Positions 1-64,000 of a stretch of 64,000 nt of DNA are shown one piece after another (positions within the stretch are counted from its first letter, which is position 1; every line of letters starts with the position of its first letter). The translations under genes were made by a program, and so were the position numbers. The notes beneath the pieces were generated by a model. It did not search any database and had not been told where the DNA came from. It saw nothing but the letters and a program-made list of their open reading frames with translations. The DNA is taken from NCBI GenBank assembly GCA_016873635.1, contig VGWJ01000012.1, positions 197-64,196 of the forward strand. Direction: 5' to 3'. Source of the stretch: Lentisphaerota bacterium (GTDB taxonomy: Bacteria > Verrucomicrobiota > Kiritimatiellia > UBA8416 > VGWJ01).

Positions 1-405
1 GCGCTGCGGGCCGAAGCCGAGGAGTTGCGGCAGGCCATCGCGGCGGAAGGCAAGTTCGGCAGCGTGGAGCAGGTGCTCGGCTCCCTTCTGGACGACCTGT
101 CCGAGATCGAAACCGCGGCCGGCCCGCAGAAGCTCGACCGCGCCTACGTGGCTTTCCACCGCAACCAGGCGCGGCGCCTGGACGTAACGCAGCAGACCCT
201 GGAGCGCATCCGCTCGGCCATGCGCGCGCAGCGCGTCTCCCAGCGCTACGGGATCGGGAAGGTCAAACCGCCCAGCCCGAAGACGACGTGGATGATCATC
301 TACGTTGTGCTTGGTTTCCTGGGTCTGGTAAGTCTACTGTTCTTCGTCCGCTGGTACGGCAAGACCAAGGCCGAGCGGATGGAGGGCGCAGAAGAGGAGA
401 AATAG
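1..405 (+). CDS. Hypothetical protein, 5'-truncated by the window edge. It is soluble with a single C-terminal transmembrane tail anchor.
   Basis: The ORF is open from nt 1 in frame 1 and stops with TAG at 403-405. The C-terminal stretch TWMIIYVVLGFLGLVSLLFFVRW is one hydrophobic helix. It is not an ATP synthase a-subunit, which would have 5-6 TM helices. Confidence 0.4.
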   Translation, partial: ALRAEAEELRQAIAAEGKFGSVEQVLGSLLDDLSEIETAAGPQKLDRAYVAFHRNQARRLDVTQQTLERIRSAMRAQRVSQRYGIGKVKPPSPKTTWMIIYVVLGFLGLVSLLFFVRWYGKTKAERMEGAEEEK

Positions 406-411
406 CGGCGC

Positions 412-1896
412 ATGGCGCTGGCCCTGAAGATAGACGTGCTGAAGCTGATCGAGCACGGCGCCGTGGTCGAGATCCGCCAGGACGTGATCAACGTTCAGGG
501 CCTGACCAACTGCATGAACGGCCAGCTCGTGGAGATCGGCGAGAATGCCGGCCGCGGGGTGATCGTGGGTTATGTGCCCGACCACGTGCTGGTGCTGCTG
601 GTCAAGCAGACCGGGCCCATCAAGCCGGGCGACCGCGTGCGCTCCAGCATGGATGAATTCCGCGTGCCCGTGGGCGAGGCTTTCATCGGCCGCCGCGTCT
701 CGGCGCTGGCCGAGCCGACGGACGGCGGCCCGCCCATCCGCAAGACCGCCACCCAGCCCATCTTCGGCACCGCGCCTTCCGTGATGCAGCGCATTCCCCT
801 CACCGAGGTGCTCGAGACCGGCACGAAGATCATCGACATGATGAAGCCCGTGGGCAAGGGGCAGCGCATGCTGATCATCGGCGACCGCATGACCGGCAAG
901 ACCACGGTGGGCGTGGACGCGATGATCAACCAGCGCGGCAAGAACGTCATCTGCATCTACTGCTGCATCGGCAAGGCCGAGGCGGCGCTGAACCGCGTGC
1001 TGGAGGCCTTCGACGCGGGCCGCGTGTGGGAGTACGGGATCGTCGTGGCGGCCACGGCCTCGGACCCCATGGGCCAGCAGTACCTCGCGCCCTACGTGGC
1101 GGCCAGCCTGGGCGAGTACTTCATGAACGAGAAAGGCGCCGACGTGCTGGTGGTCTTCGACGATTTCACCAAGCACGCCTGGGCCTACCGGCAGATCTCG
1201 CTGCTGCTGGAGCGCGCGCCCGGACGGGACGCCTATCCCGGCGACATCTTCTACATCCATTCCCAGCTCGTGGAGCGCGCCTGCAAGCTCAACCACATCA
1301 AGGGCGGAGGCTCCATGACGCACCTGCCCATCGTGGAGACGCTGCAGGGCGACGTGGCCGGCTATATTCCGTCCAACAGCATCTCCATGACCGACGGCCA
1401 GATCTACATGAACTCCACGCTCTTCGGCGAAGGCTTCAAGCCGGCCATCGACATGGGCCTGTCGGTCTCGCGTATCGGCAACCGCGTGCAGTGGCCGGCC
1501 ATGAAGAAACTCACCGCGATGCTGCAGCTGCAGTTCGTGCGCTACAAGGAGCTGGAGAAGCTCACGCGCATCAAGGCGGGCGTGTCCGCCGACGTCGAGC
1601 AGCGTCTCAAGCGCGGCAAGGTCCTGGAAGAGGTGCTCAAGCAGGAGGCCAACGCGCCGGTGCCCATGGAGGACCAGGTAATCACGCTCTACGCGCTGCA
1701 GAAAGGCTTCCTGGACGGCGTGGAGCCCGCGGACGTGAAGGGGCGCCTGCGTGACCTGGTCGGGCAGGTGCGCCTGCATCGCCCCGACCTCATCGCCGCG
1801 CTGAACGCGCACAAGTCCCTGACGGAGCAGATCAAGGAGGGGTTGGATGAGCAGCTTGGCCGGCTCGCCGGTTCCGCTCTTCAAGATCAAGGTTGA
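412..1896 (+). CDS. atpA: F-type ATPase alpha subunit (paralog 1). The arginine finger is intact.
   Basis: Walker A is GDRMTGKT, and the alpha signatures PYAAASLGEYF and SMTDGQIYMNSTLFGEGFKPAIDMGLSVSRIG are present. The N-terminus is about 20 aa shorter than canonical alpha. The start ATG lies 6 nt after the upstream in-frame stop, so no N-terminal extension is possible. Confidence 0.85.
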   Translation: MALALKIDVLKLIEHGAVVEIRQDVINVQGLTNCMNGQLVEIGENAGRGVIVGYVPDHVLVLLVKQTGPIKPGDRVRSSMDEFRVPVGEAFIGRRVSALAEPTDGGPPIRKTATQPIFGTAPSVMQRIPLTEVLETGTKIIDMMKPVGKGQRMLIIGDRMTGKTTVGVDAMINQRGKNVICIYCCIGKAEAALNRVLEAFDAGRVWEYGIVVAATASDPMGQQYLAPYVAASLGEYFMNEKGADVLVVFDDFTKHAWAYRQISLLLERAPGRDAYPGDIFYIHSQLVERACKLNHIKGGGSMTHLPIVETLQGDVAGYIPSNSISMTDGQIYMNSTLFGEGFKPAIDMGLSVSRIGNRVQWPAMKKLTAMLQLQFVRYKELEKLTRIKAGVSADVEQRLKRGKVLEEVLKQEANAPVPMEDQVITLYALQKGFLDGVEPADVKGRLRDLVGQVRLHRPDLIAALNAHKSLTEQIKEGLDEQLGRLAGSALQDQG

Positions 1897-3328
1897 AGAG
1901 AAGGGCCGGATCAAAGACATCAAGGAGATCATCGTCCGCATCGACGGCCTGCCCACCTGCCTCAACGGCCAGATCGTGGAGATGGGGCCGGACGTCAAGG
2001 GCATCATCATGGGCTACGACAAGTCCGACGTCCTGGCCCTGGTGCTGGGCGACCCCGGCAAGCTTCGCATGGGCAAGGAAGTCTCGGGCGTCAGCGAGCC
2101 GTTCCGCATCCCGGTGGGGGACGGCTACCTGGGGCGCATGATCACCGCGCTGGGCGCGCGCTGCGACCGCGGGGAGGACGTGGAGCCGGACGACTACTAT
2201 CCGGTCTTCCGCGATTCGCCGCCCATAACCTGGCGCGCCCCCGTGGACGAATTCCTTCCCTCGGGCACGAAGATCATCGACGTGATGGTGCCCCTGGCCA
2301 AGGGGCAGCGGCAGCTGATCCTCGGCGACCGCATGACCGGCAAGACGGTCATCGCCCTGGACGCGATCATCAACCAGAAGGGCCGCGACATGGTCTGCAT
2401 CTACTGCTGCATAGGCAAGTCCGTGTCGGCCCTGGAAAAGGTCATGGCCACGCTGCACGACAGGGGCGCGCTGGAATACACCGTGGTCATGGTGGCCACG
2501 GACAACGCTCCCGTGGGCGAGCAGTTCATCGTGCCCTACGCCGCCGCGGCCATGGGGGAGTACTTCGCGGCCTCCGGCCGCGACGTGCTGACGGTCCTGG
2601 ACGATCTTACCAAGCACGCCTGGGCCTACCGTCAGCTTTCCCTGCTGCTCGAGCGCCCGCCCGGCCGCGAGGCCTATCCCGGCGACATCTTCTACGTGCA
2701 GACGCAGCTGATGGAGCGCGCCGGACGTTTCAACGAGGAGCACGGCGGCGGCTCCATCACCTTCCTGGGCATTGCCGAAACGCTGCAGGGCGACCTCACG
2801 GGGTATATTCCCTCCAACCTGGCGTCGATGTGCGACGGGCAGGTCTGCCTGAGCAGCGCCATCTTCGCCGAAGGGTTCCGGCCGGCAATCGACTTCGGGC
2901 TCTCGCTCTCGATCATCGGCGGACGCGTGCAGCCGCGGATCCTCAAGCAGCTGAGCGGCCGCCTGCGGGCGGAATACGCCCAGTACACGGAAGTGGCCAG
3001 CCTGAGCAAGCTGCAGTCGGGACTGTCGGGCGAGGCGGAGCGCGTGCTGAACCGCGGCCAGGCGATCATGTCGGTCCTCCAGCAGGGGCAGAACCGGCCG
3101 GTGGGGCTGGCCGAGGAGGTCCTGCTGCTCTTCGCGCTGAGCCGCGACATGCTCACGTCGCTGGCGGACGACGAGCGCGCGGCTTTCCGGCGGGACATTC
3201 CGGCTTTCGCGCAGAAGGCCGATCCCGGCCTGCTCAAGCGCATCGAGGCGGGCGGCGAGATGACCGCCGACATCGAGGCCGGGCTCGGCAAGCTGATGGC
3301 GGCCTACTTCAGCTCGCTGAAACAGTAG
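1847..3328 (+). CDS. F-type ATPase alpha subunit paralog 2. The conserved SVSR arginine is replaced, so it is likely non-catalytic or degenerate.
   Basis: It is a full-length alpha-like protein with GDRMTGKT and PYAAAAMGEYF. The conserved ...GLSVSRIG motif reads GLSLSIIG here, an R-to-I change at the arginine-finger position. It overlaps the upstream alpha gene by about 50 nt. Confidence 0.8.
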   Translation: MSSLAGSPVPLFKIKVEEKGRIKDIKEIIVRIDGLPTCLNGQIVEMGPDVKGIIMGYDKSDVLALVLGDPGKLRMGKEVSGVSEPFRIPVGDGYLGRMITALGARCDRGEDVEPDDYYPVFRDSPPITWRAPVDEFLPSGTKIIDVMVPLAKGQRQLILGDRMTGKTVIALDAIINQKGRDMVCIYCCIGKSVSALEKVMATLHDRGALEYTVVMVATDNAPVGEQFIVPYAAAAMGEYFAASGRDVLTVLDDLTKHAWAYRQLSLLLERPPGREAYPGDIFYVQTQLMERAGRFNEEHGGGSITFLGIAETLQGDLTGYIPSNLASMCDGQVCLSSAIFAEGFRPAIDFGLSLSIIGGRVQPRILKQLSGRLRAEYAQYTEVASLSKLQSGLSGEAERVLNRGQAIMSVLQQGQNRPVGLAEEVLLLFALSRDMLTSLADDERAAFRRDIPAFAQKADPGLLKRIEAGGEMTADIEAGLGKLMAAYFSSLKQ

Positions 3329-3389
3329 TGGAGGCCGCCGCGCCTGCCCGCCGAAGCCTCCGGGCGAAGGCGGGTTGCGGCACAGGGCA

Positions 3390-3617
3390 ATGAAAGTGAC
3401 GATTCTGAATCCGAAGCACGTGGTGTTCGACGGCGAGGCCGCGAGCGTCTTCCTGCCCGGCGACCAGGCCGAGTTCGAGCTGCTCGATTTTCACGCGCCG
3501 ATCGTGAGCCTGCTGCGGCCCGGCAAGGTGATTGTCGACTGGCGCAAGGCGATCCCGATCAAGCGGGGCATGGTCAAGTTCGATCACAATGAGTGCATGA
3601 TACTGGTGGAGGAGTAG
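3390..3617 (+). CDS. atpC: F-type ATPase epsilon subunit, short form (N-terminal beta-sandwich domain only).
   Basis: MKVTILNPKHVVFDGEAASVFLPGDQAEFELLDFHAPIVSLLRPGKVIV matches the epsilon N-terminal domain. The C-terminal helical hairpin is absent. The listed ORF begins at a TTG (3375), and the ATG at 3390 is preferred. Confidence 0.6.
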   Translation: MKVTILNPKHVVFDGEAASVFLPGDQAEFELLDFHAPIVSLLRPGKVIVDWRKAIPIKRGMVKFDHNECMILVEE

Positions 3618-3648
3618 GGGTCTGGACAGCTTTGTCATATTCCTTGTC

Positions 3649-3837
3649 ATGTTCGTGACGATCATCGGCCCCTCGGCCGTGATCGGCGCGATCGGTCATG
3701 CCAGCATCCGGGCGCTGGGCCGCAATCCCTCGGCGGCGCCCAAGATCCTGCAGGCCATGATCATCGCCCTGGTTTTCGCCGAGGCCATTGCCGTGATCGC
3801 GCTGTTGATACTTTTCCAGTTGTTCGGAAGGGGATAA
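3649..3837 (+). CDS. atpE: F-type ATPase c subunit (proteolipid). The start may be an upstream CTG at 3622.
   Basis: It has two hydrophobic helices joined by a polar loop (GRNPSAAPK), with the conserved carboxylate in helix 2 (VFAEAIAVIALL). There is no Q or E-S/T Na+-binding signature. Confidence 0.65.
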   Translation: MFVTIIGPSAVIGAIGHASIRALGRNPSAAPKILQAMIIALVFAEAIAVIALLILFQLFGRG

Positions 3838-3876
3838 GCGAAAGGTTTCGGCCATACTGAGAAAGGAACCGAGCTC

Positions 3877-4623
3877 ATGCAAGACACAGTCCGCATCCTG
3901 GTGCCCATCGCCGTGGCGCACGTGTTCGTGCTCGTGGCGACGATTATCGTCATCAAGCGGCTTCTGCTCAGCGACTCCCTCAACGCCGTCAACCGCCTGA
4001 AACAGGTCGAGGCCGAAGTGCGGCGCAAGGAGGAGACCGTCCGCCGCGACATCGAGGAGCACGAGAAGGATTTCGCCCGGAAGAAGCTGGCGGCCGAGGA
4101 GGAGCTCCAGCGGCACCGCGAGGAGCAGGAGAAGGAGCTGACGCGCACGCGGGACCAGATCACGGCCGAGGCGCGCAAGGAAGCCGAGAAGATCATCGAA
4201 CAGGCCAGGCGCAACGAGGACAAGTTCCGGAGGCAGATCGCGCAGGACATGGAGGAGAAGGCCGTGGAATACGCCGGCCAGGTCTGCCAGCTGGTCTTCA
4301 GCGAACGCATCAACGCGGAGCTCAACCGGCACTTCGTGGACGAGCTGCTGGCCGCGCTGGACGAACTGGACGCCGGAAGCATAACGGTGGACACGGCCAA
4401 TGCCGAGTTCGCTTCCAGCCATCCCCTGGCGCCCGACCAGCGCGAGCGTCTGGAGAAACTGCTGGCCGACAAGTTCGGAGCCCAGATCAAGGTCAAGGAG
4501 AGCGTGCGCGAGGCCCTGTTGGCCGGGCTCGTGTTCAAGCTGGGCAGCCTGGAGATCGACGGCAGCCTGCTGAACCGCTGCCGCGAGGCCGTGGCGGAGG
4601 TGAAGAAGACGGCGAGAGTATGA
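3877..4623 (+). CDS. atpFH: Fused ATP synthase b/delta subunit (peripheral stalk).
   Basis: It has an N-terminal TM helix and then a highly charged coiled coil (KEAEKIIEQARRNED) as in subunit b. The C-terminus (ALLAGLVFKLGSLEIDGSLLNRCRE) matches the delta/OSCP C-terminal IDGS motif. At 248 aa it is too short for a complete delta N-terminal domain. A good RBS precedes the ATG. Confidence 0.6.
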   Translation: MQDTVRILVPIAVAHVFVLVATIIVIKRLLLSDSLNAVNRLKQVEAEVRRKEETVRRDIEEHEKDFARKKLAAEEELQRHREEQEKELTRTRDQITAEARKEAEKIIEQARRNEDKFRRQIAQDMEEKAVEYAGQVCQLVFSERINAELNRHFVDELLAALDELDAGSITVDTANAEFASSHPLAPDQRERLEKLLADKFGAQIKVKESVREALLAGLVFKLGSLEIDGSLLNRCREAVAEVKKTARV

Positions 4624-4719
4624 CGGGGTTGCTTCGCCGCGCCGGACGCGAAACGGCGGGAAGGGAAGCGGCCCGCTTCCGCGGTTCATTGACGGAGCGC
4701 TCGCGCCGCCCGTGAAACC

Positions 4720-7037
<2,318 letters not shown>

Positions 7038-7142
7038 GGCCGGCTGCCGGCGCGGAGACGCCCGCGTCCGGCGACGCCGGGCGGGGCGCGCCGAAAACCG
7101 GACTCCGGAAGCCGATGTCTCCTTCCGGCGCGAGCGTGTGAG

Positions 7143-8780
7143 ATGCCGCAAGATCTTGCCAGGCGACTGATCCAGACGGGGCTGGTTTCCGAACAGCGCC
7201 TGCGCGAGGCGCAGGAGACGGCGCGCGCGGAGCGCCGCAGCCTGGCCGACGTGCTCGTTGAATCGGGAGCCGTGGCGGAGGCCGACCTGCTGCCCGAGGT
7301 CGCCCGCCTGCACGGGCTGGAGTTCGTGCGCCTGGCCTCGCTTGCCGTTGAAGACGGGGCGGTCAAGGCCGTGCCCGCCAAGCTGGCTTCCCACTACCGG
7401 GTGATGCCCGTGCGCCTCGAGGCCGGGACCCTTACCGTGGCCCTTGCCGATCCCCTGGACGCAAGCGCGGTCGAGGATATCGAGACCAACCTCGGCTACC
7501 GCGTGGAGCGCGTGCTGGCCTGCCGGGCCGACATCGACGAAGCCCTGCGCCGGCACTACGGGGTGGGCGCGGATACCGTGGAACGCATACTCGCCGACAC
7601 CCCCGAGCGCCAGACGGAACTGCTCCCGGAGGAGACGCAGGACCTGGAACGCATGGCCGAGGACGCCTCCGTGGTCAAGCTCGTCAACCAGATCATCCAC
7701 CAGGCGATCAGCGACCGGGCCACCGACATCCATTTCGAGGTCGCGCGCGGCGGCGTGGCGGTGAGGCGCCGCATCGACGGCGTGCTCTACGACATCAGCG
7801 TGCCGCGCAACATCCGCTACCTGTACCCGGCCATCGTCTCGCGCGTGAAGATGATGTCCTCGCTGGACATCGTGGAGCGGCGCCTGCCGCAGGACGGCCG
7901 CGCGCGCGTGAGCATGCGCGGGGCCAACTACGACCTGCGCGTGTCGATCGTGCCCTCGGTGCACGGCGAAGACGTGGTGCTGCGCATTCTGCCGGCCGCG
8001 ATGCTCTTCGACCTGGGCGACCTGGGCCTCAACGCGCGGCACCTGGGCATGCTGGAAGAGCTCATCGCGCGGCCGCACGGCATCATCGTGGTCACGGGAC
8101 CGACCGGCAGCGGCAAGAGCACGACCCTCTACGCCTGCCTCACGCGCCTGAACACGCGCGACCGCAAGATCATCACCATCGAAGACCCCGTGGAGTACGA
8201 GCTGGAAGGCATCACGCAGACCCAGGTGAACCCCGCCATCGGATTGACCTTCGCGCGCGCCCTGCGCAGCATGCTGCGTCACGATCCCGACGTCATGATG
8301 GTGGGCGAGGTGCGCGATGCCGAGACCGCGGAGATCGCCGTGCAGACGGCGATGACCGGCCACCTCGTGCTCACGACGCTGCACACCAACGACGCCGCCG
8401 GCGGGGCCGTACGCCTGACGGACATGGGGATCGAGCCCTACCTGATAACGTCCACCGTGATGGCCTTTACGGCCCAGCGCCTCGTCAGGGTCATATGCCG
8501 CCGCTGCCGCGAGGAGTACGCGCAGGACGGACGCACCCGCTACCGCGGCGCGGGCTGCCGGCACTGCAACGGCAGCGGGTTCCGCGGGCGGGTGGCGATC
8601 TGCGAATTCCTCCCCCTGACCCCCGAGATCCAGACGCTGATCCTGGCGCGCTCGTCCGCGAAGACCGTTCGCGAGAAGGCCGACGCGCTCGGAATGCCCA
8701 CGTTGGCCCAGGACGGGTGGGAAAAGGTCGAGCAGGGCATGACCACGGCCGAGGAAGTCATGCGCGTGACCACGCTGTGA
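7143..8780 (+). CDS. gspE: Type II secretion / type IV pilus assembly ATPase (GspE/PilB family).
   Basis: It has an N-terminal GspE-N/MshEN-like domain, Walker A GPTGSGKST, the tetracysteine CRRC...CRHC motif, and Asp- and His-box regions. Confidence 0.85.
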   Translation: MPQDLARRLIQTGLVSEQRLREAQETARAERRSLADVLVESGAVAEADLLPEVARLHGLEFVRLASLAVEDGAVKAVPAKLASHYRVMPVRLEAGTLTVALADPLDASAVEDIETNLGYRVERVLACRADIDEALRRHYGVGADTVERILADTPERQTELLPEETQDLERMAEDASVVKLVNQIIHQAISDRATDIHFEVARGGVAVRRRIDGVLYDISVPRNIRYLYPAIVSRVKMMSSLDIVERRLPQDGRARVSMRGANYDLRVSIVPSVHGEDVVLRILPAAMLFDLGDLGLNARHLGMLEELIARPHGIIVVTGPTGSGKSTTLYACLTRLNTRDRKIITIEDPVEYELEGITQTQVNPAIGLTFARALRSMLRHDPDVMMVGEVRDAETAEIAVQTAMTGHLVLTTLHTNDAAGGAVRLTDMGIEPYLITSTVMAFTAQRLVRVICRRCREEYAQDGRTRYRGAGCRHCNGSGFRGRVAICEFLPLTPEIQTLILARSSAKTVREKADALGMPTLAQDGWEKVEQGMTTAEEVMRVTTL

Positions 8781-8859
8781 GGAGGGGGCGCGTGCGCCCT
8801 CCTTCGCGCGAGGCGCTTCGGAGGGCAAGCCGGACCCGCCGGGAGAAAGTGACCGGACC

Positions 8860-10068
8860 ATGCCGAGGTACCTATACAAGGCCAAGGCCGGTCCTGACCG
8901 GACCATGGAAGGGACGGTCGAGGCCGCGACGCGGGCGGAGGCCGTCGCCCGCGTTGACGCCATGGGCTACAGCCCCATCAGCGTCCGCGAAGCCGTCGAA
9001 GAAGGCGCCGGCGCGCGCCGGCGCGCGGTCTGGCGCCGCATTTCCGCGGGCAGCATCACCGTCTTCACCCGCCAACTGGCGAGCCTCATCCGTTCCGGCG
9101 TTCCGATACTGAGGGCGCTGAACACGATTCGCGCGCAGACCGGGAATCCCCGCCTGCGCGCGGTGGTCGAGGACCTGGGAACGGTCATCCGCGACGGCGG
9201 CATGCTTTCCGACGCCATGGGCCGCCATCCCAGGCTCTTTCCGCGGCTGTACGTCAGCATGGTGCGCGCCGGGGAGTCGGGCGGCGCGCTGGACACGGTG
9301 CTGTTCCGCCTTGCCGACGCGCGCGAGAAGGAGGAGGACTTGCGGCGCCGCGTGCAGGCGGCGGCCGCGTATCCCGCGCTGGTGGCCGCGGTCGGGGCGA
9401 TCACGATCTTCGTGCTGCTGTCGTTCTTCCTGCCGAGGGTGGCGGCGCTGTTCCGCGATTACAGGGACCTGCCGCTTCCCACGCGCGTGCTCATCGGCGC
9501 GAGCGATTTCTTTTCGGCCCACTGGTACTGGCTGCTGCTCGCGGCGGGGCTGACGGCGGCGGTCTTCCGGCGCGTGGCGGCCATGGAGAAGGGCCGCGCG
9601 CTCGTGGACGCGCTGAAGCTCCGCCTGCCCGTGATCGGCGTGTTCCTGCGGGACGCGGACATCGCGCGTTTCGCGCGCACCCTGTCGCTCCTGATCGAGG
9701 CGGGTCTGCCCATCGACCGCGCCCTGGAACTCAGCGGCGAGACCGTGCGCAACGCGGTGCTCAAGGAGGTCGTGGAAAACGTCCGGCGCGACGCGATCAG
9801 GCAGGGCGTGCCGCTTTCCGTCGGATTGCAGCGCCACCGCGATTTTCCGCTCTTTGTGGCCAACATGGTGGGCGTGGGCGAGGAGTCCGGCCGTCTCGAG
9901 GATTCCCTGTCGGAAGTAGCCGCGTTCTACGAGAAGCAGGTCGACCAGAAGAGCCGGCTGGCGGCGAGCCTCGTGGAGCCGGCGCTGATCCTGGTCGTGG
10001 GCGCGCTGGTCGGGTTCATCGTCTTCGCCATGCTCCTTCCCATCTTCAAGCTGGGCGGCCTGCTCTGA
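8860..10068 (+). CDS. gspF: Type II secretion / type IV pilus platform protein (GspF/PilC family).
   Basis: It has a duplicated GspF domain with three TM segments, about 400 aa, and lies directly downstream of gspE. Confidence 0.85.
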   Translation: MPRYLYKAKAGPDRTMEGTVEAATRAEAVARVDAMGYSPISVREAVEEGAGARRRAVWRRISAGSITVFTRQLASLIRSGVPILRALNTIRAQTGNPRLRAVVEDLGTVIRDGGMLSDAMGRHPRLFPRLYVSMVRAGESGGALDTVLFRLADAREKEEDLRRRVQAAAAYPALVAAVGAITIFVLLSFFLPRVAALFRDYRDLPLPTRVLIGASDFFSAHWYWLLLAAGLTAAVFRRVAAMEKGRALVDALKLRLPVIGVFLRDADIARFARTLSLLIEAGLPIDRALELSGETVRNAVLKEVVENVRRDAIRQGVPLSVGLQRHRDFPLFVANMVGVGEESGRLEDSLSEVAAFYEKQVDQKSRLAASLVEPALILVVGALVGFIVFAMLLPIFKLGGLL

Positions 10069-10148
10069 GGCGCGGGCGGGACGGGGCGGGGACCGACGCC
10101 TTCGCCGGGCGGCTCCGGCGAGCCCGGCCGGGCCCGCCCGGACGGGTC

Positions 10149-10976
10149 ATGCACATGAAGGTGCGCGCGAAAAAGAGCGTCGGCCGCGGAGCCGCGGCCC
10201 GCCTGCGGCCGCGGCTCGCGCTGCTCGCCGCACTCCTCGCCCGCGTTGCCGCGGCCGAAGACTGGTCCGTCCACGGCGAGAAACACTTCATTATTCACTA
10301 TGCGGGCGCGGACGGCTTCGCGCGGGAGGTGGGCCGCCGCGCCGAGCAGTACTATGACACCATCACGCGCGACCTGGGCATCAGTCGCCGCGCCGATTTC
10401 TGGCTCTGGAACGACCGCGTTCGCCTCTACATCTATCCCACGCGCGCGGAATTCGTCGCCGCCGCCGCGGCGCCGGCCTGGGCCGGCGCGAAGACGGACT
10501 ATGACGCGCGCGAGGTCCGCACGTTCCAGGACAGCCCGTCGTTTCTGGACACGCTCCTCCCGCACGAGCTGGCGCACCTGGTGTTCCGCGATTTCGTCGG
10601 CACCGGCGGCCACATTCCCCTCTGGCTGGACGAAGGCGTGGCGCAGTGGGAGGAGCGGTCCGGCCGGGAGGAGGCGGAGAGCCGCGCGCGGCTCCTGCTC
10701 CGGCAGGGCCGCCTGCTGCCGCTGGAACGGCTCATGCTTGCCGACGTGCGCGAGGGCGCGGGCGGCGGCGAGGCCGAGGCGTTCTACGCCCAGGCCCGCA
10801 GCATCGTGGCTTACCTGATCGAAGAACACGGCCCCGAACGATTCCGGCGCCTGTGCGGCCAGTTGCGCGAGGGCAAGACATTTGAGCAGGCTTTGCGATT
10901 TACCTACGGGGACAGAATTGATAGCATGGCCGCGCTGGAGTCGCAGTGGCGCAAGTACGTGGAGGAATCGCAATGA
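10149..10976 (+). CDS. Secreted HExxH (gluzincin-like) metallopeptidase-family protein embedded in the T2SS operon.
   Basis: There is an N-terminal signal peptide (RLALLAALLARVAAA). The HELAH motif is followed about 20 aa later by WLDEGVAQWEE, a candidate third zinc ligand. It sits between gspF and gspG. Confidence 0.5.
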   Translation: MHMKVRAKKSVGRGAAARLRPRLALLAALLARVAAAEDWSVHGEKHFIIHYAGADGFAREVGRRAEQYYDTITRDLGISRRADFWLWNDRVRLYIYPTRAEFVAAAAAPAWAGAKTDYDAREVRTFQDSPSFLDTLLPHELAHLVFRDFVGTGGHIPLWLDEGVAQWEERSGREEAESRARLLLRQGRLLPLERLMLADVREGAGGGEAEAFYAQARSIVAYLIEEHGPERFRRLCGQLREGKTFEQALRFTYGDRIDSMAALESQWRKYVEESQ

Positions 10977-11488
10977 GAACGCCCCATACCCGCATCGGAA
11001 ACCGTCAGTCGCGGCGCAACAGCCGAGGCGCCCCGCGGCCCCCGGGCGCGGGCGGACGCGCGGGCGGCGGCTGTCCGGCCAACCCCTCGCCCGCCTCCGG
11101 TTTCACGCTGATCGAGCTGATGGTCGTGGTGATCATCATCGCGGCGCTGGCCGGCATGGTGCTGCCGCGCGTCCTGCCGGCGACCGATGAGGCCAAGAGC
11201 AACATCGCCCTGGGCGACATCGCGGGCATCACGCTGGCCCTGAAGATGTACCGGTTGCACAACGACCGTTTTCCTTCCACGGAGGAAGGGCTCGACGCCC
11301 TGATGGCGGCCCCTTCCACGGCCCGCAACTGGAAGGGCCCCTACCTGGAGAAGAAGGCCCGCGACCCGTGGAAACGCCCCTACAACTACCGCTATCCGGG
11401 CAGTCACAACCCGCACGGTTTCGACATCTGGTCGCTGGGCCCCAGCGAGGAAGACGCCGGCGACGATGTGACCAACTGGGGGGAATGA
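10973..11488 (+). CDS. gspG: Major pseudopilin (GspG family) with an unusually long leader.
   Basis: It has the prepilin processing motif G|FTLIELMVVVIIIAALAG and the GspG core (ALKMYRLHNDRFPSTEEGLDAL...WKGPY...DPWKRPYNYRYPG). Its ATG overlaps the upstream stop (ATGA). Confidence 0.75.
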   Translation: MRTPHTRIGNRQSRRNSRGAPRPPGAGGRAGGGCPANPSPASGFTLIELMVVVIIIAALAGMVLPRVLPATDEAKSNIALGDIAGITLALKMYRLHNDRFPSTEEGLDALMAAPSTARNWKGPYLEKKARDPWKRPYNYRYPGSHNPHGFDIWSLGPSEEDAGDDVTNWGE

Positions 11489-11641
11489 GAGTCCGCGCCG
11501 GCGTGTTCTCCGGAGCCTGAAAGGCGAAGGAGGAAGCGCGGACCGCAAACGCGTTGTCTGCGGCGGCTTGCGTATTGCCCGAAGGAGAAGACGCGTATGC
11601 AGCGCCGGCTCCAGCCGGTCCCGGACAAGGCAGGAGCGAGA

Positions 11642-12079
11642 ATGAAGACCGGATCTCATCCCCGTCCCCGTTCCTCCTCCGCCTTCACGCTCATTGAAAT
11701 CCTCGTCACCGTCGTGATCCTTTCCGTGGGCATCGTGGCTGTGTTGAGCGCCTTCAACCAGGCCGTCGCGGCGCTGGGCGCCTCGAGCGAAGCGCTGGCC
11801 GCCGATCGCCTGATCACCGAACGCATGGACGCGCTGCGCGAGGCCGCTCTCGAAGCGGGCGACCCCCTGGGCAGGCGGTCTTCCGGCACGCTCAGCCTGC
11901 CGGCGGGCGTATACCGCTGGGAGGCCGAACTGACGCTCCTGAAGGAACTGCCTGAAATCCGGCGGGACGACGAGCCGCTGAAGGAAGCGGTCTACGAGGC
12001 GCGCGTGTCCGTCCGGCGCGAGGGGTCCGACAACGAACACGCCGCCGCGACGTACCTTCGCGCCGCCGGAGCACGGTGA
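11642..12079 (+). CDS. Minor pseudopilin (GspI-like).
   Basis: It has the AFTLIEILVTVVILSVG N-methylation/TM motif and is small. An AGGAG RBS precedes the ATG at 11642. Confidence 0.55.
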   Translation: MKTGSHPRPRSSSAFTLIEILVTVVILSVGIVAVLSAFNQAVAALGASSEALAADRLITERMDALREAALEAGDPLGRRSSGTLSLPAGVYRWEAELTLLKELPEIRRDDEPLKEAVYEARVSVRREGSDNEHAAATYLRAAGAR

Positions 12080-12097
12080 TTGGGCGAGGAGGCAGGG

Positions 12098-12796
12098 ATG
12101 ACGAGGATGGAGGGTCGCCCTCCGCGGCGACCGGGAACGCACGGCATGAAGACGGCATCTTTCCGATGGCGATCGAACGTCCCGGCCCATGCTCCCTCCG
12201 CCTTCACCCTGATCGAAATGCTCATCGTCACCGCGATTCTCGGCGTGGTCATTGCCGCGATCGTGGCCTGTCTGGCCGGCGGCCTGCGCGTGTGGGAATC
12301 GGCGCGACGCTTTGACAAGGTTGAGACCGAAGCGATGTTCGCCCTGGCCGCGGTGCAGAAGGACGTGATGAACGCCATACCTTTCTATGCCCTGCCTTTT
12401 CGCGGAAGCCCGGACGGAATGGCGTTTCCGTGCCTCGTGTCGGTCCTGTCGGGAGAGGGCGGGGAGGAGGTTGCCGTCGGGACCGCGGCCTATCGTCTGG
12501 ACTACGGGCGCGGCCGGCTCATCCGGCGGGCCTGGGCGTTTCCGCGGCCGGAGCCTCCCGAGCAGAACGCGGAGACGGTGGCCGGGCGCGTGCGCAACGC
12601 GCGGCTCTGGTATGCGCCGGATCCCGCGGACCGGACGGCGTCGGGCGGCGCCCAATGGCAGGACATCTGGCAGGACGCTTCGAATCTCCCGCGGCGCGTC
12701 AGGATTGATCTTGGGCTGGACGACGAAGGCGAGACGCGCACGTTCAGCCGCACGTTCGTGATTCCCGTTGTTCGCCCGGGGCAGGGCGGGGGGTAG
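12098..12796 (+). CDS. Minor pseudopilin (GspJ/GspH-like).
   Basis: It has the AFTLIEMLIVTAILGVVIAA prepilin motif. A GAGGAGG RBS lies 6 nt before the ATG at 12098. Confidence 0.55.
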   Translation: MTRMEGRPPRRPGTHGMKTASFRWRSNVPAHAPSAFTLIEMLIVTAILGVVIAAIVACLAGGLRVWESARRFDKVETEAMFALAAVQKDVMNAIPFYALPFRGSPDGMAFPCLVSVLSGEGGEEVAVGTAAYRLDYGRGRLIRRAWAFPRPEPPEQNAETVAGRVRNARLWYAPDPADRTASGGAQWQDIWQDASNLPRRVRIDLGLDDEGETRTFSRTFVIPVVRPGQGGG

Positions 12797-12945
12797 GGAG
12801 GGGAGTCTGTGGGTGCGTGGGTCTGTGAGTGTGCGAGTGCGGGAGTGTGCGGGTACGCGCGGGGAAGAGCCCGGATCCCTTCCCCTGCCCAACCACCCGC
12901 TCACACACCCAGACACCCACACACTCCCACAACTCCCCTGCGCGC
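12797..12945. repeat. GT-rich then CA-rich low-complexity inverted segment (alternating purine/pyrimidine, Z-DNA or slippage-prone).
   Basis: GGGAGGGGAGTCTGTGGGTGCGTGGGTCTGTGAGTGTGCGAGTGCGGGAGTGTGCGGG is followed by CCCTTCCCCTGCCCAACCACCCGCTCACACACCCAGACACCCACACACTCCC, at the gspJ/gspK junction. Confidence 0.35.
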
Positions 12946-13918
12946 CAGCGCGCTCATTCTCGCCCTGTGGACGCTCTTCTTCCTGGCCACGCTGGCGTTG
13001 GCGGTGGGCGCGTACGTGGGCGCCAACGTGGAGCTGGCGCGCCGCTTCAGCGCCGACACGGCGGCCTACGCCCTGGCGCGCGCGGCGATTGAGAAGGGCA
13101 TCATGCTGGCCGCGGCGGATACCAACGCCTGGGACGCCGCGGGCGAGCCCTGGCATTCCGAGGCGGAGTTCCGCGACGTGTCCCTGGGCGCCGGGACGTA
13201 CAGCGTTCTCACGGTGTCGCCTCTTCCGGACGGGGGTACGGCGACCAACTACGGCCTCTTCGACCAGGAGCGCCTTGTCAATATCAACACGGCGGACGCC
13301 GGCCTGCTGGCAGCCCTGTTCGAGGTGGGCGCGGGCGCGGAACGGTCGCGGGCGGAGGATCTGGCCGCGGCCGTCATTGACTGGCGCGATGCGGATGATG
13401 GCATGTTGACAGGAGGCGCCGAGGATGAATACTATCGTCGCTTGAGCCCGCCGTACCATTGTCACGACGGGCCGTTCGGAAGCATGCACGAAGTGCGGCT
13501 CGTGAAGGGCGTGGACGAGGAGCTTTTCCGCGGCATACGGGGTCTGGCGACGGTCCACGGCACGGGCAAGGTGAACGTCAACACCGCGCCGCTGCCGGTG
13601 CTGCTGGTTCTGGCCGCGGCGCAGGGCGGGTCGCGTCCCGTCGCCTCGTCGCTGGCCGCCAAGATCGTGCGGTTCCGCGAGGCCGGGAACGCGTTCCAGG
13701 TGCCGTCGCTCACGGAGATGGCGGGCCAGCTGAACGCGTTCAGCACGCTCTCGGGAGAAGAGGCGGACCTGCTGGCCAGGATGGCGCGGCGCTACATGGG
13801 CCTGGACGCGACGTGTTTTTCCGGCACGGCCCGCGGCGCGGCGGCGGGCGGCGAGCGGCTGATCGATTTTGTCTTTGACCGTCGCGACAGGGCATTGCTC
13901 TACTGGTACGAGCGGTAG
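12809..13918 (+). CDS. gspK: Minor pseudopilin GspK-like. The true start is uncertain, because the listed N-terminus runs through a GT/CA low-complexity tract.
   Basis: It has a GspK-like N-terminal segment (RASALILALWTLFFLATLALAVG) and the GSMHEVRLVKGV and GKVNVNTAP helix-hairpin-helix motifs typical of GspK. Confidence 0.6.
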   Translation: MGAWVCECASAGVCGYARGRARIPSPAQPPAHTPRHPHTPTTPLRASALILALWTLFFLATLALAVGAYVGANVELARRFSADTAAYALARAAIEKGIMLAAADTNAWDAAGEPWHSEAEFRDVSLGAGTYSVLTVSPLPDGGTATNYGLFDQERLVNINTADAGLLAALFEVGAGAERSRAEDLAAAVIDWRDADDGMLTGGAEDEYYRRLSPPYHCHDGPFGSMHEVRLVKGVDEELFRGIRGLATVHGTGKVNVNTAPLPVLLVLAAAQGGSRPVASSLAAKIVRFREAGNAFQVPSLTEMAGQLNAFSTLSGEEADLLARMARRYMGLDATCFSGTARGAAAGGERLIDFVFDRRDRALLYWYER

Positions 13919-13922
13919 CGAT

Positions 13923-15377
13923 ATGAGCGGGAGTTCCAGCGGTTCGGTGGTCGTTGTCGAGATAAGCAACGACTGGCTCAAGATCGCCCAGGCCGTGCCG
14001 CAGCGCGGCGGCGTGGCCCTCGCCAAGCTGCATCTGCAGCGTTTCGAAACGCTTGACGGATCCCTGGCCGGCGCCGTGTCCGCGGCCTTTGACCGCCTCG
14101 GCATCCCGCGCTCCGGCGTGGTGGCCTGTCTGCCGCGGCAGGTCGTGAACGTGCGCATGCTCGAGCTGCCTTCGACGGATCCGTCCGAGATCGCCGACAT
14201 GGTCGAGCTGCAGGCCGGCAAACAGACGCCTTACTCCCGCGACGAAATCGTCTCCGACTACCGGATCGTGGGTTCGCGCCGCGAGGGCTACAGCCGGATC
14301 GTGCTGGCCATCGTGCAGCGCAGCGCGCTGCGCCAGCGCTTCAGCATTCTTGAAGAAGCGGGCCTCGACGTGGATACGATGTCGGTGAGCTCGGAGGGCC
14401 TTCTGAACTGGCTGCGCGCCGTGGCGCCCGCGGAAGGCACGCGGGCCGTGCTGGACGTGGACTCCTACTTCTCGGACCTGTCGGTGGTGTCCGGCGGGCA
14501 GCTTCTTTTCACGCGCGGCATTCTGGTGGGCGCGAACCAGCTGGTGGACGACGCGGACCGCTGGAGCGGCAAGCTGGTTGACGAGATCAGGCGTTCGCTG
14601 GACGCCTTCCGCGGCGAGGCGCCGGGCAGTCCGCTTTCCGGCCTCATCGTGACCGGCGCCGCCGCGGCCGTGGACGGTCTTGGGGCGCGGCTCGGCGAAG
14701 CCCTGGGCATGGAAGTCGGCACGATGGATTCCCTGCGCGTCGCGGCCCGGCGCCCGGCCGAACCCGCGCTGGGCGAAGGGGATTTCCGGCGCGTTTCGCT
14801 CACGGCCCTGATCGGGATGGCGCTGGCCCCGGGCCGGCTGCAGCTCAACCTGGTTCCGGACTCCGTGCGCATGCGCAAGGGACTGGCGCTGAAAGCGCGC
14901 AGCCTGGCGACGCTGGGCATCCTGCTGATGAGCGCGCTTGTGGCGGCGTCGCTGCTGGCCAACGTGCGCATTTTCATGCTGCGCGAGCGCCTGGCGGGCA
15001 TCCGGCGCGAGTACGCGCGCACCGCGCCGGCCGCGGCCGAGGTGGAGAGCATGCGGCAGATGGTGGACCTGATCAGGGAGCGGCAGGACAAGCGCCTGGC
15101 GGCGGTGGCCGTCCTGAACGCGATCCACGCCGGCGTGCCGGAGAACGTGCTGCTGGACCAGGTGAGCCTCGAGCGCGGCGGACCGGAAGCGGACTCCGCG
15201 GGAACGGCGGTCGTGGAAGGCACCGCGGCCCAGAGGCGGGATATCAGCCGGCTGATCAAGAACCTGGAAAGCGCGGCGGAGTTCCGCGACGTCCGCGAAG
15301 GCGGCAGCACCGCCGCCGACAGCCGGACGCAGCGCTACCGGTTCCGGATCGTCTGCGCGATGGAGAACGAACCGTGA
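13923..15377 (+). CDS. Fused PilM-like actin-fold domain and PilN/GspL-like membrane domain (an inner-membrane assembly-platform component).
   Basis: The N-terminal ~330 aa resemble a PilM/GspL cytoplasmic domain (VVVVEISNDWLKIAQA...). One TM helix (LATLGILLMSALVAASLLANV) is followed by a PilN-like periplasmic region. Confidence 0.55.
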   Translation: MSGSSSGSVVVVEISNDWLKIAQAVPQRGGVALAKLHLQRFETLDGSLAGAVSAAFDRLGIPRSGVVACLPRQVVNVRMLELPSTDPSEIADMVELQAGKQTPYSRDEIVSDYRIVGSRREGYSRIVLAIVQRSALRQRFSILEEAGLDVDTMSVSSEGLLNWLRAVAPAEGTRAVLDVDSYFSDLSVVSGGQLLFTRGILVGANQLVDDADRWSGKLVDEIRRSLDAFRGEAPGSPLSGLIVTGAAAAVDGLGARLGEALGMEVGTMDSLRVAARRPAEPALGEGDFRRVSLTALIGMALAPGRLQLNLVPDSVRMRKGLALKARSLATLGILLMSALVAASLLANVRIFMLRERLAGIRREYARTAPAAAEVESMRQMVDLIRERQDKRLAAVAVLNAIHAGVPENVLLDQVSLERGGPEADSAGTAVVEGTAAQRRDISRLIKNLESAAEFRDVREGGSTAADSRTQRYRFRIVCAMENEP

Positions 15378-15928
15378 TACTCGACTGGCTGTCCAGGCTC
15401 AACGCGCGGGAGCGGCTGGGATTGACGGCCGCCGCGCTGGTCATCCTGGGAATGCTCGTGGACCGCCTGGCCGTGCAGGCGGTGGTGAACAGGTCGCGGG
15501 AGCTCAGTCGCGAGATCGCGCGGAGCGAAGCGGAGGTCGCCTACAACCTGCGCGTGCTGGCGGGCAAGGCGGCGGTTGAGACCGAATACCGGCGGCTGCT
15601 GGCCGCGATGGAAGCCGTGCAGTCGGAGGCGGAAGGCATTGACCGCATGAAGGATCAGATCGATGCGCTGGCGCGGGAAGCGGGCGTCAGGCTCGATTCA
15701 TGGGAGGAGCGGCGCCCCGAGAATCGAGGCGCCTACGACGAGCATTTTGTCGTGGTCAGGCAGTTCGATAGCGGCATGGACGGCGTGCTGCGTTTTCTCT
15801 ACGATGTGAGAAGCGCGCCGGGCCTGATGCGGGTCGAGCAGATACGGGTCGGACCGGTCCGGGACACGGATCGCATGCGCGGCAGCCTGCTGATCAGCAA
15901 GGTCTTTCGCAAGACCGAAACGAAGTAG
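15374..15928 (+). CDS. PilO/GspM-like bitopic membrane protein.
   Basis: Its GTG start overlaps the upstream stop (GTGA). It has an N-terminal TM (LGLTAAALVILGMLV), a coiled coil and a small C-terminal domain, and lies in the conserved position after PilM/N. Confidence 0.45.
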   Translation: MILDWLSRLNARERLGLTAAALVILGMLVDRLAVQAVVNRSRELSREIARSEAEVAYNLRVLAGKAAVETEYRRLLAAMEAVQSEAEGIDRMKDQIDALAREAGVRLDSWEERRPENRGAYDEHFVVVRQFDSGMDGVLRFLYDVRSAPGLMRVEQIRVGPVRDTDRMRGSLLISKVFRKTETK

Positions 15929-16113
15929 ATGGCCGCGCCGACGCGTTCGCCGGAGCTCGAAGGGCGCAGGGGAGAGCGCGGACCATGAACGCGCGCTGAC
16001 GCGGGGCGCAGCGCTTCCGCGCCGCGTCGGCGCGGGCGTGCGGCGCCGGCTTCAAGCGGTCCAAAGAGAGCGTGACGCGCGTGAGAACGACAACGGATCC
16101 GACAGTCTCCGGC

Positions 16114-17325
16114 ATGGACGCTCCGGTGGAGCGTCGTCTTGCGGCGGAGCGCGGGCGCACGAGCCGCGCGCTGTTCTGGCTGGGCGCCGTCTTCTTCCTT
16201 GTTCTGCTGCTGTCGCTGGCCGTCTTCATGGCCGTCAGCTTCTTCGCGCTGCGCAACGCGGCGGAAACGCGCCGGATCGCGTATGAAACCGACGCCCGGA
16301 CGGCCGCCTTTGCCTCGGACATCATCGGGGCGCAGGCGCGCGCCGACAAGGTGGAGGCGGACCAGCTCAACATGCGCGAAGCCCTCGATGAGACGCGCGG
16401 CGACGTGAAGCGCGAAGGCGAACAGTGGCGCATGGAGGTCGCGAAATTGCGCGAGCTGTTCGAATCCAGGCGCGAAACCGAGGGCAGCGCGATAGCCGGC
16501 ATGGCCACCGGGATCAAGGTGCTGGCCGACGGCGCCGCGGCGCGGGACGCGGCGCTGGCCGCCCTCGCGGACGAGGTGCAGGGACTGGCGACGGCCCTTC
16601 TGGCGCGGGCGGAGACGGCGCCCGCCGGGGCGCCCGCCGGGCCGGACGCGGCCGCGGCGGCTCAGCCGCCGGCCGCGCGCCGATCGCCGGGAGAAGCGGT
16701 CGTGACGGAGGACGCGCCGGAGCCGGCCGCGGCCGACGCCGGCGAAGAGGAGATCCGGGAAGTGGCCGTCATGACGTTCCCGAACGGCGACCGCTACGAG
16801 GGCGAGTTCGAAGACGGTCTTTTCAACGGCGAGGGGACCTACTACTACGCCAACGGCGACCGCTACGACGGCGAGTTTCGCGACGACATGAAGCACGGCC
16901 GCGGCATCTTGAAGTTCGCCAACGGCGACCAGTACAACGGCGAGTTCGCCAACGACCGGATGAACGGCGCGGGCACGATGATCTACGCCAGCCGCAACAA
17001 GTACGTGGGCGAATTCCGCAACGGCATGCGGCACGGCCGGGGTGTGCTCACTTTTCCCAACGGCGACCGCTACGAGGGGGAATTCCAGGACGACGTCCGG
17101 CAGGGCCGGGGCACGTACTCTTTCTCGGACGGCTCCGTGTATGCGGGCGAATTCAAGAACGGCCGGCGGGACGGCAAAGGCCGCTACGTCTATCCCGACG
17201 GCTCCGTCTACGACGGCGAATTCAAGGACGGGCGGAAGCACGGCTACGCCGAGTGCATCTATCCCGGAGGAGAGCTGATCAAGGGCTACTGGGCTGACGA
17301 CCGCTTCGAACGCGCGGCCGAGTGA
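16114..17325 (+). CDS. Membrane-anchored MORN-repeat protein.
   Basis: It has an N-terminal TM, a coiled coil and an Ala/Pro-rich linker. Eight or more MORN repeats follow (YEGEF.DG...G.G; for example FPNGDRYEGEFEDGLFNGEGTYYYANGDRYDGEF). Confidence 0.7.
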   Translation: MDAPVERRLAAERGRTSRALFWLGAVFFLVLLLSLAVFMAVSFFALRNAAETRRIAYETDARTAAFASDIIGAQARADKVEADQLNMREALDETRGDVKREGEQWRMEVAKLRELFESRRETEGSAIAGMATGIKVLADGAAARDAALAALADEVQGLATALLARAETAPAGAPAGPDAAAAAQPPAARRSPGEAVVTEDAPEPAAADAGEEEIREVAVMTFPNGDRYEGEFEDGLFNGEGTYYYANGDRYDGEFRDDMKHGRGILKFANGDQYNGEFANDRMNGAGTMIYASRNKYVGEFRNGMRHGRGVLTFPNGDRYEGEFQDDVRQGRGTYSFSDGSVYAGEFKNGRRDGKGRYVYPDGSVYDGEFKDGRKHGYAECIYPGGELIKGYWADDRFERAAE

Positions 17326-17425
17326 CCTGTCCGAGCGCCGTGGAATTCGGAATCGGGACGGCAGCCCTGCCGGGGCGCGGCGAATCGACCGCATGACCGG
17401 TCAGAAAAAAAGCCCGAGTTTTGTG

Positions 17426-17454
17426 TTGACCTTAGGCGGCTTGGATGGGATACT
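17426..17454 (+). promoter_or_regulatory. Candidate sigma70-like promoter for the downstream secreted-protein genes.
   Basis: TTGACC (17426-17431) is followed by a 17-nt spacer and GATACT (17449-17454), in the 300-nt lower-GC intergenic region. Confidence 0.25.
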
Positions 17455-17622
17455 ATTCTCGTCAATTACAGATCGCATTGCCGGTGAGAGGTGTGCGACC
17501 GGATCGAATAACAGCGGGGCGGGGTGAGACGGTCTTGTGTGCCACTGTCTTGCGGCTTGGCATGTCCCGCTATTTCTGATATTGCTACGCAACTACCAAC
17601 AACACAAACCGGAGTGGAGGTT

Positions 17623-18906
17623 ATGAGTTACACAAGAAGGTGCATAGGGCTGGCGCTTGCGCTGGGATTGGCGGCCCTCTACGGCGCCTACGCGGCCGAA
17701 ACTCTTCCGTTCGTGAACGGGTTTGAAACCGGCCTCGGCGCAAACTGGACCCAGTCCGGAGACGGTACGGCGACCGTGAGTTCCGCCGCGGCCAAAGTGG
17801 GCGGCAACGGTCTGTCCGTATCCAACAAGGTGGTGACGCTCAGCGCGGGAGGCGGTTCAGGCGACACCAACGTCTGGGTCCATCTCATGGCCAAGCCCGC
17901 GGTGAGCGACGATAGTCCGTCAATGTCCGGCATCACAAGCGCGGCGTTCTACCTCAAGAACGACAAAAGCCTGATGGCGTACACGGGCGGCGTGTGGACG
18001 GCGGTGCAGAGCAATGTGCCGTCCAATACGTGGCTCGGGTTCGTGGTCCATCTGAACTACATCGACGGCATTTGGGACCTGTTCGTGTGCCAGAACCCGA
18101 CCGGTACGAACGACGTGTTCGCGCGGGTTGGCACAAGCCCGTTGTACATGGGGACTGCCCGTTCGAACCGGCTGAGCGAGGTCGTCGTCGATTCCGAAAT
18201 CGCGATGTCCCTTGATGTCGTGGGCGGGTCGTACGGGTACACGCAAGTCGGCGCGGCGGAACTGGACACCGTGATGGTACGCTCCACCCATGCCGGCGTG
18301 GCGACCAACTTCGTTCCCAACATCGGCACGCATTCCAACGACGTGGACACGCTGTACGCCAGGCTGGGCAAGAACCTGTTGTCCGGCGTTCAGTTGAATG
18401 ACGAGCTTATGAACATCGGGACCAACGGGGCGAGCCTGTATCGCGTCGAAAATGTCGGCGGTGGCGTGCTGGCATGGGGCACGATCCAAGGCGCCCTTCC
18501 TGAGAATCTGCACTGGACCATGGGGACGGGCGGGACGCTGGTTCGCGGGGCCGGGAACAACGCCCTCGCGTTCATGGAATACGATGGCGCGCTGCAGGTT
18601 CCGCCTGCCAGCCAGACGGTCGGCGGCCCCGACTACGGCGGCGTCTATGGGTGGAACCAGGTGGTGAATCCGGAAGCCAATGGCACGCTGGAAGGAGGCG
18701 GTCATCTCACGGCCGACGCCGAGGAGATGTTCCCCGGCGCTGTACTGGGCGATGAAGTCTGGTGGAGAGACGGGAACAGTTTCCATCACTGGGTCTACCT
18801 GAGCACCGGATGGGACACCAGCCAGGGCAGCATCCCCGGCGGAGCGATGATGTGGTTCAGGCGCAGAGCTGACGGCACCGAAGATTGGGTTCCGAACATC
18901 AGATAG
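17623..18906 (+). CDS. Secreted hypothetical protein (signal peptide, Gly/Thr/Asn-rich, probably a beta-jelly-roll).
   Basis: The ATG is preceded by a GGAGTGGAGG RBS. The signal peptide is IGLALALGLAALYGAYAAE. No catalytic motif was recognised. Confidence 0.6.
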   Translation: MSYTRRCIGLALALGLAALYGAYAAETLPFVNGFETGLGANWTQSGDGTATVSSAAAKVGGNGLSVSNKVVTLSAGGGSGDTNVWVHLMAKPAVSDDSPSMSGITSAAFYLKNDKSLMAYTGGVWTAVQSNVPSNTWLGFVVHLNYIDGIWDLFVCQNPTGTNDVFARVGTSPLYMGTARSNRLSEVVVDSEIAMSLDVVGGSYGYTQVGAAELDTVMVRSTHAGVATNFVPNIGTHSNDVDTLYARLGKNLLSGVQLNDELMNIGTNGASLYRVENVGGGVLAWGTIQGALPENLHWTMGTGGTLVRGAGNNALAFMEYDGALQVPPASQTVGGPDYGGVYGWNQVVNPEANGTLEGGGHLTADAEEMFPGAVLGDEVWWRDGNSFHHWVYLSTGWDTSQGSIPGGAMMWFRRRADGTEDWVPNIR

Positions 18907-18932
18907 CACGTTACAGCAGGAGGACGGTTGCC

Positions 18933-19934
18933 ATGATACGATACACTGCAATGAATAAGACCATGGCGGCGGTTGCCGCCCTGGTCTGCACGGTGCTCCT
19001 GGCCGGGGTCGCGCCGGTTGGAGCGGTGACGGAAGCCGTCAACGCCGACAGGTATGACCCGGACCGTCTGGTGGGCGTGAGCTTCTCCGGAGGAACCGGC
19101 GGAACCATGACTCTTACCTTCGCCAAGATGAAGTCCACGGGTCCGGGCGCGATCTGGCCGTATGGCGCGGGGCTTGTGGTTTCAGGTCCGGGCAACGTGT
19201 TCAACGGCGACTACCGCAACGTGTCGCAGGTGTCAGTGCGCATTTCGGCGCAGGGCGCCTACGAACCACGCCAGCTTATACTGTTCATGTCCGTAGCGGG
19301 CAGCGGCGCCGAGTGGCAGTACTCACTCAGTGGCGCGGCCGCGGGGCAGGACGAGGTCGTTGCGCCGCTTCGGTTTGATGCCGGATGGAGGCTCTCCATC
19401 GGCGGCGGCACGGCCGAAGACTGGAACAACTGCATTAGCCAGGTTGCCAGGATCGGCCTGAGGATCTGTGCCGGAAGCAGTGCCGGGGCGCAGTCCTTCA
19501 CCGTTTCCGACTTCATGCTTGACGACGTGAGCGGCGCGGTATTCGTGCCCGAGCGCGTGCTGGCCTATTTCGGCGTGTCGAGCGCCTCGGAAATCACGGA
19601 AGCCATGATGGCGGCCGACGGCGACAACGATCAGGACGGCGTGAAGAACTACCTGGAGGTCTGGGCCGGCACCGACATGAACGGCGAGAACTCCGTGTTT
19701 GCCGCCAAGATCGTGGAAGTCAACGGCGACATCGTCACGCTGGAATGGCCGTACGCCACGGATCTCACCTACACCGTGCTGCGGGCCGCGAAACTGGGCG
19801 GCGGGTTCGGCGTCCTGGATGCGCGCGTGGACGCCGCCAATACGCTGACCACGGTCGTCGGGGACGAGATGCGGTACCTCGACGTCACCGCCAAGGAAGG
19901 CGAAGCGTGTTTCTACAAAGTCGTTATTGAATGA
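18933..19934 (+). CDS. Secreted hypothetical protein.
   Basis: An AGGAGG RBS precedes the ATG at 18933. The signal peptide is MNKTMAAVAALVCTVLLAGVAPVGA. It is Gly-rich (SGGTGGTMTLTF). Confidence 0.6.
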   Translation: MIRYTAMNKTMAAVAALVCTVLLAGVAPVGAVTEAVNADRYDPDRLVGVSFSGGTGGTMTLTFAKMKSTGPGAIWPYGAGLVVSGPGNVFNGDYRNVSQVSVRISAQGAYEPRQLILFMSVAGSGAEWQYSLSGAAAGQDEVVAPLRFDAGWRLSIGGGTAEDWNNCISQVARIGLRICAGSSAGAQSFTVSDFMLDDVSGAVFVPERVLAYFGVSSASEITEAMMAADGDNDQDGVKNYLEVWAGTDMNGENSVFAAKIVEVNGDIVTLEWPYATDLTYTVLRAAKLGGGFGVLDARVDAANTLTTVVGDEMRYLDVTAKEGEACFYKVVIE

Positions 19935-19969
19935 CCAGACATAACACCAAAGACAAGGAGGGGTTTCCT

Positions 19970-20752
19970 ATGAGAAGTACAAGTCTGCTGGCCGCGGCCG
20001 TCTTGATGGCGGTTGGCCTGGTGTCGGTCCAGGCCTCACCGATAGTGCTGCTGGAAGAGACGTGGGGCAGCGACGTCGGTGCATGGGACATGGATCTAGC
20101 CGGCAACTCCGACGCTGATGGCGACGATGGCGTGCTGTCGCACGCGGCAACCCTGGGCACCCATTCGGGGGTTCTGCAGATCAACGCAGACACCGATGGC
20201 CAGTTCGGGGTCATAAGGGACTACATAACGGATACGGGCGGCGCCGTGCACATGGCGCCGAACGTGAACTTCCAGACGCTTGGCGGCTGGGGGGTCGACA
20301 ACATCTCGTTCGATTTCCATAACGACCAGGTTGGGCCGGGGGCCGCCGCGCTGAGCCTGTACTTCCTGTCGAACGACGGCGGCGGCAACGATGTAATATG
20401 GTATTACAACTTCAACCCCGCCGATCTGGATCCCGGCTGGAACGACGACCTGTCGGTGGCCATGAACTGGACGGGCGGTGGAGCCGGCTTCGGCAGTTGG
20501 TACACGATCTATGGCGTCAACACTGCGCTGGGCTTCGCAGCGGCGTTGGAGGATGTGGACGAGATTGGGATCTTGCTCACATACCAGGACAACTTGGACG
20601 GTCAGATCTACGGTCTGGACAACTTCCAACTCAACGGGACGATCCCCGAGCCCGGCACATATGGCATGATCGGGTTCGCGCTGGTGTCGGTGGCCGCGAC
20701 GTTCCGCAGGAAGCTGAACGCCGCGTGGGCGGGGGTGCGCAGCAGAGCCTGA
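19970..20752 (+). CDS. Secreted PEP-CTERM-anchored protein (exosortase substrate type).
   Basis: An AAGGAGGGG RBS precedes the ATG. There is a signal peptide. The C-terminus IPEPGTYGMIGFALVSVAATFRRKL is a PEP motif followed by a TM helix and a basic cluster. Confidence 0.7.
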   Translation: MRSTSLLAAAVLMAVGLVSVQASPIVLLEETWGSDVGAWDMDLAGNSDADGDDGVLSHAATLGTHSGVLQINADTDGQFGVIRDYITDTGGAVHMAPNVNFQTLGGWGVDNISFDFHNDQVGPGAAALSLYFLSNDGGGNDVIWYYNFNPADLDPGWNDDLSVAMNWTGGGAGFGSWYTIYGVNTALGFAAALEDVDEIGILLTYQDNLDGQIYGLDNFQLNGTIPEPGTYGMIGFALVSVAATFRRKLNAAWAGVRSRA

Positions 20753-20778
20753 GGGATTTCAAGAGCGACGAAAGTGAC

Positions 20779-20815
20779 GGCCCCGGCATTCGCCGGGGCC
20801 GCTGCTTTTGTTGTG
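20779..20815 (+). terminator. Rho-independent terminator after the PEP-CTERM gene.
   Basis: A perfect 9-bp stem (GGCCCCGGC / GCCGGGGCC) with loop ATTC is followed by GCTGCTTTTGTTGTG. Confidence 0.5.
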
Positions 20816-20840
20816 CTCGTGACCGGGCGCTTCCGTGGCG

Positions 20841-20929
20841 CCACCCCTCACCCACCCCCTCACCCCGGCCCTCTCCCCCGAGGGGAGAGGGAGGGGAGTT
20901 TGGATGGGGAGAGGGACGGGGTGAGGGGG
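20841..20929. repeat. C-tract/G-tract palindromic low-complexity element with G-quadruplex potential.
   Basis: CCCCTCACCC...CCCTCTCCCC-CGA-GGGGAGAGGG...GGGGTGAGGGGG forms a nested inverted repeat with a perfect 10-bp central hairpin at 20869-20891. It lies between convergent genes. Confidence 0.5.
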
Positions 20930-22069
20930 CTATTCGCCGCTCTTCCCCTCAACATCCGCTGGTTCCTGTTCAGCCGCCTCTTCCGTTTCCCGCGCGGGCG
21001 CGGTCATGGGCATGGGCGGCGTCTCCGGCAGCCGGGGCGCGTCGGGCGCGTAGTCGATCTTGGCTTTGTCCTTCAGATCCTGAACCAGGGCGGTAAGGTC
21101 GTCGCGCTGACGGCCGTTCCTGATCATGCTCTCCACGTTTTTCCGGGGAACACGGGTCTTCTCGGTGTGCTCAAGAACGTCGATGATGTGGTAGCCGAAC
21201 TTGGTCTCCACCACCGGACCGATCTCGCCCACTTTGCCGCCAAAAGCCGCCTCCTCAAACTCCGGCACCATTTGGCCGCGCTTGAACCGGCCCAGGTCGC
21301 CGCCCGTCTTCTTGCTGGGGCAGTCCGAGTTTTCCAGGGCCAGCTTGGCGAAATCCGCCCCTTCTGAGAGTTGTTTGCGAAGATCCTCCGCTTTGGCCTT
21401 CTTTGCGGCGCGGGCGGCCTCATCGTCGTCCTCGCCCGCGGCGATCAGGATGTGGCGGGCGTGGACGTTTTCGGGCACCATCAGGCGATCGCCGTGCTCC
21501 TTGTAGAAAGCCTCAACGTCCGTGTCGGTCACTTCCGCAGGGGTCGATCGGGCCGCCAGCAGCCTCTCGACCCTGATCTTGGTGACGATCTCGTCCCGCA
21601 TCTGCTCCTCGCCCATCGAGCTTTCCTTCATGATCTGCTCGACGGTCACGCCCGGCGGAAGCTGCTTGCCGATCTGCTCCAGCTCCTTGTCCACGTCTTC
21701 CTTGCCGGCAACGAGTCCCAGGCGGTCGGCTTCCTGCAGTAGAAGCGAACGGATGATGAACTGGTCGACGACGTAGGCCATCATGCGCGGCCGCATCTCG
21801 GCAAGCTGATCGGGCGACATCTGCCCCTGGATGGCGCGGAGCCTCTGGGCGGCTTCCTTCTCCGTCTCCGCCCGCGTCAGCCTGGCTTCGTTCACGGTGA
21901 CGAGCACGTCGTCAGGCTTGCCTTGCGAAAGGGCCTCGGCCGCGGGCGCCTTGCCCGTGGCCGGGGACACGGCCGCGGGAGCCTCCTCCTTCTTTCCGGC
22001 GCAGCCGCCCGCACCCAGCAGGGCCGCGGCGCAGAGCCAATTGAGCGTGTGGCGCGTTCGTTTCGTCAT
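20930..22069 (-). CDS. Parvulin-type peptidyl-prolyl cis-trans isomerase lipoprotein (PrsA/SurA-like).
   Basis: It has a lipobox (LLGAGGC) and a PpiC/rotamase domain (HARHILI...GGDLGRFKRGQMVPEFEEAAF). Confidence 0.75.
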   Translation of the reverse strand: MTKRTRHTLNWLCAAALLGAGGCAGKKEEAPAAVSPATGKAPAAEALSQGKPDDVLVTVNEARLTRAETEKEAAQRLRAIQGQMSPDQLAEMRPRMMAYVVDQFIIRSLLLQEADRLGLVAGKEDVDKELEQIGKQLPPGVTVEQIMKESSMGEEQMRDEIVTKIRVERLLAARSTPAEVTDTDVEAFYKEHGDRLMVPENVHARHILIAAGEDDDEAARAAKKAKAEDLRKQLSEGADFAKLALENSDCPSKKTGGDLGRFKRGQMVPEFEEAAFGGKVGEIGPVVETKFGYHIIDVLEHTEKTRVPRKNVESMIRNGRQRDDLTALVQDLKDKAKIDYAPDAPRLPETPPMPMTAPARETEEAAEQEPADVEGKSGE

Positions 22070-22093
22070 GCCGTGTCTCCTTGCTTTTCGCCT

Positions 22094-22912
22094 CTATTCC
22101 GTCCGCAGGGAAGCCATTTCGAGCGCGATACGGCGTCCGGGCGGCAGGAGATCAAGGTGGTAACTGAGAAACATACCAAGTATGCCGGATAACTCAAGCA
22201 TTTGCTGCTTCGAACAGCGGCTGCGCAAAGCGACGTCCGGCGAGGCGAAGCGCTGCCACTGTCGGAGCAGCGTCAGGGCGCCGCGGGACAGGGGCGCTTC
22301 GTGCGCGGCGCCTGACGCGTTCGCGCCCGATCGGCCCGAACGGCGCCGGCCCGCGCAGGACGGGCAGAGGAGACCGCCGCGAACGCACGAAAAGGCCGTT
22401 TCTCCCTGCGCCGGTCCGGCGAGGCCGGCGCCGCAGCCGGGGCAGACAGTCAGGCTGGGCGCCACGCCCAGGAGGCTGAGGATCTGGATCTCGAACCAGA
22501 AGATGAAAGCTTGCCGAGGCCGGCCGTGAGTGAGCGCGTCCAGGCCGGAGCTCAGGAGCGAATACAGTCCGGAGATATGGCCGCCCCGCGGCACGACGCG
22601 GCCCACGAGGGCGCACGCATAAGACGCGCAGGCGGCCGCGCGCCAGTCGCGTCGCAACGCCGCGCGCGGGTCCAGAGGGGCGCATTCGCGGGCTATGTGG
22701 AGTCCGTCCCGTTCGCGGGTGTAGAACACGAGTTCGCAGGTGTAGAAGAGGTCGTATTGCCCCAGGAACGTGCTGCGCGGACGCTGCGCGCCCTTGATCA
22801 CGGTCGAAAGCGAGCCGTGATCGCGCGTGAGCCAGGTGACGACGTGGGACGTGCGGGAAAAGGGTGCTACCCGCAGGACGAGGGCCTCGGTCTTCTCCAT
22901 GGGTTCCGGCAT
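22094..22912 (-). CDS. recO: DNA repair protein RecO.
   Basis: It has an N-terminal OB-fold (EALVLRVAPFSRTSHVV) and a C4 zinc motif (CPGC...CPSC). Confidence 0.75.
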   Translation of the reverse strand: MPEPMEKTEALVLRVAPFSRTSHVVTWLTRDHGSLSTVIKGAQRPRSTFLGQYDLFYTCELVFYTRERDGLHIARECAPLDPRAALRRDWRAAACASYACALVGRVVPRGGHISGLYSLLSSGLDALTHGRPRQAFIFWFEIQILSLLGVAPSLTVCPGCGAGLAGPAQGETAFSCVRGGLLCPSCAGRRRSGRSGANASGAAHEAPLSRGALTLLRQWQRFASPDVALRSRCSKQQMLELSGILGMFLSYHLDLLPPGRRIALEMASLRTE

Positions 22913-23080
22913 GCTGACAGCCTTCTACCCCGCCGCTTCGACGCTGCGTTCTCTCAGGTCGTCATGCACGGCCGTGTCCGTCCGGAGCGGCCGACTTGTC
23001 CGCCGAAGCTCCGCGGCATCGAAGGCGGCGCCGGCGTCGGATACGCGCGCGGACGCGGCGCGGATACGCTGTGCGCCGGG

Positions 23081-23569
23081 TCAACGCGCGCTCTTCTCGT
23101 CGATCAATTCCTCCAGCCATCCTTCCCGGCGCGCCCGGCGGAGCCATTCCAGCTCGCGCCGGCGCATGCGCGCGCGCGCCGCGGCCGACTTGTCCGTGGC
23201 GCCGCCCAGGTGGTTGCAGCCGTGGGCCACGTACAACGCCAGCTCGCGCGAAGGGGACCATCCGCGCGAGCGCGGCCCCGCCGCGAGCGCGCGTTGCACG
23301 TTGACGATCACCTCTCCCGTCGGACCGTCCTTTTCGCCGGGAATCGGATCCAGGCGAAAGGCGATGACGTCGGTCGCCTCGTCGCGTCCCAGGTACCGTC
23401 GGTTGATGTCCCGCATGCCGGCATCGTCGGTCAGGACCAGCGACACGGTTGTCCAGTCAGGCGACGTTGCCTGACGAGACGCCGGGGGCATCAGTCGCCG
23501 GACCAGCCTCTTTAGCCCTGAGACGTTCGGACGGCGGAGTCTTTGCCGGTTGCTTACTTCGACTCTCAT
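23081..23569 (-). CDS. ybeY: rRNA maturation endoribonuclease YbeY.
   Basis: It has the H..H....H metal motif (YVAHGCNHLGG). Its start overlaps the end of the upstream 7TM-HD gene. Confidence 0.75.
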   Translation of the reverse strand: MRVEVSNRQRLRRPNVSGLKRLVRRLMPPASRQATSPDWTTVSLVLTDDAGMRDINRRYLGRDEATDVIAFRLDPIPGEKDGPTGEVIVNVQRALAAGPRSRGWSPSRELALYVAHGCNHLGGATDKSAAARARMRRRELEWLRRARREGWLEELIDEKSAR

Positions 23570-25217
23570 TTTTCGGGTAGGGCACGCGTCCGTGCAGCAT
23601 GCTCGTGAGCGTGAAGACAAACGAGCGTTTGACGGCGTCGAGCTCGTTCAGCGTCAAGCCGGAGTTATCCAGCTGCCCGTCGATCAAGCGGCTGTTGACG
23701 ATGTCCTGGACCAGGTCCTTGAGGTGGCCCGGCGTGGTCTTCGTCGCGGACCGCGAGGCCGCCTCCACGGCGTCGGCCAGGCAGAGAATCGCCGTCTCCC
23801 TGCTGCTGGGCCTCGGGCCGGGATAGCGGAAAGCGGCGTCGTCCACCGCGCCCTTTCCGTTCGAAGGCGGGGCGACCTGGGTCTCGGGCTCCTCGCGCAA
23901 CCGTTCCTGCGCCTTGTGATGAAAATACGACAGAACGCCGGTCCCGTGATGTTCGCTGATTGCCCGGCGGATCACCTGGGGCAGCTTGTAGAGCACGGCC
24001 AGGCTGAGGCCTTCCTTGACGTGCGACGTGATCACCAGCGTGCTCATGCTGGGCGGAAGGGTGTCGTGGGGGTTGCTGCGATACTCGATGTTTTCGGAGA
24101 AGAACTCGGACTTGGTGAGTTTGCCCGCGTCGTGGAAGTAGGCGCCGACCCTGGCCAGCAGCCCGTTTGCGCCGATCTCGTCGGCCGCCGCCTGCGCCAG
24201 GTTGGCCACAACCAGACTGTGGTGGTACGTGCCGGGGGCCTCGATCGCGAGGCGCTGGAGAAGCGGATGGCTCAGGTCCGACAGCTCCAGAAGCGTGATG
24301 TCGGAGGTGAGATGGAATGCGGCTTCGAACACGGGCAGGATCAGGAGCACGACAAGCGCCGAGACGAAACCGCTTATCAGGCAGCTTCCGGCCTGCTGGA
24401 GCACGACCGCCGTCTCGGCTTCGCGCCAGTGAAGCGCGGTTAGCGCAAACACGGCCAGGGTCTCGGAGAGGCCGATGGCGAGGCCGGTGCGGATGACCCT
24501 GGAGCGGGTGCGCACGCTGCCGGCCATGCGCGCCGTGACCACCGTGGCCACCATGCCCGCGATGAAGGCCGGCAGGCCGCCGCCGGCCAGCAAGGCCAGG
24601 GCCAGCGAGGTCCACACGCCTACGGCGATGCCGACGGCCGCGTCGGCCAGGATTGTGGCCAGCAGCGGCGCCACGGCGAAGGGGAGAAGGAACTGCGCGG
24701 TCGTCAGCGGCAGCAACTCGGAGGAGACGAACAGGTAGAGAATGCCCTTGGCCGTCGCCACCGCGAGGGCCGACGCCAGGACCATCAGAAGCAGTTGCCG
24801 GTTTTCGAGGAGCAGACCCGGCCTGACGATCTCAAGAAAGACGCCGGTGGCGAAGAGGCTCACCAGCAGGATAGCCCCGTTGCCGGCCAGATTCAGAACA
24901 ACAGACGGGTGGGTTCGGCCGGACGCCAGCGCCTCCCAACCGAGGAGGACCACGACAACAAGCCAGAACAGGCCGGCAATGGCCGCCCCCGCGGCCGACG
25001 CCCCGCGGGAAGACGTGCTGCCGGCGGCGGCCCGGTCGGCCTGCTGCTGGCGCGCCCTGGTCTTGCGCGTTCTGACCCTGGAAATCGGACGGTCCACCGG
25101 ACGCCTCCGCTTCGCTCCCTTATCCAAACGCGGATTGCGGATTCGGGGCCTGGGGCGGCCCCGCCAAGAAAGAGTAACTGCTGCGGGCATACTATGCGCG
25201 GCGGCCGGCCTTGTCAC
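23457..25217 (-). CDS. 7TM-receptor HD-domain phosphohydrolase (YqfF/PgpH family).
   Basis: Seven TM helices are followed by a cytoplasmic HD domain (GAYFHDAGK...HHGT). It lies in the conserved ybeY neighbourhood. The start is uncertain. Confidence 0.7.
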   Translation of the reverse strand: MTRPAAAHSMPAAVTLSWRGRPRPRIRNPRLDKGAKRRRPVDRPISRVRTRKTRARQQQADRAAAGSTSSRGASAAGAAIAGLFWLVVVVLLGWEALASGRTHPSVVLNLAGNGAILLVSLFATGVFLEIVRPGLLLENRQLLLMVLASALAVATAKGILYLFVSSELLPLTTAQFLLPFAVAPLLATILADAAVGIAVGVWTSLALALLAGGGLPAFIAGMVATVVTARMAGSVRTRSRVIRTGLAIGLSETLAVFALTALHWREAETAVVLQQAGSCLISGFVSALVVLLILPVFEAAFHLTSDITLLELSDLSHPLLQRLAIEAPGTYHHSLVVANLAQAAADEIGANGLLARVGAYFHDAGKLTKSEFFSENIEYRSNPHDTLPPSMSTLVITSHVKEGLSLAVLYKLPQVIRRAISEHHGTGVLSYFHHKAQERLREEPETQVAPPSNGKGAVDDAAFRYPGPRPSSRETAILCLADAVEAASRSATKTTPGHLKDLVQDIVNSRLIDGQLDNSGLTLNELDAVKRSFVFTLTSMLHGRVPYPKNESRSKQPAKTPPSERLRAKEAGPATDAPGVSSGNVA

Positions 25218-25327
25218 TTGAAAAGAGATTGCGCGTCGTCCCGCAACCCGGCGCCAGAATGGCCCTTGACCGGCTCGGCTGTCTTGCGCACGATACGGGC
25301 CGTCTCGCGGTGCGGGACGCGGTTGTC

Positions 25328-26446
25328 ATGGACGCGAAACAGGTAATCCTCTGCTACGGCGATGACTTCGCGGCCGCCAAGGCGGGGCGCGAGTATGTCG
25401 ACGCTTTTGTCCCCGAGGCCGACCAGGTTTTCGGGCTGGAGACGATCGAGGCCCGCGTGGACACGGTGGCGGACGCCGTGACGGCCGTCGACCGCGCAAT
25501 TGAAGCCTTGCGCACCGTGGGTTTCATGGGCAAACGCAAGGCGGTCTGGCTGCGGGACGCCAGCTTCCTGAGCGACACGGCCGTCGGCAAGTCTGACGCG
25601 GTCAAGGACCGGCTCGCCGCTCTGGCCGGGCTGTTCAAGGGCGGCCTCGCGCCCGAACAGATGCTTGTCATAACCGCCGTTGCCGCGGACCAGCGCTTCG
25701 CCTTCTTCAAGGCCTGCAAGGCGGTCGGGACGCTGCGCGAGTTCGCGCTTCCCAAGAAAGACTTTGAGATCGCCAAGTACGCCCGGGCCGCCGCCGCCCA
25801 GGCGTTTCGAGCGGCGGGCCTGCAGGCCGAGGATGAAGTGCTGGAGGCTTTCGCCGACAAGGTCGGACCGGATCTGCGCCAGATCGCCAACGAAACGGAG
25901 AAGTTGTCCATTGCCGTCGGCGGACGGGGCCGTGTGACGGCCGAACGGGTGGAAACCCTGACCTGTTCGTCGCGCGACATTCCCGCCTGGGATCTGGCGG
26001 ACGCGGTGGGGGAGGGCGACGCCGGCAAGGCGATCAAGGTTTTGCGTCGCCTCCTGTTCCAGAGGCGGAATCCCATCGGGCTGGTCATCGGGCTTGAGAA
26101 CCGCGCGCGCGATCTGCTGCTTTACCGCGAAGCCATCGACCACGGGTGGCTGAAGGCCGGAGGTTTTGCCGCCGACCGGCGGTGGCACTGGGGCAACCTG
26201 CCCGATGAAGTGGCGCAGGCCTTTGCCGACCGGCTTGCGGCGGATCCGCGCAAGACACATCCGTACCGCACGGGCATTCTGGCGCGGCAGGCTTCCGGCT
26301 TCACGCGCCCGCACCTGGCGATGTGCTTCGAAGCCGCCTTGTCGGCGCACGAGAAGCTCGTGTCGAGCGCGGTTCCCGCGGCGGTCATCCTGGAAGTGCT
26401 GGTGCTGAGGATGAGCGCCGGCCGGGATCCGCGGGCGGCAGGCTGA
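25328..26446 (+). CDS. holA: DNA polymerase III delta subunit.
   Basis: It has delta-subunit N-terminal and C-terminal helical domains. The start was chosen at MDAKQVILCYGDD. Confidence 0.6.
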   Translation: MDAKQVILCYGDDFAAAKAGREYVDAFVPEADQVFGLETIEARVDTVADAVTAVDRAIEALRTVGFMGKRKAVWLRDASFLSDTAVGKSDAVKDRLAALAGLFKGGLAPEQMLVITAVAADQRFAFFKACKAVGTLREFALPKKDFEIAKYARAAAAQAFRAAGLQAEDEVLEAFADKVGPDLRQIANETEKLSIAVGGRGRVTAERVETLTCSSRDIPAWDLADAVGEGDAGKAIKVLRRLLFQRRNPIGLVIGLENRARDLLLYREAIDHGWLKAGGFAADRRWHWGNLPDEVAQAFADRLAADPRKTHPYRTGILARQASGFTRPHLAMCFEAALSAHEKLVSSAVPAAVILEVLVLRMSAGRDPRAAG

Positions 26447-26512
26447 ATGCTCCGGCGGCGCGTGTGTCGGCTTGACTTGTCGCGCCGTTCCGTCCTAGGC
26501 TGAAACGGTAAA

Positions 26513-26585
26513 GCCAACGTAGCTCAGTAGGCAGAGCAGGTCATTCGTAATGATCAGGTCGTCGGTTCGATTCCGACCGTTGGCT
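26513..26585 (+). tRNA. tRNA-Thr (anticodon CGT).
   Basis: It folds as a cloverleaf with acceptor GCCAACG/CGTTGGC, D-arm GCTC..GAGC, anticodon loop TTCGTAA and T-arm GTCGG-TTCGATT-CCGAC. No CCA is encoded. Confidence 0.85.
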
Positions 26586-26594
26586 CTCGCCTTC

Positions 26595-27695
26595 TCAGTT
26601 GGCCCGCCGGCCTTTCACGCCCTTTGTGCGGCTTGTGACGGCCCTGGCCTTCTCCCGCGGGCGCAGGTCGCGCACGGCCTTGCCCGCGCGCCACATTTCG
26701 GAGTCGCGCATTGCGGCCAGCTCGCGCGCGAGGCGTTCCTTGTAGTCGTCGGCGCCGCAGACGCGCAGCACGCGCGCGGTTTCCCTGCCTGACTTGACGC
26801 TGTCGTACAACTCGCTGAACAGGGGGGCCACGGCCTTTCTGAAGCGCGGTTTCCAGTCCAGCGCGCCGCGCTGGGCGGTCGCGGAACAGTTGGAGAACAT
26901 CCAGTCCATGCCGTTCTCGTCGACCAGCCGGATCAGGCTCTGCGTGAGCTCCTCCACGGTCTCGTTGAAGCTCTCGCTGGGCGAATGCCCGCGCCTGCGC
27001 AGCTCCGCGTACTGGGCTTCCATGACGCCGGCCAGGGCGCCCATGAGCACGCCGCGCTCGCCCGTCAGATCGCTGTGCACTTCGTGTTCGAACGTGGTCG
27101 GGAAGAGGTATCCCGAGCCGATGCCGATTCCGAGCGCCAGGCAGCGTTCCGTGGCCCGCCCGGTGGCGTCCTGGAAGACGGCGTAGCTGGAGTTGATGCC
27201 GGCCCCGGAAAGAAAATTGCGCCGCACCGAGGTGCCCGAGCCCTTGGGGGCGACCATGATAACGTCGACGTTGTCCGGCGGCACGACCCTGGTCTGATCC
27301 CGGTACACGATCGAAAAGCCGTGCGAGAAATACAGCGCATCGCCCGGATTGAGGCATTGCCTGATGAGCGGCCATATGGCGCGCTGGGCGGCGTCGGTAA
27401 CGAGCATCTGGACAACGGTGCCGCGGCGCGCCGCCTCGTCCAGCTCGAAAAGCGTCTTGCCGGGTTTCCAGCCGTCGGCGCAGGCGCGGTCCCAGTCGTC
27501 GTGAAAGCGCCTGGCCTGGCCGACGATGACGTTGAAACCGTTATCCTTCAGGTTCAGGGCCTGGGCCGGACCCTGCACGCCGTAGCCGATGATGGCGATC
27601 GTCTCGCCGGCAAGAACCTTGCGCGCCCTGGCCATGGGGAATTCCCCGCGCGTGACCACCTGCTCCTTGACCCCGCCGAAATCGATCAGCGCCAT
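26595..27695 (-). CDS. ilvC: Ketol-acid reductoisomerase.
   Basis: It has the Rossmann motif IAIIGYGVQGPAQALNLKDNG and a class I KARI core. Confidence 0.85.
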   Translation of the reverse strand: MALIDFGGVKEQVVTRGEFPMARARKVLAGETIAIIGYGVQGPAQALNLKDNGFNVIVGQARRFHDDWDRACADGWKPGKTLFELDEAARRGTVVQMLVTDAAQRAIWPLIRQCLNPGDALYFSHGFSIVYRDQTRVVPPDNVDVIMVAPKGSGTSVRRNFLSGAGINSSYAVFQDATGRATERCLALGIGIGSGYLFPTTFEHEVHSDLTGERGVLMGALAGVMEAQYAELRRRGHSPSESFNETVEELTQSLIRLVDENGMDWMFSNCSATAQRGALDWKPRFRKAVAPLFSELYDSVKSGRETARVLRVCGADDYKERLARELAAMRDSEMWRAGKAVRDLRPREKARAVTSRTKGVKGRRAN

Positions 27696-27901
27696 GTCCG
27701 TACCCTCCCGTGTGCTCATGCCTGCGGCGTCGCGCGGACGCCGCGTTCGCGTCAGGAAAGAGGCATCCTAGGCCGGAGCGCGGAGCAGTCAATGCTTTAA
27801 GCGCGCTTCCCTGCCGGCATGTTCGGCCGTTTTTTTGCGTTTGCCTGGCGCCCGCCCAGGGCCTAGTCTACGCTCCGCGGTAAGGGCGGGAGAAGGCCAC
27901 A

Positions 27902-28942
27902 GTGAGAATAATGGTAACGGGCGGCGCGGGGTTCATCGGCGGCAATTTCGTGCGCTACATGCTGGACACTTACGCGGACGCGGAAGTGGTCAACGTGGAC
28001 GCGCTCACCTATGCCGGGAACATGGAGAGCCTGGCCGACCTGGCCGCCGACCCGCGGCACGCTTTCGTCAAGGCCGACATCGCCTCCGCGTCCGAAATGG
28101 CCGCGGTGTTCGAGGCGCATGCCGTGGAAGCCGTGGTCAACTTCGCGGCCGAAAGTCACGTGGACCGCAGCCTGCACGTCGGCGCCGGGGCTTTCATCGC
28201 CACGAACGTGTCCGGGGTCCAGGTCCTGCTGGACGCGTGCCGGGAGCGCGGCGTCCGGCGTTTCCTGCAGATCTCCACCGACGAGGTCTACGGCAGCCTC
28301 GGGGCCGCGGGGCGCTTCACGGAGGAGTCGCCCATCCGGCCGAACAATCCCTATGCCGCGACCAAGGCGGGCGCCGATTTCCTGGTGCGGGCGGCCTGGA
28401 AATCGCACGGCCTGGACGCCGTGATCACCCGCTGCTCGAACAACTTCGGCCCCTATCAGTTTCCCGAGAAGCTCATTCCCCTGATGATCGTCAACGCCCT
28501 GGAGGACAGGCCGCTGCCGGTATACGGCGACGGGCTGCAGGTGCGCGACTGGATTTACGTGACCGACCATTGCGCGGCCATTGACGCCGTGCTGCGCCGC
28601 GCCGCGGCGGGACGCGTCTACAACATCGGCGGCAACCACGACGTCACGAATCTCAGCGTCGTCAGGCGGATACTGGCAATCCTGGGCAAGCCGGAGTCGC
28701 TCGTGCGGCACGTCACGGACCGGCCGGGACATGACCGGCGTTATGCGATGGATTCAACGCGCATCCGCGAGGACCTGGGATGGACGCCGCGCCACGCGTT
28801 CGAGGAGGCCCTGGACGCGACGGTGCGGTGGTATCTGGATCACGGGCCGTGGTGGCGGCGCGTGCGCAGCGGCGAGTACCGCGCCTACTATGAGCGGCTG
28901 TACGGCCGCCGCCTGGCCGAGGCGGGGGCGGCGGGGCCATGA
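27902..28942 (+). CDS. rfbB: dTDP-glucose 4,6-dehydratase.
   Basis: It has TGGAGFIG, the YAATKAGAD catalytic YxxxK motif, and the RmlB C-terminal region. Confidence 0.85.
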   Translation: MRIMVTGGAGFIGGNFVRYMLDTYADAEVVNVDALTYAGNMESLADLAADPRHAFVKADIASASEMAAVFEAHAVEAVVNFAAESHVDRSLHVGAGAFIATNVSGVQVLLDACRERGVRRFLQISTDEVYGSLGAAGRFTEESPIRPNNPYAATKAGADFLVRAAWKSHGLDAVITRCSNNFGPYQFPEKLIPLMIVNALEDRPLPVYGDGLQVRDWIYVTDHCAAIDAVLRRAAAGRVYNIGGNHDVTNLSVVRRILAILGKPESLVRHVTDRPGHDRRYAMDSTRIREDLGWTPRHAFEEALDATVRWYLDHGPWWRRVRSGEYRAYYERLYGRRLAEAGAAGP

Positions 28943-29472
28943 ACGAAAAAACGCTTGCGGCCCGCAGGGTGTTTGACGGCCGGCTCCTCAAGGTTGAAGT
29001 TCTTGACGTGGAGCTCTCCGGCGGCGCGCGCGGCACCAGGGATATCGTGCGCCATCCGGGCGCGGCGGCGGCGCTGGTGGAACTGGGCGACGGGAGCTTC
29101 GTTCTGGTGCGGCAGTACCGCAAGGCCGTGGAGGAGGCGCTGCTGGAGATCGTGGCCGGCACGCTGGAGCCCGGCGAGGACCCGGAGGCGTGCGCCGAAC
29201 GCGAGGTGCGTGAGGAGACCGGCTATGCCGTGACCGATATGCGGCGGCTGGGAGATGTGTTCCTGGCGCCGGGCTACTCGTCCGAGCGGATCCACCTGTT
29301 CCACGCCGTGGCGAGCGGGGCGCGGGGCGCGGCCCGCCAGGAGGATGACGAGCGCGTGGAACCGGTGGTGCTGCGCAGAGATGAACTCCAGTCGATGATG
29401 GCCGACGGGCGGATCCGCGATGCCAAGACGCTTGCGGCATGGCTGCTCTATGTGACGCGGGGGGCGGTATGA
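28939..29472 (+). CDS. NUDIX hydrolase (ADP-ribose pyrophosphatase-like).
   Basis: It has the Nudix box GTLEPGEDPEACAEREVREETG. Its start overlaps the rfbB stop. Confidence 0.7.
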   Translation: MNEKTLAARRVFDGRLLKVEVLDVELSGGARGTRDIVRHPGAAAALVELGDGSFVLVRQYRKAVEEALLEIVAGTLEPGEDPEACAEREVREETGYAVTDMRRLGDVFLAPGYSSERIHLFHAVASGARGAARQEDDERVEPVVLRRDELQSMMADGRIRDAKTLAAWLLYVTRGAV

Positions 29473-30923
29473 ACATGAAAGGCGTCAAAGAGGCGGTGCG
29501 ACAGTTCTCGCATTTCATGCGCGAGGATGTGTGGGACGTCGAGCTGAGCGTCCTGTCTCCCCTGCGCGCGGCCTGGTTCCGGACGATCCGGGTTGGCTGG
29601 ATCGTGCTGCGCGGCTTCCGGCAGGATCAGTGTCCGCTGCATGCGGCTTCGCTCACCTTCTCGACGCTGATGGCCGTCGTGCCGATCCTGGCTTTTTCGC
29701 TGGCCGTGGCGCGGGGGCTGGGCGGCGCCGAGACCGCCAAGACCCGCATTCGCGAGGCGGTGGCCGACTGGACGCGGCGTTTTGAAGCCGGAGCGGCCGA
29801 CGCGCGCGGCGTCCCGGGGGAGACGGAGATCGCGGCCGGCCCGGCGGAGCCAGCCGCGGAGGACGACGCGCTGCACCTGGCCGCCCAGATCAACGATCTC
29901 GTGGACCAGGCCTTCGAGAAAGTCGAGAACATCAACTTCACCGGCCTGGGCGCGCTGGGCCTGGTGCTGCTGCTCTGGATGGTGATCTCGGTTTTGGGCC
30001 GCGTGGAGAACGCCTTCAACCGCGTGTGGGGCGTGACGGTCGGCCGGCCCGTGCTGCGGAAGGTCACCGACTACCTCAGCGTTCTGTTCATACTGCCGCT
30101 TCTGGCCCTGGCGGCGACATCGATGCCCGTGGCCGACTTCGCGACCCGTTTTCTTTCCGGGCCGGCGGCCATGCGCGTGAGCGGCATCCTGGCGTCGGGG
30201 GCCCTGAAGCAGTTTACGGTCCTGGCCATGACCACGCTGTGCTTCACCTTCATGATCATGTTCATGCCGAACACGCAGGTCAGAGCCAGGGCGGGATTGA
30301 CGGGCGGCTTGTTGACGGCGCTTCTGTTCATCGGGTGGCTGGCGGCCTGCGCGGCGTTGCAGGTGGGGGTCGCCCGCATGGGCAGGATATACGGAAGCTT
30401 CGCCGTGGTGCCGATCCTGATCACGTGGGTCTACGTCAGCTGGCAGATCGTGCTGTTCGGCGCCGAAGTGGCTTTTGCGGTGCAGAACTGCGCCACGTAC
30501 CGTCTCGAAGAAGGGGCGCGTCAGGCCAGCGTGCGCGGGCGCATGATGCTGGCTTTGTCGGTCATGGCCGAAGCGGCGCGCGCCATGGCGGAAGGAGACA
30601 GGGGATTCGAGGCTTCCTCGTTCGCCGCGCGCAAGCGTGTTCCGGTGCGTCTGCTCAATGCCGTGCTGGACGAACTGGTGCGATCGAACCTGCTGGCGGA
30701 GCTGTCGGGGACGCGCGGCCGCTTTGTGCTTCTGCGCGCGCCGGGGGACCTGACCGTAAAGGAGGTCGTCGACGCCATGCTCGGGACCGGACGCGAGCCC
30801 GCCGTGTCCGGATTGCGCTCCGAGGATCCGCGCATCGAAGCCGTGTTGAAGAAGGCCGAGCAGGGCATCGGACAGTCGCTGGACCGGGTGACGATCGCGG
30901 AACTGCTGCGGGAGGAGGGCTAG
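29469..30923 (+). CDS. YihY/BrkB-family inner membrane protein with a C-terminal cytoplasmic domain.
   Basis: It has six TM helices typical of YihY. Its ATG overlaps the NUDIX stop (ATGA). Confidence 0.65.
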   Translation: MNMKGVKEAVRQFSHFMREDVWDVELSVLSPLRAAWFRTIRVGWIVLRGFRQDQCPLHAASLTFSTLMAVVPILAFSLAVARGLGGAETAKTRIREAVADWTRRFEAGAADARGVPGETEIAAGPAEPAAEDDALHLAAQINDLVDQAFEKVENINFTGLGALGLVLLLWMVISVLGRVENAFNRVWGVTVGRPVLRKVTDYLSVLFILPLLALAATSMPVADFATRFLSGPAAMRVSGILASGALKQFTVLAMTTLCFTFMIMFMPNTQVRARAGLTGGLLTALLFIGWLAACAALQVGVARMGRIYGSFAVVPILITWVYVSWQIVLFGAEVAFAVQNCATYRLEEGARQASVRGRMMLALSVMAEAARAMAEGDRGFEASSFAARKRVPVRLLNAVLDELVRSNLLAELSGTRGRFVLLRAPGDLTVKEVVDAMLGTGREPAVSGLRSEDPRIEAVLKKAEQGIGQSLDRVTIAELLREEG

Positions 30924-30984
30924 AGGAAGCCGGTTGCGCTCCACGCTCCGATCCCCGGCGCCCCGCCGGCCTTCCGCCGTCGCC

Positions 30985-32928
30985 ATGCATGCGATCGACT
31001 TCCAGAACGCGCTCAACCCGGAACAGCACGCGGCCGCGACGGCGCCGGACGGCCCGCTGCTGGTGCTGGCCGCCGCGGGAACCGGCAAGACCCGCACGCT
31101 GGTTTACCGCGTTGCGTTTCTCGTCCGGCGCGGCATCGACGCCGAGCGCCTGCTGCTGCTGACGTTCACCAACCGCGCGGCGCGCGAAATGCTCGAGCGG
31201 GCGCGGGAACTGGTGGGGCCCACGGTGGGCGGGCTGTGGGCGGGCACGTTCCATCACATGGCCAACCGCATGCTGCGGCGTCACGCGGCGCAGATCGGTT
31301 TCCGTCCGGACTACACGATTCTTGACCGCGACGACGCCGGCAGCCTCGTCAAGCGCTCGCTGACGGAGCGCAAGCTCGCCGGCCGCGAGTTCCCGAAGCC
31401 GGAAGTCCTGATCGCGCTGTTCAGCGAGGCCGCCAACCGCGGGGAGAAGGTGAGCGCCGCGATCGAGCGGCGTTTCGGCGGCCTGAACGGGGAGAGGGAC
31501 AAGATCCTCGACGTGTACCGCGACTACGAGCGGGCCAAGCGGGAAGCCGGCGCGATGGATTTCGACGATCTGCTGCTGCACTGCCTGCGCCTCTTCAATG
31601 AGCGGCCCGACGTGCTGGCCCGCTACCAGGAGCAGTTCCTGCACGTGCTCGTCGACGAGTACCAGGACACGAACCTGATCCAGGCCGAGCTGGTGGACCG
31701 CGTCGGCGCGCGCCACCGCAACGTGCTGGTCGTGGGCGACGACTTCCAGAGCATCTACTCCTGGCGCGGCGCGGACTACCGCAACATCATGACGTTCCCG
31801 GACCGCTACCGCGATGCGGCCATCCACAGGCTGGAGACCAACTACCGCAGCGTGCCCGAGATCCTGAGCGTGGCCAACGCCTGCATCGCCGGGAATCCGC
31901 GGCAGTACCGCAAGACCCTGCGCCCCACCCGCGGCGCGCACCGCAAGCCGGTGCTTGCCAGGATCCGCGACGGCGGCGAGCAGGCCCGCTTCGTGGCGGA
32001 CTACGTGCGGACGCTGCGGCGCGACGGCTACCACTACGGAGACATCGCCGTTCTCTACCGCGCGCACTTCCATTCGATGGAACTGCAGATGGAGCTGACG
32101 CGCCACCGCGTGCCCCACGTCATCGTGTCCGGCGTGCGGTTCTTCGAGCAGGCGCACGTCAAGGACGTCTGCAGCGTGCTGCGCATCCTGGCCCGCCCGC
32201 GCGACGAACTGGCCTTCGCCCGTCTGCTGGGGCTGTTTCCGGGCGTCGGCGACCGGACGGCGCAGCGCGCCTGGGAGAAGATGGGAGGCGCGTTCGACGC
32301 GTCGGACCGCGAACAGCGCGAACGCCTGCGCGCCATGCTTCCCGCCGCGGCGCGGGAACAGTGGAAGGCCGTCGACGCCGTTCTCGCGGCCTACCGGGCG
32401 GAGGAGCTGCACGAAGACGGAGGCGAAGTGATGCATCGCTTCCTGAAGACGTTCTACGAGGACTACGCCCGGCGCACGTTCGAGAACCACGAACGGCGCG
32501 TGGAAGACATCCACGAGCTGATTCTGTACACGGCCCGTTTCGAGACGGCGGAGGCGTTCCTGAGCGACGTGGCCCTGCTGACCAACCTGGACGCCGAGGC
32601 CGAGAACGGCGCGCGCGCCGGAACCGACGCCCTGCGCCTCAGCACCGTGCACCAGGCCAAGGGGCTGGAGTGGCCCGCGGTCATCGTGATCTGGGCCACC
32701 GACAACATGTTTCCCTCCGCCCGCGCCCTGAAGGAGACCCCGGACGCGGAAGCCGAGGAACGGCGCCTGTTCTACGTGGCCGTGACGCGGGCGAAGAACG
32801 AGCTGTGCCTGTGCGTGCCGGAAGTGCGGCGCACGCGCGACGGCGGCGTGGTGTTCTGCCCGCCCTCGCGCTTCGTGACGGAGATTCCCCCGGAGCTGCT
32901 GCGCGAAGTCCGGCCCGTGCTGATCTGA
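30985..32928 (+). CDS. UvrD/PcrA/Rep-family ATP-dependent DNA helicase.
   Basis: It has Walker A AAAGTGKTRTL, the DEYQDTN motif and helicase motifs III-VI. Confidence 0.8.
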   Translation: MHAIDFQNALNPEQHAAATAPDGPLLVLAAAGTGKTRTLVYRVAFLVRRGIDAERLLLLTFTNRAAREMLERARELVGPTVGGLWAGTFHHMANRMLRRHAAQIGFRPDYTILDRDDAGSLVKRSLTERKLAGREFPKPEVLIALFSEAANRGEKVSAAIERRFGGLNGERDKILDVYRDYERAKREAGAMDFDDLLLHCLRLFNERPDVLARYQEQFLHVLVDEYQDTNLIQAELVDRVGARHRNVLVVGDDFQSIYSWRGADYRNIMTFPDRYRDAAIHRLETNYRSVPEILSVANACIAGNPRQYRKTLRPTRGAHRKPVLARIRDGGEQARFVADYVRTLRRDGYHYGDIAVLYRAHFHSMELQMELTRHRVPHVIVSGVRFFEQAHVKDVCSVLRILARPRDELAFARLLGLFPGVGDRTAQRAWEKMGGAFDASDREQRERLRAMLPAAAREQWKAVDAVLAAYRAEELHEDGGEVMHRFLKTFYEDYARRTFENHERRVEDIHELILYTARFETAEAFLSDVALLTNLDAEAENGARAGTDALRLSTVHQAKGLEWPAVIVIWATDNMFPSARALKETPDAEAEERRLFYVAVTRAKNELCLCVPEVRRTRDGGVVFCPPSRFVTEIPPELLREVRPVLI

Positions 32929-32932
32929 ACGG

Positions 32933-34075
32933 CTATTCCTTCTTCCTCGGGGCGAAAAGCCCGCTCATGCCGCGCAGGGCTTCGTTGACCGCGCGGTCGA
33001 AGCTCCTGCGGTCGGCCTGTCCGGGCGGCTTCAGGCCGGAGCCTTCGAACAGCTCGTTGAGCCCGCTGCCGAAGTCCCTGACGAGCGTTTCGGAGAGGGC
33101 CGTCATCCAGTCGAAGCGCGGATCTTCGATCGTGCCGCCGACGGGCATGGCCACGGTCAAGGTCGGAAGGGGACGGCTCATTCCCGCGCGGTCGGCCAGC
33201 CGTCCGGCAAGACGCGCCTTCTCCAGCTTTACCTCCACCACGGACCGGGCGGGGTCAAAGCGGCCGTCCACGCATTTCAGATCGGCCCTGACCGAGGCGG
33301 ATTCGCCGTGCACGCCGGCGCGCGCGGTAAGGCGGTCCAGCCGGCGCATGTCGATGTTCTCGATCGTGCCGTGCAGCTCGAACGTCGGGCAGGCGGTGTT
33401 CGTGAGCGGCGCGGCCGTTCCCCGGAAGTCGAAAACGAAGGCGTCCGGATCGTCGGCGGCGTGTCCCTGCAGCCGGAAGTCGCCGGGTTCCGCCCGGCCG
33501 CCGGCGACGGTTGAGATGTTCGCGGCGCGCAGCGCGACGGCGAGGTCCAGGACGAACGGATCGCCGTCCGGAACGGCGCGGTCCACGCACTTGACGACTC
33601 CTTCCGCGCGGACCCTGCGCAGGATCAGGCCGCCGCGTTCCGCTTCGTCCGCCTCTTCCGGATGCGCGAGGTCGTATGCGTCGGCGGCTTCCGCGACGCG
33701 CAGCAGGTTCACGGCCCCGTCGGGGTTGCGGACCACGTGCAGGGCCACGTCCTGCAGCTCCGCGCGGGGGATTCTCAGAACGCCGAAAGGCAGATGCGCG
33801 AGGCTGACGCCGAGGTGCCCGCGCCGGATCTCGAGCAGCGCCGGTTCGCTGAAGCCGGGAGGATTGCCGATCGTGAAGCCGGCGGCCTTGAGGGCCGGGC
33901 GGAAGAGAACGAAGCGGGCGGCTCCCATTTCGACCCTCACGCCCAGCATCTCGCCGAGCGCCGGCATCGCGCGCCGGATCCCGCGGACGACCGCGCGGCT
34001 CACGACAAGCTGCGCGGCCGCGAGCAGCACCGGCGCCGCGACCGCGGCCGCGAGCCACCTGCGAGGATGTTTCAT
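32933..34075 (-). CDS. Hypothetical membrane-anchored or periplasmic protein.
   Basis: It has an N-terminal TM/signal segment (WLAAAVAAPVLLAAAQLVV). No recognisable catalytic motif was found. Confidence 0.45.
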   Translation of the reverse strand: MKHPRRWLAAAVAAPVLLAAAQLVVSRAVVRGIRRAMPALGEMLGVRVEMGAARFVLFRPALKAAGFTIGNPPGFSEPALLEIRRGHLGVSLAHLPFGVLRIPRAELQDVALHVVRNPDGAVNLLRVAEAADAYDLAHPEEADEAERGGLILRRVRAEGVVKCVDRAVPDGDPFVLDLAVALRAANISTVAGGRAEPGDFRLQGHAADDPDAFVFDFRGTAAPLTNTACPTFELHGTIENIDMRRLDRLTARAGVHGESASVRADLKCVDGRFDPARSVVEVKLEKARLAGRLADRAGMSRPLPTLTVAMPVGGTIEDPRFDWMTALSETLVRDFGSGLNELFEGSGLKPPGQADRRSFDRAVNEALRGMSGLFAPRKKE

Positions 34076-34187
34076 GCTTCCTCGGTTCGCATCATGTGCC
34101 GGCGGCCGGCCCGCGACCCGCGGCCGCGGGCCACACGGAAACGCCGGTTCCGCGCCGTTCCGGGCCCGCTTCACGGCCGCCAGGGCA

Positions 34188-34697
34188 TCACTTCGTTGCG
34201 GTTGCGCCGCCCATTTCGAGCGCCATCGCGACTTCCGGGCACGTGAAAGGCGAGTCGTACTTCGCGCAGTTGATGCATCCCATGTAGATCTTGTGCATCA
34301 GGGAGGCCTTGGGCACTTCCCGGAACCCGAGCCTGGCGAAGAAGCCGGGATGGAACGTGAGCACGATGACCTGCGAGGGATGCAGGAGCCGGACGTGGTC
34401 GAGGGCGGCGGTCGCCAGGCGGCGCCCCATGCCTTTGCCGCGGTAAGAGGGCCTGACGGCCAGCGACTGGATCTCGACCGTCGGATTCCGGGAGGCGCCG
34501 ATCTCGGGGAGGATATGCCAGGCCACGACGCCCAGGATGCCTTCCGGTCCCGCGCATACGAGGAAGCGGTCGATATTCTGGACGATCTCGCTTATCGGCC
34601 GCGGAATCAGCTCCTCCGGGTGCTGTTTGATGAGGGCGAAAATCGCCTCCGCGTCATCGAATCCCGCGGGCCGAATGGAATAGTCGGTCTGGCTCAT
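34188..34697 (-). CDS. GNAT-family N-acetyltransferase.
   Basis: It is 169 aa with the acetyl-CoA binding motif (VRPSYRGKGMGRRL). The rest of the listed 697-aa ORF is antisense to fusA and is spurious. Confidence 0.65.
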   Translation of the reverse strand: MSQTDYSIRPAGFDDAEAIFALIKQHPEELIPRPISEIVQNIDRFLVCAGPEGILGVVAWHILPEIGASRNPTVEIQSLAVRPSYRGKGMGRRLATAALDHVRLLHPSQVIVLTFHPGFFARLGFREVPKASLMHKIYMGCINCAKYDSPFTCPEVAMALEMGGATATK

Positions 34698-34763
34698 TTG
34701 CGCTTGTAATCGACTCCGGACACGTCCATGATTCATGGCCTTTTTACACACGGGAGACATGCC

Positions 34764-36851
34764 ATGACAAGACAATTGCCCCTTTCGCTGGTGCGGAACG
34801 TGGGCATTATGGCGCACATCGACGCGGGCAAGACGACCGTAAGCGAGCGCGTTCTGTTCTATTCGGGAAAGATCCACAAGATCGGCGAGGTGCACGACGG
34901 CCAGGCCGTGATGGACTGGATGGACCAGGAGCAGGAGCGCGGAATCACCATTACGTCCGCGGCGACCACGACGTCCTGGCGCGGCCATCGCATCACCCTG
35001 ATCGACACGCCCGGCCACGTCGATTTTACGGCCGAAGTGGAGCGCAGCCTGCGCGTCCTGGACGGCGCCGTGGCGCTCTTCTGCGCCGTGGGCGGGGTCC
35101 AGCCTCAGTCGGAGAAGGTGTGGCGGCAGAGCGAGAAGTACAGCGTGCCGAAGATCGCCTTCGTGAACAAGATGGACCGCGCGGGGGCGGACTTTACCGG
35201 AGTCGTGTCCGAGATCCAGTCCGAGCTGGGCGGCAACGCGGTGCCCATGGTGGTGCCCATCGGGTCCGAGGAGAAGTTCTGCGGCATTATCGACCTGATC
35301 GCCATGCGCGCCGTGTACTATGACGAAATCGATTCGGGCATGACCTTCCGCGAGGAAGACATACCCTCCGCCATGTCCGCCGAAGCCGGGAAGTGGCGCG
35401 CGAACCTCGTCGAGAGATGCGCCGAGCAGGATGACGCCCTGCTGGAAAGGTTCCTGGAAGGCGGCGAACTGTCGCCGGACGAACTGATCGCCGTCATCCG
35501 CCGGGCCACGATCGCGCGGCGGGTCGTGCCGGTGTATTGCGGGTCGGCCTTCAAGAACAAGGGGATTCAGCGGCTGCTGGACGGGATCGTGCGCTTTCTG
35601 CCGTCGCCGGAGGACCTGCCGCCGATCATTCACGCCGGCGGCGCGGAAGAAGCCGCCCGGATTCCGTCGGACGACGAGCCCTTCTCGGCCCTGGCGTTCA
35701 AGGTCGTGGCCGACAAGCACATGGGCAAGCTCACGTATCTGCGCGTCTATTCCGGGACGGTTCAGAGCGGAACGGTGGTGTACAACAGCACGCGCGACCT
35801 CGAGCAGCGCGTCGCGCGCATCATCCGCATGCACGCCAACCGCCAGGAAACCATCGAGGAAGCGCGCTGCGGCGACATTGTTGCCGCGGTGGGCCTGGCC
35901 AAGACGGGCACGGGCGACACGCTGTGCTGCCGCAAGAACCCCATCGTGCTGGAGACCATCGAGTTTCCGGCGCCGGTCGTATCGGTGAGCATAAAGCCGG
36001 AGGGCCGCGATGACGCGGACCGCATGAGCCAGGCGCTGCGGCACCTGGCGGACGAGGACCCGACCTTCGTGGTGGGGTTCGACGAGGAAACCTCGGAGAC
36101 GATTCTGTCCGGCATGGGCGAGCTGCATCTGGAGGTGCTCGTGGAGCGCCTCAGGCGCGAGTTCACCGTGCGCGGCACGATCGGGCGCCCGGAGGTGGCG
36201 TACCGCGAGACGGGCACGGCGGCGGTCGAAGGCGAATACAAGCACGTCAAGCAGACGGGCGGCCGCGGGCAGTACGCGCACGTTTGCATGCGGCTTGAGC
36301 CCACGGACCCCGGCCGCGGCTTCTCGTTCGTGAGTGAGGTCAAGGGGGGCCGGGTACCCACCGAGTACATCCCGTCGGTGGAACGCGGCGTGGTCCGGGC
36401 CATGCAGCGCGGTCCCTGCGGGGGCTTTCCCGTGGTGGACATGTGCGTGACGCTGCTGGACGGGTCATACCACGAGGTGGACTCCAGCGATTTCGCCTTC
36501 CAGGAGGCGGCGTGGGCCTGCTTCCGCGACCTGTTCATGCGCACCTCGCCGGAGTTGCTGGAGCCGGTGATGGCCGTCGAAGCGGTCGTGCCCGAGGAGC
36601 ACATGGGGCCCGCCACGGGCTCGATCTGCCAGCGGCGCGGGCGGATTGAAGCCATGGACGAGCAGGCCGGCTTGAAGGTGATCCGCGGCATGGTGCCGCT
36701 GAGCGAGATGTTCGGCTACTCCAATACGATCCGCACGCTGACGCAGGGCCGCGGCAGCTTCAGCATGCACTTCGAGCACTACGAAGCCGTGCCCTTTGCC
36801 ATCGCCGAGGAAATCATCCGCGCCCGCCGGGCGGCGGGGAAGGTCCGGTAG
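34764..36851 (+). CDS. fusA: Elongation factor G, standalone and possibly an EF-G2 paralog.
   Basis: It has G1 [10 protein letters not shown]3 DTPGHVDF and G4 NKMD, plus domains II-V. It is not flanked by rpsL, rpsG or tuf. Confidence 0.85.
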
Positions 36852-36899
36852 CGCGGTTGCCGGCCGTCAACAACCGCCAAGCGCCGGCCGCCAGTGCTC

Positions 36900-37757
36900 T
36901 CAGCCGGCGTTTATCGCCTCCAGCGCCGGGTACTTCTCCATCAGCAGCGGCGGAACGCCGACCTTGCGGCCCGTGGCCAGGGCCTTGAGCTGCAGGGCGT
37001 TGGCGACTTCCTTGCCCTGGTAGTGGTTGTTGGCCACCAGGATCAGCGACTGCGATTTGGCGGCCAGGGCCACGGCGCGTTTCACGATCTCGTCGAGTTC
37101 CCGGGCGGAGTAGAGGTAGTTGTAGGTTTCGTCCCGTCCGGCCGCGCGGTCGAACCAGGCGTCGTAGTTGCGGCCGTGCAGCCGCAGGTAGGCGTGCGCG
37201 CCCACGTCGCACAGGCGCAGGCTGAACGAATTGCGCGCCATGGGATAGTCGAGGTTGGCGACCGTCACGTCCAGCCCGCGCAGGAAGTCCAGGGCGTCGG
37301 GGGACTGCCACGAGTTGTGGCGCAGCTCCAGCGTCAGGTTGGCGATTCCGCCGAAGTCGTCCCTGACGGCCGCCAGGTGCGCGCGCGTTTCCGGCGTGTC
37401 GGCGAAGTCCCAGCGGAACTGCGCCAGCAGATGCTTCAGCTTGTCCGCCGCGCGCAGCGGGGCGAGGCCCTCGCGGAAGGCCTTGACCATGGCCGGCTCG
37501 ATCCTGCCGCCGTGGGTCACGTCCTGGTGCAGCTTGGCCGTGAAGAAAAAGTCCGGCAGGCCGGCCGTGCGCGCGGCCCATGACCGCGCCGTTCGCGCGG
37601 AGGGGGGACGATAGAACGTGCTGTTGATCTCGATGGCGTCCACGTAGGGCGCGATGTAGTCCAGCTTGTCTTTGGTGCCCGGCGGGTAGACGTATCCGTC
37701 CCAGTCGGGATACGACCACCCCGCGATGCCGAAGTGCATTGAAGGGGTGGGCGGCAT
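36900..37757 (-). CDS. DUF72-family protein.
   Basis: MHFGIAGWSYPDWDGYVYP...STFYR is the DUF72/UPF0759 signature. The upstream 390 aa of the listed ORF is an out-of-frame artefact overlapping dinB. Confidence 0.65.
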   Translation of the reverse strand: MPPTPSMHFGIAGWSYPDWDGYVYPPGTKDKLDYIAPYVDAIEINSTFYRPPSARTARSWAARTAGLPDFFFTAKLHQDVTHGGRIEPAMVKAFREGLAPLRAADKLKHLLAQFRWDFADTPETRAHLAAVRDDFGGIANLTLELRHNSWQSPDALDFLRGLDVTVANLDYPMARNSFSLRLCDVGAHAYLRLHGRNYDAWFDRAAGRDETYNYLYSARELDEIVKRAVALAAKSQSLILVANNHYQGKEVANALQLKALATGRKVGVPPLLMEKYPALEAINAG

Positions 37758-37843
37758 GGACCTATCTTCCGCCGCGCGCGCGCTTTTAGCCAGAGGAAAC
37801 GGACGCAGAGGAAACGGACGCGGAGCGTCGCTCGCGGCGGGGC

Positions 37844-39157
37844 TCAAACCTTTATCCCCATCCGCGGGATGGCGAGGCGCCGGCGTTCCGTTTCGCCTTG
37901 CATGACGAGGCGGCGCCGGCCGGGCGCGTCGTCCCTGGCGTTGCGGCGCTTTTCCGCGAGGAACAGCGAGGATCCGGAGCGTACGGTATGCTTGCCGTAG
38001 CGGCGGTTGACGTCGTCCACCGCGCAAGTGACGCGCCGCACGTCCTCGATTTTCAGGCGGTTTTCGAACAGGTCGAACTGGTCGTTGTTGTCGCTCCGCA
38101 GTCCGCCCAGCACGATCAGCGTGGCGCGGTATTCCGCGCCCTCCCGGAAGACCTTTTCGAACAGCGCCCGGATCAGCGGCAGGGCTTCGGCCGAGGCGGA
38201 CGTTGCGCGGTTCAGTCGGGCTTCGAGCCCGTCGTGGTCGAAGTTCCGGCGCCGCAGGACCACGCCCAGCGCCGCGGCCTTGAGCCCGTGCCGCCGCGCC
38301 TTGGCAAAGGCGGATTCCGCGTTGCGCACCAGCTTGGCGTACACGAAGTCCTTGTCCGCCGAGGCGGGCGTGAATGTCTTGGATTTCAGGATGGTGGCAT
38401 AGGAGGCCTTCCCGCCGGCGCTTACTTCCCACGCCGCGTTGCCGCGCAGTTCGTTCCACAGGTCGCGGCCGGGCTTGTTGAGCATCCGCGCCGCCCTGTC
38501 CTCGGGCAGCAGCGCGAAGTCGTAGGCCGTGCGCATCCCGAACTTCCGCAGCATGTTCACGGTATTCGGGCCGAACCCCCACACCTTCTCCAGCGGCGTA
38601 AGCTGCAGCAGGATGTGGATGTGCTTGCCCTGCACCGCGGTGAAGCCGCGCGGCTTGCGGAACTTGGAGCACAGCTTGGCCAGCGTCTTGGAAAGGCTCA
38701 GGCCCGCCGAGACCGTGATGCCCAGCTCGCGCTGGATTTCCTCCTGCAGGCGGCGGCCGATATCCTCGTAGGACGCGCGGTGCACCCGGCGCAGGCCGGT
38801 GATGTCGGCAAAGCCCTCGTCCACGGAGTATTCCTCCACGATCGGCGTGTATTTGCGCATGATGTCGAACATGCGCCGGGAATACAGGCCGTAGGTCTCG
38901 TAGTCGCTGGGCAGGACGATCAGCCCCGGGCACAGCTTGCGGGCCTCGTGGAGGGGCCGTCCCCGCTTCACACCCAGCGCCTTGGCCTCGTAACTGGCGC
39001 AGGCGATGATGCCGCGCTCCTTGCCGGTGACCAGCGGCTTGCCGCGCAGGGCCGGGTCCAGGGCCTGCTCCACGGAGGTGAAGAAAGCGTCGCCGTCCAC
39101 GTGCAGAATCGCGCGCGGATACGCCGCCAGCATGAACGGATCGTCCCTTACTCTCAT
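37844..39157 (-). CDS. dinB: Y-family DNA polymerase IV.
   Basis: ILHVDGDAFFTSVEQ and SVDEGFADITG are the catalytic Asp/Glu motifs, and a little-finger domain is present. Confidence 0.8.
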   Translation of the reverse strand: MRVRDDPFMLAAYPRAILHVDGDAFFTSVEQALDPALRGKPLVTGKERGIIACASYEAKALGVKRGRPLHEARKLCPGLIVLPSDYETYGLYSRRMFDIMRKYTPIVEEYSVDEGFADITGLRRVHRASYEDIGRRLQEEIQRELGITVSAGLSLSKTLAKLCSKFRKPRGFTAVQGKHIHILLQLTPLEKVWGFGPNTVNMLRKFGMRTAYDFALLPEDRAARMLNKPGRDLWNELRGNAAWEVSAGGKASYATILKSKTFTPASADKDFVYAKLVRNAESAFAKARRHGLKAAALGVVLRRRNFDHDGLEARLNRATSASAEALPLIRALFEKVFREGAEYRATLIVLGGLRSDNNDQFDLFENRLKIEDVRRVTCAVDDVNRRYGKHTVRSGSSLFLAEKRRNARDDAPGRRRLVMQGETERRRLAIPRMGIKV

Positions 39158-39297
39158 GCCGCCATTGTACGGGAACGAAAGTTCATGTACAAGCGGAAAA
39201 GAAGGCCTTGGGGACGCGCGGAGGAGGGCGGCGACACGCCGCGCGGCATCGCCTCCGTGAGTCGGACGTGTTGTCCCGCGAAACCTGAAACCCTCTT

Positions 39298-40449
39298 TCA
39301 CACGAACGGCGAGAGGGCGCGCAGGCGTTGGACGATCTCCGGCAGGCGCGCGACGACGAAGTCCACGTCCTCGCCGGTATTGTAGCGGCTGAGGCTGAAG
39401 CGGATCGACCCGTGCGCGGCGGTGAAGGGCACGCCCATGGCGCGGATCACGTGGCTGGGCTCGAGCGAGCCGGACGTGCAGGCCGAGCCGGACGACGCGG
39501 CCACGCCGATGTCGCTGAGGTGATACAGGATGGATTCGCCCTCGATGTACTGGAAGCTCATGTTCGTGGTATTGGGCAGGCGGTTGACGCGGTCGCCGTT
39601 CACGCTGGCGTCGGGACAGCTCGCCAGCAGGCCCTTTTCCAGCCTGTCGCGCAGCGCCGCCACGCGGGTGCGCTCTTCGGATAGCGTGGCCGCGGCCAGC
39701 TCGCAGGCCCGGCCCAGGCCGACGATGTACGGCACGTTTTCCGTTCCGCCGCGCCGCCCGTGTTCCTGGTGCCCGCCCAGCATGAAGGTGTTCAGCCGCG
39801 TGCCCTTGCGCACGTACAGGGCGCCGATTCCCTTGGGCGCGTGAAGCTTGTGTCCGGCGAGCGACAGCATGTCCACGGGCGTGTCGCGCACGTCGATGGG
39901 CACCTTGCCCGCGGCCTGAACCGCGTCGGTGTGCAGGACCGCGCCGGCTTCCCTGGTCATGGCCGCGATGCGGTCCATGGGGAAAATCACGCCCGTCTCG
40001 TTGTTGGCCCACATGATCGTGACCAGCGCCGGCCCGCGCGCCAGTTCCGCGCGCAGCTCGTCCAGGTTGAGCTGACCGGAGGCGTCCACGCCCAGCTCGA
40101 CCACGTCATGGCCTTCCTCCCTGAGGCGGCGGCAGGGGCCCAGCACGGCGGGATGTTCGACGCGCGTGGTGATCACGCGCGCGCCGCGCCCCAGCGCCTC
40201 CGCCGCGCCGCGGATGGCCATGTTGTCGCTCTCCGTCCCGCAGCCGGTGAAGACGATCTCGGAAGGCTCGGCGTGCAGCAGGGCCGCGACCTTTGCGCGC
40301 GCCGCTTCCATGTGCGGCGCCACTTGCCCGCCGAAATGGTGCATGCTGGAGGGATTGCCCCACAGCTCGGCGAAGAAGGGCTGCATGGCTTCCACGACTT
40401 CGGGCGCCGGCTGCGTGGTGGCGTTGTTGTCGAAATAGACGTTTCTCAC
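39298..40449 (-). CDS. nifS: Cysteine desulfurase (NifS/IscS family).
   Basis: It has the PLP-lysine motif (SLAGHKLHAPKG) and the active-site Cys loop (SSGSACTSG). Its GTG start overlaps the nifU stop (GTGA). Confidence 0.85.
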   Translation of the reverse strand: MRNVYFDNNATTQPAPEVVEAMQPFFAELWGNPSSMHHFGGQVAPHMEAARAKVAALLHAEPSEIVFTGCGTESDNMAIRGAAEALGRGARVITTRVEHPAVLGPCRRLREEGHDVVELGVDASGQLNLDELRAELARGPALVTIMWANNETGVIFPMDRIAAMTREAGAVLHTDAVQAAGKVPIDVRDTPVDMLSLAGHKLHAPKGIGALYVRKGTRLNTFMLGGHQEHGRRGGTENVPYIVGLGRACELAAATLSEERTRVAALRDRLEKGLLASCPDASVNGDRVNRLPNTTNMSFQYIEGESILYHLSDIGVAASSGSACTSGSLEPSHVIRAMGVPFTAAHGSIRFSLSRYNTGEDVDFVVARLPEIVQRLRALSPFV

Positions 40450-41291
40450 GGCTTCTCCTCCACGACGGCGATGTCCTCCGCGACAAACTCGCGCAGCCTG
40501 GCCTCGACAACGTCCTTCATCGTGAACTCGGCCACGTTGCATCGGGCGCACATGCCCCGGAAAGCGATGACGACGCGGCTTCCTTCGACGTCAATCAGTT
40601 CCAGGTCTCCGCCGTCGCGCTGCAGCATGGGGCGGATCTCGCGGTTGATCGTCTCCTCGATCAGGCGGATCTTCTGCAGGTTCGTCATGCGTCCCGCCGC
40701 GGGCGCCTGTTTGCCGGCTTTCCGCAGCTCCTCCTGCACGCGCGCGATGATCGTCTCGATTTCGGGGCGGCAGTTTCCGCACCCTCCGCCGGCTTTGGTG
40801 TAGTTCGTGACCTGTTCCACGGTGGCGAGGCTGTTCTCCCGGACCACGCGCTCGATTTCCACTTCCGTCACGCCGAAGCAGCGGCAGACCACCTTGCCTT
40901 CCAGCACGTGTCTGGTCCTGCCTCCCGAGCGGTAGTTCTCGATGGCCGCCTCCAGGGCTTCGCGCCCCATGACGGAGCAGTGCATCTTCTGCTCGGGCAG
41001 GCCGCCCAGGTAGGCCGCGATGTCCTGGTTGGTCACGCGCGCGGCCTCCTCCAGGGTCATGCCCTTGATGATCTCCGTGAGGGCCGAGGAAGAGGCGATC
41101 GCGCTGGCGCAGCCGAAGGTCTTGAACTTGACCTCGGCGATCCGGCCGTCCGGTCCCAGCCTGAACATCAGTTTCAGCGCGTCGCCGCAGGCCAGCGAAC
41201 CGACTTCTCCCACGCCGTCGGGCTTCCGGATGGTCCCCACGTTGCGCGGGTTCCGGAAATGGTCGAGCACCTTCGCGGTATAGTCCCACAT
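40446..41291 (-). CDS. nifU: Three-domain NifU Fe-S cluster scaffold.
   Basis: It has an N-terminal IscU-like domain (GSLACGD...GCASAIASS), a central [2Fe-2S] ferredoxin-like domain (CRCFGVTE...CGNC) and a C-terminal Nfu domain (CARC). Confidence 0.85.
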   Translation of the reverse strand: MWDYTAKVLDHFRNPRNVGTIRKPDGVGEVGSLACGDALKLMFRLGPDGRIAEVKFKTFGCASAIASSSALTEIIKGMTLEEAARVTNQDIAAYLGGLPEQKMHCSVMGREALEAAIENYRSGGRTRHVLEGKVVCRCFGVTEVEIERVVRENSLATVEQVTNYTKAGGGCGNCRPEIETIIARVQEELRKAGKQAPAAGRMTNLQKIRLIEETINREIRPMLQRDGGDLELIDVEGSRVVIAFRGMCARCNVAEFTMKDVVEARLREFVAEDIAVVEEKP

Positions 41292-41547
41292 GGCGAGTCT
41301 CCCGGGCCGCGCCGTGCGCGCGGCCGACGAACCGCAAGAAGCATAACTTCGTCCGGGCCCTGAATCCAGCGCAAAGGCGGGGACAGGGTAACCGACCGGT
41401 CAGTCATGCAGGGAGGCGCGGCGGGACGCCGCGCCCTGCCGGCGTGTCTCCACCGCGTAACCGACCCACTACGGGACAGGTTTTTTTACGTTGTCATGCG
41501 CGGGCGGTTTTCGGATATTCGACGCCGCTTCTCAACGGGGACAAAGC

Positions 41548-42855
41548 GTGAATGCGGCGCCGGGTCGCGAGGAAATTCTGGAATACCATCGGGGCGGCAA
41601 GGTCGGCCTGCGCCTGACCAGGCCGCTGGCCGACCGGCGCGCCCTGTGCACGGCCTACACGCCGGGCGTGGCCGTGCCCGTCCGCGAAATCGCCCGCGAT
41701 CCCGCCGCCGCCCGGCGCTACACGGCCAAGTCGAACCTGGTGGCGGTGGTGTCGGACGGCACGGCCATCCTGGGCCTGGGCGATCTGGGCCCCTTCGCGA
41801 GCATCCCCGTCATGGAAGGCAAAGCCGTGCTCTTCAAGGCGTTCGGCGACGTGGACGCCTGGCCGGCGCCGCTGGACCGCTGCCGCCGGGACGGGGCGGC
41901 GACCGGCCCCACCGACCCGCGGCGCGTCATCGACGCCGTGTGCGCGCTGGCGCCCATGTACGGCGGGATCAACCTGGAAGACATTGCCGCGCCGGCGTGT
42001 TTCGAGATCGAGGACCGGCTTGACGCGCTCCTGGACATTCCCGTGTTCCACGACGACCAGTGGGGCACGGCGGTGATCACGCTGGCGGGCATGCTGAACT
42101 ACTGCCGGCTGTGCGGGCGCGACATGGCCGACCTGCGCATCGTGATCAACGGCGCGGGCGCGGCCGGCATACGCATCGCCGATACGCTCAAGTGCGCCGG
42201 CGCGCGCCGGATCGTGCTCTGCGACTCCAAGGGCGTCGTGCGCTCGGCGCGATCCGACCTGCACGACCGCAAGCGCGCGCATGCCGTCGACGGCCCCGCC
42301 ACGACGGTCGGCGAGGCGCTGCGCGGCGCGCACGTCTTCATCGGCGTCTCCGTGGCCGACTGCGTGCGCCCGGAGGAGGTGGCGGCCATGGCCGACTATC
42401 CGGCCGTGTTCGCGATGGCCAATCCGGACCCCGAGATCCGGCCGGAGGCCGTGGCCGCCGCCCTGGGCGCCCGGCCCTACGTCATGGCCACGGGCCGCTC
42501 GGACTTCCCCAACCAGGTCAACAACGTGCTGGGCTTCCCGTTTCTGTTCCGCGGCGCGCTGGACGCGGGGGCGTCGACGATCAACATGCCGATGAAGCTC
42601 GCGGCGGCCGAAGCGCTGGCGGCCACGGCGCGCCTGCCCGTGCCGGAAGACATCCGCGCCCTGTACCCGGACGAGAACCTGGAGTTCGGGAACGCCTATC
42701 TCATTCCCAAGCCCTTCGACCGCCGCCTCTTCGTGGACGTCTCGTTCGCGGTCGCCTCGGCCGCCGCGGCGTCCGGAGCGGCGGCCGCCATGGATCTGCC
42801 GGCCTACCGGGCCGCACTGGACCGCCGCAACGACGCCCGTGTCGGTTTGCGTTGA
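41548..42855 (+). CDS. NAD(P)-dependent malic enzyme (short form).
   Basis: It has the malic-enzyme motifs (FNDDQWGTAV-like VFHDDQWGTAVITLAG; GAGAAGI Rossmann). Its start is a GTG. Confidence 0.75.
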   Translation: MNAAPGREEILEYHRGGKVGLRLTRPLADRRALCTAYTPGVAVPVREIARDPAAARRYTAKSNLVAVVSDGTAILGLGDLGPFASIPVMEGKAVLFKAFGDVDAWPAPLDRCRRDGAATGPTDPRRVIDAVCALAPMYGGINLEDIAAPACFEIEDRLDALLDIPVFHDDQWGTAVITLAGMLNYCRLCGRDMADLRIVINGAGAAGIRIADTLKCAGARRIVLCDSKGVVRSARSDLHDRKRAHAVDGPATTVGEALRGAHVFIGVSVADCVRPEEVAAMADYPAVFAMANPDPEIRPEAVAAALGARPYVMATGRSDFPNQVNNVLGFPFLFRGALDAGASTINMPMKLAAAEALAATARLPVPEDIRALYPDENLEFGNAYLIPKPFDRRLFVDVSFAVASAAAASGAAAAMDLPAYRAALDRRNDARVGLR

Positions 42856-42890
42856 CGGTGGTGCGCGGCGTGACGTACAGTAGAGCGCTT

Positions 42891-42995
42891 ATGGGACAGC
42901 AACTCAAACCGCGAATCAAGAGGAAGCGGCGCCTCCGGCGCCAGAAACGGCTCAAGGAAAAGGCTCACGGCCTCAAGAAGGCTGCCGGTTCCTGA
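42891..42995 (+). CDS. Candidate 34-aa highly basic small protein (very uncertain).
   Basis: Its product is MGQQLKPRIKRKRRLRRQKRLKEKAHGLKKAAGS. A TTGACG-18-TACAGT promoter-like element lies just upstream. Its codon usage is atypical for this genome. Confidence 0.2.
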   Translation: MGQQLKPRIKRKRRLRRQKRLKEKAHGLKKAAGS

Positions 42996-43019
42996 CCGAT
43001 TCCTCTCGGGCGCGATGGC

Positions 43020-43093
43020 CGAGCGGTTAGGCAGAGGTCTGCAAAACCTCGTACACCGGTTCAACTCCGGTTCGCGCCTCCAAACCTTTTCCT
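43020..43093 (+). tRNA. tRNA-Cys (anticodon GCA), CCA encoded.
   Basis: It has acceptor GGCGCGA/TCGCGCC, anticodon loop CTGCAAA, T-loop GGTTCAACTCC, discriminator U and a 3' CCA. Confidence 0.85.
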
Positions 43094-43192
43094 TACGAAG
43101 CGAAGCCCGTGGACGGCGCGGGGGAGTCGCCGGCTGCCGGAAACACGGGCCGCGCGGCCCGCTTGAAGCGCGGGGCCGGACCCGACGAAGGG

Positions 43193-43726
43193 CTACGCCG
43201 CGGTGGCGTCCCGATAGGCGCCGTACATCGCCAGGATCCGTTCCACGACCTGCGGGACCGTCAGGCCGGTGGTGTCGATGCGCCGGCGGATGGCGGCATA
43301 GTGCTGCCGGCGCTGTTCCAGGATGCGGACGATGCTGGCCAGCTTGTCGCCCCCGGCCAGCAGCGGGCGCGCGGCGTCGTCACGCACGCGGCGCAGGATC
43401 TCCTCCGGGGTCGCGGAGAGACACACCGCCAGGCCGGTGCGTTCGAAATCGCGCACGTTGTCCGGGTTCAGCACCACGCCGCCGCCCGCGCCGATCACCC
43501 GGCCCGTTCCGGCCGCCAGCTCGCTCACCAGCGCCCGCTCCAGCGCGCGGAAATGCGGTTCGCCGTCCTCGGCGAAGATGCGGCTGATGCTCTTGCCCTC
43601 GCGTTCCTCGATGAGCGCGTCCATGTCCGCGAAGGTCATGCGCAGCCGCTGCGCCAGGGCCCGCCCCACGCTGGTCTTGCCGGTGCCCATGAAGCCCAGC
43701 AGCACTATGTTCGGCTTGCCGTCCAT
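43193..43726 (-). CDS. aroK: Shikimate kinase.
   Basis: It has Walker A LLGFMGTGKTSVGRALA and the shikimate-binding region, and is about 177 aa. Confidence 0.8.
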   Translation of the reverse strand: MDGKPNIVLLGFMGTGKTSVGRALAQRLRMTFADMDALIEEREGKSISRIFAEDGEPHFRALERALVSELAAGTGRVIGAGGGVVLNPDNVRDFERTGLAVCLSATPEEILRRVRDDAARPLLAGGDKLASIVRILEQRRQHYAAIRRRIDTTGLTVPQVVERILAMYGAYRDATAA

Positions 43727-43898
43727 CGGGAGGGCAGCATGAACCAGCGCGCGCGCGGAAGCAAGCGCGGGTTGCGGCGGCGTGGTGGCGCGAGCGAAGA
43801 GGCCGCGGCACATGCGGGAGGGCGACCGGGCTTGACCCCCCTGGCCTTCCTTCATTCGTGCTTGGGTATTTTGTCCTTCGTCATTATAGAATTCCCGC

Positions 43899-45257
43899 AT
43901 GTTACGCACCGCATGGCTCCTTCCGGCCGTGGCGCTGCTGGCCCGCGCGGCGGCGGCCCTGGGCCCGCACGAGATCCTGCTGCTGGTGAACACGGCGTCC
44001 GACGATTCCGTGGCCGTGGCCGCGCAATACGCCGCGCTGCGCCGCGTGCCCGAGCCGAACGTGATCCGGCTGGCGCTGCCCGGCGGGGCCGCGGCGGCCG
44101 ACGGATCGATTGCGCCCGAGGATTTCGAGCGCCTGATCTGGATCCCGGCCTGGCGCGCGGCGCGCGAACGGGGGGTGGCCGGCCACATCCTGGCCTGGGT
44201 CTATTCGGCCGGCTTTCCGGTTTCCGTCCGGACGCCCGCGCCGGTCTCCATCCACGGGCTGACCTTTGCCCGCAACCGCGCGCCGGATCCCGCGGAGGTG
44301 CGCCGGGCGACGCGCGTCTCGCCGCTCTTCGCCGGACCGCGGGGGCCGGGCGACGGCGCGCACGTGCCGCAGACGTTCGACGCCGCCGCCGAATGGCTCG
44401 GGGACGACATGCCCCTGCCGAGCATGAGCCTGGGATACACCGGCGAGCGCGGCAACTCGCGTGAAGAGGTGATCGCCTGCCTGGTCCGCGGGGCGCGGTC
44501 CGACGGCACGGCGCCGGCGGGAACCGTGTACTTCGTGCGCGGCGATGACGTGCGCTCGACGTGCCGCCACTGGCAGTTTGCGGGCGCGCGGCGCGAGCTG
44601 CTTGCCGCCGGCGTTGACGCCGTCATCACGAACGCCATGCCGCGCGGCGGCGCGGAGGCGATCGGTCTGATGATGGGGGCCGCCTGGGCGGACCCCGCCG
44701 GAATCGCGTTCCGGCCCGGCGCAATGGCGGAGCACCTCACCAGCTCGGCGGCGGTGTTCCATTCCGCCGACCAGACCAAGCTCTCGGCCTGGATCGCGGC
44801 CGGGGCCACGGCCTCGGCCGGCGCGGTCGCCGAGCCGTTTGCCAACTGGCGCAAGTTTCCCGCGGCGCGCTTCTTCGCGCACTACGCGGCCGGGTGCGCG
44901 CTGATCGAAAGCTTGTACCAGTCCATCGCCAGCCCCTTGCAGATATACCTCGTCGGCGACCCGCTGGCTTCGCCCTGGGCCCCCGCGGCGGAAGTCGTCC
45001 TGGAGGGGCTGCCGGAAGGGGACGTATCGGGCGTGCTCTCGGTCGCCGCGCGGGTCCGGGCGGAGCCGGGCGACCATTTCGGACGCTTCCTGTTCCTGCT
45101 GGACGGGCGCGGCGTGGGCCGGGAGCCGACGCTGCGGCTGGACACGGGCGGGTTGGCGGGGGGCGAACATACGTTGCGCTGCGTGGCCTATCGCACCGGC
45201 CTGGCGCGGAGCCAGGCGTTCACGGAGAGGAGTTTCCGCGTGGCGGCGCGCCGCTGA
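43899..45257 (+). CDS. Secreted hypothetical protein.
   Basis: It has a signal peptide ([14 protein letters not shown]). No recognised domain was found. Confidence 0.5.
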
Positions 45258-45301
45258 GCGGGATCAAGGCGTGCGCCCCGCGGCGGCCGCCAGGGAGAAC
45301 C

Positions 45302-45826
45302 ATGCGCAAGTGCGTTTTTTTCGACCGGGACGGCATCGTGAATCGTTCGCCGGGTCCGGATCGCTACGTGAAGGACTGGTCGGAATTCGAACTGCTGCCG
45401 GAGTTCGTGGACGTGTTGCGCGTGGTGCGGGAGCGCGGCTACGACGCGGTGATCGCCACCAACCAGCGCGGCGTGGCGCGCGGCATGGTGTCCCTGGAGG
45501 CCCTGCACGACATCCACCGCCGCCTGCGCGCGCGGCTGGCGCGGGAGCACGGCCTGGAACTGCTGGACGTGTTCTTCTGCCCGCACGAGGAAGGGGCGTG
45601 CGACTGCCGGAAGCCCCGGCCGGGCATGCTGACCGCCGCGGCCGCGCGGCACGGCATCGACCTGGGAGCGTCGTGGATGGTCGGCGACGACGAACGCGAC
45701 GTGGAGGCGGGGCGCCGGGCCGGGTGCCGCACGATCCGCGTGGCCCCCGCCGGCGTTGCCACCGCGGCCGACTTCCGGGCGGACGATCTGGCGGCGTTGC
45801 GAGCGTTGTTGGCAGGCCTGCCGTAG
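45302..45826 (+). CDS. HAD-IIIA phosphatase, GmhB-like (D,D-heptose 1,7-bisphosphate phosphatase family).
   Basis: FFDRDGIVN is HAD motif I, and GDDERD is the C-terminal motif. Confidence 0.7.
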
Positions 45827-45874
45827 TTGTGGTAGAGTCCCGTTGCGGCTGCCAGCCCAGCCGGGAGGAGTCAC

Positions 45875-47809
45875 GTGGATATCTTCGTTCCCGGGCGCAT
45901 CTGCCTTTTCGGCGAGCACAGCGACTGGGCGGGCAGCTACCGCCGCATCAACGCCTCCATCGGCAAGGGCTTCACGCTGATCGCCGGCACCAACCAGGGC
46001 CTCTACGCGCGGGTGAAAGCGCATCCCTCGCGCCTGATCATGCACTCCACGCCGGGCGAAAACGGCGCGCGGCAGAGCCTGGAGCTGCCCATGGACCGCG
46101 AGGCCCTGCTGGACGAGGCCCGGAAAGGCGGTTTCTTCAGCTATGCCGCGGGCGTGGCCTGCGAGGTCATGACGCACTACAGGGTGCGCGGCCTGGAGAT
46201 CGACAACTACAAGACCGATCTGCCCATCAAGAAGGGCCTCTCCTCGAGCGCGGCGATCTGCGTGCTGGTCGCGCGGGCCTTCAACCGCGTCTACGACCTC
46301 AAGATGACCGTGCGCGGCGAAATGGAGTTCGCCTATCGCGGCGAGATCACCACGCCTTCGCGCTGCGGCCGCATGGACCAGGGCTGCGCCTACGGCAACC
46401 GGCCGGTGCTGATGACCTTCGACGGCGACTGCCTCGACGTGGAGGAGCTGAGCGTCAAGAAGGATCTGTACCTCATCGTGGTGGACCTGGGCGCCGGCAA
46501 GGATACCGTCGAGATTCTCAACCGCCTCAATCACTGTTACCCCTTCGCCGACGGCGAGGTGCAGCGCAACGTGCAGAAGTACCTGGGCGAAATCAGCGCG
46601 GGCATCACGCGCGAAGCCTGCGCCGCGCTGCGCGAGGGTCAGGCCGACCGGCTGGGCGAGCTCATGACCCGCGCCCAGCGCGAGTTCGACCGCTGCGTGC
46701 GGCCCGCCTGTCCGTCCCAGCTCACGGCGCCCGTGCTGCACCGCGTCCTGGACCACGCCGCGCTCAAGCCGTACGTCTGCGGCGGCAAGGGCGTCGGGTC
46801 GCAGGGCGACGGCTCGGCGCAGTTCGTGGCCCGCGACGAGGAGTCCCAACGGCGCGCCATGGAGATCATCCGGCGCGACCTCGGCCTGTCGTGCCTGGGC
46901 CTCGTGCTGCGCACGGGCCGGCGCGTGCGCAAGGCCGTGATTCCCGCCGCCGGGTTCGGCACCCGCCTTTTCCCGGCCACCAAGGCGATCAAGAAGGAGC
47001 TCTTCCCCGTGATCGGCCGGGACGGCCGCATCAAGCCCGTGATCCTGGCGATTGTCGAAGAGGCGCTCAGCGCCGGGATCGAAGAAGTCTGCGTCGTCGT
47101 GCAGTCCGCCGACCGCGGGCTGTTCGAGGATTTCTTCGGCGCGCCGCCGGCCGTCGAGAACTACAACAAGCTTTCGGCGGAAAGCCGCAAGTACAACGAC
47201 TACCTCATGGACGTCGGGCGCCGCGTGACCTTCGTTTGCCAGGACGTGCAGGAGGGCTTCGGGCACGCGGTCTACTGCGCGCGCGATTTCGTGGGCGGCG
47301 AGCCGTTTCTGCTGATGCTGGGCGACCACCTTTACGTTTCGCGCCGCCCCGAATCCTGCGCGCGGCAGATCCTGGACGCCTACGCGCGGGCCGGGCAGAG
47401 CGTCGTGGGCCTGAAGGTTACCGGGGCGCGGGAAGTGCACCACTTCGGATGCGTCGGCGGGGAATGGCGCGAGCCGGAACGGCTGCTGGCGATCACGGAA
47501 TTCCGGGAGAAGCCCGACGCCGAGTACGCGCGCGCCCACCTCGCGGTCGCGGGCATGAATGCCGACGAATTCCTCAGCGTTTTCGGGCTGTACGCGCTCG
47601 ATCCCGCGATCTTCTCGTACCTGGCGGAGCACATCGAGCACAACGTGCGCGAGGGCGGCGAATTCCAGCTCACCTCGTGCCTGGACCGCCTGCGGCAGGA
47701 AATGGGCTGCATGGGCCTCGTCGTGGAGGGAACGCGCTTCGACATCGGCCTGCCGGAATCCTACCGCCGCGCGCTGACGGAGTTCTCCCAATGCCCTGTT
47801 CAGTCGTAA
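45875..47809 (+). CDS. Bifunctional protein with an N-terminal GHMP sugar kinase and a C-terminal sugar-1-phosphate nucleotidyltransferase (GalU-like).
   Basis: [13 protein letters not shown] is GHMP motif 1 and [12 protein letters not shown] is the phosphate-binding motif 2. The C-terminal half has [37 protein letters not shown] precedes the GTG start. Confidence 0.7.
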
Positions 47810-48732
47810 CCGGCGGCGCCGGGTTCCTGGGGTCGCACCTGTGCGATTTCCTGCTCGCGCAGGGCCACCGGGTGATCTGCATCGACAACCTCGTCACCGG
47901 CAACGTCGCCAACATCGAGCACCTGGCCGGCAATGAGAGCTTCCACTTCATCAAGCACGACGTGACCGAGTACGTCTACCTGGCGGGCGAGGTGGATTTC
48001 GTGTTCCATTTCGCGTCGCCGGCCAGCCCGATCGATTACCTGGAGCTGCCGATCCAGACGCTGAAGGTCGGGGCGCTGGGCACGCACAAGGCGCTGGGGC
48101 TGGCGCGGGCCAAGGGCGCGGTGTTCCTGCTGGCTTCCACCTCGGAGGTGTACGGCGACCCGCTGGTGCATCCGCAGACGGAGGACTACTGGGGCAACGT
48201 CAACCCCGTGGGCCCCCGCGGCGTCTACGACGAGGCCAAGCGCTTCGGCGAAGCCATCACCATGGCGTACCGGCGCACCCACGGCATGGACACGAAGATC
48301 GCGCGCATTTTCAACACCTACGGACCGCGCATGCGGGCCTTCGACGGCCGGGCCGTGCCGGCGTTCATCAACCAGGCCCTGCGCAACGAGCCGCTGACCG
48401 TGTTCGGCGACGGGTCGCAGACGCGCAGTTTCTGCTATGTCTCGGACCTCATCGCCGGGATCCACGCGCTGGCCGTGTCGAAGGAGTCCGGCCCCGTCAA
48501 CCTGGGAAATCCGGCCGAGATGACGGTCATGGAACTGGCCCGCGCGATCCTGAAGCTGACGGGCAGCGCGTCGCAAATCGTGCGCAGGCCCCTGCCCGCG
48601 GACGACCCGAAGGTGCGCCAGCCGGACATCGCGCTGGCGGGGCGGGCGCTGGGCTGGGAGCCGCGCGTCTCGCTGGCGGAAGGCCTGCGCGCCACGGTGG
48701 CCTACTTCAGGCCTCCGGCGTCTCGTCGATGA
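47791..48732 (+). CDS. UDP-glucuronate decarboxylase / UDP-xylose synthase-like short-chain dehydrogenase.
   Basis: It has [11 protein letters not shown] and the YDEAKR catalytic motif. Its start overlaps the upstream fusion gene by 19 nt. Confidence 0.75.
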
Positions 48733-51178
48733 GGCTTTCGTCTTCCGGCTCGACGGTCGTGGCCGCGACCAGCTTGTCGCCCTTGTCCAGGTTGATCAGC
48801 CGCACGCCCTGGGTCGCCCGTCCGGTCACGCGCACGTCGCCGACCTTCATGCGGATCATCTTGCCCTTGGCCGAGACCAGCATGAGCGCGTCGGTGTCCT
48901 TCACGGCGTGCGCCCCCACGACTTCGCCGTTGCGCGCGGTGGTGCGGATGGCGATGATGCCCTTGCCGCCGCGGCTCTGCACGCGGTACTCGTCGAAGGA
49001 CGTGCGCTTGCCGTAGCCCTTCTCGGTGCACACCAGGAACGTCGCGGACTTGTCCACGATCTCCATGGCGTTGACGGCGTCGCCCTTGCGCAGCGCGATG
49101 CCGCGCACGCCGCGCGTGGCGCGCCCCATGTCGCGCAACTGCTTCTCGCTGAAACGGATGCTGGTGCCCTTCTGCGTGCAGAGGATCACGTCGTCCGCGC
49201 CGGAGGTCATGCGCACCTCGACCAGCTCGTCGCCCGTGTCGATGTTGACGGCGACGATACTGTCGCGGCGCACGTTCTTGAAGGCCGAGAGGTTGGTCTT
49301 CTTGACCACGCCCCTGGCGGTGACCATCACCAGGTGTCGCGATTCCGCGAACTCGCGCACGCGGATCATGGCGGCGATTTTTTCTTCGCTGGTGATGTTC
49401 AGCAGGTTGACGATGGCCTTGCCGCGCGCGGTGCGGCCCGCTTCCGGTATCTCGTAGACCTTCTCCCAGAAGATGCGTCCCGCCGAGGTGAAGAACAGAA
49501 TGTAGTCGTGCGTATTGGCCACGAAGAGGTGTTCGACGTAGTCCTCCTCCTTGGTGGCCATGCCCGAAACGCCCTTGCCGCCGCGGCGCTGGGCGCGGTA
49601 CGTGTCGATGGGCACGCGCTTGATGTAGCCGGTGTGGCTGATGGTGATGATGCAGCCGCGGTCGGCCACGAGGTCCTCGACGCTGATTTCCTCCTCGCCG
49701 GGAGCGATGTCGGTGCGCCGCCGGTCGCCGTACTTCTCGCGGAGCTCGAGCAATTCCGTCTTGATGAGCTGGTAGATCTTGTGCTCGTTGGCCAGCAGGT
49801 CCTTGAGGTAGGAGATGAGCTTGATCAGCTCCAGGTACTCGTCTTCGATCTTCTGGCGTTCGAGTCCGGTGAGCTGGTAGAGCCGCATGTCCAGGATGGC
49901 GTTGGCCTGGATCTCCGAGAGCTTGAACCGCTGCATGAGGCGCGGCCGCGCCTCGTCGCGGTTCTTGGACTCGCGGATGGTTTTGACCACGGCGTCGAGG
50001 TTGTCCAGCGCGATCTTCAGCCCCTCGAGAATGTGGGCGCGCTGCTCGGCCTTGCGCAGGTCGAACTCGGCGCGGCGCGTGACCACGATGAAGCGGTGCG
50101 CCACGAACGCCTGCAGCATCTGTTTCAGATTCATCAGGCGCGGCTTGCCGCCGTCGATGGCCAGCAGGATCGCGCCGAACGTGGTCTGGAGCTGGGTGTG
50201 CTTGTAGATGTGGTTCAGGATCACCTTCGGCACGACGCCGCGCTTCAGCTCCACCACGATGCGGATGCCTTCCTTGTTGGACTCGTCGCGGATGTCGGCG
50301 ATGCCCTCGATGGTCTTGCCGTGCGCCAGCCGGGCGATGCTTTCGATCAGGGTGGTCTTGTTGACCGTGTAGGGGATCTCGGTGATGATGATGGTTTCGC
50401 GGCCCTGGCGCGACTCTTCGATGCGGGCGCGGCCGCGCACCTGGATCTGCCCGCGGCCGGTGGCGTACATGTCGCGAATGGGCTGCGTGCCGCAGATCAG
50501 GCCGCCGGTCGGGAAGTCCGGGCCCTTGATGTGCCGCGTCAGCTCCTCGACGGTGAGGTCGGGATTATCGATCAGCGCGGCCAGGCCGTCGACCAGTTCG
50601 CACAGGTTGTGGGGCGGGACGTTCGTGGCCATGCCCACCGCGATGCCCGTGGAGCCGTTGAGAAGGAGGTTCGGGACCTTGCAGGGCAGGACGACGGGCT
50701 CTTCGAATTCCCCGTTGTAGTTGGGGGCGAAGTCGACCGTTTCCCTGTCGATATCCTCCAGGATCTCCTCCGCCATGGGAAACATGCGGACTTCGGTGTA
50801 GCGCATGGCGGCCGGCGGATCGCCGTCGATCGAGCCGAAGTTGCCCTGGCCGTCCACCAGCAGGTAGCGCATCGAGAAGTCCTGGGCCATGCGCACGATC
50901 GTGTCGTACACGGCCTGGTCGCCGTGCGGATGGTATTTGCCGATGACGTCGCCCACCACGCGGGCGGACTTCTTGTAGGGACGGCTGTGCAGGTTGCCCA
51001 GCTCCCGCATGGCGAAGAGCACGCGGCGGTGCACGGGCTTGAGGCCGTCGCGCACGTCGGGCAGCGCGCGGCCCACGATGACGCTCATGGAATAGTCGAT
51101 GTAGGACGAACGCATCTCGTCGTCGATGCTGACGTCCTGGGGCGCGATGACCGGCTTTTCGGCGTCTTGTTCTGGCAT
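48707..51178 (-). CDS. gyrA: DNA gyrase subunit A.
   Basis: It has the active-site Tyr region, a QRDR-like segment and C-terminal beta-pinwheel repeats. Confidence 0.9.
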
Positions 51179-51185
51179 GGCGCGA

Positions 51186-53630
<2,445 letters not shown>

Positions 53631-53696
53631 TTAATCCCCCCTTTATTACGTGTTTCCGGCCCGAAAAGCAAGCCTCCGCTGCAAGAATCTGCGGCG

Positions 53697-53725
53697 TTGA
53701 CAACGGCGGGGCGGGCCGCTAGCTT
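53697..53725 (+). promoter_or_regulatory. Candidate sigma70-like promoter for efp.
   Basis: TTGACA, a 17-nt spacer, then TAGCTT, about 25 nt upstream of the efp RBS. Confidence 0.3.
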
Positions 53726-53752
53726 GAGCGGTCTTTCAGTTGCGAGGTGATA

Positions 53753-54310
53753 ATGTACAGTGCTTCGGACTTGCGCAAAGGGCTCCGCATCGAACTGGAG
53801 GGCGTGCCCTACCTGATCACGGAGTTTCAGTTCAACAAGCCGGGAAAGGGACAGGCGCTTTACGTCTGCCGGCTGAAGAACCTGCTCACGGGGGGGACCC
53901 ACGCGCGCACCTTTCGCGCCGTGGACAAGATCGGCGAGCCACGCCTGGAAACGAAGAAGCTGCGCTATTCCTACCAGGACGCCACGGGCTACGTCTTCCT
54001 GGACGCGAACTACGAGCACGCCACCATGAGCGCGGAGGCGCTCGGCGACCAGCGTTTCTTCCTGACCGAAGACGCCGAAGTCGAGGTGCTCTACTTCAAC
54101 GGCGAACCGATCGACATCACCCTGCCGACTTTCGTCGAAAAGACGATTGTCGAGACCGAGCCGGGCGCGCGCGGCAATACCGCCACCAACGTGCTGAAGC
54201 CCGCGAAGATCGAAGGCGGATACGAGATCCAGGTTCCGCTGTTCATCAACACGGGCGACGTCGCCGTGATCGACACGCGCACCGGCGCCTACGTTCAAAG
54301 GAAGACCTGA
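53753..54310 (+). CDS. efp: Elongation factor P.
   Basis: It has the KPGKGQA loop with the modifiable Lys. A GAGGTGA RBS precedes the ATG. Confidence 0.85.
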   Translation: MYSASDLRKGLRIELEGVPYLITEFQFNKPGKGQALYVCRLKNLLTGGTHARTFRAVDKIGEPRLETKKLRYSYQDATGYVFLDANYEHATMSAEALGDQRFFLTEDAEVEVLYFNGEPIDITLPTFVEKTIVETEPGARGNTATNVLKPAKIEGGYEIQVPLFINTGDVAVIDTRTGAYVQRKT

Positions 54311-55213
54311 GTGGACGCTGCCCCGTCGGCGCTGCAGGTCCGCGGCCGGCTGCTCAAGGCCGCGCGGGGCTTCCTGGACGAGCGGGGTTTTCTGGAAGTC
54401 GAGACGCCCGTTCGCGTCCGCGCGCCGGCCCTGGAAACGCACATTGACGCCGAGCCCTCGGGCGCGCTGTACCTGCGGACCTCGCCCGAGCTGCACATGA
54501 AACGCCTGCTGGCGGACGGCGCGGAGCGCATCTACCAGATCGGGCCCTGCTTCCGCCGGGGCGAGAGGGGTCCCTTCCATCGCCCGGAATACACCATGCT
54601 GGAATGGTACCGGCGCGACGCCGACTACATGGACATGCTCGTCGACGCCAAGGCCCTGCTGGACGCGGTGTGCCGGGAGGTGGCCGGGACCACGTCGCTG
54701 CGCCACGCCGGCCGGCGCATCGAAATGATGCCGGTCTGGGAATGCCTGACGGTTTCCGAAGCCTTCCGGCAATGGGCCGGATGGGATCCCGTCGCGGCCT
54801 ACGATCCCGACCGCTTCGACCTTGATCTCGTGGAAAAGGTGCAGCCGGCCCTGCCGCGCGACCGCCCGGTTGTGCTCAAGGACTATCCCGCCGAAGCCGC
54901 GGCCCTGGCCCGCTGCCGCGCGGGCGACCCTCCCGTCGCCGAACGCTGGGAGCTCTACGCGGGCGGGCTGGAGCTGGCCAACGCCTTCAGCGAACTGACC
55001 GATCCGGAAGAACAGCGCCGGCGCTTCGCGGCCTGCGCGGCGGCGCGGGAAGCCGCGGGACGCCCCGTCTATCCGAAGGACGAGGCCTTTCTGGACGCGC
55101 TCCGGGAAGGGCTGCCCCCCTGCGGCGGCGTGGCGCTGGGCATCGACCGCCTGCACATGCTGCTCGCCGGCGCGGCGCACATCGACTCGGTCGTTCCCTT
55201 CCCGGAGGAATGA
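54311..55213 (+). CDS. epmA: EF-P lysine beta-lysyltransferase EpmA (a truncated LysRS paralog, GenX/PoxA).
   Basis: It has class II aaRS motifs 1-3 and no anticodon-binding domain. Its GTG start abuts the efp stop. Confidence 0.8.
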   Translation: MDAAPSALQVRGRLLKAARGFLDERGFLEVETPVRVRAPALETHIDAEPSGALYLRTSPELHMKRLLADGAERIYQIGPCFRRGERGPFHRPEYTMLEWYRRDADYMDMLVDAKALLDAVCREVAGTTSLRHAGRRIEMMPVWECLTVSEAFRQWAGWDPVAAYDPDRFDLDLVEKVQPALPRDRPVVLKDYPAEAAALARCRAGDPPVAERWELYAGGLELANAFSELTDPEEQRRRFAACAAAREAAGRPVYPKDEAFLDALREGLPPCGGVALGIDRLHMLLAGAAHIDSVVPFPEE

Positions 55214-56229
55214 CCCGCCGCGTCCCCGGGCTGTTCAAGGGCCAGGGACCGCAGCGCGGCCTTGAGGCGTTCGAGGCCGGTGCGGGCAAGCGCGGAGACG
55301 GGAACGGGGTCGGTTCCGGTTTCCCGGATGAAACGGGAGAGATGCTCCCCGGCCGCGGGCAGATCCATCTTGTTGGCCACGATCACGCGGGGGCGCTCCG
55401 CGAGGTCCGCGCGGTGCAGCGCCAGCTCCGCGCACAGGATCCGGTAGTCTTCCCAGGGCTCGCGCCCGTCCGCGCCGGCCATGTCGATGACGCAGGCCAG
55501 GCAGCGCGCCCGCTCCACGTGGCGCAGAAAGGCGTGCCCGAGGCCCACCCCGCGGTGCGCGCCGTTGACCAGGCCCGGCACGTCCGCGACGCGGATGCGG
55601 GACAGGTCCTCGAACACGAGCGTGCCCAGGACGGGATTCAGGGTGGTAAACGGGTAAGCCGCGACTTTGGGGTGCGCGTGCGTGATCGACCGCAGCAGCG
55701 ATGACTTGCCCGCGTTGGGAAAACCGACCAGCCCCACGTCGGCCATCAGCCGCAGCTCGAGGCGCAGCGTGGCTTCCCGGCCGGCCTCGGCTTCGCTGTA
55801 GACCTGGTAAATCCGCGCGCCGCCTCCCTTGCAGTGCGCGTTTCCAAGACCGCCCGCGCCGCCCCGCGCCGCGGTCAGCTCCTGGCCGTGGGCCACGACG
55901 TCGCCCAGCATCTCGCCGGTCTCGGCGTCGCGCACTTCGGTGCCGCAGGGAACCGCAATGGAAAGGTCGCGGCCGTTCCGGCCGTGCTGCCGCTTGCCGC
56001 TGCCGTGCCCGCCGTCGGGCGCGCGGCGGTCGGGACGCAGGGCGATCGACGCCAGGGTGTCTTCGTCGCGGTCGCCGCGCAGGATCACGTGGCCGCCGCG
56101 CCCGCCGTCTCCGCCGTCGGGGCCGCCGCGGGGAACGAACTTCTCGCGCCGGAAACTCACGCAGCCCTGTCCGCCGCGCCCGCCGCGGACGCGCAGGACC
56201 ACGCTGTCAACGAACTTGCGGGATTTCAC
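55069..56229 (-). CDS. obg: GTPase Obg.
   Basis: It has an Obg fold (FVDSVVLRVRGGRGGQGCVSFRREKF), a G-domain (GFPNAGKS, DVPG, NKMD) and a C-terminal extension overlapping the epmA 3' end. Confidence 0.8.
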   Translation of the reverse strand: MKSRKFVDSVVLRVRGGRGGQGCVSFRREKFVPRGGPDGGDGGRGGHVILRGDRDEDTLASIALRPDRRAPDGGHGSGKRQHGRNGRDLSIAVPCGTEVRDAETGEMLGDVVAHGQELTAARGGAGGLGNAHCKGGGARIYQVYSEAEAGREATLRLELRLMADVGLVGFPNAGKSSLLRSITHAHPKVAAYPFTTLNPVLGTLVFEDLSRIRVADVPGLVNGAHRGVGLGHAFLRHVERARCLACVIDMAGADGREPWEDYRILCAELALHRADLAERPRVIVANKMDLPAAGEHLSRFIRETGTDPVPVSALARTGLERLKAALRSLALEQPGDAAGHSSGKGTTESMCAAPASSMCRRSMPSATPPQGGSPSRSASRKASSFG

Positions 56230-56245
56230 GCTGGAGGCGGAACGC

Positions 56246-56500
56246 TCAGACCGCGGCCGGAACGAGGACGCTCACGCGCCGTCCGGACCCTTCGAACTTG
56301 ACCACGCCGGTCCGCAGCGCAAAGAGCGTATGGTCTTTGCCGCGCCCGACGTTCCTGCCCGGATGCACCCTGGTGCCGCGCTGCCGGACCAGGATGGATC
56401 CGGCCGACACGGTCTGGCCGCCGAAACGCTTGACGCCCAGGCGCTTCGAACCGCTGTCGCGACCGTTCTTGGCGGAGCCGCCGCTCTTCTTGTGTGCCAT
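56246..56500 (-). CDS. rpmA: 50S ribosomal protein L27.
   Basis: [16 protein letters not shown] is the bL27 N-terminus. Confidence 0.85.
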
Positions 56501-56510
56501 GGTTTGCTCC

Positions 56511-56828
56511 TCAGCCCGCGATCTCTTCAACCTTCAGGACGGTCTGCTCCTGGCGGTGGCCCACCTTCCGCCTGAATCCCTTGCGGCGGCGTTTGCGGAA
56601 GGCGAACACCTTCTCGCCACGCTTGTGCTCCAGAACCGTGGCGACGACCTTGGCCTTCGGCACGTCCGGCGCGCCTACGCGCAGCTCTTTGCCGTCCGAA
56701 CAGGCCAGCACCGGCGCCAGCTCAACTTTGTTGCCGACCTCGGCGTCGAGCAGCTCGACGACCAGGACGGCGTCCTTCTCAACCCGGTACTGCTTGCCAC
56801 CGGTCTCGACTACGGCGTATGGTTCCAT
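56511..56828 (-). CDS. rplU: 50S ribosomal protein L21.
   Basis: [19 protein letters not shown] is the bL21 N-terminus. rplU, rpmA and obg lie in the conserved operon order. Confidence 0.8.
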
Positions 56829-56964
56829 CAGGAAAGACTCCTGTTTCAGTCCCTGGGACTGGCCGAAACCGCGGAACAATAGGGGATTGCGGCGCGCATG
56901 TCAAGGGCCGGAGAACAATAAATCCGCCCTTTTCACGGCGGCGGCATACCGCTATCAAGTAGGC

Positions 56965-58584
56965 ATGGCAGACGCAGCCGCCGTACGATCAGGCGCGCGG
57001 AGAGTTTTTGTCCCGGTCGCACTCCGCGGCAATGCCGCGCTCGTCTTCTCGGTCGCCGCCGCGCTCGTTTTCACCGGCCTGGTCGGCATCCTTGCATCCC
57101 GGCACGAGATGTGGCGGGATGAGCTGCAGGCCTGGCTCCTGGCGCGCGACTCGTCGTCGCCCGCGGCCCTGCTTTACAACATGCGTTACGAGGGACACCC
57201 CGGTCTCTGGCACCTGATGCTCTGGCCGGTTGCCCGCTTCACCTGGAACCCGGCGGGCATGCAGGCGGTTCACGTGCTGATCGCCGGCTGCTCGGCGTTT
57301 CTCCTCTTCCGCTTCGCGCCTTTTCCGGTTCTCATCAGGCTTCTGGCCGCGTGCGGGTATTTCTTCGCGTACGAATGGGCCGTCATCGCCAGGAACTACG
57401 CCGTCAGCGTGCCGCTGCTCTTTTCCGTCTGCGCCCTCTTCAAAGACCGGTGGCGGAACTTCGTCTATATCGCGTCGCTGCTCTTCCTGCTGTGCCACAC
57501 CAACGTTCACAGCATAATCCTCGCGGGCGTCCTGACCTTCTTCCTCCTCGTCGAGTTCGCCGTGGCCTACGCGGCGAAGGCCCGCAAGGCGGAGCTCTGC
57601 CTGGGACGGGTTGCCGCGGGTTTGTTCATCATCCTCCTGGGGCTCTATACGGGGATCGCGCAGACCGCTCCCCCGCCGGATTCCGGATTCGCCACGCGAT
57701 GGGACTACGGGTGGACCGGGGATCGGCGAAACAGCGCGGCGGAGAAGATCGTCAGCGCTTTCCTTGCGGTGCCCGTGAACGACGCGCGCTTCTGGAACAG
57801 AAACAGGTTCCTGGAGCAATCCGCCGGGGAGAAGGGCCCCAAGCCGGCGCCGATTGCCGGCGACAAGAGGATGCGGTACGGCATGCTGATCCTGTTCGGC
57901 CTGGCCGTGCCGTTCTTCAAGCGCCCCTGGCAGGGGCTGTTCTACCTGTGCGCGTCCTTCGCGTTGCTGGCCTTCTTCTACATCAAGTACCCCGGGGGGC
58001 CCCGGCACCACGGCTTCCTGTATCTCGCCTTCTTCGCGGCGCTGTGGATGTCGCATCACTGCACGCCCTGGCGCTTTCCCTGGCCGCCGCTGGAGGCGGT
58101 TCTCGCTTTCGTCGACCGGCGCCGCGTCTGGCTGTTCGTGCCCCTCTTCGCCGTCCAGGCGTGGGGCGCCGGCACGGCGATCGGCCGGGACTGGAAAGAG
58201 ACTTTTTCAACGGCCAGGGACACGGCGCAGTGGCTGGACGCGGAGTTTCCGGACAGGAGCACGGTCTTCTTCGCCGGGAAGTACGGCCCGTCGTCAAGCG
58301 CCGTGGCCGCCTACCTGCGGCTTGACCGGATGTACTACCTCGAGCGCGGCGAGTTCGGATCCTACATCATCTGGGACGGAAACCGCGGCAGGAACATATC
58401 CGACAGCCTGGCCAGGGAAATCCCGCGCGTCATGGAGCAGACGGGAAAAAAGGCGGTGATCATCAGCGACGGGCCGCTTCGCGCGCCGGGCGGGAAACCG
58501 CTCCGCCTGCTCAAGTCCTTCGGCGGCGCGGTTGAGGTGTCGGAGAACAACTGCGTCTATATCATGGAAGACCCGGACCGCTGA
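56965..58584 (+). CDS. Polytopic membrane protein, a putative GT-C-fold glycosyltransferase (PMT/ArnT-like).
   Basis: It has about 11 TM helices. A DE-type motif (WRDE) sits in the first loop. It is adjacent to a GT4 cluster. Confidence 0.45.
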   Translation: MADAAAVRSGARRVFVPVALRGNAALVFSVAAALVFTGLVGILASRHEMWRDELQAWLLARDSSSPAALLYNMRYEGHPGLWHLMLWPVARFTWNPAGMQAVHVLIAGCSAFLLFRFAPFPVLIRLLAACGYFFAYEWAVIARNYAVSVPLLFSVCALFKDRWRNFVYIASLLFLLCHTNVHSIILAGVLTFFLLVEFAVAYAAKARKAELCLGRVAAGLFIILLGLYTGIAQTAPPPDSGFATRWDYGWTGDRRNSAAEKIVSAFLAVPVNDARFWNRNRFLEQSAGEKGPKPAPIAGDKRMRYGMLILFGLAVPFFKRPWQGLFYLCASFALLAFFYIKYPGGPRHHGFLYLAFFAALWMSHHCTPWRFPWPPLEAVLAFVDRRRVWLFVPLFAVQAWGAGTAIGRDWKETFSTARDTAQWLDAEFPDRSTVFFAGKYGPSSSAVAAYLRLDRMYYLERGEFGSYIIWDGNRGRNISDSLAREIPRVMEQTGKKAVIISDGPLRAPGGKPLRLLKSFGGAVEVSENNCVYIMEDPDR

Positions 58585-58587
58585 CCC

Positions 58588-58747
58588 GAATGGCGCCAAG
58601 ATAAGACAGCTCCGCATGACGTCCTTTGTCGCGAGCTTTGTCGCGAGCTTTGTCGAACCCGCTATGCGCGAACCCCTGGCGACTCCGACGAAGCTCGCGA
58701 CAAAGCTCGCGACAAAGAGGGTGAAGAGGCTTATCTTGGCGCCATTC
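58588..58747. mobile_element. MITE-like 160-bp palindromic element with 18-bp perfect terminal inverted repeats and an 11-bp flanking direct repeat that looks like a target-site duplication.
   Basis: The terminal inverted repeats are GAATGGCGCCAAGATAAG (58588-58605) and CTTATCTTGGCGCCATTC (58730-58747). The flanking direct repeat ACCGCTGACCC sits at 58577-58587 and 58748-58758. The internal 32-bp inverted repeat is built from tandem 12-mers (CTTTGTCGCGAG). Confidence 0.5.
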
Positions 58748-58799
58748 ACCGCTGACCCCGCGGAGGGCGACCGCCCTTTCCGGGGCGGGAAATGCGCCG

Positions 58800-59933
58800 T
58801 CAGCGCGACGGCGCCCGCCCCAGGCAGCGCTCGATGCTGGCGGCCAGGCCGGCGATGAAATGCCGCGTATCGAAGCGCTCCGCGTTGCGGCGGATGGCGT
58901 CCGGATCCCAGCGCGTCCCGGCGGCCCGGTCCACGGCTTCGCGCAGCGCTTCCTCGGTCTGCGCGTGAAAGAAGACGCCGCTGACGCCGTCCCGGACCGT
59001 TTCCAGCGCGCCGCCGACGCCGTAAGCCACCACGGGCTTGCCGCAGGCCTGCGCCTCCAGCGGCACGATGCCGAAATCCTCCTCGCCGGGGAAGACCAGC
59101 AACCGGCAGCCGCGGTAGGCATCGAGGAGTTCCGCGTCGGAACGCCGGCCCAGGAACGTCACGTTCGGCCCGGCCGCCGCCCGCAGCCGCGCGGCTTCGC
59201 CGCCCGCGCCGGCGATCCTCAGCGGGCGGCCGGAAGCGCTGTAGGCCCGCACGGCAAGGTCGACGCGCTTGTAAGGCACCAGCGCCGACACGACAAGGTC
59301 GTAGGATTCCGGCCCCGCGCCGCCGGGAGTGAATCGCGCCGTGTCCACGGGCGGGTAAACCACGTCCGCCTCGCGGCCGTAGAAATCGGCGATGCGCTTG
59401 CGCACGTGGCGGCTGATGGCCACGAAGCGGGTGACGCCCGCGGCGGTGGCGCGGTCCCAGCGCCGCAGGGCCGCCAGCAGGGGCCTGGCCAGCAGCGCCT
59501 TGACCGGATTCGATCCGAAATATTCGCGAAAGAACGTCCAGGCGTAGCGCATGGGCGTGAAGCAGTAGCACAGGTGCGGCGTGCCCGCCGGGACGCGAAC
59601 GCTCTTGGCCACGCAGTGACTGGTGCTGATCAGCAGGTCCGGGCGGCCGACGCGCAGGCTTCTGACGGCGGCCGGAAAGAGCGGGAGCAGGGCGCGGTAA
59701 TGCCGCGTGACGCCCGGCAGGCGCTGCAGCCAGGAGGCGCGAACGGGATGCGCGTTGATCGCCGCGCTGACCGCTGCCGCGTCATGGATCAGGGTGTGCA
59801 CGGCCGCGTCCGGGAAGGCGCGGCACAGTATCTCGAGCACGCGCTCGCCGCCGCGCATGCCCGTCAGCCAGTCGTGGCACAACGCCACGTCGAGCGCGCG
59901 CCAGGAGGCGGGAAAATCCGGTTCGCTGTTCAT
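58800..59933 (-). CDS. GT4-family glycosyltransferase.
   Basis: It has the GT-B C-terminal EX7E region (FPGEEDFGIVPLEAQACGKPVV). Confidence 0.75.
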   Translation of the reverse strand: MNSEPDFPASWRALDVALCHDWLTGMRGGERVLEILCRAFPDAAVHTLIHDAAAVSAAINAHPVRASWLQRLPGVTRHYRALLPLFPAAVRSLRVGRPDLLISTSHCVAKSVRVPAGTPHLCYCFTPMRYAWTFFREYFGSNPVKALLARPLLAALRRWDRATAAGVTRFVAISRHVRKRIADFYGREADVVYPPVDTARFTPGGAGPESYDLVVSALVPYKRVDLAVRAYSASGRPLRIAGAGGEAARLRAAAGPNVTFLGRRSDAELLDAYRGCRLLVFPGEEDFGIVPLEAQACGKPVVAYGVGGALETVRDGVSGVFFHAQTEEALREAVDRAAGTRWDPDAIRRNAERFDTRHFIAGLAASIERCLGRAPSR

Positions 59934-59937
59934 GGCT

Positions 59938-61098
59938 TCATGAGGCGGCCCCGCGGTAAACCTCCAGGGTTTCCGCCGCCGCGCGCTCCCACGTGAACAG
60001 GGCGGCGCGGCGCATGCCGCGCGCGGCCAGGTCCGCCGCCAGCGCGGGATCGCCGAGCACGCGCCCGATCGCGGCGGCGATGCCCTCGACGTCGTCCGGG
60101 TCGACCAGCACCGCCGCGCCGCCGGCAATCTCGGGCAGCGAGCCGGCGTTGCCGCAGATGACGGGCACGCCGCAGGCCATGGCCTCCACCACGGGCAGGC
60201 CGAAACCCTCGTATTTCGAGGGCTGCATCAGGAGGTCGGCGCGCTGATACTCCGCCAGGAGCCGCCCGTCGTCCAGGAAGCCCGTCCAGCGCGCGATCGC
60301 CTCCAGGCCCAGCTCCGCGGCCAGGCGCGGCGCCTCCGGGTAGCGCGGATCGCGCGGCCCCACGATGCGCAGCTCCAGCGGGAACGGGCACAGCCCCCGG
60401 GCGCGGGCCACGGCGCGCAACAGGCCGGTCAGGTTCTTGTAGGGGTCCGCGCGGCCCACGTACAGCAGGCGCGCGGGCCGACCGGGGCCGAAGGCCGCCG
60501 CGCCGCCGCCGCGCCCGGGCGGGGGACGGAACGTCTCGGAGACGCCGTTGAACACCTTGACCACCTTCGAGGCCGAGGACTCCGGAATGCGCAGCGCGCG
60601 GATGACGTCCGCGCGCGACCGCTCGCTGACGGTTATGATCGCGTCCGCGCGCGCGCCGGTCTCCAGCATGAGACGCCGGTAGAGCGGGTAAAGCCTGGCC
60701 TTGCGGGCCCGGGGCGCGTGTTCCGGAAAGAGCATCGGGATTACGTCGTGGATGGTGACCACGCAGGCGGTCCGTCCGCGCCTGCGCCGCGGGAAGGCCA
60801 GGTACGGGATCATGTAGTTGGGCGCGTGGTAGACCTCGACCCCGTGACGCGCGAGCAGGCGCGGCAGGGCGATCTGGCTGCGCGCGGCGAAAACCCCGTG
60901 CGGGAACCGCAGCGGACGGAACCGGTCGCCGGCCTCCGCGCGGCGCATCGCCGCGTCGCGGAGCGCGTCGTCGGCGAAAAGCAGCAGGTACTCGTTCTCG
61001 CGGTCGACCCGCGCCAGGGCGCGGATCAGCTCGCGCGTGTAGGCGCCGATGCCGGAGATCTCGGGGAAGATCCAGCGCGCGTCGATGGCAATTATCAC
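59938..61098 (-). CDS. GT4-family glycosyltransferase.
   Basis: PSKYEGFGLPVVEAMACGVPVI is the GT4 motif. Its GTG start overlaps the upstream stop (GTGA). Its stop lies 4 nt before the next ATG. Confidence 0.75.
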   Translation of the reverse strand: MIIAIDARWIFPEISGIGAYTRELIRALARVDRENEYLLLFADDALRDAAMRRAEAGDRFRPLRFPHGVFAARSQIALPRLLARHGVEVYHAPNYMIPYLAFPRRRRGRTACVVTIHDVIPMLFPEHAPRARKARLYPLYRRLMLETGARADAIITVSERSRADVIRALRIPESSASKVVKVFNGVSETFRPPPGRGGGAAAFGPGRPARLLYVGRADPYKNLTGLLRAVARARGLCPFPLELRIVGPRDPRYPEAPRLAAELGLEAIARWTGFLDDGRLLAEYQRADLLMQPSKYEGFGLPVVEAMACGVPVICGNAGSLPEIAGGAAVLVDPDDVEGIAAAIGRVLGDPALAADLAARGMRRAALFTWERAAAETLEVYRGAAS

Positions 61099-62213
61099 GC
61101 CGTCACCTGTCTGTAGACGTCCGCCGTGCGCCGCGCGGTCTCGGCCCAGGAATAGCGCGCCGCCCGGCGCCGGCCGGCCGCCGCCAGCGCCCGCCTGCCG
61201 GGTTCGTCGGCCAGCAGGCGGGCCACGGTGCCGGCCCACCCGTCCGCGTCAAAGCCCTCAATCAGCCGCGCGCCGTCGCCCAGCACTTCGCGCAGCGCGC
61301 CGCCGCACGACGACACCACCGGCGCGCCGCAGGCCATGGCTTCCAGCGGCGGGAATCCGAATCCCTCGTAGAAGGAGGCGCACAGGAACAGGTCCGCCCC
61401 GGCGTACAGGGACGGCAGGTCGGCGTCCGCGACGTAGGAGATGTACCGGATATCCGCGGCGCGCGGGGACTCGCGCATGCGCCTCAGGATGGGTTCCACG
61501 TGCCAGCCCGCCGTGCCGGCCACCACCAGCGCGCCGCGGTACACGCCTTCCAGCCGCTCGAACACATCCGCCAGGAACGGCAGGTTCTTGCGCGGCTCGA
61601 CCGTGCCGACGGTGAGGAGGTAGGGCCGCGCGATGCCCAGACGGCGCCGCGCCGCCGCGGCCGCGGCCGCGTCGGGCGGACGGAAGCTGTCCGCGATGCC
61701 CAGGTGAATGGGGTGGACGCGGGCGGGGTCCGCCTTCAACAGGGCCGTGATTTCTCCGGCGCTGAAGCGCGAATCGGTTATGATCGCGTCGGCGCGCCGG
61801 GCGGTATCGGCGATGCGCGCCGTCAGATAGCGGCGGTTGCGGGCTTCGGCGAACGCGGGGTAGCGCAAGAAGCTCATGTCGTGGATCGTGACCACGGCCT
61901 TGCCGCCGCGCAGCGGCGGCAGGACGAAGTTGGGGAAGTGGTAGACGTCGGCCTCTCCCGCGAGCCACTGAAAGGGCGGCCAGTTGACGGTCTTCCAGAG
62001 AAACGAAGCGGCGCGGCCGGGCAGCCAGCGCACGGCGCGGGGCCGCGCCCCGGCCGGATCGAACGGCAGACCGCGGCGACGGAAGTCGAAATAGAACAGC
62101 GCCAGCTCCGCGATCGCCGGTTCCGCGGCCAGGTGCTGCACCAGCGACCGCGTGTAGCGGCCCACGCCCGCGCGCTGGGCCAGCACGGACTGAATGTCGA
62201 CGCACACCCGCAT
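61095..62213 (-). CDS. GT4-family glycosyltransferase.
   Basis: ASFYEGFGFPPLEAMACGAPVV is the GT4 motif. An alternative TTG start at 62303 would overlap the upstream stop. Confidence 0.75.
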   Translation of the reverse strand: MRVCVDIQSVLAQRAGVGRYTRSLVQHLAAEPAIAELALFYFDFRRRGLPFDPAGARPRAVRWLPGRAASFLWKTVNWPPFQWLAGEADVYHFPNFVLPPLRGGKAVVTIHDMSFLRYPAFAEARNRRYLTARIADTARRADAIITDSRFSAGEITALLKADPARVHPIHLGIADSFRPPDAAAAAAARRRLGIARPYLLTVGTVEPRKNLPFLADVFERLEGVYRGALVVAGTAGWHVEPILRRMRESPRAADIRYISYVADADLPSLYAGADLFLCASFYEGFGFPPLEAMACGAPVVSSCGGALREVLGDGARLIEGFDADGWAGTVARLLADEPGRRALAAAGRRRAARYSWAETARRTADVYRQVTA

Positions 62214-62299
62214 GCGGAGGAAATTAGCCGCCGCGCGGAGGGGAGTCCACGCTAAAGCGACGGGCGGCCGGCCGGTTGCGTCACGCCGGATTCCGGCCG

Positions 62300-63712
62300 T
62301 CAACCGGCGGAGCGCCGTGCGGCTTTCCCCGGCGCCGCCTCGACGAGCGCCACATCGTCGAACCAGGCCGTGCCGCCGCCTTCCACAACCAGACTGAGCA
62401 AAGCCAGCGGGTCATCGGGTACCGGCCGGAACTCGCATTCCAGCAGCGTCCAGTCGGTGTCGCCCGTCAGCCGTTTTGTTTCGTGCGACGCGCGCACGTC
62501 GCCCCAATTCCAGAAGACCTCGCTCAGGCGCAGGAACGCGCCCCGACCCGTCACGCCGCGGGTCCGCACCCAGGCGCTCAGCCGGTACCGCTTGGCGGAT
62601 TCCAGGAAGATGGCTGTCCCGCAGTCGTTGGCAAACGCCTCCTGCCCGCCCCGCAGGCGCAGGGAGCGCCTGCCGGAATGGGCGACCCGGGAATCCGGTC
62701 TCGCCTCGCGGGTCCACGCGCAGCCGTTGTACGGCGTGCCGCCGGGAATAGGCGTCTCGAAATCGTTCACGACGCCGTACCGGAAACCGGCTTTCACCAT
62801 CCCGCGATCCACCGGCAACATGGCGCGCGCCGCGTCTTCCAGCTCCTTGGCCACGGACAGCGGCAGGCTCACCAGCCGGTAGACCGCCTCGATGTGATAC
62901 AGCCCGTCCCTGCTCCTGCGCCGCGGCGCCATGCCGATAACGTGCTGGTCGTACCACTGGCTGCAGGTCACAAACCGCGTGGGTGTTGACCTGACAATCT
63001 CCAGGAACGGATTCATGTCGCGTTCCGCCACCCAGCCGACAAATCCGCCCTTCGACATATGGGACCACTTGGGGCCGGCCAGCTCCATCCGCGACAGAGG
63101 ATTCTGGTACTGGTAGCAGAACGTGCCGTCGCGCCGGGTCCAGATGCATTTCTGGTAGCGCTTGCGTTCTTCCCGCGACTCCATCAGCCCGGCGGCCAGG
63201 ATGTTGGCATACTCGAACTCGCGCGGCTTCTTCATCCGCAGGTCGAACGCGCCGTCCAGCACGTAGCCCAGCGCCGGATCGAACCGGAGCCTGAAGCCGT
63301 GGGTCATCCGCGCGCCATCCTCCAACGTCTCCCGGTAGTCCAGGCGCAGCGTCGCGCCGCGGCCCCGCGGGCGGGTCAGCTTGCCGCGGCCCGTCCACGT
63401 GGACTGCGGCACGATGGTGATGCGCACGCCGGAGAGCTTGCGCCAGTCGTAGATCGCCGGCATCCTGTACTCGACCGGCGCCCCGCCGGCCGGCGGAAAG
63501 AACCGCAACAGCTCGATCTCGCCGAAGTCCAGGTTCAGGATGCCGATCTTCTGCGCGCCATCCATGATCCACGAGTACTTCTCGCGGTACTTGGGATCCT
63601 CCACCGCCGCAAGATGAAAGGCGGGCGTGTGGGCGTGACGCGGCAGGCCGGCGTAGCATCGGGCCTTCCGGATAAACCTCCGCAGGCGGCCGGCGCTCGT
63701 CGGATCTTTCAT
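62300..63712 (-). CDS. Hypothetical protein in the glycosylation cluster.
   Basis: It is 470 aa with no signal peptide recognised. Its C-terminal ~120 aa resemble a beta-sandwich or carbohydrate-binding module. Confidence 0.45.
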   Translation of the reverse strand: MKDPTSAGRLRRFIRKARCYAGLPRHAHTPAFHLAAVEDPKYREKYSWIMDGAQKIGILNLDFGEIELLRFFPPAGGAPVEYRMPAIYDWRKLSGVRITIVPQSTWTGRGKLTRPRGRGATLRLDYRETLEDGARMTHGFRLRFDPALGYVLDGAFDLRMKKPREFEYANILAAGLMESREERKRYQKCIWTRRDGTFCYQYQNPLSRMELAGPKWSHMSKGGFVGWVAERDMNPFLEIVRSTPTRFVTCSQWYDQHVIGMAPRRRSRDGLYHIEAVYRLVSLPLSVAKELEDAARAMLPVDRGMVKAGFRYGVVNDFETPIPGGTPYNGCAWTREARPDSRVAHSGRRSLRLRGGQEAFANDCGTAIFLESAKRYRLSAWVRTRGVTGRGAFLRLSEVFWNWGDVRASHETKRLTGDTDWTLLECEFRPVPDDPLALLSLVVEGGGTAWFDDVALVEAAPGKAARRSAG

Positions 63713-63830
63713 TAGCCTCCCTTTCGACGGATCACGATGTCATTGAAAAAGACAGACCTTTCTTTGTACACTGCGCGACAAGGTGGTGCAAGCGCATCGT
63801 TCGCCCCGGCGAAAAAGGAGGAGAGAGAAC

Positions 63831-64000
63831 GTGACGACGAAACAGAAGCCCCACCCGCCCTATCTCGGCGCCGCCTACTACCCGGAAGCCTGGCCGCTGG
63901 AACAGGTTGACGACGACATCAGGCTCATGCTCAAGGCCGGCATGAACGTCATGCGCGTCGGCGAGTTCGCCTGGCAGCGCATGGAGCCGCGGGAGGGGCG
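63831..64000 (+). CDS. GH42-family beta-galactosidase, N-terminal fragment truncated by the window edge.
   Basis: YLGAAYYPEAWP is the GH42 N-terminal signature. An AAGGAGG RBS precedes the GTG start. A TTGAAA-18-TACACT promoter-like element lies at 63743-63772. Confidence 0.55.
   Translation, partial: MTTKQKPHPPYLGAAYYPEAWPLEQVDDDIRLMLKAGMNVMRVGEFAWQRMEPREG

Follow-up and report, generated by a model that had tools for sequence, protein, structure and literature searches.

In canonical F1Fo ATP synthases, the gene for alpha stands together with those for beta, gamma, epsilon, c and b/delta homologs. Their alpha subunit, AtpA, folds into three domains and binds nucleotide at a P-loop without having a catalytic glutamate. 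AtpA also provides the arginine finger (bovine alphaR373, E. coli alphaR376), which reaches the neighbouring beta site. To our knowledge, the three catalytic interfaces are equivalent in all characterised F1, V1 and A1 heads, and this equivalence underlies the binding-change mechanism. The alpha-borne arginine has been removed from the beta site in engineered F1 of the thermophilic Bacillus PS3, in which the finger was replaced by alanine, including hybrids with one or two mutant subunits. The alanine exchange slowed rotation 10^3- to 10^4-fold and reduced torque to about half, while rotation was not abolished (PMC5380711).

Several relatives of the canonical enzyme are relevant here. N-ATPases (alternate F1Fo, atpDCQRBEFAG) are a second, divergent F-type set with a long b and no separate delta; they contain subunit a, AtpQ, AtpR and a single alpha. 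In type III secretion and flagellar export, FliH-FliI-FliJ shows that a module derived from F/V-ATPases can become part of an envelope secretion machine. Its stalk protein is related to b and delta, and FliI is a homohexamer with neither an alpha/beta split nor a c-ring. The F1-like X0 ATPases of Mycoplasma, known as Type 2 (the gliding twin motor of M. mobile) and Type 3 (on which the MIB-MIP antibody-cleavage system depends), are removed from ATP synthesis, and their alpha, beta, gamma (and epsilon) homologs are clustered with genes for cell-surface machines. They have one alpha, which bears the arginine finger, and lack both c and a peripheral stalk.

A second alpha subunit without the arginine finger

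The window, i.e. the whole stretch of 64,000 nucleotides that was analysed, contains an F-type operon with the gene order X437, alpha, alpha', short epsilon, c, b/delta fusion, gamma and beta. Like a canonical operon, it thus combines alpha with homologs of the other subunits; unlike one, it has an isoleucine at the finger position, a lysine at the position of E. coli Q200, a second alpha gene, only half an epsilon, no separate delta and no subunit a within the locus.

Alpha paralog 1 (412..1896, + strand, 494 aa) contains the Pfam domains ATP-synt_ab and ATP-synt_ab_C and passes the cut-off of the atpA model TIGR00962 (507.1 bits, cut-off 484). Alpha' (1847..3328, + strand, 493 aa) is an F1 alpha paralog with 45% identity to alpha, encoded by an intact open reading frame whose sole stop is at its end. 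It shows the same Pfam domains (E 5.5e-70 and 1.5e-22) and matches solved F1 alpha chains over its full length (residues 13-486, E ~1e-119; phmmer against the PDB). Its scores stayed under the equivalog cut-off of TIGR00962 (469.8 compared to 484.45 bits) and under that of NF009884 (496.4 compared to 554). An AF2 model of alpha' (pTM 0.83) had F1 alpha chains as its top Foldseek matches (TM 0.84-0.87, 33-41% identity).

An earlier note on this DNA had read GLSVSRIG in paralog 1 and GLSLSIIG in paralog 2, and alignment to reference alpha sequences bore this out, with the arginine-to-isoleucine change exactly at the finger position. GLSVSRIG comprises residues 349-356 of alpha (nt 1456-1479) and retains the finger as Arg354 (CGT, 1471-1473). 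GLSLSIIG comprises residues 351-358 of alpha' (nt 2897-2920), and its Ile356 (ATC, 2912-2914) aligns with E. coli alphaR376, the SVSR arginine of E. coli atpA (NC_000913.3) having index 376. In the alignments to solved alpha chains, 'glslsiigg' of alpha' stands opposite 'glsvsrvgg', and the finger column of a 250-sequence alignment holds isoleucine in alpha' and arginine in alpha. Alpha' is a member of the F1 alpha family that lacks the finger, which the adjacent alpha retains (Arg354). The step from CGT to ATC takes at least two base changes. The pattern RPPGREAYP is common to all alphas and not specific to alpha'.

The nucleotide site of alpha' is preserved as in canonical AtpA. Its P-loop GDRMTGKT is intact (aa 160-167, nt 2324-2347), and the P-loop lysine and threonine as well as the Walker B aspartate are invariant among alpha' orthologs. 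Both alpha and alpha' carry a lysine at the position of E. coli Q200, as does Gli-alpha of Mycoplasma (bioRxiv 10.1101/2024.06.11.597861). This is the equivalent of beta Glu181, and therefore neither paralog has a catalytic carboxylate. Besides the loss of the finger, alpha' has fixed the changes I346A and T349C on either side of S347, as well as P328G and I330A, which suggests a remodelled yet conserved interface. The N-terminal delta-binding helix is shortened compared to canonical alpha. Residues 1-100, the crown, are better conserved in alpha' than in alpha, and all conserved basic residues specific to alpha' lie within it; the C-terminal domain evolves faster in alpha' than in alpha. We searched for a compensating alpha'-specific basic residue near the interface and found none.

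Conservation and origin of alpha'

Isoleucine occupies the finger position in all 121 alpha' orthologs (64-100% identity), as arginine does in all 121 alpha orthologs. Among metagenomic loci, alpha' has isoleucine and in a few cases valine or threonine, and never arginine. For comparison, arginine was found in this column in 142 of the best 150 representatives of 50%-identity clusters. Alpha' sequences were monophyletic in 96 of 100 neighbour-joining bootstraps, and 88 columns were invariant across 47 diverse orthologs. In pairs with unsaturated dS, dN/dS was 0.057-0.111 for alpha', 0.017-0.063 for alpha and 0.010-0.083 for beta; these values come exclusively from closer pairs among the related loci, as comparisons of the window with its nearest relatives were saturated or unreliable. 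Alpha', at 45% identity to alpha, is an old paralog of single origin that purifying selection maintains.

The earlier note had named a recent, pseudogenising copy with a frameshift as one finding that would overturn its reading. A decaying duplicate would be in line with the loss of a key catalytic residue, with a non-synonymous rate roughly 3-4 times that of alpha in three of four genome pairs (both genes measured, dS near or below 1), and with one locus (L089) in which alpha' was called in two parts (84 and 414 aa). Against it stand the full-length intact open reading frame in the window and in more than 120 orthologs, the low dN/dS, the invariant columns and an N-terminal domain that is better conserved than that of alpha. 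These observations refute incipient pseudogenisation, to which we assign almost no weight.

Wherever a locus contains both genes (37 loci), alpha lies directly 5' of alpha'; all ten loci with alpha' only are cut at a contig end. The genes overlap by 50 nt in the window and by about 40-50 nt in general (an overlap was also seen in L004 and L006). A Shine-Dalgarno-like AAGGAGG (1832..1838, + strand) precedes the alpha' ATG by 8 nt within the alpha coding region, and no promoter-like signal was seen between the two genes. Because of the overlap and the internal Shine-Dalgarno-like site, alpha and alpha' are probably translationally coupled. Some lineages possess the same cluster with a single, arginine-bearing alpha (L161, L163, L167, L090, L009 and apparently L141), which indicates that alpha' is dispensable for the basic machine.

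The other ATPase subunits

Beta (5625..7037, + strand) passes the cut-off of the atpD model TIGR01039 (549 compared to 463 bits) and keeps all catalytic residues of E. coli AtpD (K155, T156, E181, R182, E185, D242, R246 and Y331), with DELSEED changed to DELSKAD. The remaining subunits are more divergent. Epsilon (3375..3617, + strand) consists of the N-terminal beta-sandwich only: Pfam ATP-synt_DE_N spans residues 6-79 of 80, and an alignment of 50 unique orthologs (75-80 aa) showed that the C-terminal helical domain is absent. Subunit c (3649..3837, + strand; Pfam ATP-synt_C) has 62 aa from this start compared to 71 aa in relatives. Its membrane carboxylate lies in the motif FAEAIAV; 43 of 45 unique orthologs share this glutamate, and L118 and L120 have methionine instead. 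The b/delta fusion (3877..4623, + strand, 248 aa; Pfam OSCP) combines an N-terminal transmembrane helix, a coiled coil and a delta/OSCP-like C-terminal domain. It gave weak NCBIfam matches to b, delta and N-ATPase b, each under cut-off, the last being the best. A divergent gamma (4720..5628, + strand, 302 aa; Pfam ATP-synt, E 8.7e-25) served as the query that gave 80 related loci. Scores fell short of the family cut-offs for gamma (TIGR01146, 66 of 194 bits), epsilon (43.5 of 67), c (20 of 44), delta (31.5 of 57.5) and b (16 of 65.5).

Models of the described relatives did not fit the operon either. Like N-ATPases, it represents a second divergent F-type set with a long b and without a separate delta; unlike them, it contains no genes for AtpQ, AtpR or subunit a, and the alt_F1F0 models remained far under cut-off (alpha' 476/750, beta 507/752, b 45/225, gamma 22/282). 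The Mycoplasma NCBIfam models glide_MMOB1660/1670 and MSC_0618/0619 were all under cut-off as well (362-378/600, 416/850, 272-288/520 and 388/570 bits), and the FliI and SctN models reached 130-185 bits compared to cut-offs of about 600.

Pfam subunit a (PF00119) had no match among the operon's open reading frames, and a home-built subunit-a HMM gave no match at E<=1 in 92 related loci. The same HMM, applied to 78 canonical atp loci that reached no more than 10 kb to either side of the alpha gene, matched 53 of them; the negative result applies to the loci only. Two candidates for a divergent subunit a were rejected, namely X437, which is mostly periplasmic with a single C-terminal helix, and an open reading frame of L009 (57-731), which is not hydrophobic and bears a repeated DNA element.

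Linkage to an exported protein and to secretion and pilus genes

The window begins within X437, of which it holds the 3' end (1..405, + strand, last 135 codons), as the gene starts 5' of it. The full gene (L001 3392-4705, same contig) encodes 437 aa. An AF2 model (pLDDT 84) showed a signal peptide, two repeats, each made of a beta-sandwich and a helical bundle, and, at the C-terminus, a transmembrane helix; X437 matched no Pfam family significantly, and Foldseek against the PDB gave no match at E<=1e-3. X437 lies immediately 5' of the first ATPase gene in all 30 loci with enough upstream DNA. An exported protein whose transmembrane helices lie at the C-terminus is likewise part of the Mycoplasma Type 3 systems (PMC12994834).

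Directly downstream of beta and in the same orientation follows a type II secretion/type IV pilus-like block (7143..15377, + strand). It encodes GspE with an MshEN domain (7143-8780), GspF (8860-10068), a Peptidase_MA_2 protein (10149-10976), GspG (10946-11488), a pseudopilin (11597-12079), a GspJ-like protein (12080-12796), GspK (12809-13918) and a PilM-PilN fusion (13869-15377). All were assigned by Pfam domains taken from the same genes on L001, with the window's own open reading frames scanned directly from 12080 on. In 41 of 42 related loci, beta is followed directly by GspE at a distance of 12-390 bp, and the gap between beta and GspE holds no terminator-like site. The arrangement spans gene-order types A, B and C and two phyla. 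MAGs that have it are labelled Kiritimatiellia, Lentisphaerae or Verrucomicrobiota, and the single-alpha form was seen in an Omnitrophota MAG.

This synteny is analogous to the linkage of Mycoplasma F1-like ATPases to surface systems, in that F1 homologs are clustered with genes of a cell-surface machine. Unlike in Mycoplasma, c and the stalk are retained here, the partner genes are of the T2SS/T4P type, and the host is an uncultured bacterium of a PVC-group lineage, represented solely by MAGs labelled Lentisphaerae/Kiritimatiellia. The earlier note had assumed a normal ATP synthase. This assumption does not hold up well against a locus without subunit a, a truncated epsilon, a b/delta fusion, the exported X437 and the T2SS/T4P-type genes downstream. 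Judging from gene content and gene order, the lack of subunit a in the locus together with the adjoining secretion and pilus genes makes an ordinary ATP synthase unlikely, and the complex is probably of another kind.

A possible asymmetric head

We lean, with some reserve, towards an F1-like head that contains alpha, alpha' and beta together and is asymmetric, with one or two very slow interfaces. In this view alpha' is a working, selectively maintained subunit that retains the three-domain alpha fold and its own nucleotide-binding P-loop, with isoleucine in place of the arginine that reaches the neighbouring beta site. In a head of the composition alpha/alpha'/beta3, it would fill one or two of the alpha positions. 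A beta site that faces alpha' could bind nucleotide and would hydrolyse it orders of magnitude more slowly, which would make the head intrinsically asymmetric. The unusually conserved and basic N-terminal crown suggests that alpha' takes a unique position, where it may touch the b/delta peripheral stalk or another partner. A 1:1 mix is impossible over three alpha positions, and the gene arrangement hints at equal synthesis of both paralogs, which speaks against a mixed head. The earlier note had called alpha'-containing interfaces catalytically dead; this was overstated, given that the published alanine mutant still rotates, albeit 10^3- to 10^4-fold more slowly (PMC5380711). Its proposal of a heteromeric or regulatory alpha' that arose by duplication is still the most economical reading of an old, conserved and selected paralog.

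Alternatively, active alpha3beta3 and nearly inactive alpha'3beta3 heads could form on a shared gamma, c and b/delta, with alpha' as a switch or parking form that binds ATP without turning. Identical beta subunits set no intrinsic rule for mixing, the single-alpha lineages show that alpha3beta3 is viable, and alpha' retains all features for binding beta and nucleotide. We nevertheless regard separate heads as rather unlikely: the overlap and shared orientation of the two genes, the ribosome-binding site inside alpha and the lack of a promoter-like signal between them favour simultaneous synthesis, and a conserved crown specific to alpha' fits a position-specific role better than wholesale replacement. 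Even less probable in our view is an alpha' that is divergent and yet competent, its interface kept active by another basic residue that stabilises the transition state. A candidate is E. coli position 380 (finger +4), which is arginine or lysine in 120 of 120 alpha' sequences compared to alanine or serine in canonical alphas, and F1 catalysis is unexpectedly tolerant of point mutations (PMC5380711). The Arg/Lys380 is, however, a feature of the whole family that occurs equally in the finger-bearing alpha and is therefore no alpha'-specific compensation, and outside the N-terminal crown alpha' has no conserved basic residue of its own. Moreover, we know of no F1, natural or engineered, that works at a normal rate without the finger arginine (see also PMC5380711).

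Two readings of the complex as a whole were considered, each of which we hold only tentatively. The secretion and pilus context changes the possible purpose of a disabled interface. It may be speculated that the F-type module, with alpha, finger-less alpha' and beta in its head, gamma, epsilon and c as its rotor, b/delta as its stalk and no subunit a, serves as the ATP-driven mechanical part of a type II secretion/type IV pilus-like envelope machine that includes X437, and not for ion-coupled ATP synthesis; the disabled interface would then build an asymmetry into the motor, such as a set resting angle, a brake or a stroke of limited length. We infer this functional coupling from synteny. The complex could instead be a housekeeping F1Fo ATP synthase, a possible though doubtful case in which subunit a is encoded elsewhere, the synteny has no functional meaning and alpha' tunes an ion-driven enzyme. 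Split atp operons do occur in other bacteria, alpha and beta pass the NCBI equivalog cut-offs for atpA and atpD, and the carboxylate of c, kept in nearly all orthologs, suggests ion binding. This is opposed by its replacement with methionine in two lineages, by the subunit-a profile that found nothing in the related loci compared to most canonical ones, and by gamma, epsilon, c, b and delta far under their family cut-offs. It is also opposed by the near-constant X437 and GspE neighbours, with gaps down to 12-30 bp, across gene-order types and phyla.

A full-text literature search (including PMC6668835, PMC10656485, PMC7356697 and PMC9324843) found no F-ATPase with two alphas, no finger-less alpha and no T2SS-linked F-ATPase; most subscription journals were outside its scope, so that this absence is no proof. 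A mixed alpha/alpha' head would be the natural counterpart of the laboratory F1 hybrids, differing from them in that the change is natural, ancient, fixed and encoded by a separate gene along with the four further substitutions. A dedicated gene that hard-wires one or two finger-less interfaces would amount to a natural hybrid-F1 experiment and would open to specialists the question of what broken symmetry brings a rotary motor. If the asymmetric head indeed drives the envelope machine, this would be the third independent recruitment of F1 to a surface machine, after the two Mycoplasma cases, and the first F1 in nature whose catalytic sites lack three-fold equivalence. F1-like surface-machine ATPases, so far described from Mycoplasma only, would then extend to PVC-group (Kiritimatiellia, Lentisphaerae, Verrucomicrobiota) and Omnitrophota MAGs. 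In public records, the proteins are named 'F0F1 ATP synthase subunit alpha' or 'F-type H+-transporting ATPase', and metabolic reconstructions based on these names may credit uncultured hosts with an ATP synthase that is absent.

The second alpha paralog lacks the arginine finger

The second alpha paralog (alpha', 1847-3328, forward strand) is an uninterrupted ORF of 493 codons with two alpha/beta ATPase domains in Pfam (E 5.5e-70 and 1.5e-22), and its residues 13-486 align to F1 alpha subunits with E ~1e-119 in a phmmer search of all PDB chains. An AlphaFold2 model (pTM 0.83) fits solved alpha chains with TM-scores of 0.84-0.87. By fold and sequence alpha' is a member of the F1 alpha family; it lacks one defining functional feature of F1 alpha, the finger arginine lent to the catalytic site of beta (R376 in E. 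coli). In the phmmer alignments 'glslsiigg' of alpha' pairs with 'glsvsrvgg' of the PDB F1 alphas, a direct count along E. coli atpA (NC_000913.3) places the SVSR arginine at residue 376, and in a MAFFT alignment of 250 sequences the R376 column holds Ile in alpha' and Arg in the upstream paralog (alpha, 412-1896, forward strand). The residues concerned are Ile356 of alpha' (ATC, nt 2912-2914) and Arg354 of alpha (CGT, nt 1471-1473), both on the forward strand. As PDB, E. coli and 250-sequence alignments agree, the R-to-I exchange that the earlier note had read in the second alpha is borne out in all details. The paralogs are 45% identical to each other and each ~40% identical to canonical alphas; alpha scores above the NCBIfam atpA cut-off and alpha' narrowly below it.

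A search of 5.8 billion proteins revealed 120 close relatives of alpha' (64-100% identity), whose named sources are Lentisphaerae, Kiritimatiellia/Kiritimatiellae or Verrucomicrobia(ota) MAGs. Together with the window, the finger column is Ile in 121 of 121 alpha' orthologs, which answers the question of conservation raised in the earlier note, and Arg in all 121 alphas (120 relatives from a second run of this search with alpha as query, and the window). Arg was also found in 142 of the 150 best representatives of clusters at 50% identity, among which full-length alpha' forms one cluster (P0241) accompanied by two alpha'-like fragments; the alpha'-like fragment P0244 carries Thr. In 80 further metagenomic loci the alpha' residue was Ile, twice Val, twice Thr and never Arg. 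The most divergent alpha' (locus L089, 4089-5580; 52% identity) has Thr at this position and was predicted as a pair of genes (84 and 414 aa), due to a frameshift or assembly error or to a truly split gene.

In the dN/dS analysis proposed in the earlier note (Nei-Gojobori, only genome pairs with unsaturated dS), values were 0.057-0.111 for alpha', 0.017-0.063 for alpha, 0.010-0.083 for beta and 0.031-0.101 for gamma. Purifying selection clearly acts on alpha', although its rate of evolution exceeds that of alpha. Across 47 diverse orthologs 88 columns are invariant, among them those of the P-loop Gly-Lys and the aspartates of Walker B. Judged from its sequence, alpha' is an intact, selected and putatively nucleotide-binding alpha subunit unable to donate the arginine.

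Further residues set alpha' apart from both alpha and canonical alphas. Fixed only in alpha' are R376I, T349C, P328G, I330A, H294Q, S295T, A228D and G160A (E. coli numbering), and I346A is likewise specific to alpha' in the window and in the consensus. T349C and I346A fall within the loop of S347 and G351, which we take from E. coli uncA mutants to be part of the catalytic interface. This argues that the interface side was remodelled and then frozen rather than left to drift. Per-site entropy in the N-terminal crown (positions 1-100) is 0.55-0.77 bits in alpha' versus 0.85-1.02 bits in alpha; the crown is better conserved in alpha' than in alpha and the C-terminal domain less so. Six positions hold a conserved Arg/Lys in alpha' but not in alpha, four of them in the crown (22, 28, 32, 81) and none near the catalytic site; positions 40 and 394 are retentions rather than gains, as canonical alphas also have Arg/Lys there. 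Lys/Arg at Q200, A380, S35, E96, N207 and Q408 is specific to the family and common to the two paralogs. Q200 of canonical alphas is the equivalent of the catalytic Glu of beta. Its position is occupied by Lys in the window (CIGK, aa ~197-200 of alpha; CIGKS, aa ~187-191 of alpha') and by Arg in relatives of gene-order type B and with a single alpha. In the gliding-motor alpha of Mycoplasma mobile, Lys at Q200 was read as confirmation that this site is non-hydrolysing (bioRxiv 10.1101/2024.06.11.597861).

Pairing and history of the two alpha genes

Alpha lies directly 5' of alpha' in all 37 non-redundant loci with both genes, and the ten loci with alpha' only all end at a contig edge within or just before it. 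The two reading frames share 50 nt in the window, and an AAGGAGG motif lies inside alpha, 8 nt ahead of the alpha' ATG; the genes also overlap in loci L004 and L006. From this arrangement alpha and alpha' look translationally coupled, which would lead to their joint synthesis.

In a distance-based neighbour-joining tree with 100 bootstraps, alpha, alpha' and their relatives were monophyletic with respect to canonical alphas (bootstrap 100), as was alpha' itself (bootstrap 96). These groupings indicate one old duplication, after which alpha' was lost at least once. L160, L161, L163 and L167 form a lineage with a single alpha; their alphas nest with those of an alpha'-bearing lineage (bootstrap 100), and the lack of alpha' in these loci is therefore secondary. 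Both genes stand between b/delta and gamma in type B and ahead of epsilon in type A; the duplication is older than this gene-order change. A single Arg-bearing alpha without alpha' also occurs in the related cluster L141 (1-1453), where epsilon follows alpha directly in type A order, which looks like a second loss. Since such single-alpha clusters exist, the machine can run on alpha alone and alpha' is an add-on. L163 and L167 carry two tandem copies of the gene for X437, a 437-aa exported protein, 5' of epsilon, alpha'-bearing loci one.

Composition of the ATPase operon

The operon in the window reads X437 (last 135 codons in the window, 5' of alpha), alpha, alpha', epsilon, c, a b/delta fusion, gamma and beta. 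Beta (5625-7037) scores above the atpD cut-off and keeps all catalytic residues; the scores of gamma, epsilon, c, b and delta fall far short of the NCBIfam cut-offs. The DELSEED loop, which pushes on gamma in canonical F1, reads DELSKAD, with two acidic residues gone. Epsilon (3375-3617) consists of the beta-sandwich only (75-80 aa). The C-terminal helical hairpin by which epsilon inhibits canonical bacterial F1 is missing, and some relatives have a short charged tail instead. The b/delta fusion comprises 248 aa. Subunit c (3649-3837; 62-71 aa) keeps its membrane carboxylate (Glu, FAEAIAV) in 43 of 45 unique sequences; L118 and L120 have Met in its place and Gln for Leu nearby. X437 has a signal peptide, two repeats of a beta-sandwich plus helical bundle and a C-terminal transmembrane helix. 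It showed no significant Pfam family and no structural neighbour in the PDB at E<=1e-3, and for all 26 homologs the sources give either no name or a hypothetical label.

Association with secretion and pilus genes

Downstream of beta and on the same strand follow genes for GspE (with an MshEN domain), GspF, a Peptidase_MA_2 protein, GspG, pseudopilins, GspK and a PilM-PilN fusion. GspE comes next after beta in 41 of the 42 non-redundant loci that extend 1.5 kb or more past beta, at gaps of 12-390 bp, and lies ~2 kb further downstream in the single exception; in the window no terminator-like site was found in this gap. In each of the 30 loci whose upstream DNA reaches 1.5 kb or more, X437 directly precedes the ATPase genes, and the X437/ATPase/Gsp arrangement is kept in gene-order types A, B and C. 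It extends to an Omnitrophota MAG (L009), where the order is b/delta, alpha, gamma, beta, two MshEN proteins, GspE, GspF, Peptidase_MA_2 and GspG, and to L090, with epsilon, c, b/delta, alpha, gamma, beta, GspE, PilZ and GspF onward; GCA_030745755.1 is a further MAG with the cluster. As adjacency is kept so deep at such small gaps, the gene order suggests that the ATPase and Gsp genes may form one functional unit, and positions 1-15377 of the window together with the related loci (L001-L009, L089-L170) look like a conserved super-operon across two phyla. PilM-PilN is followed by genes for a MORN-repeat protein, two proteins without Pfam match (460 and 349 aa) and a PEP-CTERM protein (16072-17325, 17524-19934 and 19931-20752); neither a secretin nor a prepilin peptidase was recognised within the cluster. 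In L009 two probably spurious ORFs (57-731 and 6369-6719) flank the ATPase genes, and a repeated DNA element gives both the same peptide-like string, SGIW[F/L]LESSGIWLLVSGY.

Possible role of alpha' and relation to known ATPases

With alanine in place of the finger, F1 still rotates, but 10^3- to 10^4-fold more slowly and with half the torque (PMC5380711). We somewhat favour a co-assembly of alpha' that creates a slowed interface. Of the three alpha positions in the head, alpha' would fill one or two, because it appears to be synthesised along with alpha and beta and retains the surfaces contacting beta; the beta site opposite would bind ATP and barely turn it over. The conserved, basic crown suggests that alpha' may mark a unique position touched by the b/delta stalk or another partner, which would hold the disabled site at a set place with respect to the stator. 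Such a site would hinder an ion pump or synthase that runs freely and could suit a device that holds position, gives a limited stroke or is gated by a partner. The nearest functional analogue of a mixed alpha/alpha' head is laboratory hybrid F1 with mutant subunits.

Two paralogs could instead build separate alpha3beta3 and alpha'3beta3 heads, which we regard as improbable. Still less probable is an interface kept active by another residue such as Arg/Lys380, which is residue 360 in alpha' and a family-specific position that both paralogs share; the Arg/Lys conserved in alpha' but not in alpha lie away from the catalytic site. Decay of alpha' can hardly be entertained, as a pseudogene is excluded by the low dN/dS, the invariant columns and the closeness of the model to solved alphas. 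What likelihood these readings leave falls to a role outside the ring.

Mycoplasma 'F1-like X0' ATPases are similar in concept to the complex encoded here; their F1 modules are tied to surface machines (PMC12994834; bioRxiv 10.1101/2024.06.11.597861), and one such system has an exported protein with C-terminal anchors (PMC12994834). They differ in having a single alpha with an intact finger and neither c subunit nor stalk, and the Type 2 and Type 3 models are far under cut-off, so the complex is neither of these. Nor is it an N-ATPase, as every alt_F1F0 model scores far under its cut-off and the operon lacks AtpQ, AtpR and subunit a. In the literature searched we found no description of the alpha' paralog or the cluster, and neither NCBIfam (June 2026) nor Pfam holds a dedicated model.

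That the complex is a housekeeping synthase with subunit a encoded elsewhere seems to us unlikely, if deserving of some weight. No operon ORF matched subunit a. An HMM built from E. coli AtpB and 53 homologs from canonical loci, which matches 53 of 78 canonical atp loci (each reaching no more than 10 kb to the left and right of alpha), gave no match at E<=1 in 92 loci (the first 25 kb of the window and 91 related loci). Without subunit a and with five subunits under cut-offs, the complex as encoded is not a canonical F1Fo. The other 39 kb of the window hold no further ATPase and carry housekeeping genes such as gyrAB, EF-G, EF-P, Obg and UvrD. An ORF of 229 codons without Pfam match (36894-37583) has an extreme first-position GC of 0.93.

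What the first reader, a model, noticed from the sequence alone, without database searches (positions are those of the whole stretch)
45302..48732. Compact sugar-nucleotide module with a HAD phosphatase (GmhB-like), a fused GHMP-kinase/nucleotidyltransferase and a UDP-xylose-synthase-like decarboxylase
The kinase-nucleotidyltransferase fusion runs in the opposite domain order to Bacteroides Fkp and is much shorter. Two pathway readings are possible. In the first, it is a fused HddA/HddC working with GmhB to make NDP-D-glycero-alpha-D-manno-heptose. In the second, it is a plant-like salvage route in which the kinase makes a sugar-1-phosphate such as GlcA-1-P, the GalU-like half makes the UDP-sugar, and UXS converts it to UDP-xylose. 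Either reading would be an unusual single-locus route in a bacterium.
Basis: inference. Interest (0 to 1): 0.6.

Follow-up and report, generated by a model that had tools for sequence, protein, structure and literature searches.

The report
Fused sugar kinase and UDP-sugar synthase
The window really does carry a phosphatase gene, a gene for a fused sugar kinase and UDP-sugar-forming enzyme, and a UDP-xylose synthase gene in a row. The fusion belongs to a very large, apparently unstudied enzyme family that most likely turns a free sugar into its UDP-activated form, and the three genes are not an obligate single pathway.

Summary
On the + strand lie a 174-aa HAD-IIIA phosphatase (45302-45826), a 644-aa GHMP-kinase/nucleotidyltransferase fusion (45875-47809) and a 313-aa UDP-glucuronate decarboxylase (47791-48732, overlapping the fusion's end by 19 nt).

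The fusion is not a frameshift artefact. More than 8000 homologues of about 640 aa share the architecture in many phyla, at 54-79% identity.

- **Kinase half:** by profile and by fold it groups with galactokinases, not with HddA-type heptose kinases or fucokinase. It keeps the GalK sugar-binding signature and catalytic Asp.
- **Nucleotidyltransferase half:** it is GalU-like.
- **Heptose reading:** not supported.
- **Salvage reading (free sugar to sugar-1-P to UDP-sugar):** supported as a mechanism. The sugar is unresolved: a galacto-type hexose is my leading guess and a uronic acid is the main rival.
- **Link to the neighbours:** weak. Related genomes carry the TIGR03790 gene, HAD and UXS without the fusion, or the TIGR03790 gene, HAD and fusion without UXS. 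In 23 of 47 species-level loci the fusion has none of these partners.

This is a new variant of a known kind (bifunctional anomeric kinase/pyrophosphorylase, like Fkp or zebrafish GKUP), with reversed domain order and different domain families. I found no paper describing it.

The parts
43899..45257 (+). TIGR03790-family protein with an N-terminal signal-peptide-like sequence. It is the first gene of the co-directional run. Its function is unknown.
   Evidence: NCBIfam TIGR03790 scores 86.9 bits against a cut-off of 67. It has no Pfam hit and no PDB sequence hit at E<=1. It lies next to the HAD gene in relatives and overlaps it by 4 nt in L061.
45302..45826 (+). HAD-IIIA phosphatase of the GmhB/HisB-N subfamily, with the CxH...CxCRKP loop.
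   Evidence: TIGR01656 scores 143.9 bits (cut-off 84) and TIGR01662 scores 109 (cut-off 44.6). The GmhB equivalogs fall below cut-off: NF006506 146 vs 178, TIGR00213 106 vs 149.6, NF050049 87.6 vs 250. The best PDB matches are GmhB 4pnh (2.6e-26) and 3l8h (5e-25); HisB-N 2fpr scores 1.6e-14.
45875..46909 (+). Kinase half of the fusion (residues 1-345): a GalK-like GHMP anomeric sugar kinase.
   Evidence: Pfam GHMP_kinases_N scores 2e-10, with a sub-threshold GalKase_gal_bdg hit. The profile against PDB gives 1s4e galactokinase at 8.5e-16. The AF2 model has pLDDT 85.8, and Foldseek's top 27 matches are galactokinases. R8, E14, H15, D17 and D168 are invariant.
46922..47809 (+). Nucleotidyltransferase half of the fusion (residues about 350-644): a GalU-like UTP:sugar-1-phosphate uridylyltransferase.
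   Evidence: TIGR01099 galU scores 7.4e-52 (176.5 bits, below the 326.8 cut-off). PDB matches are YngB 7o2n at 1.6e-35 and GalU 2ux8 and 3juj. Foldseek gives GalU TM-scores (normalised to the target) of 0.77-0.88. The GalU motifs are conserved in an alignment with E. coli GalU.
47791..48732 (+). UDP-glucuronate decarboxylase (UDP-xylose synthase). Its start overlaps the fusion's 3' end by 19 nt, and its 3' end overlaps the convergent gyrA by 26 nt.
   Evidence: Human UXS1 structures 4gll and 2b69 match at E = 4.7e-108 over residues 5-308. Pfam assigns Epimerase and GDP_Man_Dehyd. Orthologues at 76-79% identity sit downstream in L004, L006, L010 and L062.

Best explanation
The 644-aa protein is a self-contained two-step sugar-activating enzyme.

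1. Its N-terminal GalK-like GHMP kinase phosphorylates the anomeric hydroxyl of a free sugar with ATP.
2. Its C-terminal GalU-like domain couples the resulting sugar-1-phosphate to UTP, giving a UDP-sugar.

This is a GalT-independent, Isselbacher-type salvage route on one polypeptide. The sugar is most likely a galacto-configured hexose (galactose or a close analogue). That assignment is inferred, not shown.

The downstream gene is a genuine UDP-glucuronate decarboxylase that makes UDP-xylose. The upstream HAD-IIIA phosphatase is a GmhB/HisB-N-type enzyme whose conserved partner is the TIGR03790 protein rather than the fusion.

The four genes form a lineage-specific neighbourhood in one PVC lineage (labelled Lentisphaerae, Kiritimatiellia or Verrucomicrobia), probably tied to envelope or exopolysaccharide precursor supply. 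They are not one obligate linear pathway.

Shown here: domain identities, the family's size, the conserved catalytic motifs and the variable gene neighbourhood. Inferred: catalytic activity, UTP use and the identity of the sugar.
For: **Architecture is real and ancient.** More than 8000 proteins of about 640 aa share it, at 66-79% identity among the top 120. Forty-nine species-level loci span PVC, Poribacteria, Latescibacterota, Acidobacteria, Chitinivibrionales, Sumerlaeota, Desulfobacterota, Anaerolineae, Oscillatoriales and others.

**Kinase half is GalK-like.**
- The profile against PDB puts galactokinases first (8.5e-16), mevalonate kinase second (1.7e-8) and HddA-type kinases at 1.5e-3 or weaker.
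- Foldseek on the kinase-only model (pLDDT 85.8, pTM 0.85) returns galactokinases as its top 27 hits.
- The PGRxxLxGEHxDW and CGRMDQ motifs align with the E. coli GalK sugar-binding signature and catalytic Asp. They are near-invariant across 107 representatives of 50%-identity clusters.

**Nucleotidyltransferase half is GalU-like.** This rests. The GxGTRxxPxTK, GxGHAV, EKP and D.G motifs are conserved against E. coli GalU.

**The two activities are coupled but separable.**
- In Oscillatoriales the kinase and the nucleotidyltransferase are adjacent separate genes.
- In Woesearchaeota the same kinase is fused to a different NTP_transferase.
- One Planctomycetota protein fuses a bona fide GalE (TIGR01179, 375 bits against a cut-off of 262) to this kinase, and another protein fuses the kinase to DUF4422.

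**The fusion is not an obligate partner of HAD or UXS.**
- L062 and L063 (plus 12 similar places) carry aroK, the TIGR03790 gene, HAD, UXS (78% identity), gyrA and gyrB with no fusion.
- L061 carries the TIGR03790 gene, HAD and the fusion with no UXS.
- 23 of 47 loci have none of these partners, and the fusion stands alone in large genomes.
Against: - No biochemical data exist for any member that I could find.
- The protein fails the curated equivalog cut-offs for both GalK (53.9 vs 443 bits) and GalU (176.5 vs 326.8), so it is a distinct subfamily whose substrate may differ.
- Family-specific residues near the sugar-binding motifs differ from GalK. They include R/K166 (Ile in GalK), K209 (aligned with GalK Tyr223), W18, and a [11 protein letters not shown] segment in place of motif III. 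These hint at a substrate other than plain galactose, possibly an anionic one.
- None of the 47 loci places the fusion beside galM, galT, galE or a galactose transporter. Instead, 14 of 47 loci place it directly beside a UDP-glucuronate-using SDR: UXS in 4 and UDP-GlcA 4-epimerase in 10. That favours the uronic-acid rival.
- The GalE-kinase fusion is a single-member cluster.
Confidence: 0.6

Rival explanations
1. **Uronic-acid salvage.** The kinase phosphorylates GalA or GlcA at C1. The GalU-like half then makes UDP-GalA or UDP-GlcA. This product feeds the neighbouring UDP-glucuronate decarboxylase (giving UDP-xylose) or the UDP-glucuronate 4-epimerase.
For: - The fusion sits immediately next to a UDP-GlcA-using SDR in 14 of 47 loci, in two different arrangements. 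UXS lies downstream in the window, L004, L006 and L010. A UDP-GlcA 4-epimerase-type SDR lies 27-71 nt upstream in 10 Kiritimatiellia/Victivallales loci.
- In the window, UXS overlaps the fusion's stop codon by 19 nt.
- Conserved extra basic residues sit next to the sugar-binding motifs (R/K166, K209; also R23, R24 and R163 in the fusion clade) and could bind a carboxylate.
- There is precedent: zebrafish glucuronokinase is fused to a bacterial-type pyrophosphorylase (PMC3938481).
- From my own knowledge, plant GalAK is a GalK-like GHMP kinase.
Against: - Five type-B loci (L012, L015, L019, L021, L032) also encode a nucleotide-sugar dehydrogenase within 1.0-3.8 kb upstream of the fusion, immediately next to the epimerase gene. 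UDP-GlcA would therefore be made de novo there.
- Glu14 and His15 are invariant. Their equivalents in GalK bind the neutral 6-OH. From memory, plant GalAK has lost that Glu; I could not verify this because the paper is not held.
- UXS persists without the fusion in a related genome.
- Most loci carry no uronate-related neighbour.
Confidence: 0.25
2. **Heptose-pathway logic applied to another sugar.** The kinase phosphorylates C1 of a sugar phosphate (for example a hexose-6-phosphate). The GmhB-like HAD phosphatase removes the distal phosphate. The GalU-like half then makes the UDP-sugar. This would be an ATP-driven route that bypasses a phosphomutase.
For: - A GmhB/HisB-N-type HAD-IIIA phosphatase lies directly upstream of the fusion in 11 PVC loci.
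- Conserved basic residues near the sugar pocket could bind a phosphate.
- The order kinase, bisphosphate phosphatase, nucleotidyltransferase is the established logic of the HddA/GmhB/HddC pathway (my own knowledge).
Against: - HAD is missing from 36 of 47 loci. It keeps its position beside the TIGR03790 gene and UXS when the fusion is absent.
- Its tightest link, a 4-nt overlap, is to the TIGR03790 gene.
- The kinase resembles free-sugar galactokinases, not HddA, and keeps the Glu/His pair that binds a free 6-OH in GalK.
Confidence: 0.08
3. **The first reader's first reading as written.** The fusion is a fused HddA/HddC that works with GmhB to make NDP-D-glycero-alpha-D-manno-heptose.
For: The HAD protein's best named relatives are GmhB enzymes. 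Some sources name its orthologues heptose 1,7-bisphosphate phosphatase.
Against: - HddA-type structures are poor matches to the kinase half (1.5e-3 and 0.075, against 8.5e-16 for GalK) and are absent from the Foldseek top 50.
- The nucleotidyltransferase half is GalU-type; no HddC or mannose-1-P guanylyltransferase model is among its 24 NCBIfam matches at E<=0.01.
- No SIS/GmhA gene lies within 10 kb.
- The HAD protein is below all GmhB equivalog cut-offs.
Confidence: 0.02

Closest known systems
Bacteroides fragilis Fkp (L-fucokinase/GDP-fucose pyrophosphorylase)
   Same: One polypeptide combines a GHMP anomeric sugar kinase with a sugar-1-phosphate nucleotidyltransferase, taking a free sugar to an NDP-sugar in two steps.
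   Different: Fkp has 949 aa, with the pyrophosphorylase at the N-terminus (with a beta-helix), the kinase at the C-terminus and a 153-aa linker (PMC11982464). It uses GTP. Here the order is reversed and the protein has 644 aa with almost no linker. The kinase is GalK-like rather than fucokinase-like, and the nucleotidyltransferase is GalU-like. Fkp does not appear among the PDB sequence or fold matches.
Zebrafish glucuronokinase/putative UDP-GlcA pyrophosphorylase (DrGKUP)
   Same: A GHMP sugar-1-kinase is fused to a short bacterial-type nucleotidyltransferase, proposed as a UDP-sugar salvage enzyme (PMC3938481).
   Different: In DrGKUP the nucleotidyltransferase is N-terminal and the kinase C-terminal. 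Its kinase is a homologue of plant glucuronokinase. Its pyrophosphorylase activity could not be demonstrated. I could not compare the sequences directly here.
Galactokinase (GalK) combined with a UDP-sugar pyrophosphorylase (the Isselbacher route of plants and trypanosomatids)
   Same: The chemistry is the same: sugar plus ATP gives sugar-1-P, and sugar-1-P plus UTP gives UDP-sugar. The kinase half keeps the GalK signature, the phosphate-binding GLSSSA motif and the catalytic Asp.
   Different: In that route the two enzymes are separate, and the eukaryotic USP belongs to a different, larger pyrophosphorylase family. The kinase here fails the GalK equivalog cut-offs. It has W18, R166 and K209, an 11-residue insertion after the signature, and an altered motif III.
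GalU / YngB UTP-glucose-1-phosphate uridylyltransferase
   Same: The nucleotidyltransferase half has the same fold (TM-score normalised to the target 0.77-0.88; 27-33% identity) and the same catalytic motifs.
   Different: It scores 176.5 bits against the 326.8 cut-off for TIGR01099. It carries several insertions, lacks the GalU C-terminal tail, and is fused to a kinase.
HddA-GmhB-HddC D-glycero-alpha-D-manno-heptose pathway
   Same: A GHMP kinase, a HAD-IIIA phosphatase and a nucleotidyltransferase are encoded together.
   Different: The kinase is not HddA-like and the nucleotidyltransferase is not GDP-type. No GmhA is nearby, and the phosphatase is not an obligate neighbour.

Membership tests
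Galactokinase (GalK) family of GHMP kinases | N-terminal galactose-binding signature (PGRVNLIGEHxDY), including the Arg, Glu, His and Asp that contact the sugar | tested here: met
   The window has [15 protein letters not shown]8, E14, H15 and D17 are invariant in 29 family members and in at least 104 of 108 sequences, and they align with E. coli GalK. Pfam PF10509 scores only 17.7 bits against a cut-off of 23.1. Tyr is replaced by Trp.
Galactokinase (GalK) family of GHMP kinases | GHMP motif II (GLSSSA phosphate-binding loop) and the catalytic Asp in CGxMDQ | tested here: met
   GLSSSAA and CGRMDQ are present and aligned with E. coli GalK. S124, S125, C164, G165 and D168 are near-invariant.
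Galactokinase (GalK) family of GHMP kinases | Score above the curated equivalog cut-offs for galactokinase | tested here: not met
   NF003006 scores 53.9 vs 443, TIGR00131 scores 31.8 vs 226.65 and NF003472 scores 40.1 vs 499. Motif III (GGGFGG) is replaced by [11 protein letters not shown]. This is a distinct subfamily, not a GalK orthologue.
Galactokinase (GalK) family of GHMP kinases | Closest solved folds are galactokinases | tested here: met
   For the kinase-only model, Foldseek against PDB ranks galactokinases 1-27 (2cz9 at 5.3e-19, TM 0.76). Mevalonate kinase first appears at rank 28.
GalU (UTP-glucose-1-phosphate uridylyltransferase) | Equivalog score and conserved catalytic motifs | tested here: inconclusive
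   The motifs are conserved against E. coli GalU and the fold matches. However, TIGR01099 scores 176.5 bits against a cut-off of 326.8. Sugar specificity cannot be tested with these tools.
HddA/GmhB/HddC heptose pathway | Kinase is an HddA-type D-glycero-D-manno-heptose-7-phosphate kinase | tested here: not met
   The kinase profile scores WcbL (4usm/4usk) at E = 1.5e-3 and 6.3e-3 and 3k85 at 0.075, against 8.5e-16 for GalK. None of these is in the Foldseek top 50.
HddA/GmhB/HddC heptose pathway | GmhA (SIS-domain isomerase) encoded nearby, and a phosphatase that meets the GmhB equivalog | tested here: not met
   No SIS-domain gene is among the called genes within 10 kb. The GmhB models all fall below cut-off: 146 vs 178, 106 vs 149.6 and 87.6 vs 250.
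UDP-glucuronate decarboxylase (UXS) | Full-length similarity to characterised UXS, with the SDR catalytic motifs | tested here: met
   Human UXS1 structures match at 4.7e-108 over residues 5-308, and the next-best family is 67 orders of magnitude weaker. The [14 protein letters not shown] and YDEAK motifs are visible in the sequence. Enzyme activity was not tested.
Fkp-type bifunctional kinase/pyrophosphorylase | N-terminal pyrophosphorylase with beta-helix, a long linker and a C-terminal fucokinase-type kinase | tested here: not met
   The domain order is reversed and the two halves abut within about 5 residues. Fkp's architecture is taken from PMC11982464. The fusion works like Fkp but is not a member.

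The most novel reading that the evidence does not exclude
The kinase half does not act on a plain neutral sugar. It acts on an anionic one: a hexose-6-phosphate, a uronic acid or a sulfated sugar. In the sugar-phosphate version, the fusion and the GmhB-like phosphatase would together apply heptose-pathway logic (anomeric kinase, distal-phosphate phosphatase, uridylyltransferase) to a UDP-hexose. That would be an ATP-driven bypass of phosphomutase, used by many uncultured phyla. The conserved R/K166, K209 and K305, and the recurrent neighbours (HAD, APS kinase, UDP-GlcA enzymes), do not exclude this.
Probability: 0.1. Interest if true: 0.75.

Novelty: new variant of a known kind. Interest (0 to 1): 0.45.

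Why it matters
If the inferred activity is right, a very large and very conserved enzyme family has gone uncharacterised. It has more than 8000 sequence clusters and occurs in PVC bacteria, Poribacteria, Latescibacterota, Acidobacteria, Desulfobacterota, Anaerolineae and filamentous cyanobacteria, among others. The family would give bacteria a one-protein, GalT-independent way to activate a free sugar to its UDP form.

This matters in three ways:

- **Metabolic models.** Models of polysaccharide-degrading and polysaccharide-producing uncultured lineages would need to include this route.
- **Genome annotation.** The protein is currently annotated as 'GHMP kinase', 'mevalonate kinase' or 'sugar phosphate nucleotidyltransferase'.
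- **Biocatalysis.** One-pot synthesis of UDP-sugars currently needs separate kinase and pyrophosphorylase enzymes.

The work also corrects the idea that HAD, the fusion and UXS form one compact pathway.

Tried and rejected
**Readings tested and rejected**
- Frameshift or assembly join of two genes. Rejected: the ORF is uninterrupted, identical on independent contigs, and shared by more than 8000 homologues.
- The heptose pathway. Rejected on the kinase and nucleotidyltransferase subfamilies, the absence of GmhA and the HAD scores.
- A sugar-cluster context in the window. Checked and not found: the rest of the 64 kb is housekeeping (ATP synthase, T2SS, SurA, KARI, UvrD, EF-G, NifSU, malic enzyme, AroK, GyrAB, EF-P, Obg). 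The only other sugar-related genes are an RmlB-like SDR and a NUDIX gene at about 27.9-29.5 kb.

**Approaches that led nowhere**
I used PDB profile and fold ranking instead.
- The plant GalAK paper that would verify the Glu-to-Ala point is not held.
- Two look-ups of other window proteins failed, probably because my start codons differed from the called genes.
- Five literature searches found no description of this fusion.
- Contexts of stand-alone kinase relatives were heterogeneous (SelO; GT2 plus GT4; an AGE-family epimerase) and gave no substrate clue.
- The TIGR03790 protein has no PDB sequence relative.
- The promoter and terminator scan was uninformative.


Full report
**What is there.** Four co-directional genes lie on the + strand.

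| Gene | Coordinates | Product length |
|---|---|---|
| TIGR03790-family protein with a signal-peptide-like N-terminus | 43899-45257 | 452 aa |
| HAD-IIIA phosphatase | 45302-45826 | 174 aa |
| GHMP-kinase/nucleotidyltransferase fusion | 45875-47809 | 644 aa |
| SDR (UDP-xylose synthase) | 47791-48732 | 313 aa |

The gaps between the first three genes are 44 and 48 nt. The last gene overlaps the fusion's end by 19 nt and overlaps the convergent gyrA by 26 nt. The rest of the window is housekeeping, with no polysaccharide gene cluster and no SIS/GmhA gene within 10 kb. NCBI holds the identical HAD protein under the label 'Lentisphaerae bacterium'. The window has about 68% G+C.

**The three proteins.**
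- **SDR.** It is a UDP-glucuronate decarboxylase by any reasonable standard. Human UXS1 structures match at 4.7e-108 over the full length, far above any other SDR family.
- **HAD protein.** It belongs to the GmhB/HisB-N subfamily. It passes TIGR01656 and TIGR01662, but it misses all three GmhB equivalog cut-offs. Its best solved relatives are GmhB enzymes at 1e-21 to 1e-26, and HisB-N scores 1e-14. 'GmhB-like' is therefore fair, but membership is not established.
- **Fusion.** It carries GHMP_kinases_N at residues 90-174 and NTP_transferase at 353-634. GalU (TIGR01099) is the best model for the second half, at 176.5 bits against a cut-off of 326.8.

**The fusion is a real and very large family.**
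- A database search returned 8000 scored hits, all significant. The top 120 are 635-677 aa long, carry both Pfam domains and are 66-79% identical to the window protein.
- A scan of one genome per species found 49 loci. They come from Lentisphaerae, Kiritimatiellia, Verrucomicrobia, Latescibacterota, Acidobacteria, Chitinivibrionales, Poribacteria, Sumerlaeota, Desulfobacterota, Neomarinimicrobiota, Anaerolineae, Spirochaetia and Oscillatoriales cyanobacteria.
- The gene is identical on independent JGI contigs. A frameshift join is excluded.
- Identity to the window protein is 66-70% inside the window's own lineage, where gyrA is 62-74% identical. It is about the same, 65-68%, to proteins of unrelated phyla. 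I have no explanation for this plateau. Very strong constraint and horizontal spread are both possible.

**The kinase half.**
- A profile of 29 kinase halves searched against all PDB sequences puts archaeal galactokinases first (1s4e at 8.5e-16, 2cz9 at 4.9e-13). Mevalonate kinase follows at 1.7e-8. The HddA-type kinases WcbL (1.5e-3 and 6.3e-3) and 3k85 (0.075) are far behind, and Fkp is not detected.
- The AlphaFold model of the kinase half (pLDDT 85.8, pTM 0.85) gives galactokinases as Foldseek ranks 1-27.
- Aligned with E. coli GalK, the family keeps the sugar-binding signature (PGRxxLxGEHxDW), the GLSSSA loop and the catalytic Asp in CGRMDQ.
- Across 107 representatives of 50%-identity clusters, R8, E14, H15, D17, D168, K209 and K305 are each conserved in at least 104 of 108 sequences. 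R or K at position 166 is conserved in 99 of 108.
- The family differs from GalK in several ways. It has Trp for Tyr after the signature and an 11-residue insertion there. It has Arg or Lys where GalK has Ile before MDQ, and Lys where E. coli GalK has Tyr223. [11 protein letters not shown] replaces motif III.
- It fails every GalK equivalog cut-off.

I therefore file it as a GalK-like anomeric kinase of a distinct subfamily, not as a galactokinase.

**The nucleotidyltransferase half.**
- Its best solved relatives are YngB and GalU (1.6e-35 to 1e-30).
- The full-length model (pLDDT 82.5) superposes on GalU structures with TM-scores (normalised to the target) of 0.77-0.88.
- The GalU motifs are conserved against E. 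coli GalU. There are several family-specific insertions and no C-terminal tail.

**Evidence that the two halves work together.**
- In Laspinema and Oscillatoria the two halves are adjacent separate genes.
- In Woesearchaeota the same kinase (50% identity) is fused to a different NTP_transferase.
- A search of 1.84 billion representative proteins with the kinase half found 1761 relatives. About half are stand-alone kinases of roughly 350 aa.
- Other architectures include one Planctomycetota protein with a bona fide GalE at its N-terminus (TIGR01179, 375 bits against 262). There is also a kinase-DUF4422 fusion, and there are eukaryote-like fusions to Ysc84, RING or SET domains.
- Repeated fusion to nucleotidyltransferases and to a 4-epimerase fits the sequence sugar, sugar-1-P, NDP-sugar.

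**Is it one pathway with HAD and UXS?** I tabulated 47 species-level loci.

| Context | Arrangement | Loci |
|---|---|---|
| Type A | TIGR03790 gene, [HAD], fusion, [UXS] | 13 (HAD in 11; UXS in the window, L004 and L006) |
| Fusion then UXS only | no TIGR03790 gene and no HAD | 1 (L010) |
| Type B (Kiritimatiellia/Victivallales) | [nucleotide-sugar dehydrogenase], UDP-GlcA 4-epimerase-type SDR, fusion, [GDP-mannose dehydratase or APS kinase], RmlB, RmlA | 11 |
| No conserved partner | none | 23 |

- The type-B SDR matches 5u4q at 1e-118 and the B. cereus UDP-GlcA epimerase 6zl6 at 8e-55.
- In large genomes the fusion is solitary.
- Decisively, orthologues of the HAD protein led to loci with the same synteny but no fusion: aroK, the TIGR03790 gene (51% identity), HAD, UXS (78% identity), gyrA and gyrB (L062 and L063 plus 12 similar places).
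- They also led to a locus with the TIGR03790 gene, HAD and the fusion but no UXS. There the HAD gene overlaps the TIGR03790 gene by 4 nt (L061).
- Every sub-combination of the four genes therefore exists. Simple gene loss from one ancestral block explains the pattern.
- The phosphatase's steady partner is the TIGR03790 gene, not the fusion.

**Which sugar?** This stays open.
- **For a neutral galacto-type hexose:** the intact GalK signature, including the Glu/His pair that in GalK binds the 6-OH; the GalK-like fold; the GalE fusion; and the GalU-like partner.
- **For a uronic acid:** the fusion sits directly beside a UDP-glucuronate-using SDR in 14 of 47 loci, in two different arrangements. 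Extra conserved basic residues flank the sugar-binding motifs.
- **Against the uronic acid:** a nucleotide-sugar dehydrogenase is encoded within 1.0-3.8 kb upstream of the fusion in five type-B loci. From memory only, plant GalAK lacks the Glu that is invariant here.
- **For a sugar-phosphate substrate with the HAD protein as bisphosphate phosphatase:** only the lineage-specific adjacency.

I put about 0.8 on the general mechanism of kinase then uridylyltransferase giving a UDP-sugar. Within that, I put roughly 0.35-0.4 on a galacto-type hexose, 0.25 on a uronate and 0.1 on an anionic or phosphorylated substrate.

**Comparison with known systems.**
- The enzyme works like Fkp and like zebrafish GKUP. 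Both of those have the nucleotidyltransferase first and use different kinase subfamilies (PMC11982464; PMC3938481).
- It also works like the separate GalK plus UDP-sugar pyrophosphorylase pair of the Isselbacher route.
- Five full-text searches found no paper on a bacterial kinase-first GalK-like/GalU-like fusion. That is absence in the held library, not proof of absence.

**Verdict.**
- **Observation:** confirmed.
- **Interpretation:** partly supported. The salvage mechanism is supported, the heptose reading is not, and the obligate three-gene pathway is not.
- **Novelty:** a new variant of a known kind.
- **Interest:** moderate. The chemistry is unsurprising. What deserves an enzymologist's attention is the family's size, its cross-phylum conservation and its lack of any characterised member.

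Noticed in passing
window 43899-45257: A TIGR03790-family protein with a signal-peptide-like N-terminus heads the operon. It has no Pfam domain and no PDB sequence relative. It is the steady partner of the HAD phosphatase in relatives, with a 4-nt overlap in L061. Its function is unknown. From memory, this family tracks exosortase-carrying genomes.
   Followed up: partly
L062:4581-7492 and L063 (GCA_046766275.1 and JGI 3300072955): A related genome keeps aroK, the TIGR03790 gene, HAD, UXS, gyrA and gyrB in the same order but lacks the kinase/nucleotidyltransferase fusion between HAD and UXS.
   Followed up: yes
L019:4545-13307; also L015, L018, L020-L023, L032: Kiritimatiellia/Victivallales loci put the fusion inside a precursor-supply cluster. 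The cluster holds a nucleotide-sugar dehydrogenase, a UDP-GlcA 4-epimerase-type SDR, the fusion, APS kinase, RmlB and RmlA. In L019 a GT2 and a decaprenyl-phosphate phosphoribosyltransferase-like UbiA enzyme (NF008977, 237 bits against a cut-off of 234) follow. The APS kinase next to the fusion in 10 loci suggests a link to sulfated polysaccharide synthesis.
   Followed up: partly
L043:7001-8996, L044:7001-9044: In Oscillatoriales cyanobacteria the kinase and the GalU-like enzyme are separate adjacent genes. A conserved 225-aa membrane protein with no Pfam hit follows them.
   Followed up: partly
P0215, P0157, P0130, P0136, P0184 (relatives of the kinase half): The kinase family also occurs fused to a bona fide GalE, to DUF4422, and to Ysc84, RING or SET domains in what look like eukaryotic proteins from metagenomes.
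   Followed up: partly
fusion family as a whole: Identity to the window protein plateaus at about 65-70%, whether the relative is in the same PVC lineage (where gyrA is 62-74% identical) or in another phylum. Either unusually strong constraint or horizontal spread could cause this; it is unexplained.
   Followed up: partly
window 48707-48732: The 3' ends of the UXS gene (+) and gyrA (-) overlap convergently by 26 nt. The same arrangement is seen in L062.
   Followed up: no
window 27884-29472: An RmlB/GDP-mannose-dehydratase-like SDR (27884-28942) is followed by a NUDIX hydrolase (28894-29472). These are the only other nucleotide-sugar-related genes noticed in the window.
   Followed up: no
window 406-7037: An ATP synthase cluster holds three ATP-synt_ab family genes (406-1896, 1823-3328, 5481-7037), with delta (OSCP) and gamma subunit genes between them. 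This gene order is atypical.
   Followed up: no
window 16000-17325: A protein with five MORN repeats (174 bits) lies next to the type II secretion / pilus assembly genes.
   Followed up: no
L035:7189-8163: In an Anaerolineae MAG an inositol-monophosphatase/CysQ-family gene starts 50 nt after the fusion. It could relate either to inositol-derived glucuronate or to PAP removal after sulfation.
   Followed up: no

Follow-up and report, generated by a model that had tools for sequence, protein, structure and literature searches.

The window, the whole 64,000-nucleotide stretch of DNA that was analyzed, contains a 160-bp element at positions 58588 to 58747, between two convergent genes. The original prediction described a unit with perfect 18-bp terminal inverted repeats (TIRs), flanked by an 11-bp direct repeat whose upstream copy includes the stop codon of the preceding gene. 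All of these parts were recovered at the predicted positions, with ACCGCTGACCC on both sides of the element and the TGA stop of the upstream gene at 58582 to 58584, inside the left copy. The features of the locus are as follows.

56965-58584, + strand: upstream flanking gene, 539-amino-acid predicted membrane protein, no Pfam match
58577-58587, no strand: left copy of the 11-bp target-site duplication, ACCGCTGACCC
58588-58605, + strand: left TIR, 18 bp, GAATGGCGCCAAGATAAG, exact reverse complement of 58730-58747
58606-58623, + strand: left subterminal segment, ACAGCTCCGCATGACGTC, like the subterminal sequence of full-length relatives, e.g., L042 (ACAGCTTTGTGATGAC)
58624-58662, + strand: left arm of the inner inverted repeat, with 12-mers (CTTTGTCGCGAG) at 58624-58635 and 58636-58647 and a partial unit at 58648-58655
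58663-58678, no strand: central hairpin loop, 16 nt
58679-58717, - strand: right arm of the inner inverted repeat, with 12-mers at 58686-58697 (one G/A mismatch) and 58698-58709 and a partial unit at 58710-58717
58718-58729, no strand: right subterminal spacer, AGGGTGAAGAGG, without complementarity to the left subterminal segment
58730-58747, - strand: right TIR, 18 bp, CTTATCTTGGCGCCATTC, 18/18 perfect pairing with the left TIR
58748-58758, no strand: right copy of the 11-bp target-site duplication, ACCGCTGACCC
58800-59933, - strand: downstream convergent gene, 377-amino-acid GT4-type glycosyltransferase (Pfam Glyco_transf_4/Glycos_transf_1)

A protein identical to the 539-amino-acid upstream product is present in NCBI as FJ225_04080 (Lentisphaerae bacterium). 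The host assembly includes protein MBM4142760.1 and has the locus-tag prefix FJ225. The element starts 3 nt past the stop codon of this gene, and because the TGA lies within the left duplication copy, the upstream protein is unchanged by the insertion. Together with one duplication copy the element amounts to 171 bp, without which the two stop codons would be separated by 44 nt. The 171-bp insert between the convergent genes is accounted for, and both genes are intact. The reconstructed empty site of the window locus reads ...GAAGACCCGGACCGCTGACCCCGCGGAGGGCGACC...

Element architecture and folding

Inside the TIRs, the predicted inner inverted repeat of 32 nt (31 of 32 positions matching) is present and can be extended to 39 nt at 90% identity (58624 to 58662 with 58679 to 58717), although the 12-mer CTTTGTCGCGAG from which it is built occurs 2.67 times in the inner arm instead of the predicted 2.5. 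The element region folds into one long compound hairpin, as had been proposed, with a minimum free energy of -111.2 kcal/mol compared to -62.2 ± 4.2 for shuffled sequences (z = -11.75), and none of 200 shuffles equaled the native hairpin. The 18-mer TIR, with up to 3 mismatches allowed, is found in the window only at the two element ends (chance expectation, 0.02), the 12-mer block is confined to the element, and no further copy of either was detected in the 64 kb. This anatomy is far beyond chance.

The element is noncoding, and only spurious high-GC open reading frames (ORFs) cross the 160 bp. No transposase homology, including IS4-type homology, was found within the 64-kb window, and an Rfam scan of the whole window returned only two tRNAs, with no family at the element. 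The left 18-bp TIR is the putative end for transposase binding and cleavage.

Alleles and additional copies

The window locus is represented in six lake samples (JGI 3300020074, 3300020083, 3300020084, 3300020221, 3300020222, and 3300020603). An identical 182-bp segment was recovered in independently assembled contigs from several samples (L148 to L150, L156, and L157; at least 5 assemblies), which excludes an assembly artifact. Alleles L158 and L151 lack one 12-mer, in L158 on both arms, and the apparent alleles are 160 bp and 136 bp long. Single-base loop variants occur in L151 and L162. Assemblies are broken inside the element in L151 and in L159 plus 5 similar places, and the element explains the breaks and hybrid junctions in this population's assemblies at the window locus.

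A second copy of the unit, 156/160 identical to that of the window, lies at positions 1947 to 2106 of contig L162 from the same lake metagenomes, flanked by its own perfect 11-bp duplication, CCGTCTAACCG. Its neighbors are a sulfatase gene and a GH141-like gene, which are codirectional and separated by a 795-nt spacer, and the same filled locus is present in L163, L164, and L166. In L167, the element is joined to a third, different left flank. Because the 156/160 copy includes the core that is unrelated to insertion sequences (ISs) and has a different 11-bp duplication, and because a third left flank exists, the short unit itself must have transposed. A single segmental duplication is an unlikely source of the three flanks, since the 11-mers and the flanking genes differ. 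The single-copy state that had been named as grounds for abandoning the transposon reading is therefore not what the metagenomes contain. The second copy differs from the window in composition (GC content of 62% versus 65.5 to 70%, and tetranucleotide correlation of 0.91 to 0.93 versus 0.95 to 0.99 within the window), so it may belong to a different organism of the same community. Relatives of the element are multicopy in single metagenome-assembled genomes (MAGs), with L016 and L017 in one (Kiritimatiellae) and L006 and L008 in another (binchicken_co97_82). A probe sequence for further copies is GAATGGCRCYAAGATAAG.

The search for copies and empty sites that the original prediction called for gave a second locus and a third left flank, but no empty-site allele among the contigs of both loci. 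At the window locus, exact-protein look-ups with both flanking genes returned contigs that were each filled or ended inside the element. No empty site was found in relatives, where the best membrane-protein homologs were 52 to 58% identical and had different, nonsyntenic gene neighborhoods. At the second locus, none was found among members of 90% protein clusters, of which L163, L164, and L166 were filled, L165 had unrelated upstream sequence, and L167 carried the hybrid junction.

A TIR family with a preferred target

Short TIR pairs were identified 23 times in unrelated contigs (22 of 80 to 381 bp and one of 936 bp), and 19 of these 23 have their own 11- to 12-bp duplication with no more than one mismatch. 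An 11- to 12-bp duplication is also present at the full-length elements L031 and L032. The duplicated targets follow the consensus NNNNCTGWCCC, to which ACCGCTGACCC of the window conforms at 7 of 7 specified positions; in a weight matrix of 22 sites, the counts were C14 T21 G19 W19 C21 C21 C21. The CTGWCCC motif stands at one edge of the 11-nt flank at 110 of 188 TIR ends. The TIR is common to hundreds of elements linked to a transposase. Related MITEs (miniature inverted-repeat transposable elements) have unrelated cores, and comparison of the 124-bp window core with all fetched ISs and MITEs gave nothing beyond chance matches of 12 to 16 nt.

An exact scan for the 18-mer TIR in representative genomes (596 Gb, a collection that does not include the host MAG of the window) returned 27 matches versus approximately 17 expected by chance, assuming uniform base composition (596 Gb × 2 strands/4^18). 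About half of these matches, in Shewanella, Parapedobacter, Azonexus, and others, are chance-like and have neither a partner TIR nor the target motif, and the remaining half are genuine elements, most of them in MAGs of the PVC group. No locus with both window TIRs was present in this collection, of which, again, the element's own host MAG is not part. Scans of viral contigs gave 2 matches to the TIR and none to the element core.

Full-length partners encode IS4-family transposases

TIR pairs 1,541 to 1,899 bp apart were found in L031, L032, L073, L084, L090, L116, L117, L123, L124, L130, L139, and L143. These full-length elements enclose an ORF of ~490 amino acids with a match to Pfam DDE_Tnp_1, and this transposase was present at 37 of 120 metagenome loci fetched by the TIR alone. 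Partner ORFs scored 238 and 230 bits against NCBIfam NF033592 (IS4_1, "IS4 family transposase"; cutoff, 115) and aligned over their full length with Escherichia coli IS4 InsG at 27% identity (E = 1e-35). This alignment matches up the DDE residues as well as R, E, and K of the YREK signature. L032 (YLRRWEIELHFREIK) and L031 (YRRRWMAELFLRDIK) have the full Y-(2)-R-(3)-E-(6)-K signature, and L084 has F at the Y position. The expectation that a cognate transposase should exist elsewhere was borne out by these same-TIR elements, which occur intact in many metagenome contigs. The nearest plasmid-borne relatives of the partner transposases (~40% identity) are cyanobacterial IS4-family proteins, one of which is annotated as "IS4-like element ISAcma16 family transposase." None of the 120 named best transposase matches listed carries an FJ225 locus tag.

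Members of the IS4 subgroup are typically 1,400 to 1,650 bp long (De Palmenaer, Siguier, and Mahillon 2008, PMC2266710), with ends of the form -AATR--------WTW---- and direct repeats of 10 to 13 bp (PMC2266710, Table 1), and a marked target preference is reported for some of them (PMC2266710). The window TIR GAATGGCGCCAAGATAAG, with AATG at positions 2 to 5 and ATA at positions 14 to 16, fits the end consensus (PMC2266710). The partners fall into two size classes, one of 1,541 to 1,576 bp and one of 1,839 to 1,899 bp with a second, divergent DUF6788 ORF, and many partners exceed the published range because they carry this second ORF. A literature search on DUF6788 found no paper.

Interpretation of the element

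With a probability of roughly 0.9, the window element is a nonautonomous IS4-family transposon (MITE) with TIRs and a target-site duplication. The IS4-type TIR, an 11-bp duplication of the kind typical of the family, and the second locus all point to the MITE reading that was originally made from the window. It is a real mobile element of a well-known, ordinary kind, and no new mechanism comes to light.

Other histories could leave a similar structure. Had a full-length IS4-family element lost its interior at this site, perfect TIRs and a perfect duplication would also remain, and the left subterminal 16 to 18 nt do resemble IS ends. For the 160-bp unit never to have moved as a miniature, however, its presence as a 156/160 match at a second locus with a different duplication, non-IS core included, and its junction with a third left flank would need another explanation, and none of the fetched full-length elements resembles the core, making a deletion in place very improbable. 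Still less credible, to the point of being negligible, is that a local duplication or a palindrome assembly artifact only resembles a mobile element. Assemblers do struggle with this sequence, as several assemblies break inside it, but identical sequence was obtained in at least five independent assemblies, chance predicts 0.02 occurrences of the 18-mer in the window, hundreds of transposase-linked elements have the same TIR, and the length and sequence of the duplication obey the family rule. An origin from IS5, IS630, Tn3, or IS200/IS605 was rejected on the grounds that the duplication length or end structure is unsuited, and a REP/BIME-type element was discarded in view of the clear linkage of the TIR to a different type of transposase.

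A different possibility is that the hairpin now serves the host mainly as an exapted structural or regulatory feature, such as a bidirectional terminator, an RNA-stability element, or a protein-binding palindrome, with its mobile features being secondary. The extreme stability (-111 kcal/mol, z = -11.75) and the location between convergent genes favor this view, as does the finding that, across alleles and copies, changes in one arm are matched in the other. For example, at TIR position 10 the window has a C:G pair and the second copy a T:A pair, and the inner G/A arm mismatch of the window is absent in the second copy. Other MITEs, such as Correia and ERIC, affect transcript processing. Against this, concerted arm changes are explicable without selection via template-switch correction of quasi-palindromes, related MITEs have unrelated cores, and no Rfam family matches. 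The bidirectional terminator proposed in the original prediction fared poorly: the stem-loop is G+C rich, but no U-tract follows it on either strand (the stem is followed by ACCGCTGACCCC on the + strand and by GGGTCAGCGGTCC on the - strand, neither with a T/U run), and a terminator scan gave no site at the element. Because the second copy occupies the spacer between two codirectional genes, the position of the element is also not specific to convergent pairs. A primary host function is thus unlikely, though clearly less so than a deletion remnant.

Under the preferred reading as an IS4-family MITE, a DDE transposase from a full-length relative would act in trans and bind both 18-bp TIRs, and the 160-bp unit would be excised by cut and paste, a chemistry assigned by analogy with IS10, IS50, and IS231A. 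The unit would then be inserted at a preferred 5'-NNNNCTGWCCC-3' target via 11-bp staggered cuts, with gap repair producing the 11-bp duplication. At the window locus, the target ACCGCTGACCC would have overlapped the stop codon of the membrane-protein gene, and therefore the element would have landed 3 nt past the stop with both convergent genes left intact. The core is probably not IS derived but a quasi-palindrome of 12-mer repeats, and single-stranded DNA or read-through RNA of the whole element would therefore fold into a highly stable hairpin. Any effect on transcription, like mobilization in trans, is something we infer.

The 18-bp TIR and the NNNNCTGWCCC rule provide a simple signature by which members of a large IS4-type family, full-length and miniature, can be recognized. 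It should be useful for environmental bacteria whose mobile elements have received little cataloguing, among them the Lentisphaerae, Kiritimatiellae, and Verrucomicrobiota. A more speculative and doubtful extension is that the window element is the tip of an undescribed, very abundant IS4-subgroup clade, with at least 6,800 transposase clusters, a strict choice of CTGWCCC within the 11-bp duplication, a divergent DUF6788 gene that is optional and takes its stop codon and C-terminal peptide from the inverted repeat, and miniature derivatives whose arms evolve in concert. If this were true, the hairpin would be either a structure exapted at the RNA or DNA level and kept by selection or one that template switching makes perfect again and again, and natural populations would offer a direct readout of quasi-palindrome correction.

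Comparison with known elements

MITEs of the Correia, ERIC, and RUP types are intergenic, noncoding sequences of ~100 to 200 bp with TIRs, and their transcripts fold into long hairpins. They can affect mRNA processing or termination, and such effects are documented. The window element resembles them in size class, TIRs, and predicted long hairpin, whereas the Correia, ERIC, and RUP elements have different parental IS families and different duplications (e.g., TA for Correia).

E. coli IS4 itself has an 18-bp TIR (TAATGCCGATCAGTTAAG), the same length as that of the window element and identical to it at 12 of 18 positions. The duplication is 12 bp for IS4 in MG1655 and 11 bp for the window element, both within the 10- to 13-bp range. 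Unlike IS4, the window element has no transposase, and the preferred CTGWCCC of its family falls inside the duplicated 11 bp.

Another parallel is MIC231, which is mobilized in trans by the IS231 transposase and is larger, often with passenger genes. The MIC231 mobile insertion cassettes of Bacillus cereus derive from IS231 (cited in PMC2266710), and the IS231 subgroup has direct repeats of 10 to 12 bp and CAT ends (PMC2266710). Like the window element, MIC231 is a nonautonomous IS4-family derivative bounded by parental TIRs, but in contrast to this CAT-ended relative, the window element is only 160 bp long, with a noncoding palindromic core.

The repeat-built interior has a counterpart in BrickBuilt, a Porphyromonas gingivalis MITE with a tandem-repeat minisatellite inside it (Klein et al. 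2015, PMC4596501), and the 12-mer number of the window element likewise varies between alleles. The BrickBuilt unit is 23 nt long and forms a direct array (PMC4596501), whereas the 12-mers of the window element form a symmetric, palindromic array in two arms. From copy to copy, BrickBuilt duplications vary in length and sequence (PMC4596501), in contrast to the strict 11-bp duplication of the window element.

Structure and insertion point of the 160-bp element

Every feature that the original prediction placed in or around the 160-bp element (window 58588 to 58747) was recovered from the window sequence at its predicted position. The 18-bp terminal inverted repeats (TIRs) are perfect, GAATGGCGCCAAGATAAG at 58588 to 58605 being the exact reverse complement of 58730 to 58747, and both are flanked by the direct repeat ACCGCTGACCC (58577 to 58587 and 58748 to 58758), the upstream copy of which contains the stop codon of the preceding + strand gene (TGA, 58582 to 58584, ending the gene at 56965 to 58584). 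The inner inverted repeat matches at 31 of 32 nt, as claimed, and carries 2.67 rather than 2.5 tandem copies of CTTTGTCGCGAG per arm; it can be extended to 39 nt at 90% identity, with a 16-nt loop. The predicted compound hairpin was obtained as a single fold of −111.2 kcal/mol, versus −62.2 ± 4.2 kcal/mol for shuffled sequence (z = −11.75). Within the window, the TIR 18-mer occurs at these two sites only, allowing up to 3 mismatches (0.02 expected), and the 12-mer block occurs nowhere else.

Because contigs assembled independently from several samples contain the 182 bp comprising the element and both duplications without a single difference, an assembly artifact was ruled out. Several independent assemblies stop within the element (L151, a 1513-bp contig with another allele of the locus; L159, a contig ending 43 nt past the stop codon; and five similar places), which fits repeated or palindromic sequence that assemblers could not cross.

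The flanking genes are convergent, as originally described:

56965 to 58584, + strand, 539-aa predicted membrane protein without a Pfam match
58800 to 59933, − strand, GT4 glycosyltransferase, downstream flank

The membrane protein is identical to FJ225_04080 at NCBI, from a Lentisphaerae bacterium metagenome-assembled genome (MAG). Since its stop codon lies within the duplicated 11 bp, insertion occurred 3 nt downstream of the stop; if the 171 bp made up of the element plus a single duplication are taken out, 44 nt remain as spacer, with both coding sequences unaltered. Window G+C is 65.5 to 70%. A strong G+C-rich inverted repeat at 20855 to 20929 (CCCCCTCACCCCGGCCCTCTCCCC and GGGGAGAGGGACGGGGTGAGGGGG; arms of 24 nt with 96% complementarity around a 27-nt loop) has no relation to the element.

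Additional copies of the 160-bp unit

For a copy search aimed at spurious gene calls, the four ORFs of the 160-bp unit were concatenated as a query against the protein collection. The single match led to contig Ga0194110_10030697 (L162), where positions 1947 to 2106 (copy 2) are identical to the window element at 156 of 160 positions. Copy 2 is flanked by a sulfatase gene and a GH141-like gene, which are 795 nt apart, and has its own perfect 11-bp duplication, CCGTCTAACCG. The original prediction had named a single genomic copy as counterevidence; what was found is a copy at another locus with a different duplication. The 160-bp unit itself has moved, and the alternative of a simple deletion remnant formed in situ is excluded by the presence of this near-identical unit elsewhere with its own duplication.

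The copy 2 locus was also filled in three more samples (L163, L164, and L166), and at least three samples contain both this locus and the window locus. Its G+C is 62%, and its tetranucleotide correlation with the window is 0.91 to 0.93, versus 0.95 to 0.99 within the window; copy 2 may belong to the genome of the window or to another organism of the community. In contig L167 (1380 to 1575), the element and right flank are those of copy 2 and the left flank differs, with GGGTATGAACG adjoining the TIR, beside a gene whose predicted product has 181 aa. This could be a third insertion site, or recombination or misassembly between copies could have produced the junction (a chimera). No empty site was found for the window or copy 2 locus, all same-population contigs being filled or ending inside the element, and the closest homologs of the flanking proteins are encoded in nonsyntenic regions. 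Just upstream of copy 2, the L162 spacer holds two nested inverted-repeat pairs (region 1643 to 1911), which may be other small palindromic elements:

1685 to 1711 and 1885 to 1911, 27 nt, 96%
1643 to 1670 and 1772 to 1799, 28 nt, 89%

Parental elements encoding an IS4-family transposase

An exact 18-mer scan of representative genomes yielded 27 loci, with about 17 expected by chance in 596 Gb by our own arithmetic. About half, in unrelated taxa and without a partner TIR, look like chance matches; the others have an imperfect partner 110 to 380 bp away and belong to Verrucomicrobiota, Kiritimatiellae, Lentisphaerae, and a few other MAGs. When metagenomes were scanned with GAATGGCRCYAAGATAAG, at least 120 loci were returned. 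Among the matches listed, TIR pairs were spaced 1541 to 1899 bp apart in 12 loci, enclosing a gene for a protein of about 490 aa that matches Pfam DDE_Tnp_1; one contig (L084, 1576 bp) consists of such an element and nothing besides. Bit scores of 238 and 230 were obtained for this protein with NCBIfam NF033592, "IS4 family transposase" (cutoff, 115), and it aligned over its full length with InsG of Escherichia coli IS4 (27% identity, E = 1e−35), the catalytic D, D, and E being in register, as were R, E, and K of the YREK signature. The Y position is F in L084, and tyrosine is retained in the full-length elements of L032 and L031. The transposase adjoined the TIR in 37 of the 120 listed metagenome loci obtained via the TIR alone. 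It belongs to a very large family, with at least 6,835 protein clusters at E ≤ 1e−30, most of them from contigs about 2 kb long, and relatives named "IS4 family transposase" at NCBI occur in MAGs of Verrucomicrobia, Blastocatellia, and Nevskiales. No transposase was found in the 64-kb window; the cognate enzyme predicted to exist elsewhere is represented by these metagenomic genes between matching TIRs.

Parental elements of about 1.85 to 1.90 kb carry a second ORF, divergent from the transposase and matching Pfam DUF6788 (E = 3e−10 and 1e−14), for which no paper was found in the literature:

L032, 226 to 2121
L031, 6676 to 8556
L039, L073, L111, L117, L124, L130, L139, L143, and L147, further contigs with this form

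Both ORFs run outward and end at a TAG within the TIR (CTTATCTTAG), so that the inverted repeat encodes the same C-terminal peptide for both (...NPKSPLS in L032). A form of about 1.55 kb (L084, L116, and L123) has no DUF6788 ORF.

Target-site duplication and preference

Among 23 short TIR pairs on unrelated contigs (22 of 80 to 381 bp, one of 936 bp), 19 were flanked by an 11-bp duplication of their own (12 bp in one case), none with more than one mismatch, as were full-length L031 and L032; the 11-bp duplication is a signature of this TIR family. Alignment of 22 reconstructed targets (L002 to L144 plus window 58577 to 58587) gave NNNN-C(14)-T(21)-G(19)-W(19)-C(21)-C(21)-C(21), usually followed by C, where numbers are counts of 22. 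The motif faces either end of the element and lay at one edge of the 11-nt flank at 110 of 188 TIR ends; ACCGCTGACCC in the window agrees at 7 of 7 specified positions of NNNNCTGWCCC. The preference is strong, asymmetric, contained within the duplicated bases, and used in either orientation.

A few targets are near-palindromic (e.g., GGGTCTGACCC and GGGTCAGTCCC), suggesting that a dimeric complex recognizes two half-sites. Around some TIR pairs (e.g., L066, 603 to 1538, and L090, 547 to 2445), the flanks are mutually inverted instead of direct repeats (TATGGTGTCCC with GGGACACCATG in L066; GGCATGAATGC with its near complement in L090); inversion between copies could account for this, as could a target that was itself palindromic or inverted repeats that extend further in these elements. 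One Kiritimatiellae MAG has two copies of one MITE subfamily at different loci (L016, 80 to 97; L017, 134 to 265) whose flanks are alike in opposite orientation relative to the element (12-bp duplication CGTGCTAGCCTC in L017; reverse complement of the L016 flank, CACGCTAGCCTC), a hint that target preference may differ in this lineage.

Core sequence and effect on transcription

The 124-bp core between the TIRs matched no other fetched sequence; likeness to IS ends is limited to the left 16 to 18 subterminal bases, as in contig L042. A 136-bp allele of the window locus in L158 (3096 to 3292) and L151 (at the contig end) lacks one 12-mer per arm, TIR position 10 is T:A at both ends of copy 2 versus C:G in the window, and copy 2 has no counterpart of the one G/A mismatch between the inner arms (window 58624 to 58717). 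The arms thus change together; a quasi-palindrome corrected by template switching, selection for the hairpin, or, in part, assembly collapse could explain this. These concerted changes, the strict target motif, and the optional DUF6788 gene are worth a glance from specialists.

A role as bidirectional terminator, also proposed originally, was not supported. The hairpin is real but lacks a U-tract, its stem being followed by ACCGCTGACCCC on the + strand and GGGTCAGCGGTCC on the − strand, and a terminator scan reported none at the element. The genes around copy 2 are co-directional, and related MITEs carry unrelated cores. Any effect on transcription would therefore be a by-product of the landing place, and we consider such an effect unlikely.

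Proposed mechanism and relationship to IS4

By analogy with established IS4-family knowledge (IS10, IS50, and IS231A; PMC2266710), transposase from a full-length relative would bind both TIRs, excise the 160-bp unit by cut-and-paste, and insert it via 11-bp staggered cuts whose repair would duplicate the 11 bp. Directly observed were the end sequences, the rule for the duplication, a preferred target, more than one copy, and a transposase family linked to the TIR.

We put the probability at about 90% that the window element is a true MITE belonging to the IS4 subgroup of the IS4 family. This subgroup is characterized by ends of the form -AATR--------WTW----, a YREK signature, and direct repeats of 10 to 13 bp (De Palmenaer et al. 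2008, Table 1, PMC2266710); the window TIR has AATG at positions 2 to 5 and ATA at 14 to 16. IS4 of E. coli MG1655 has a TIR of the same 18-bp length (TAATGCCGATCAGTTAAG), identical to the window TIR at 12 of 18 positions, and a duplication of 12 bp compared with 11 bp in the window. The element is an additional member of an already known kind.
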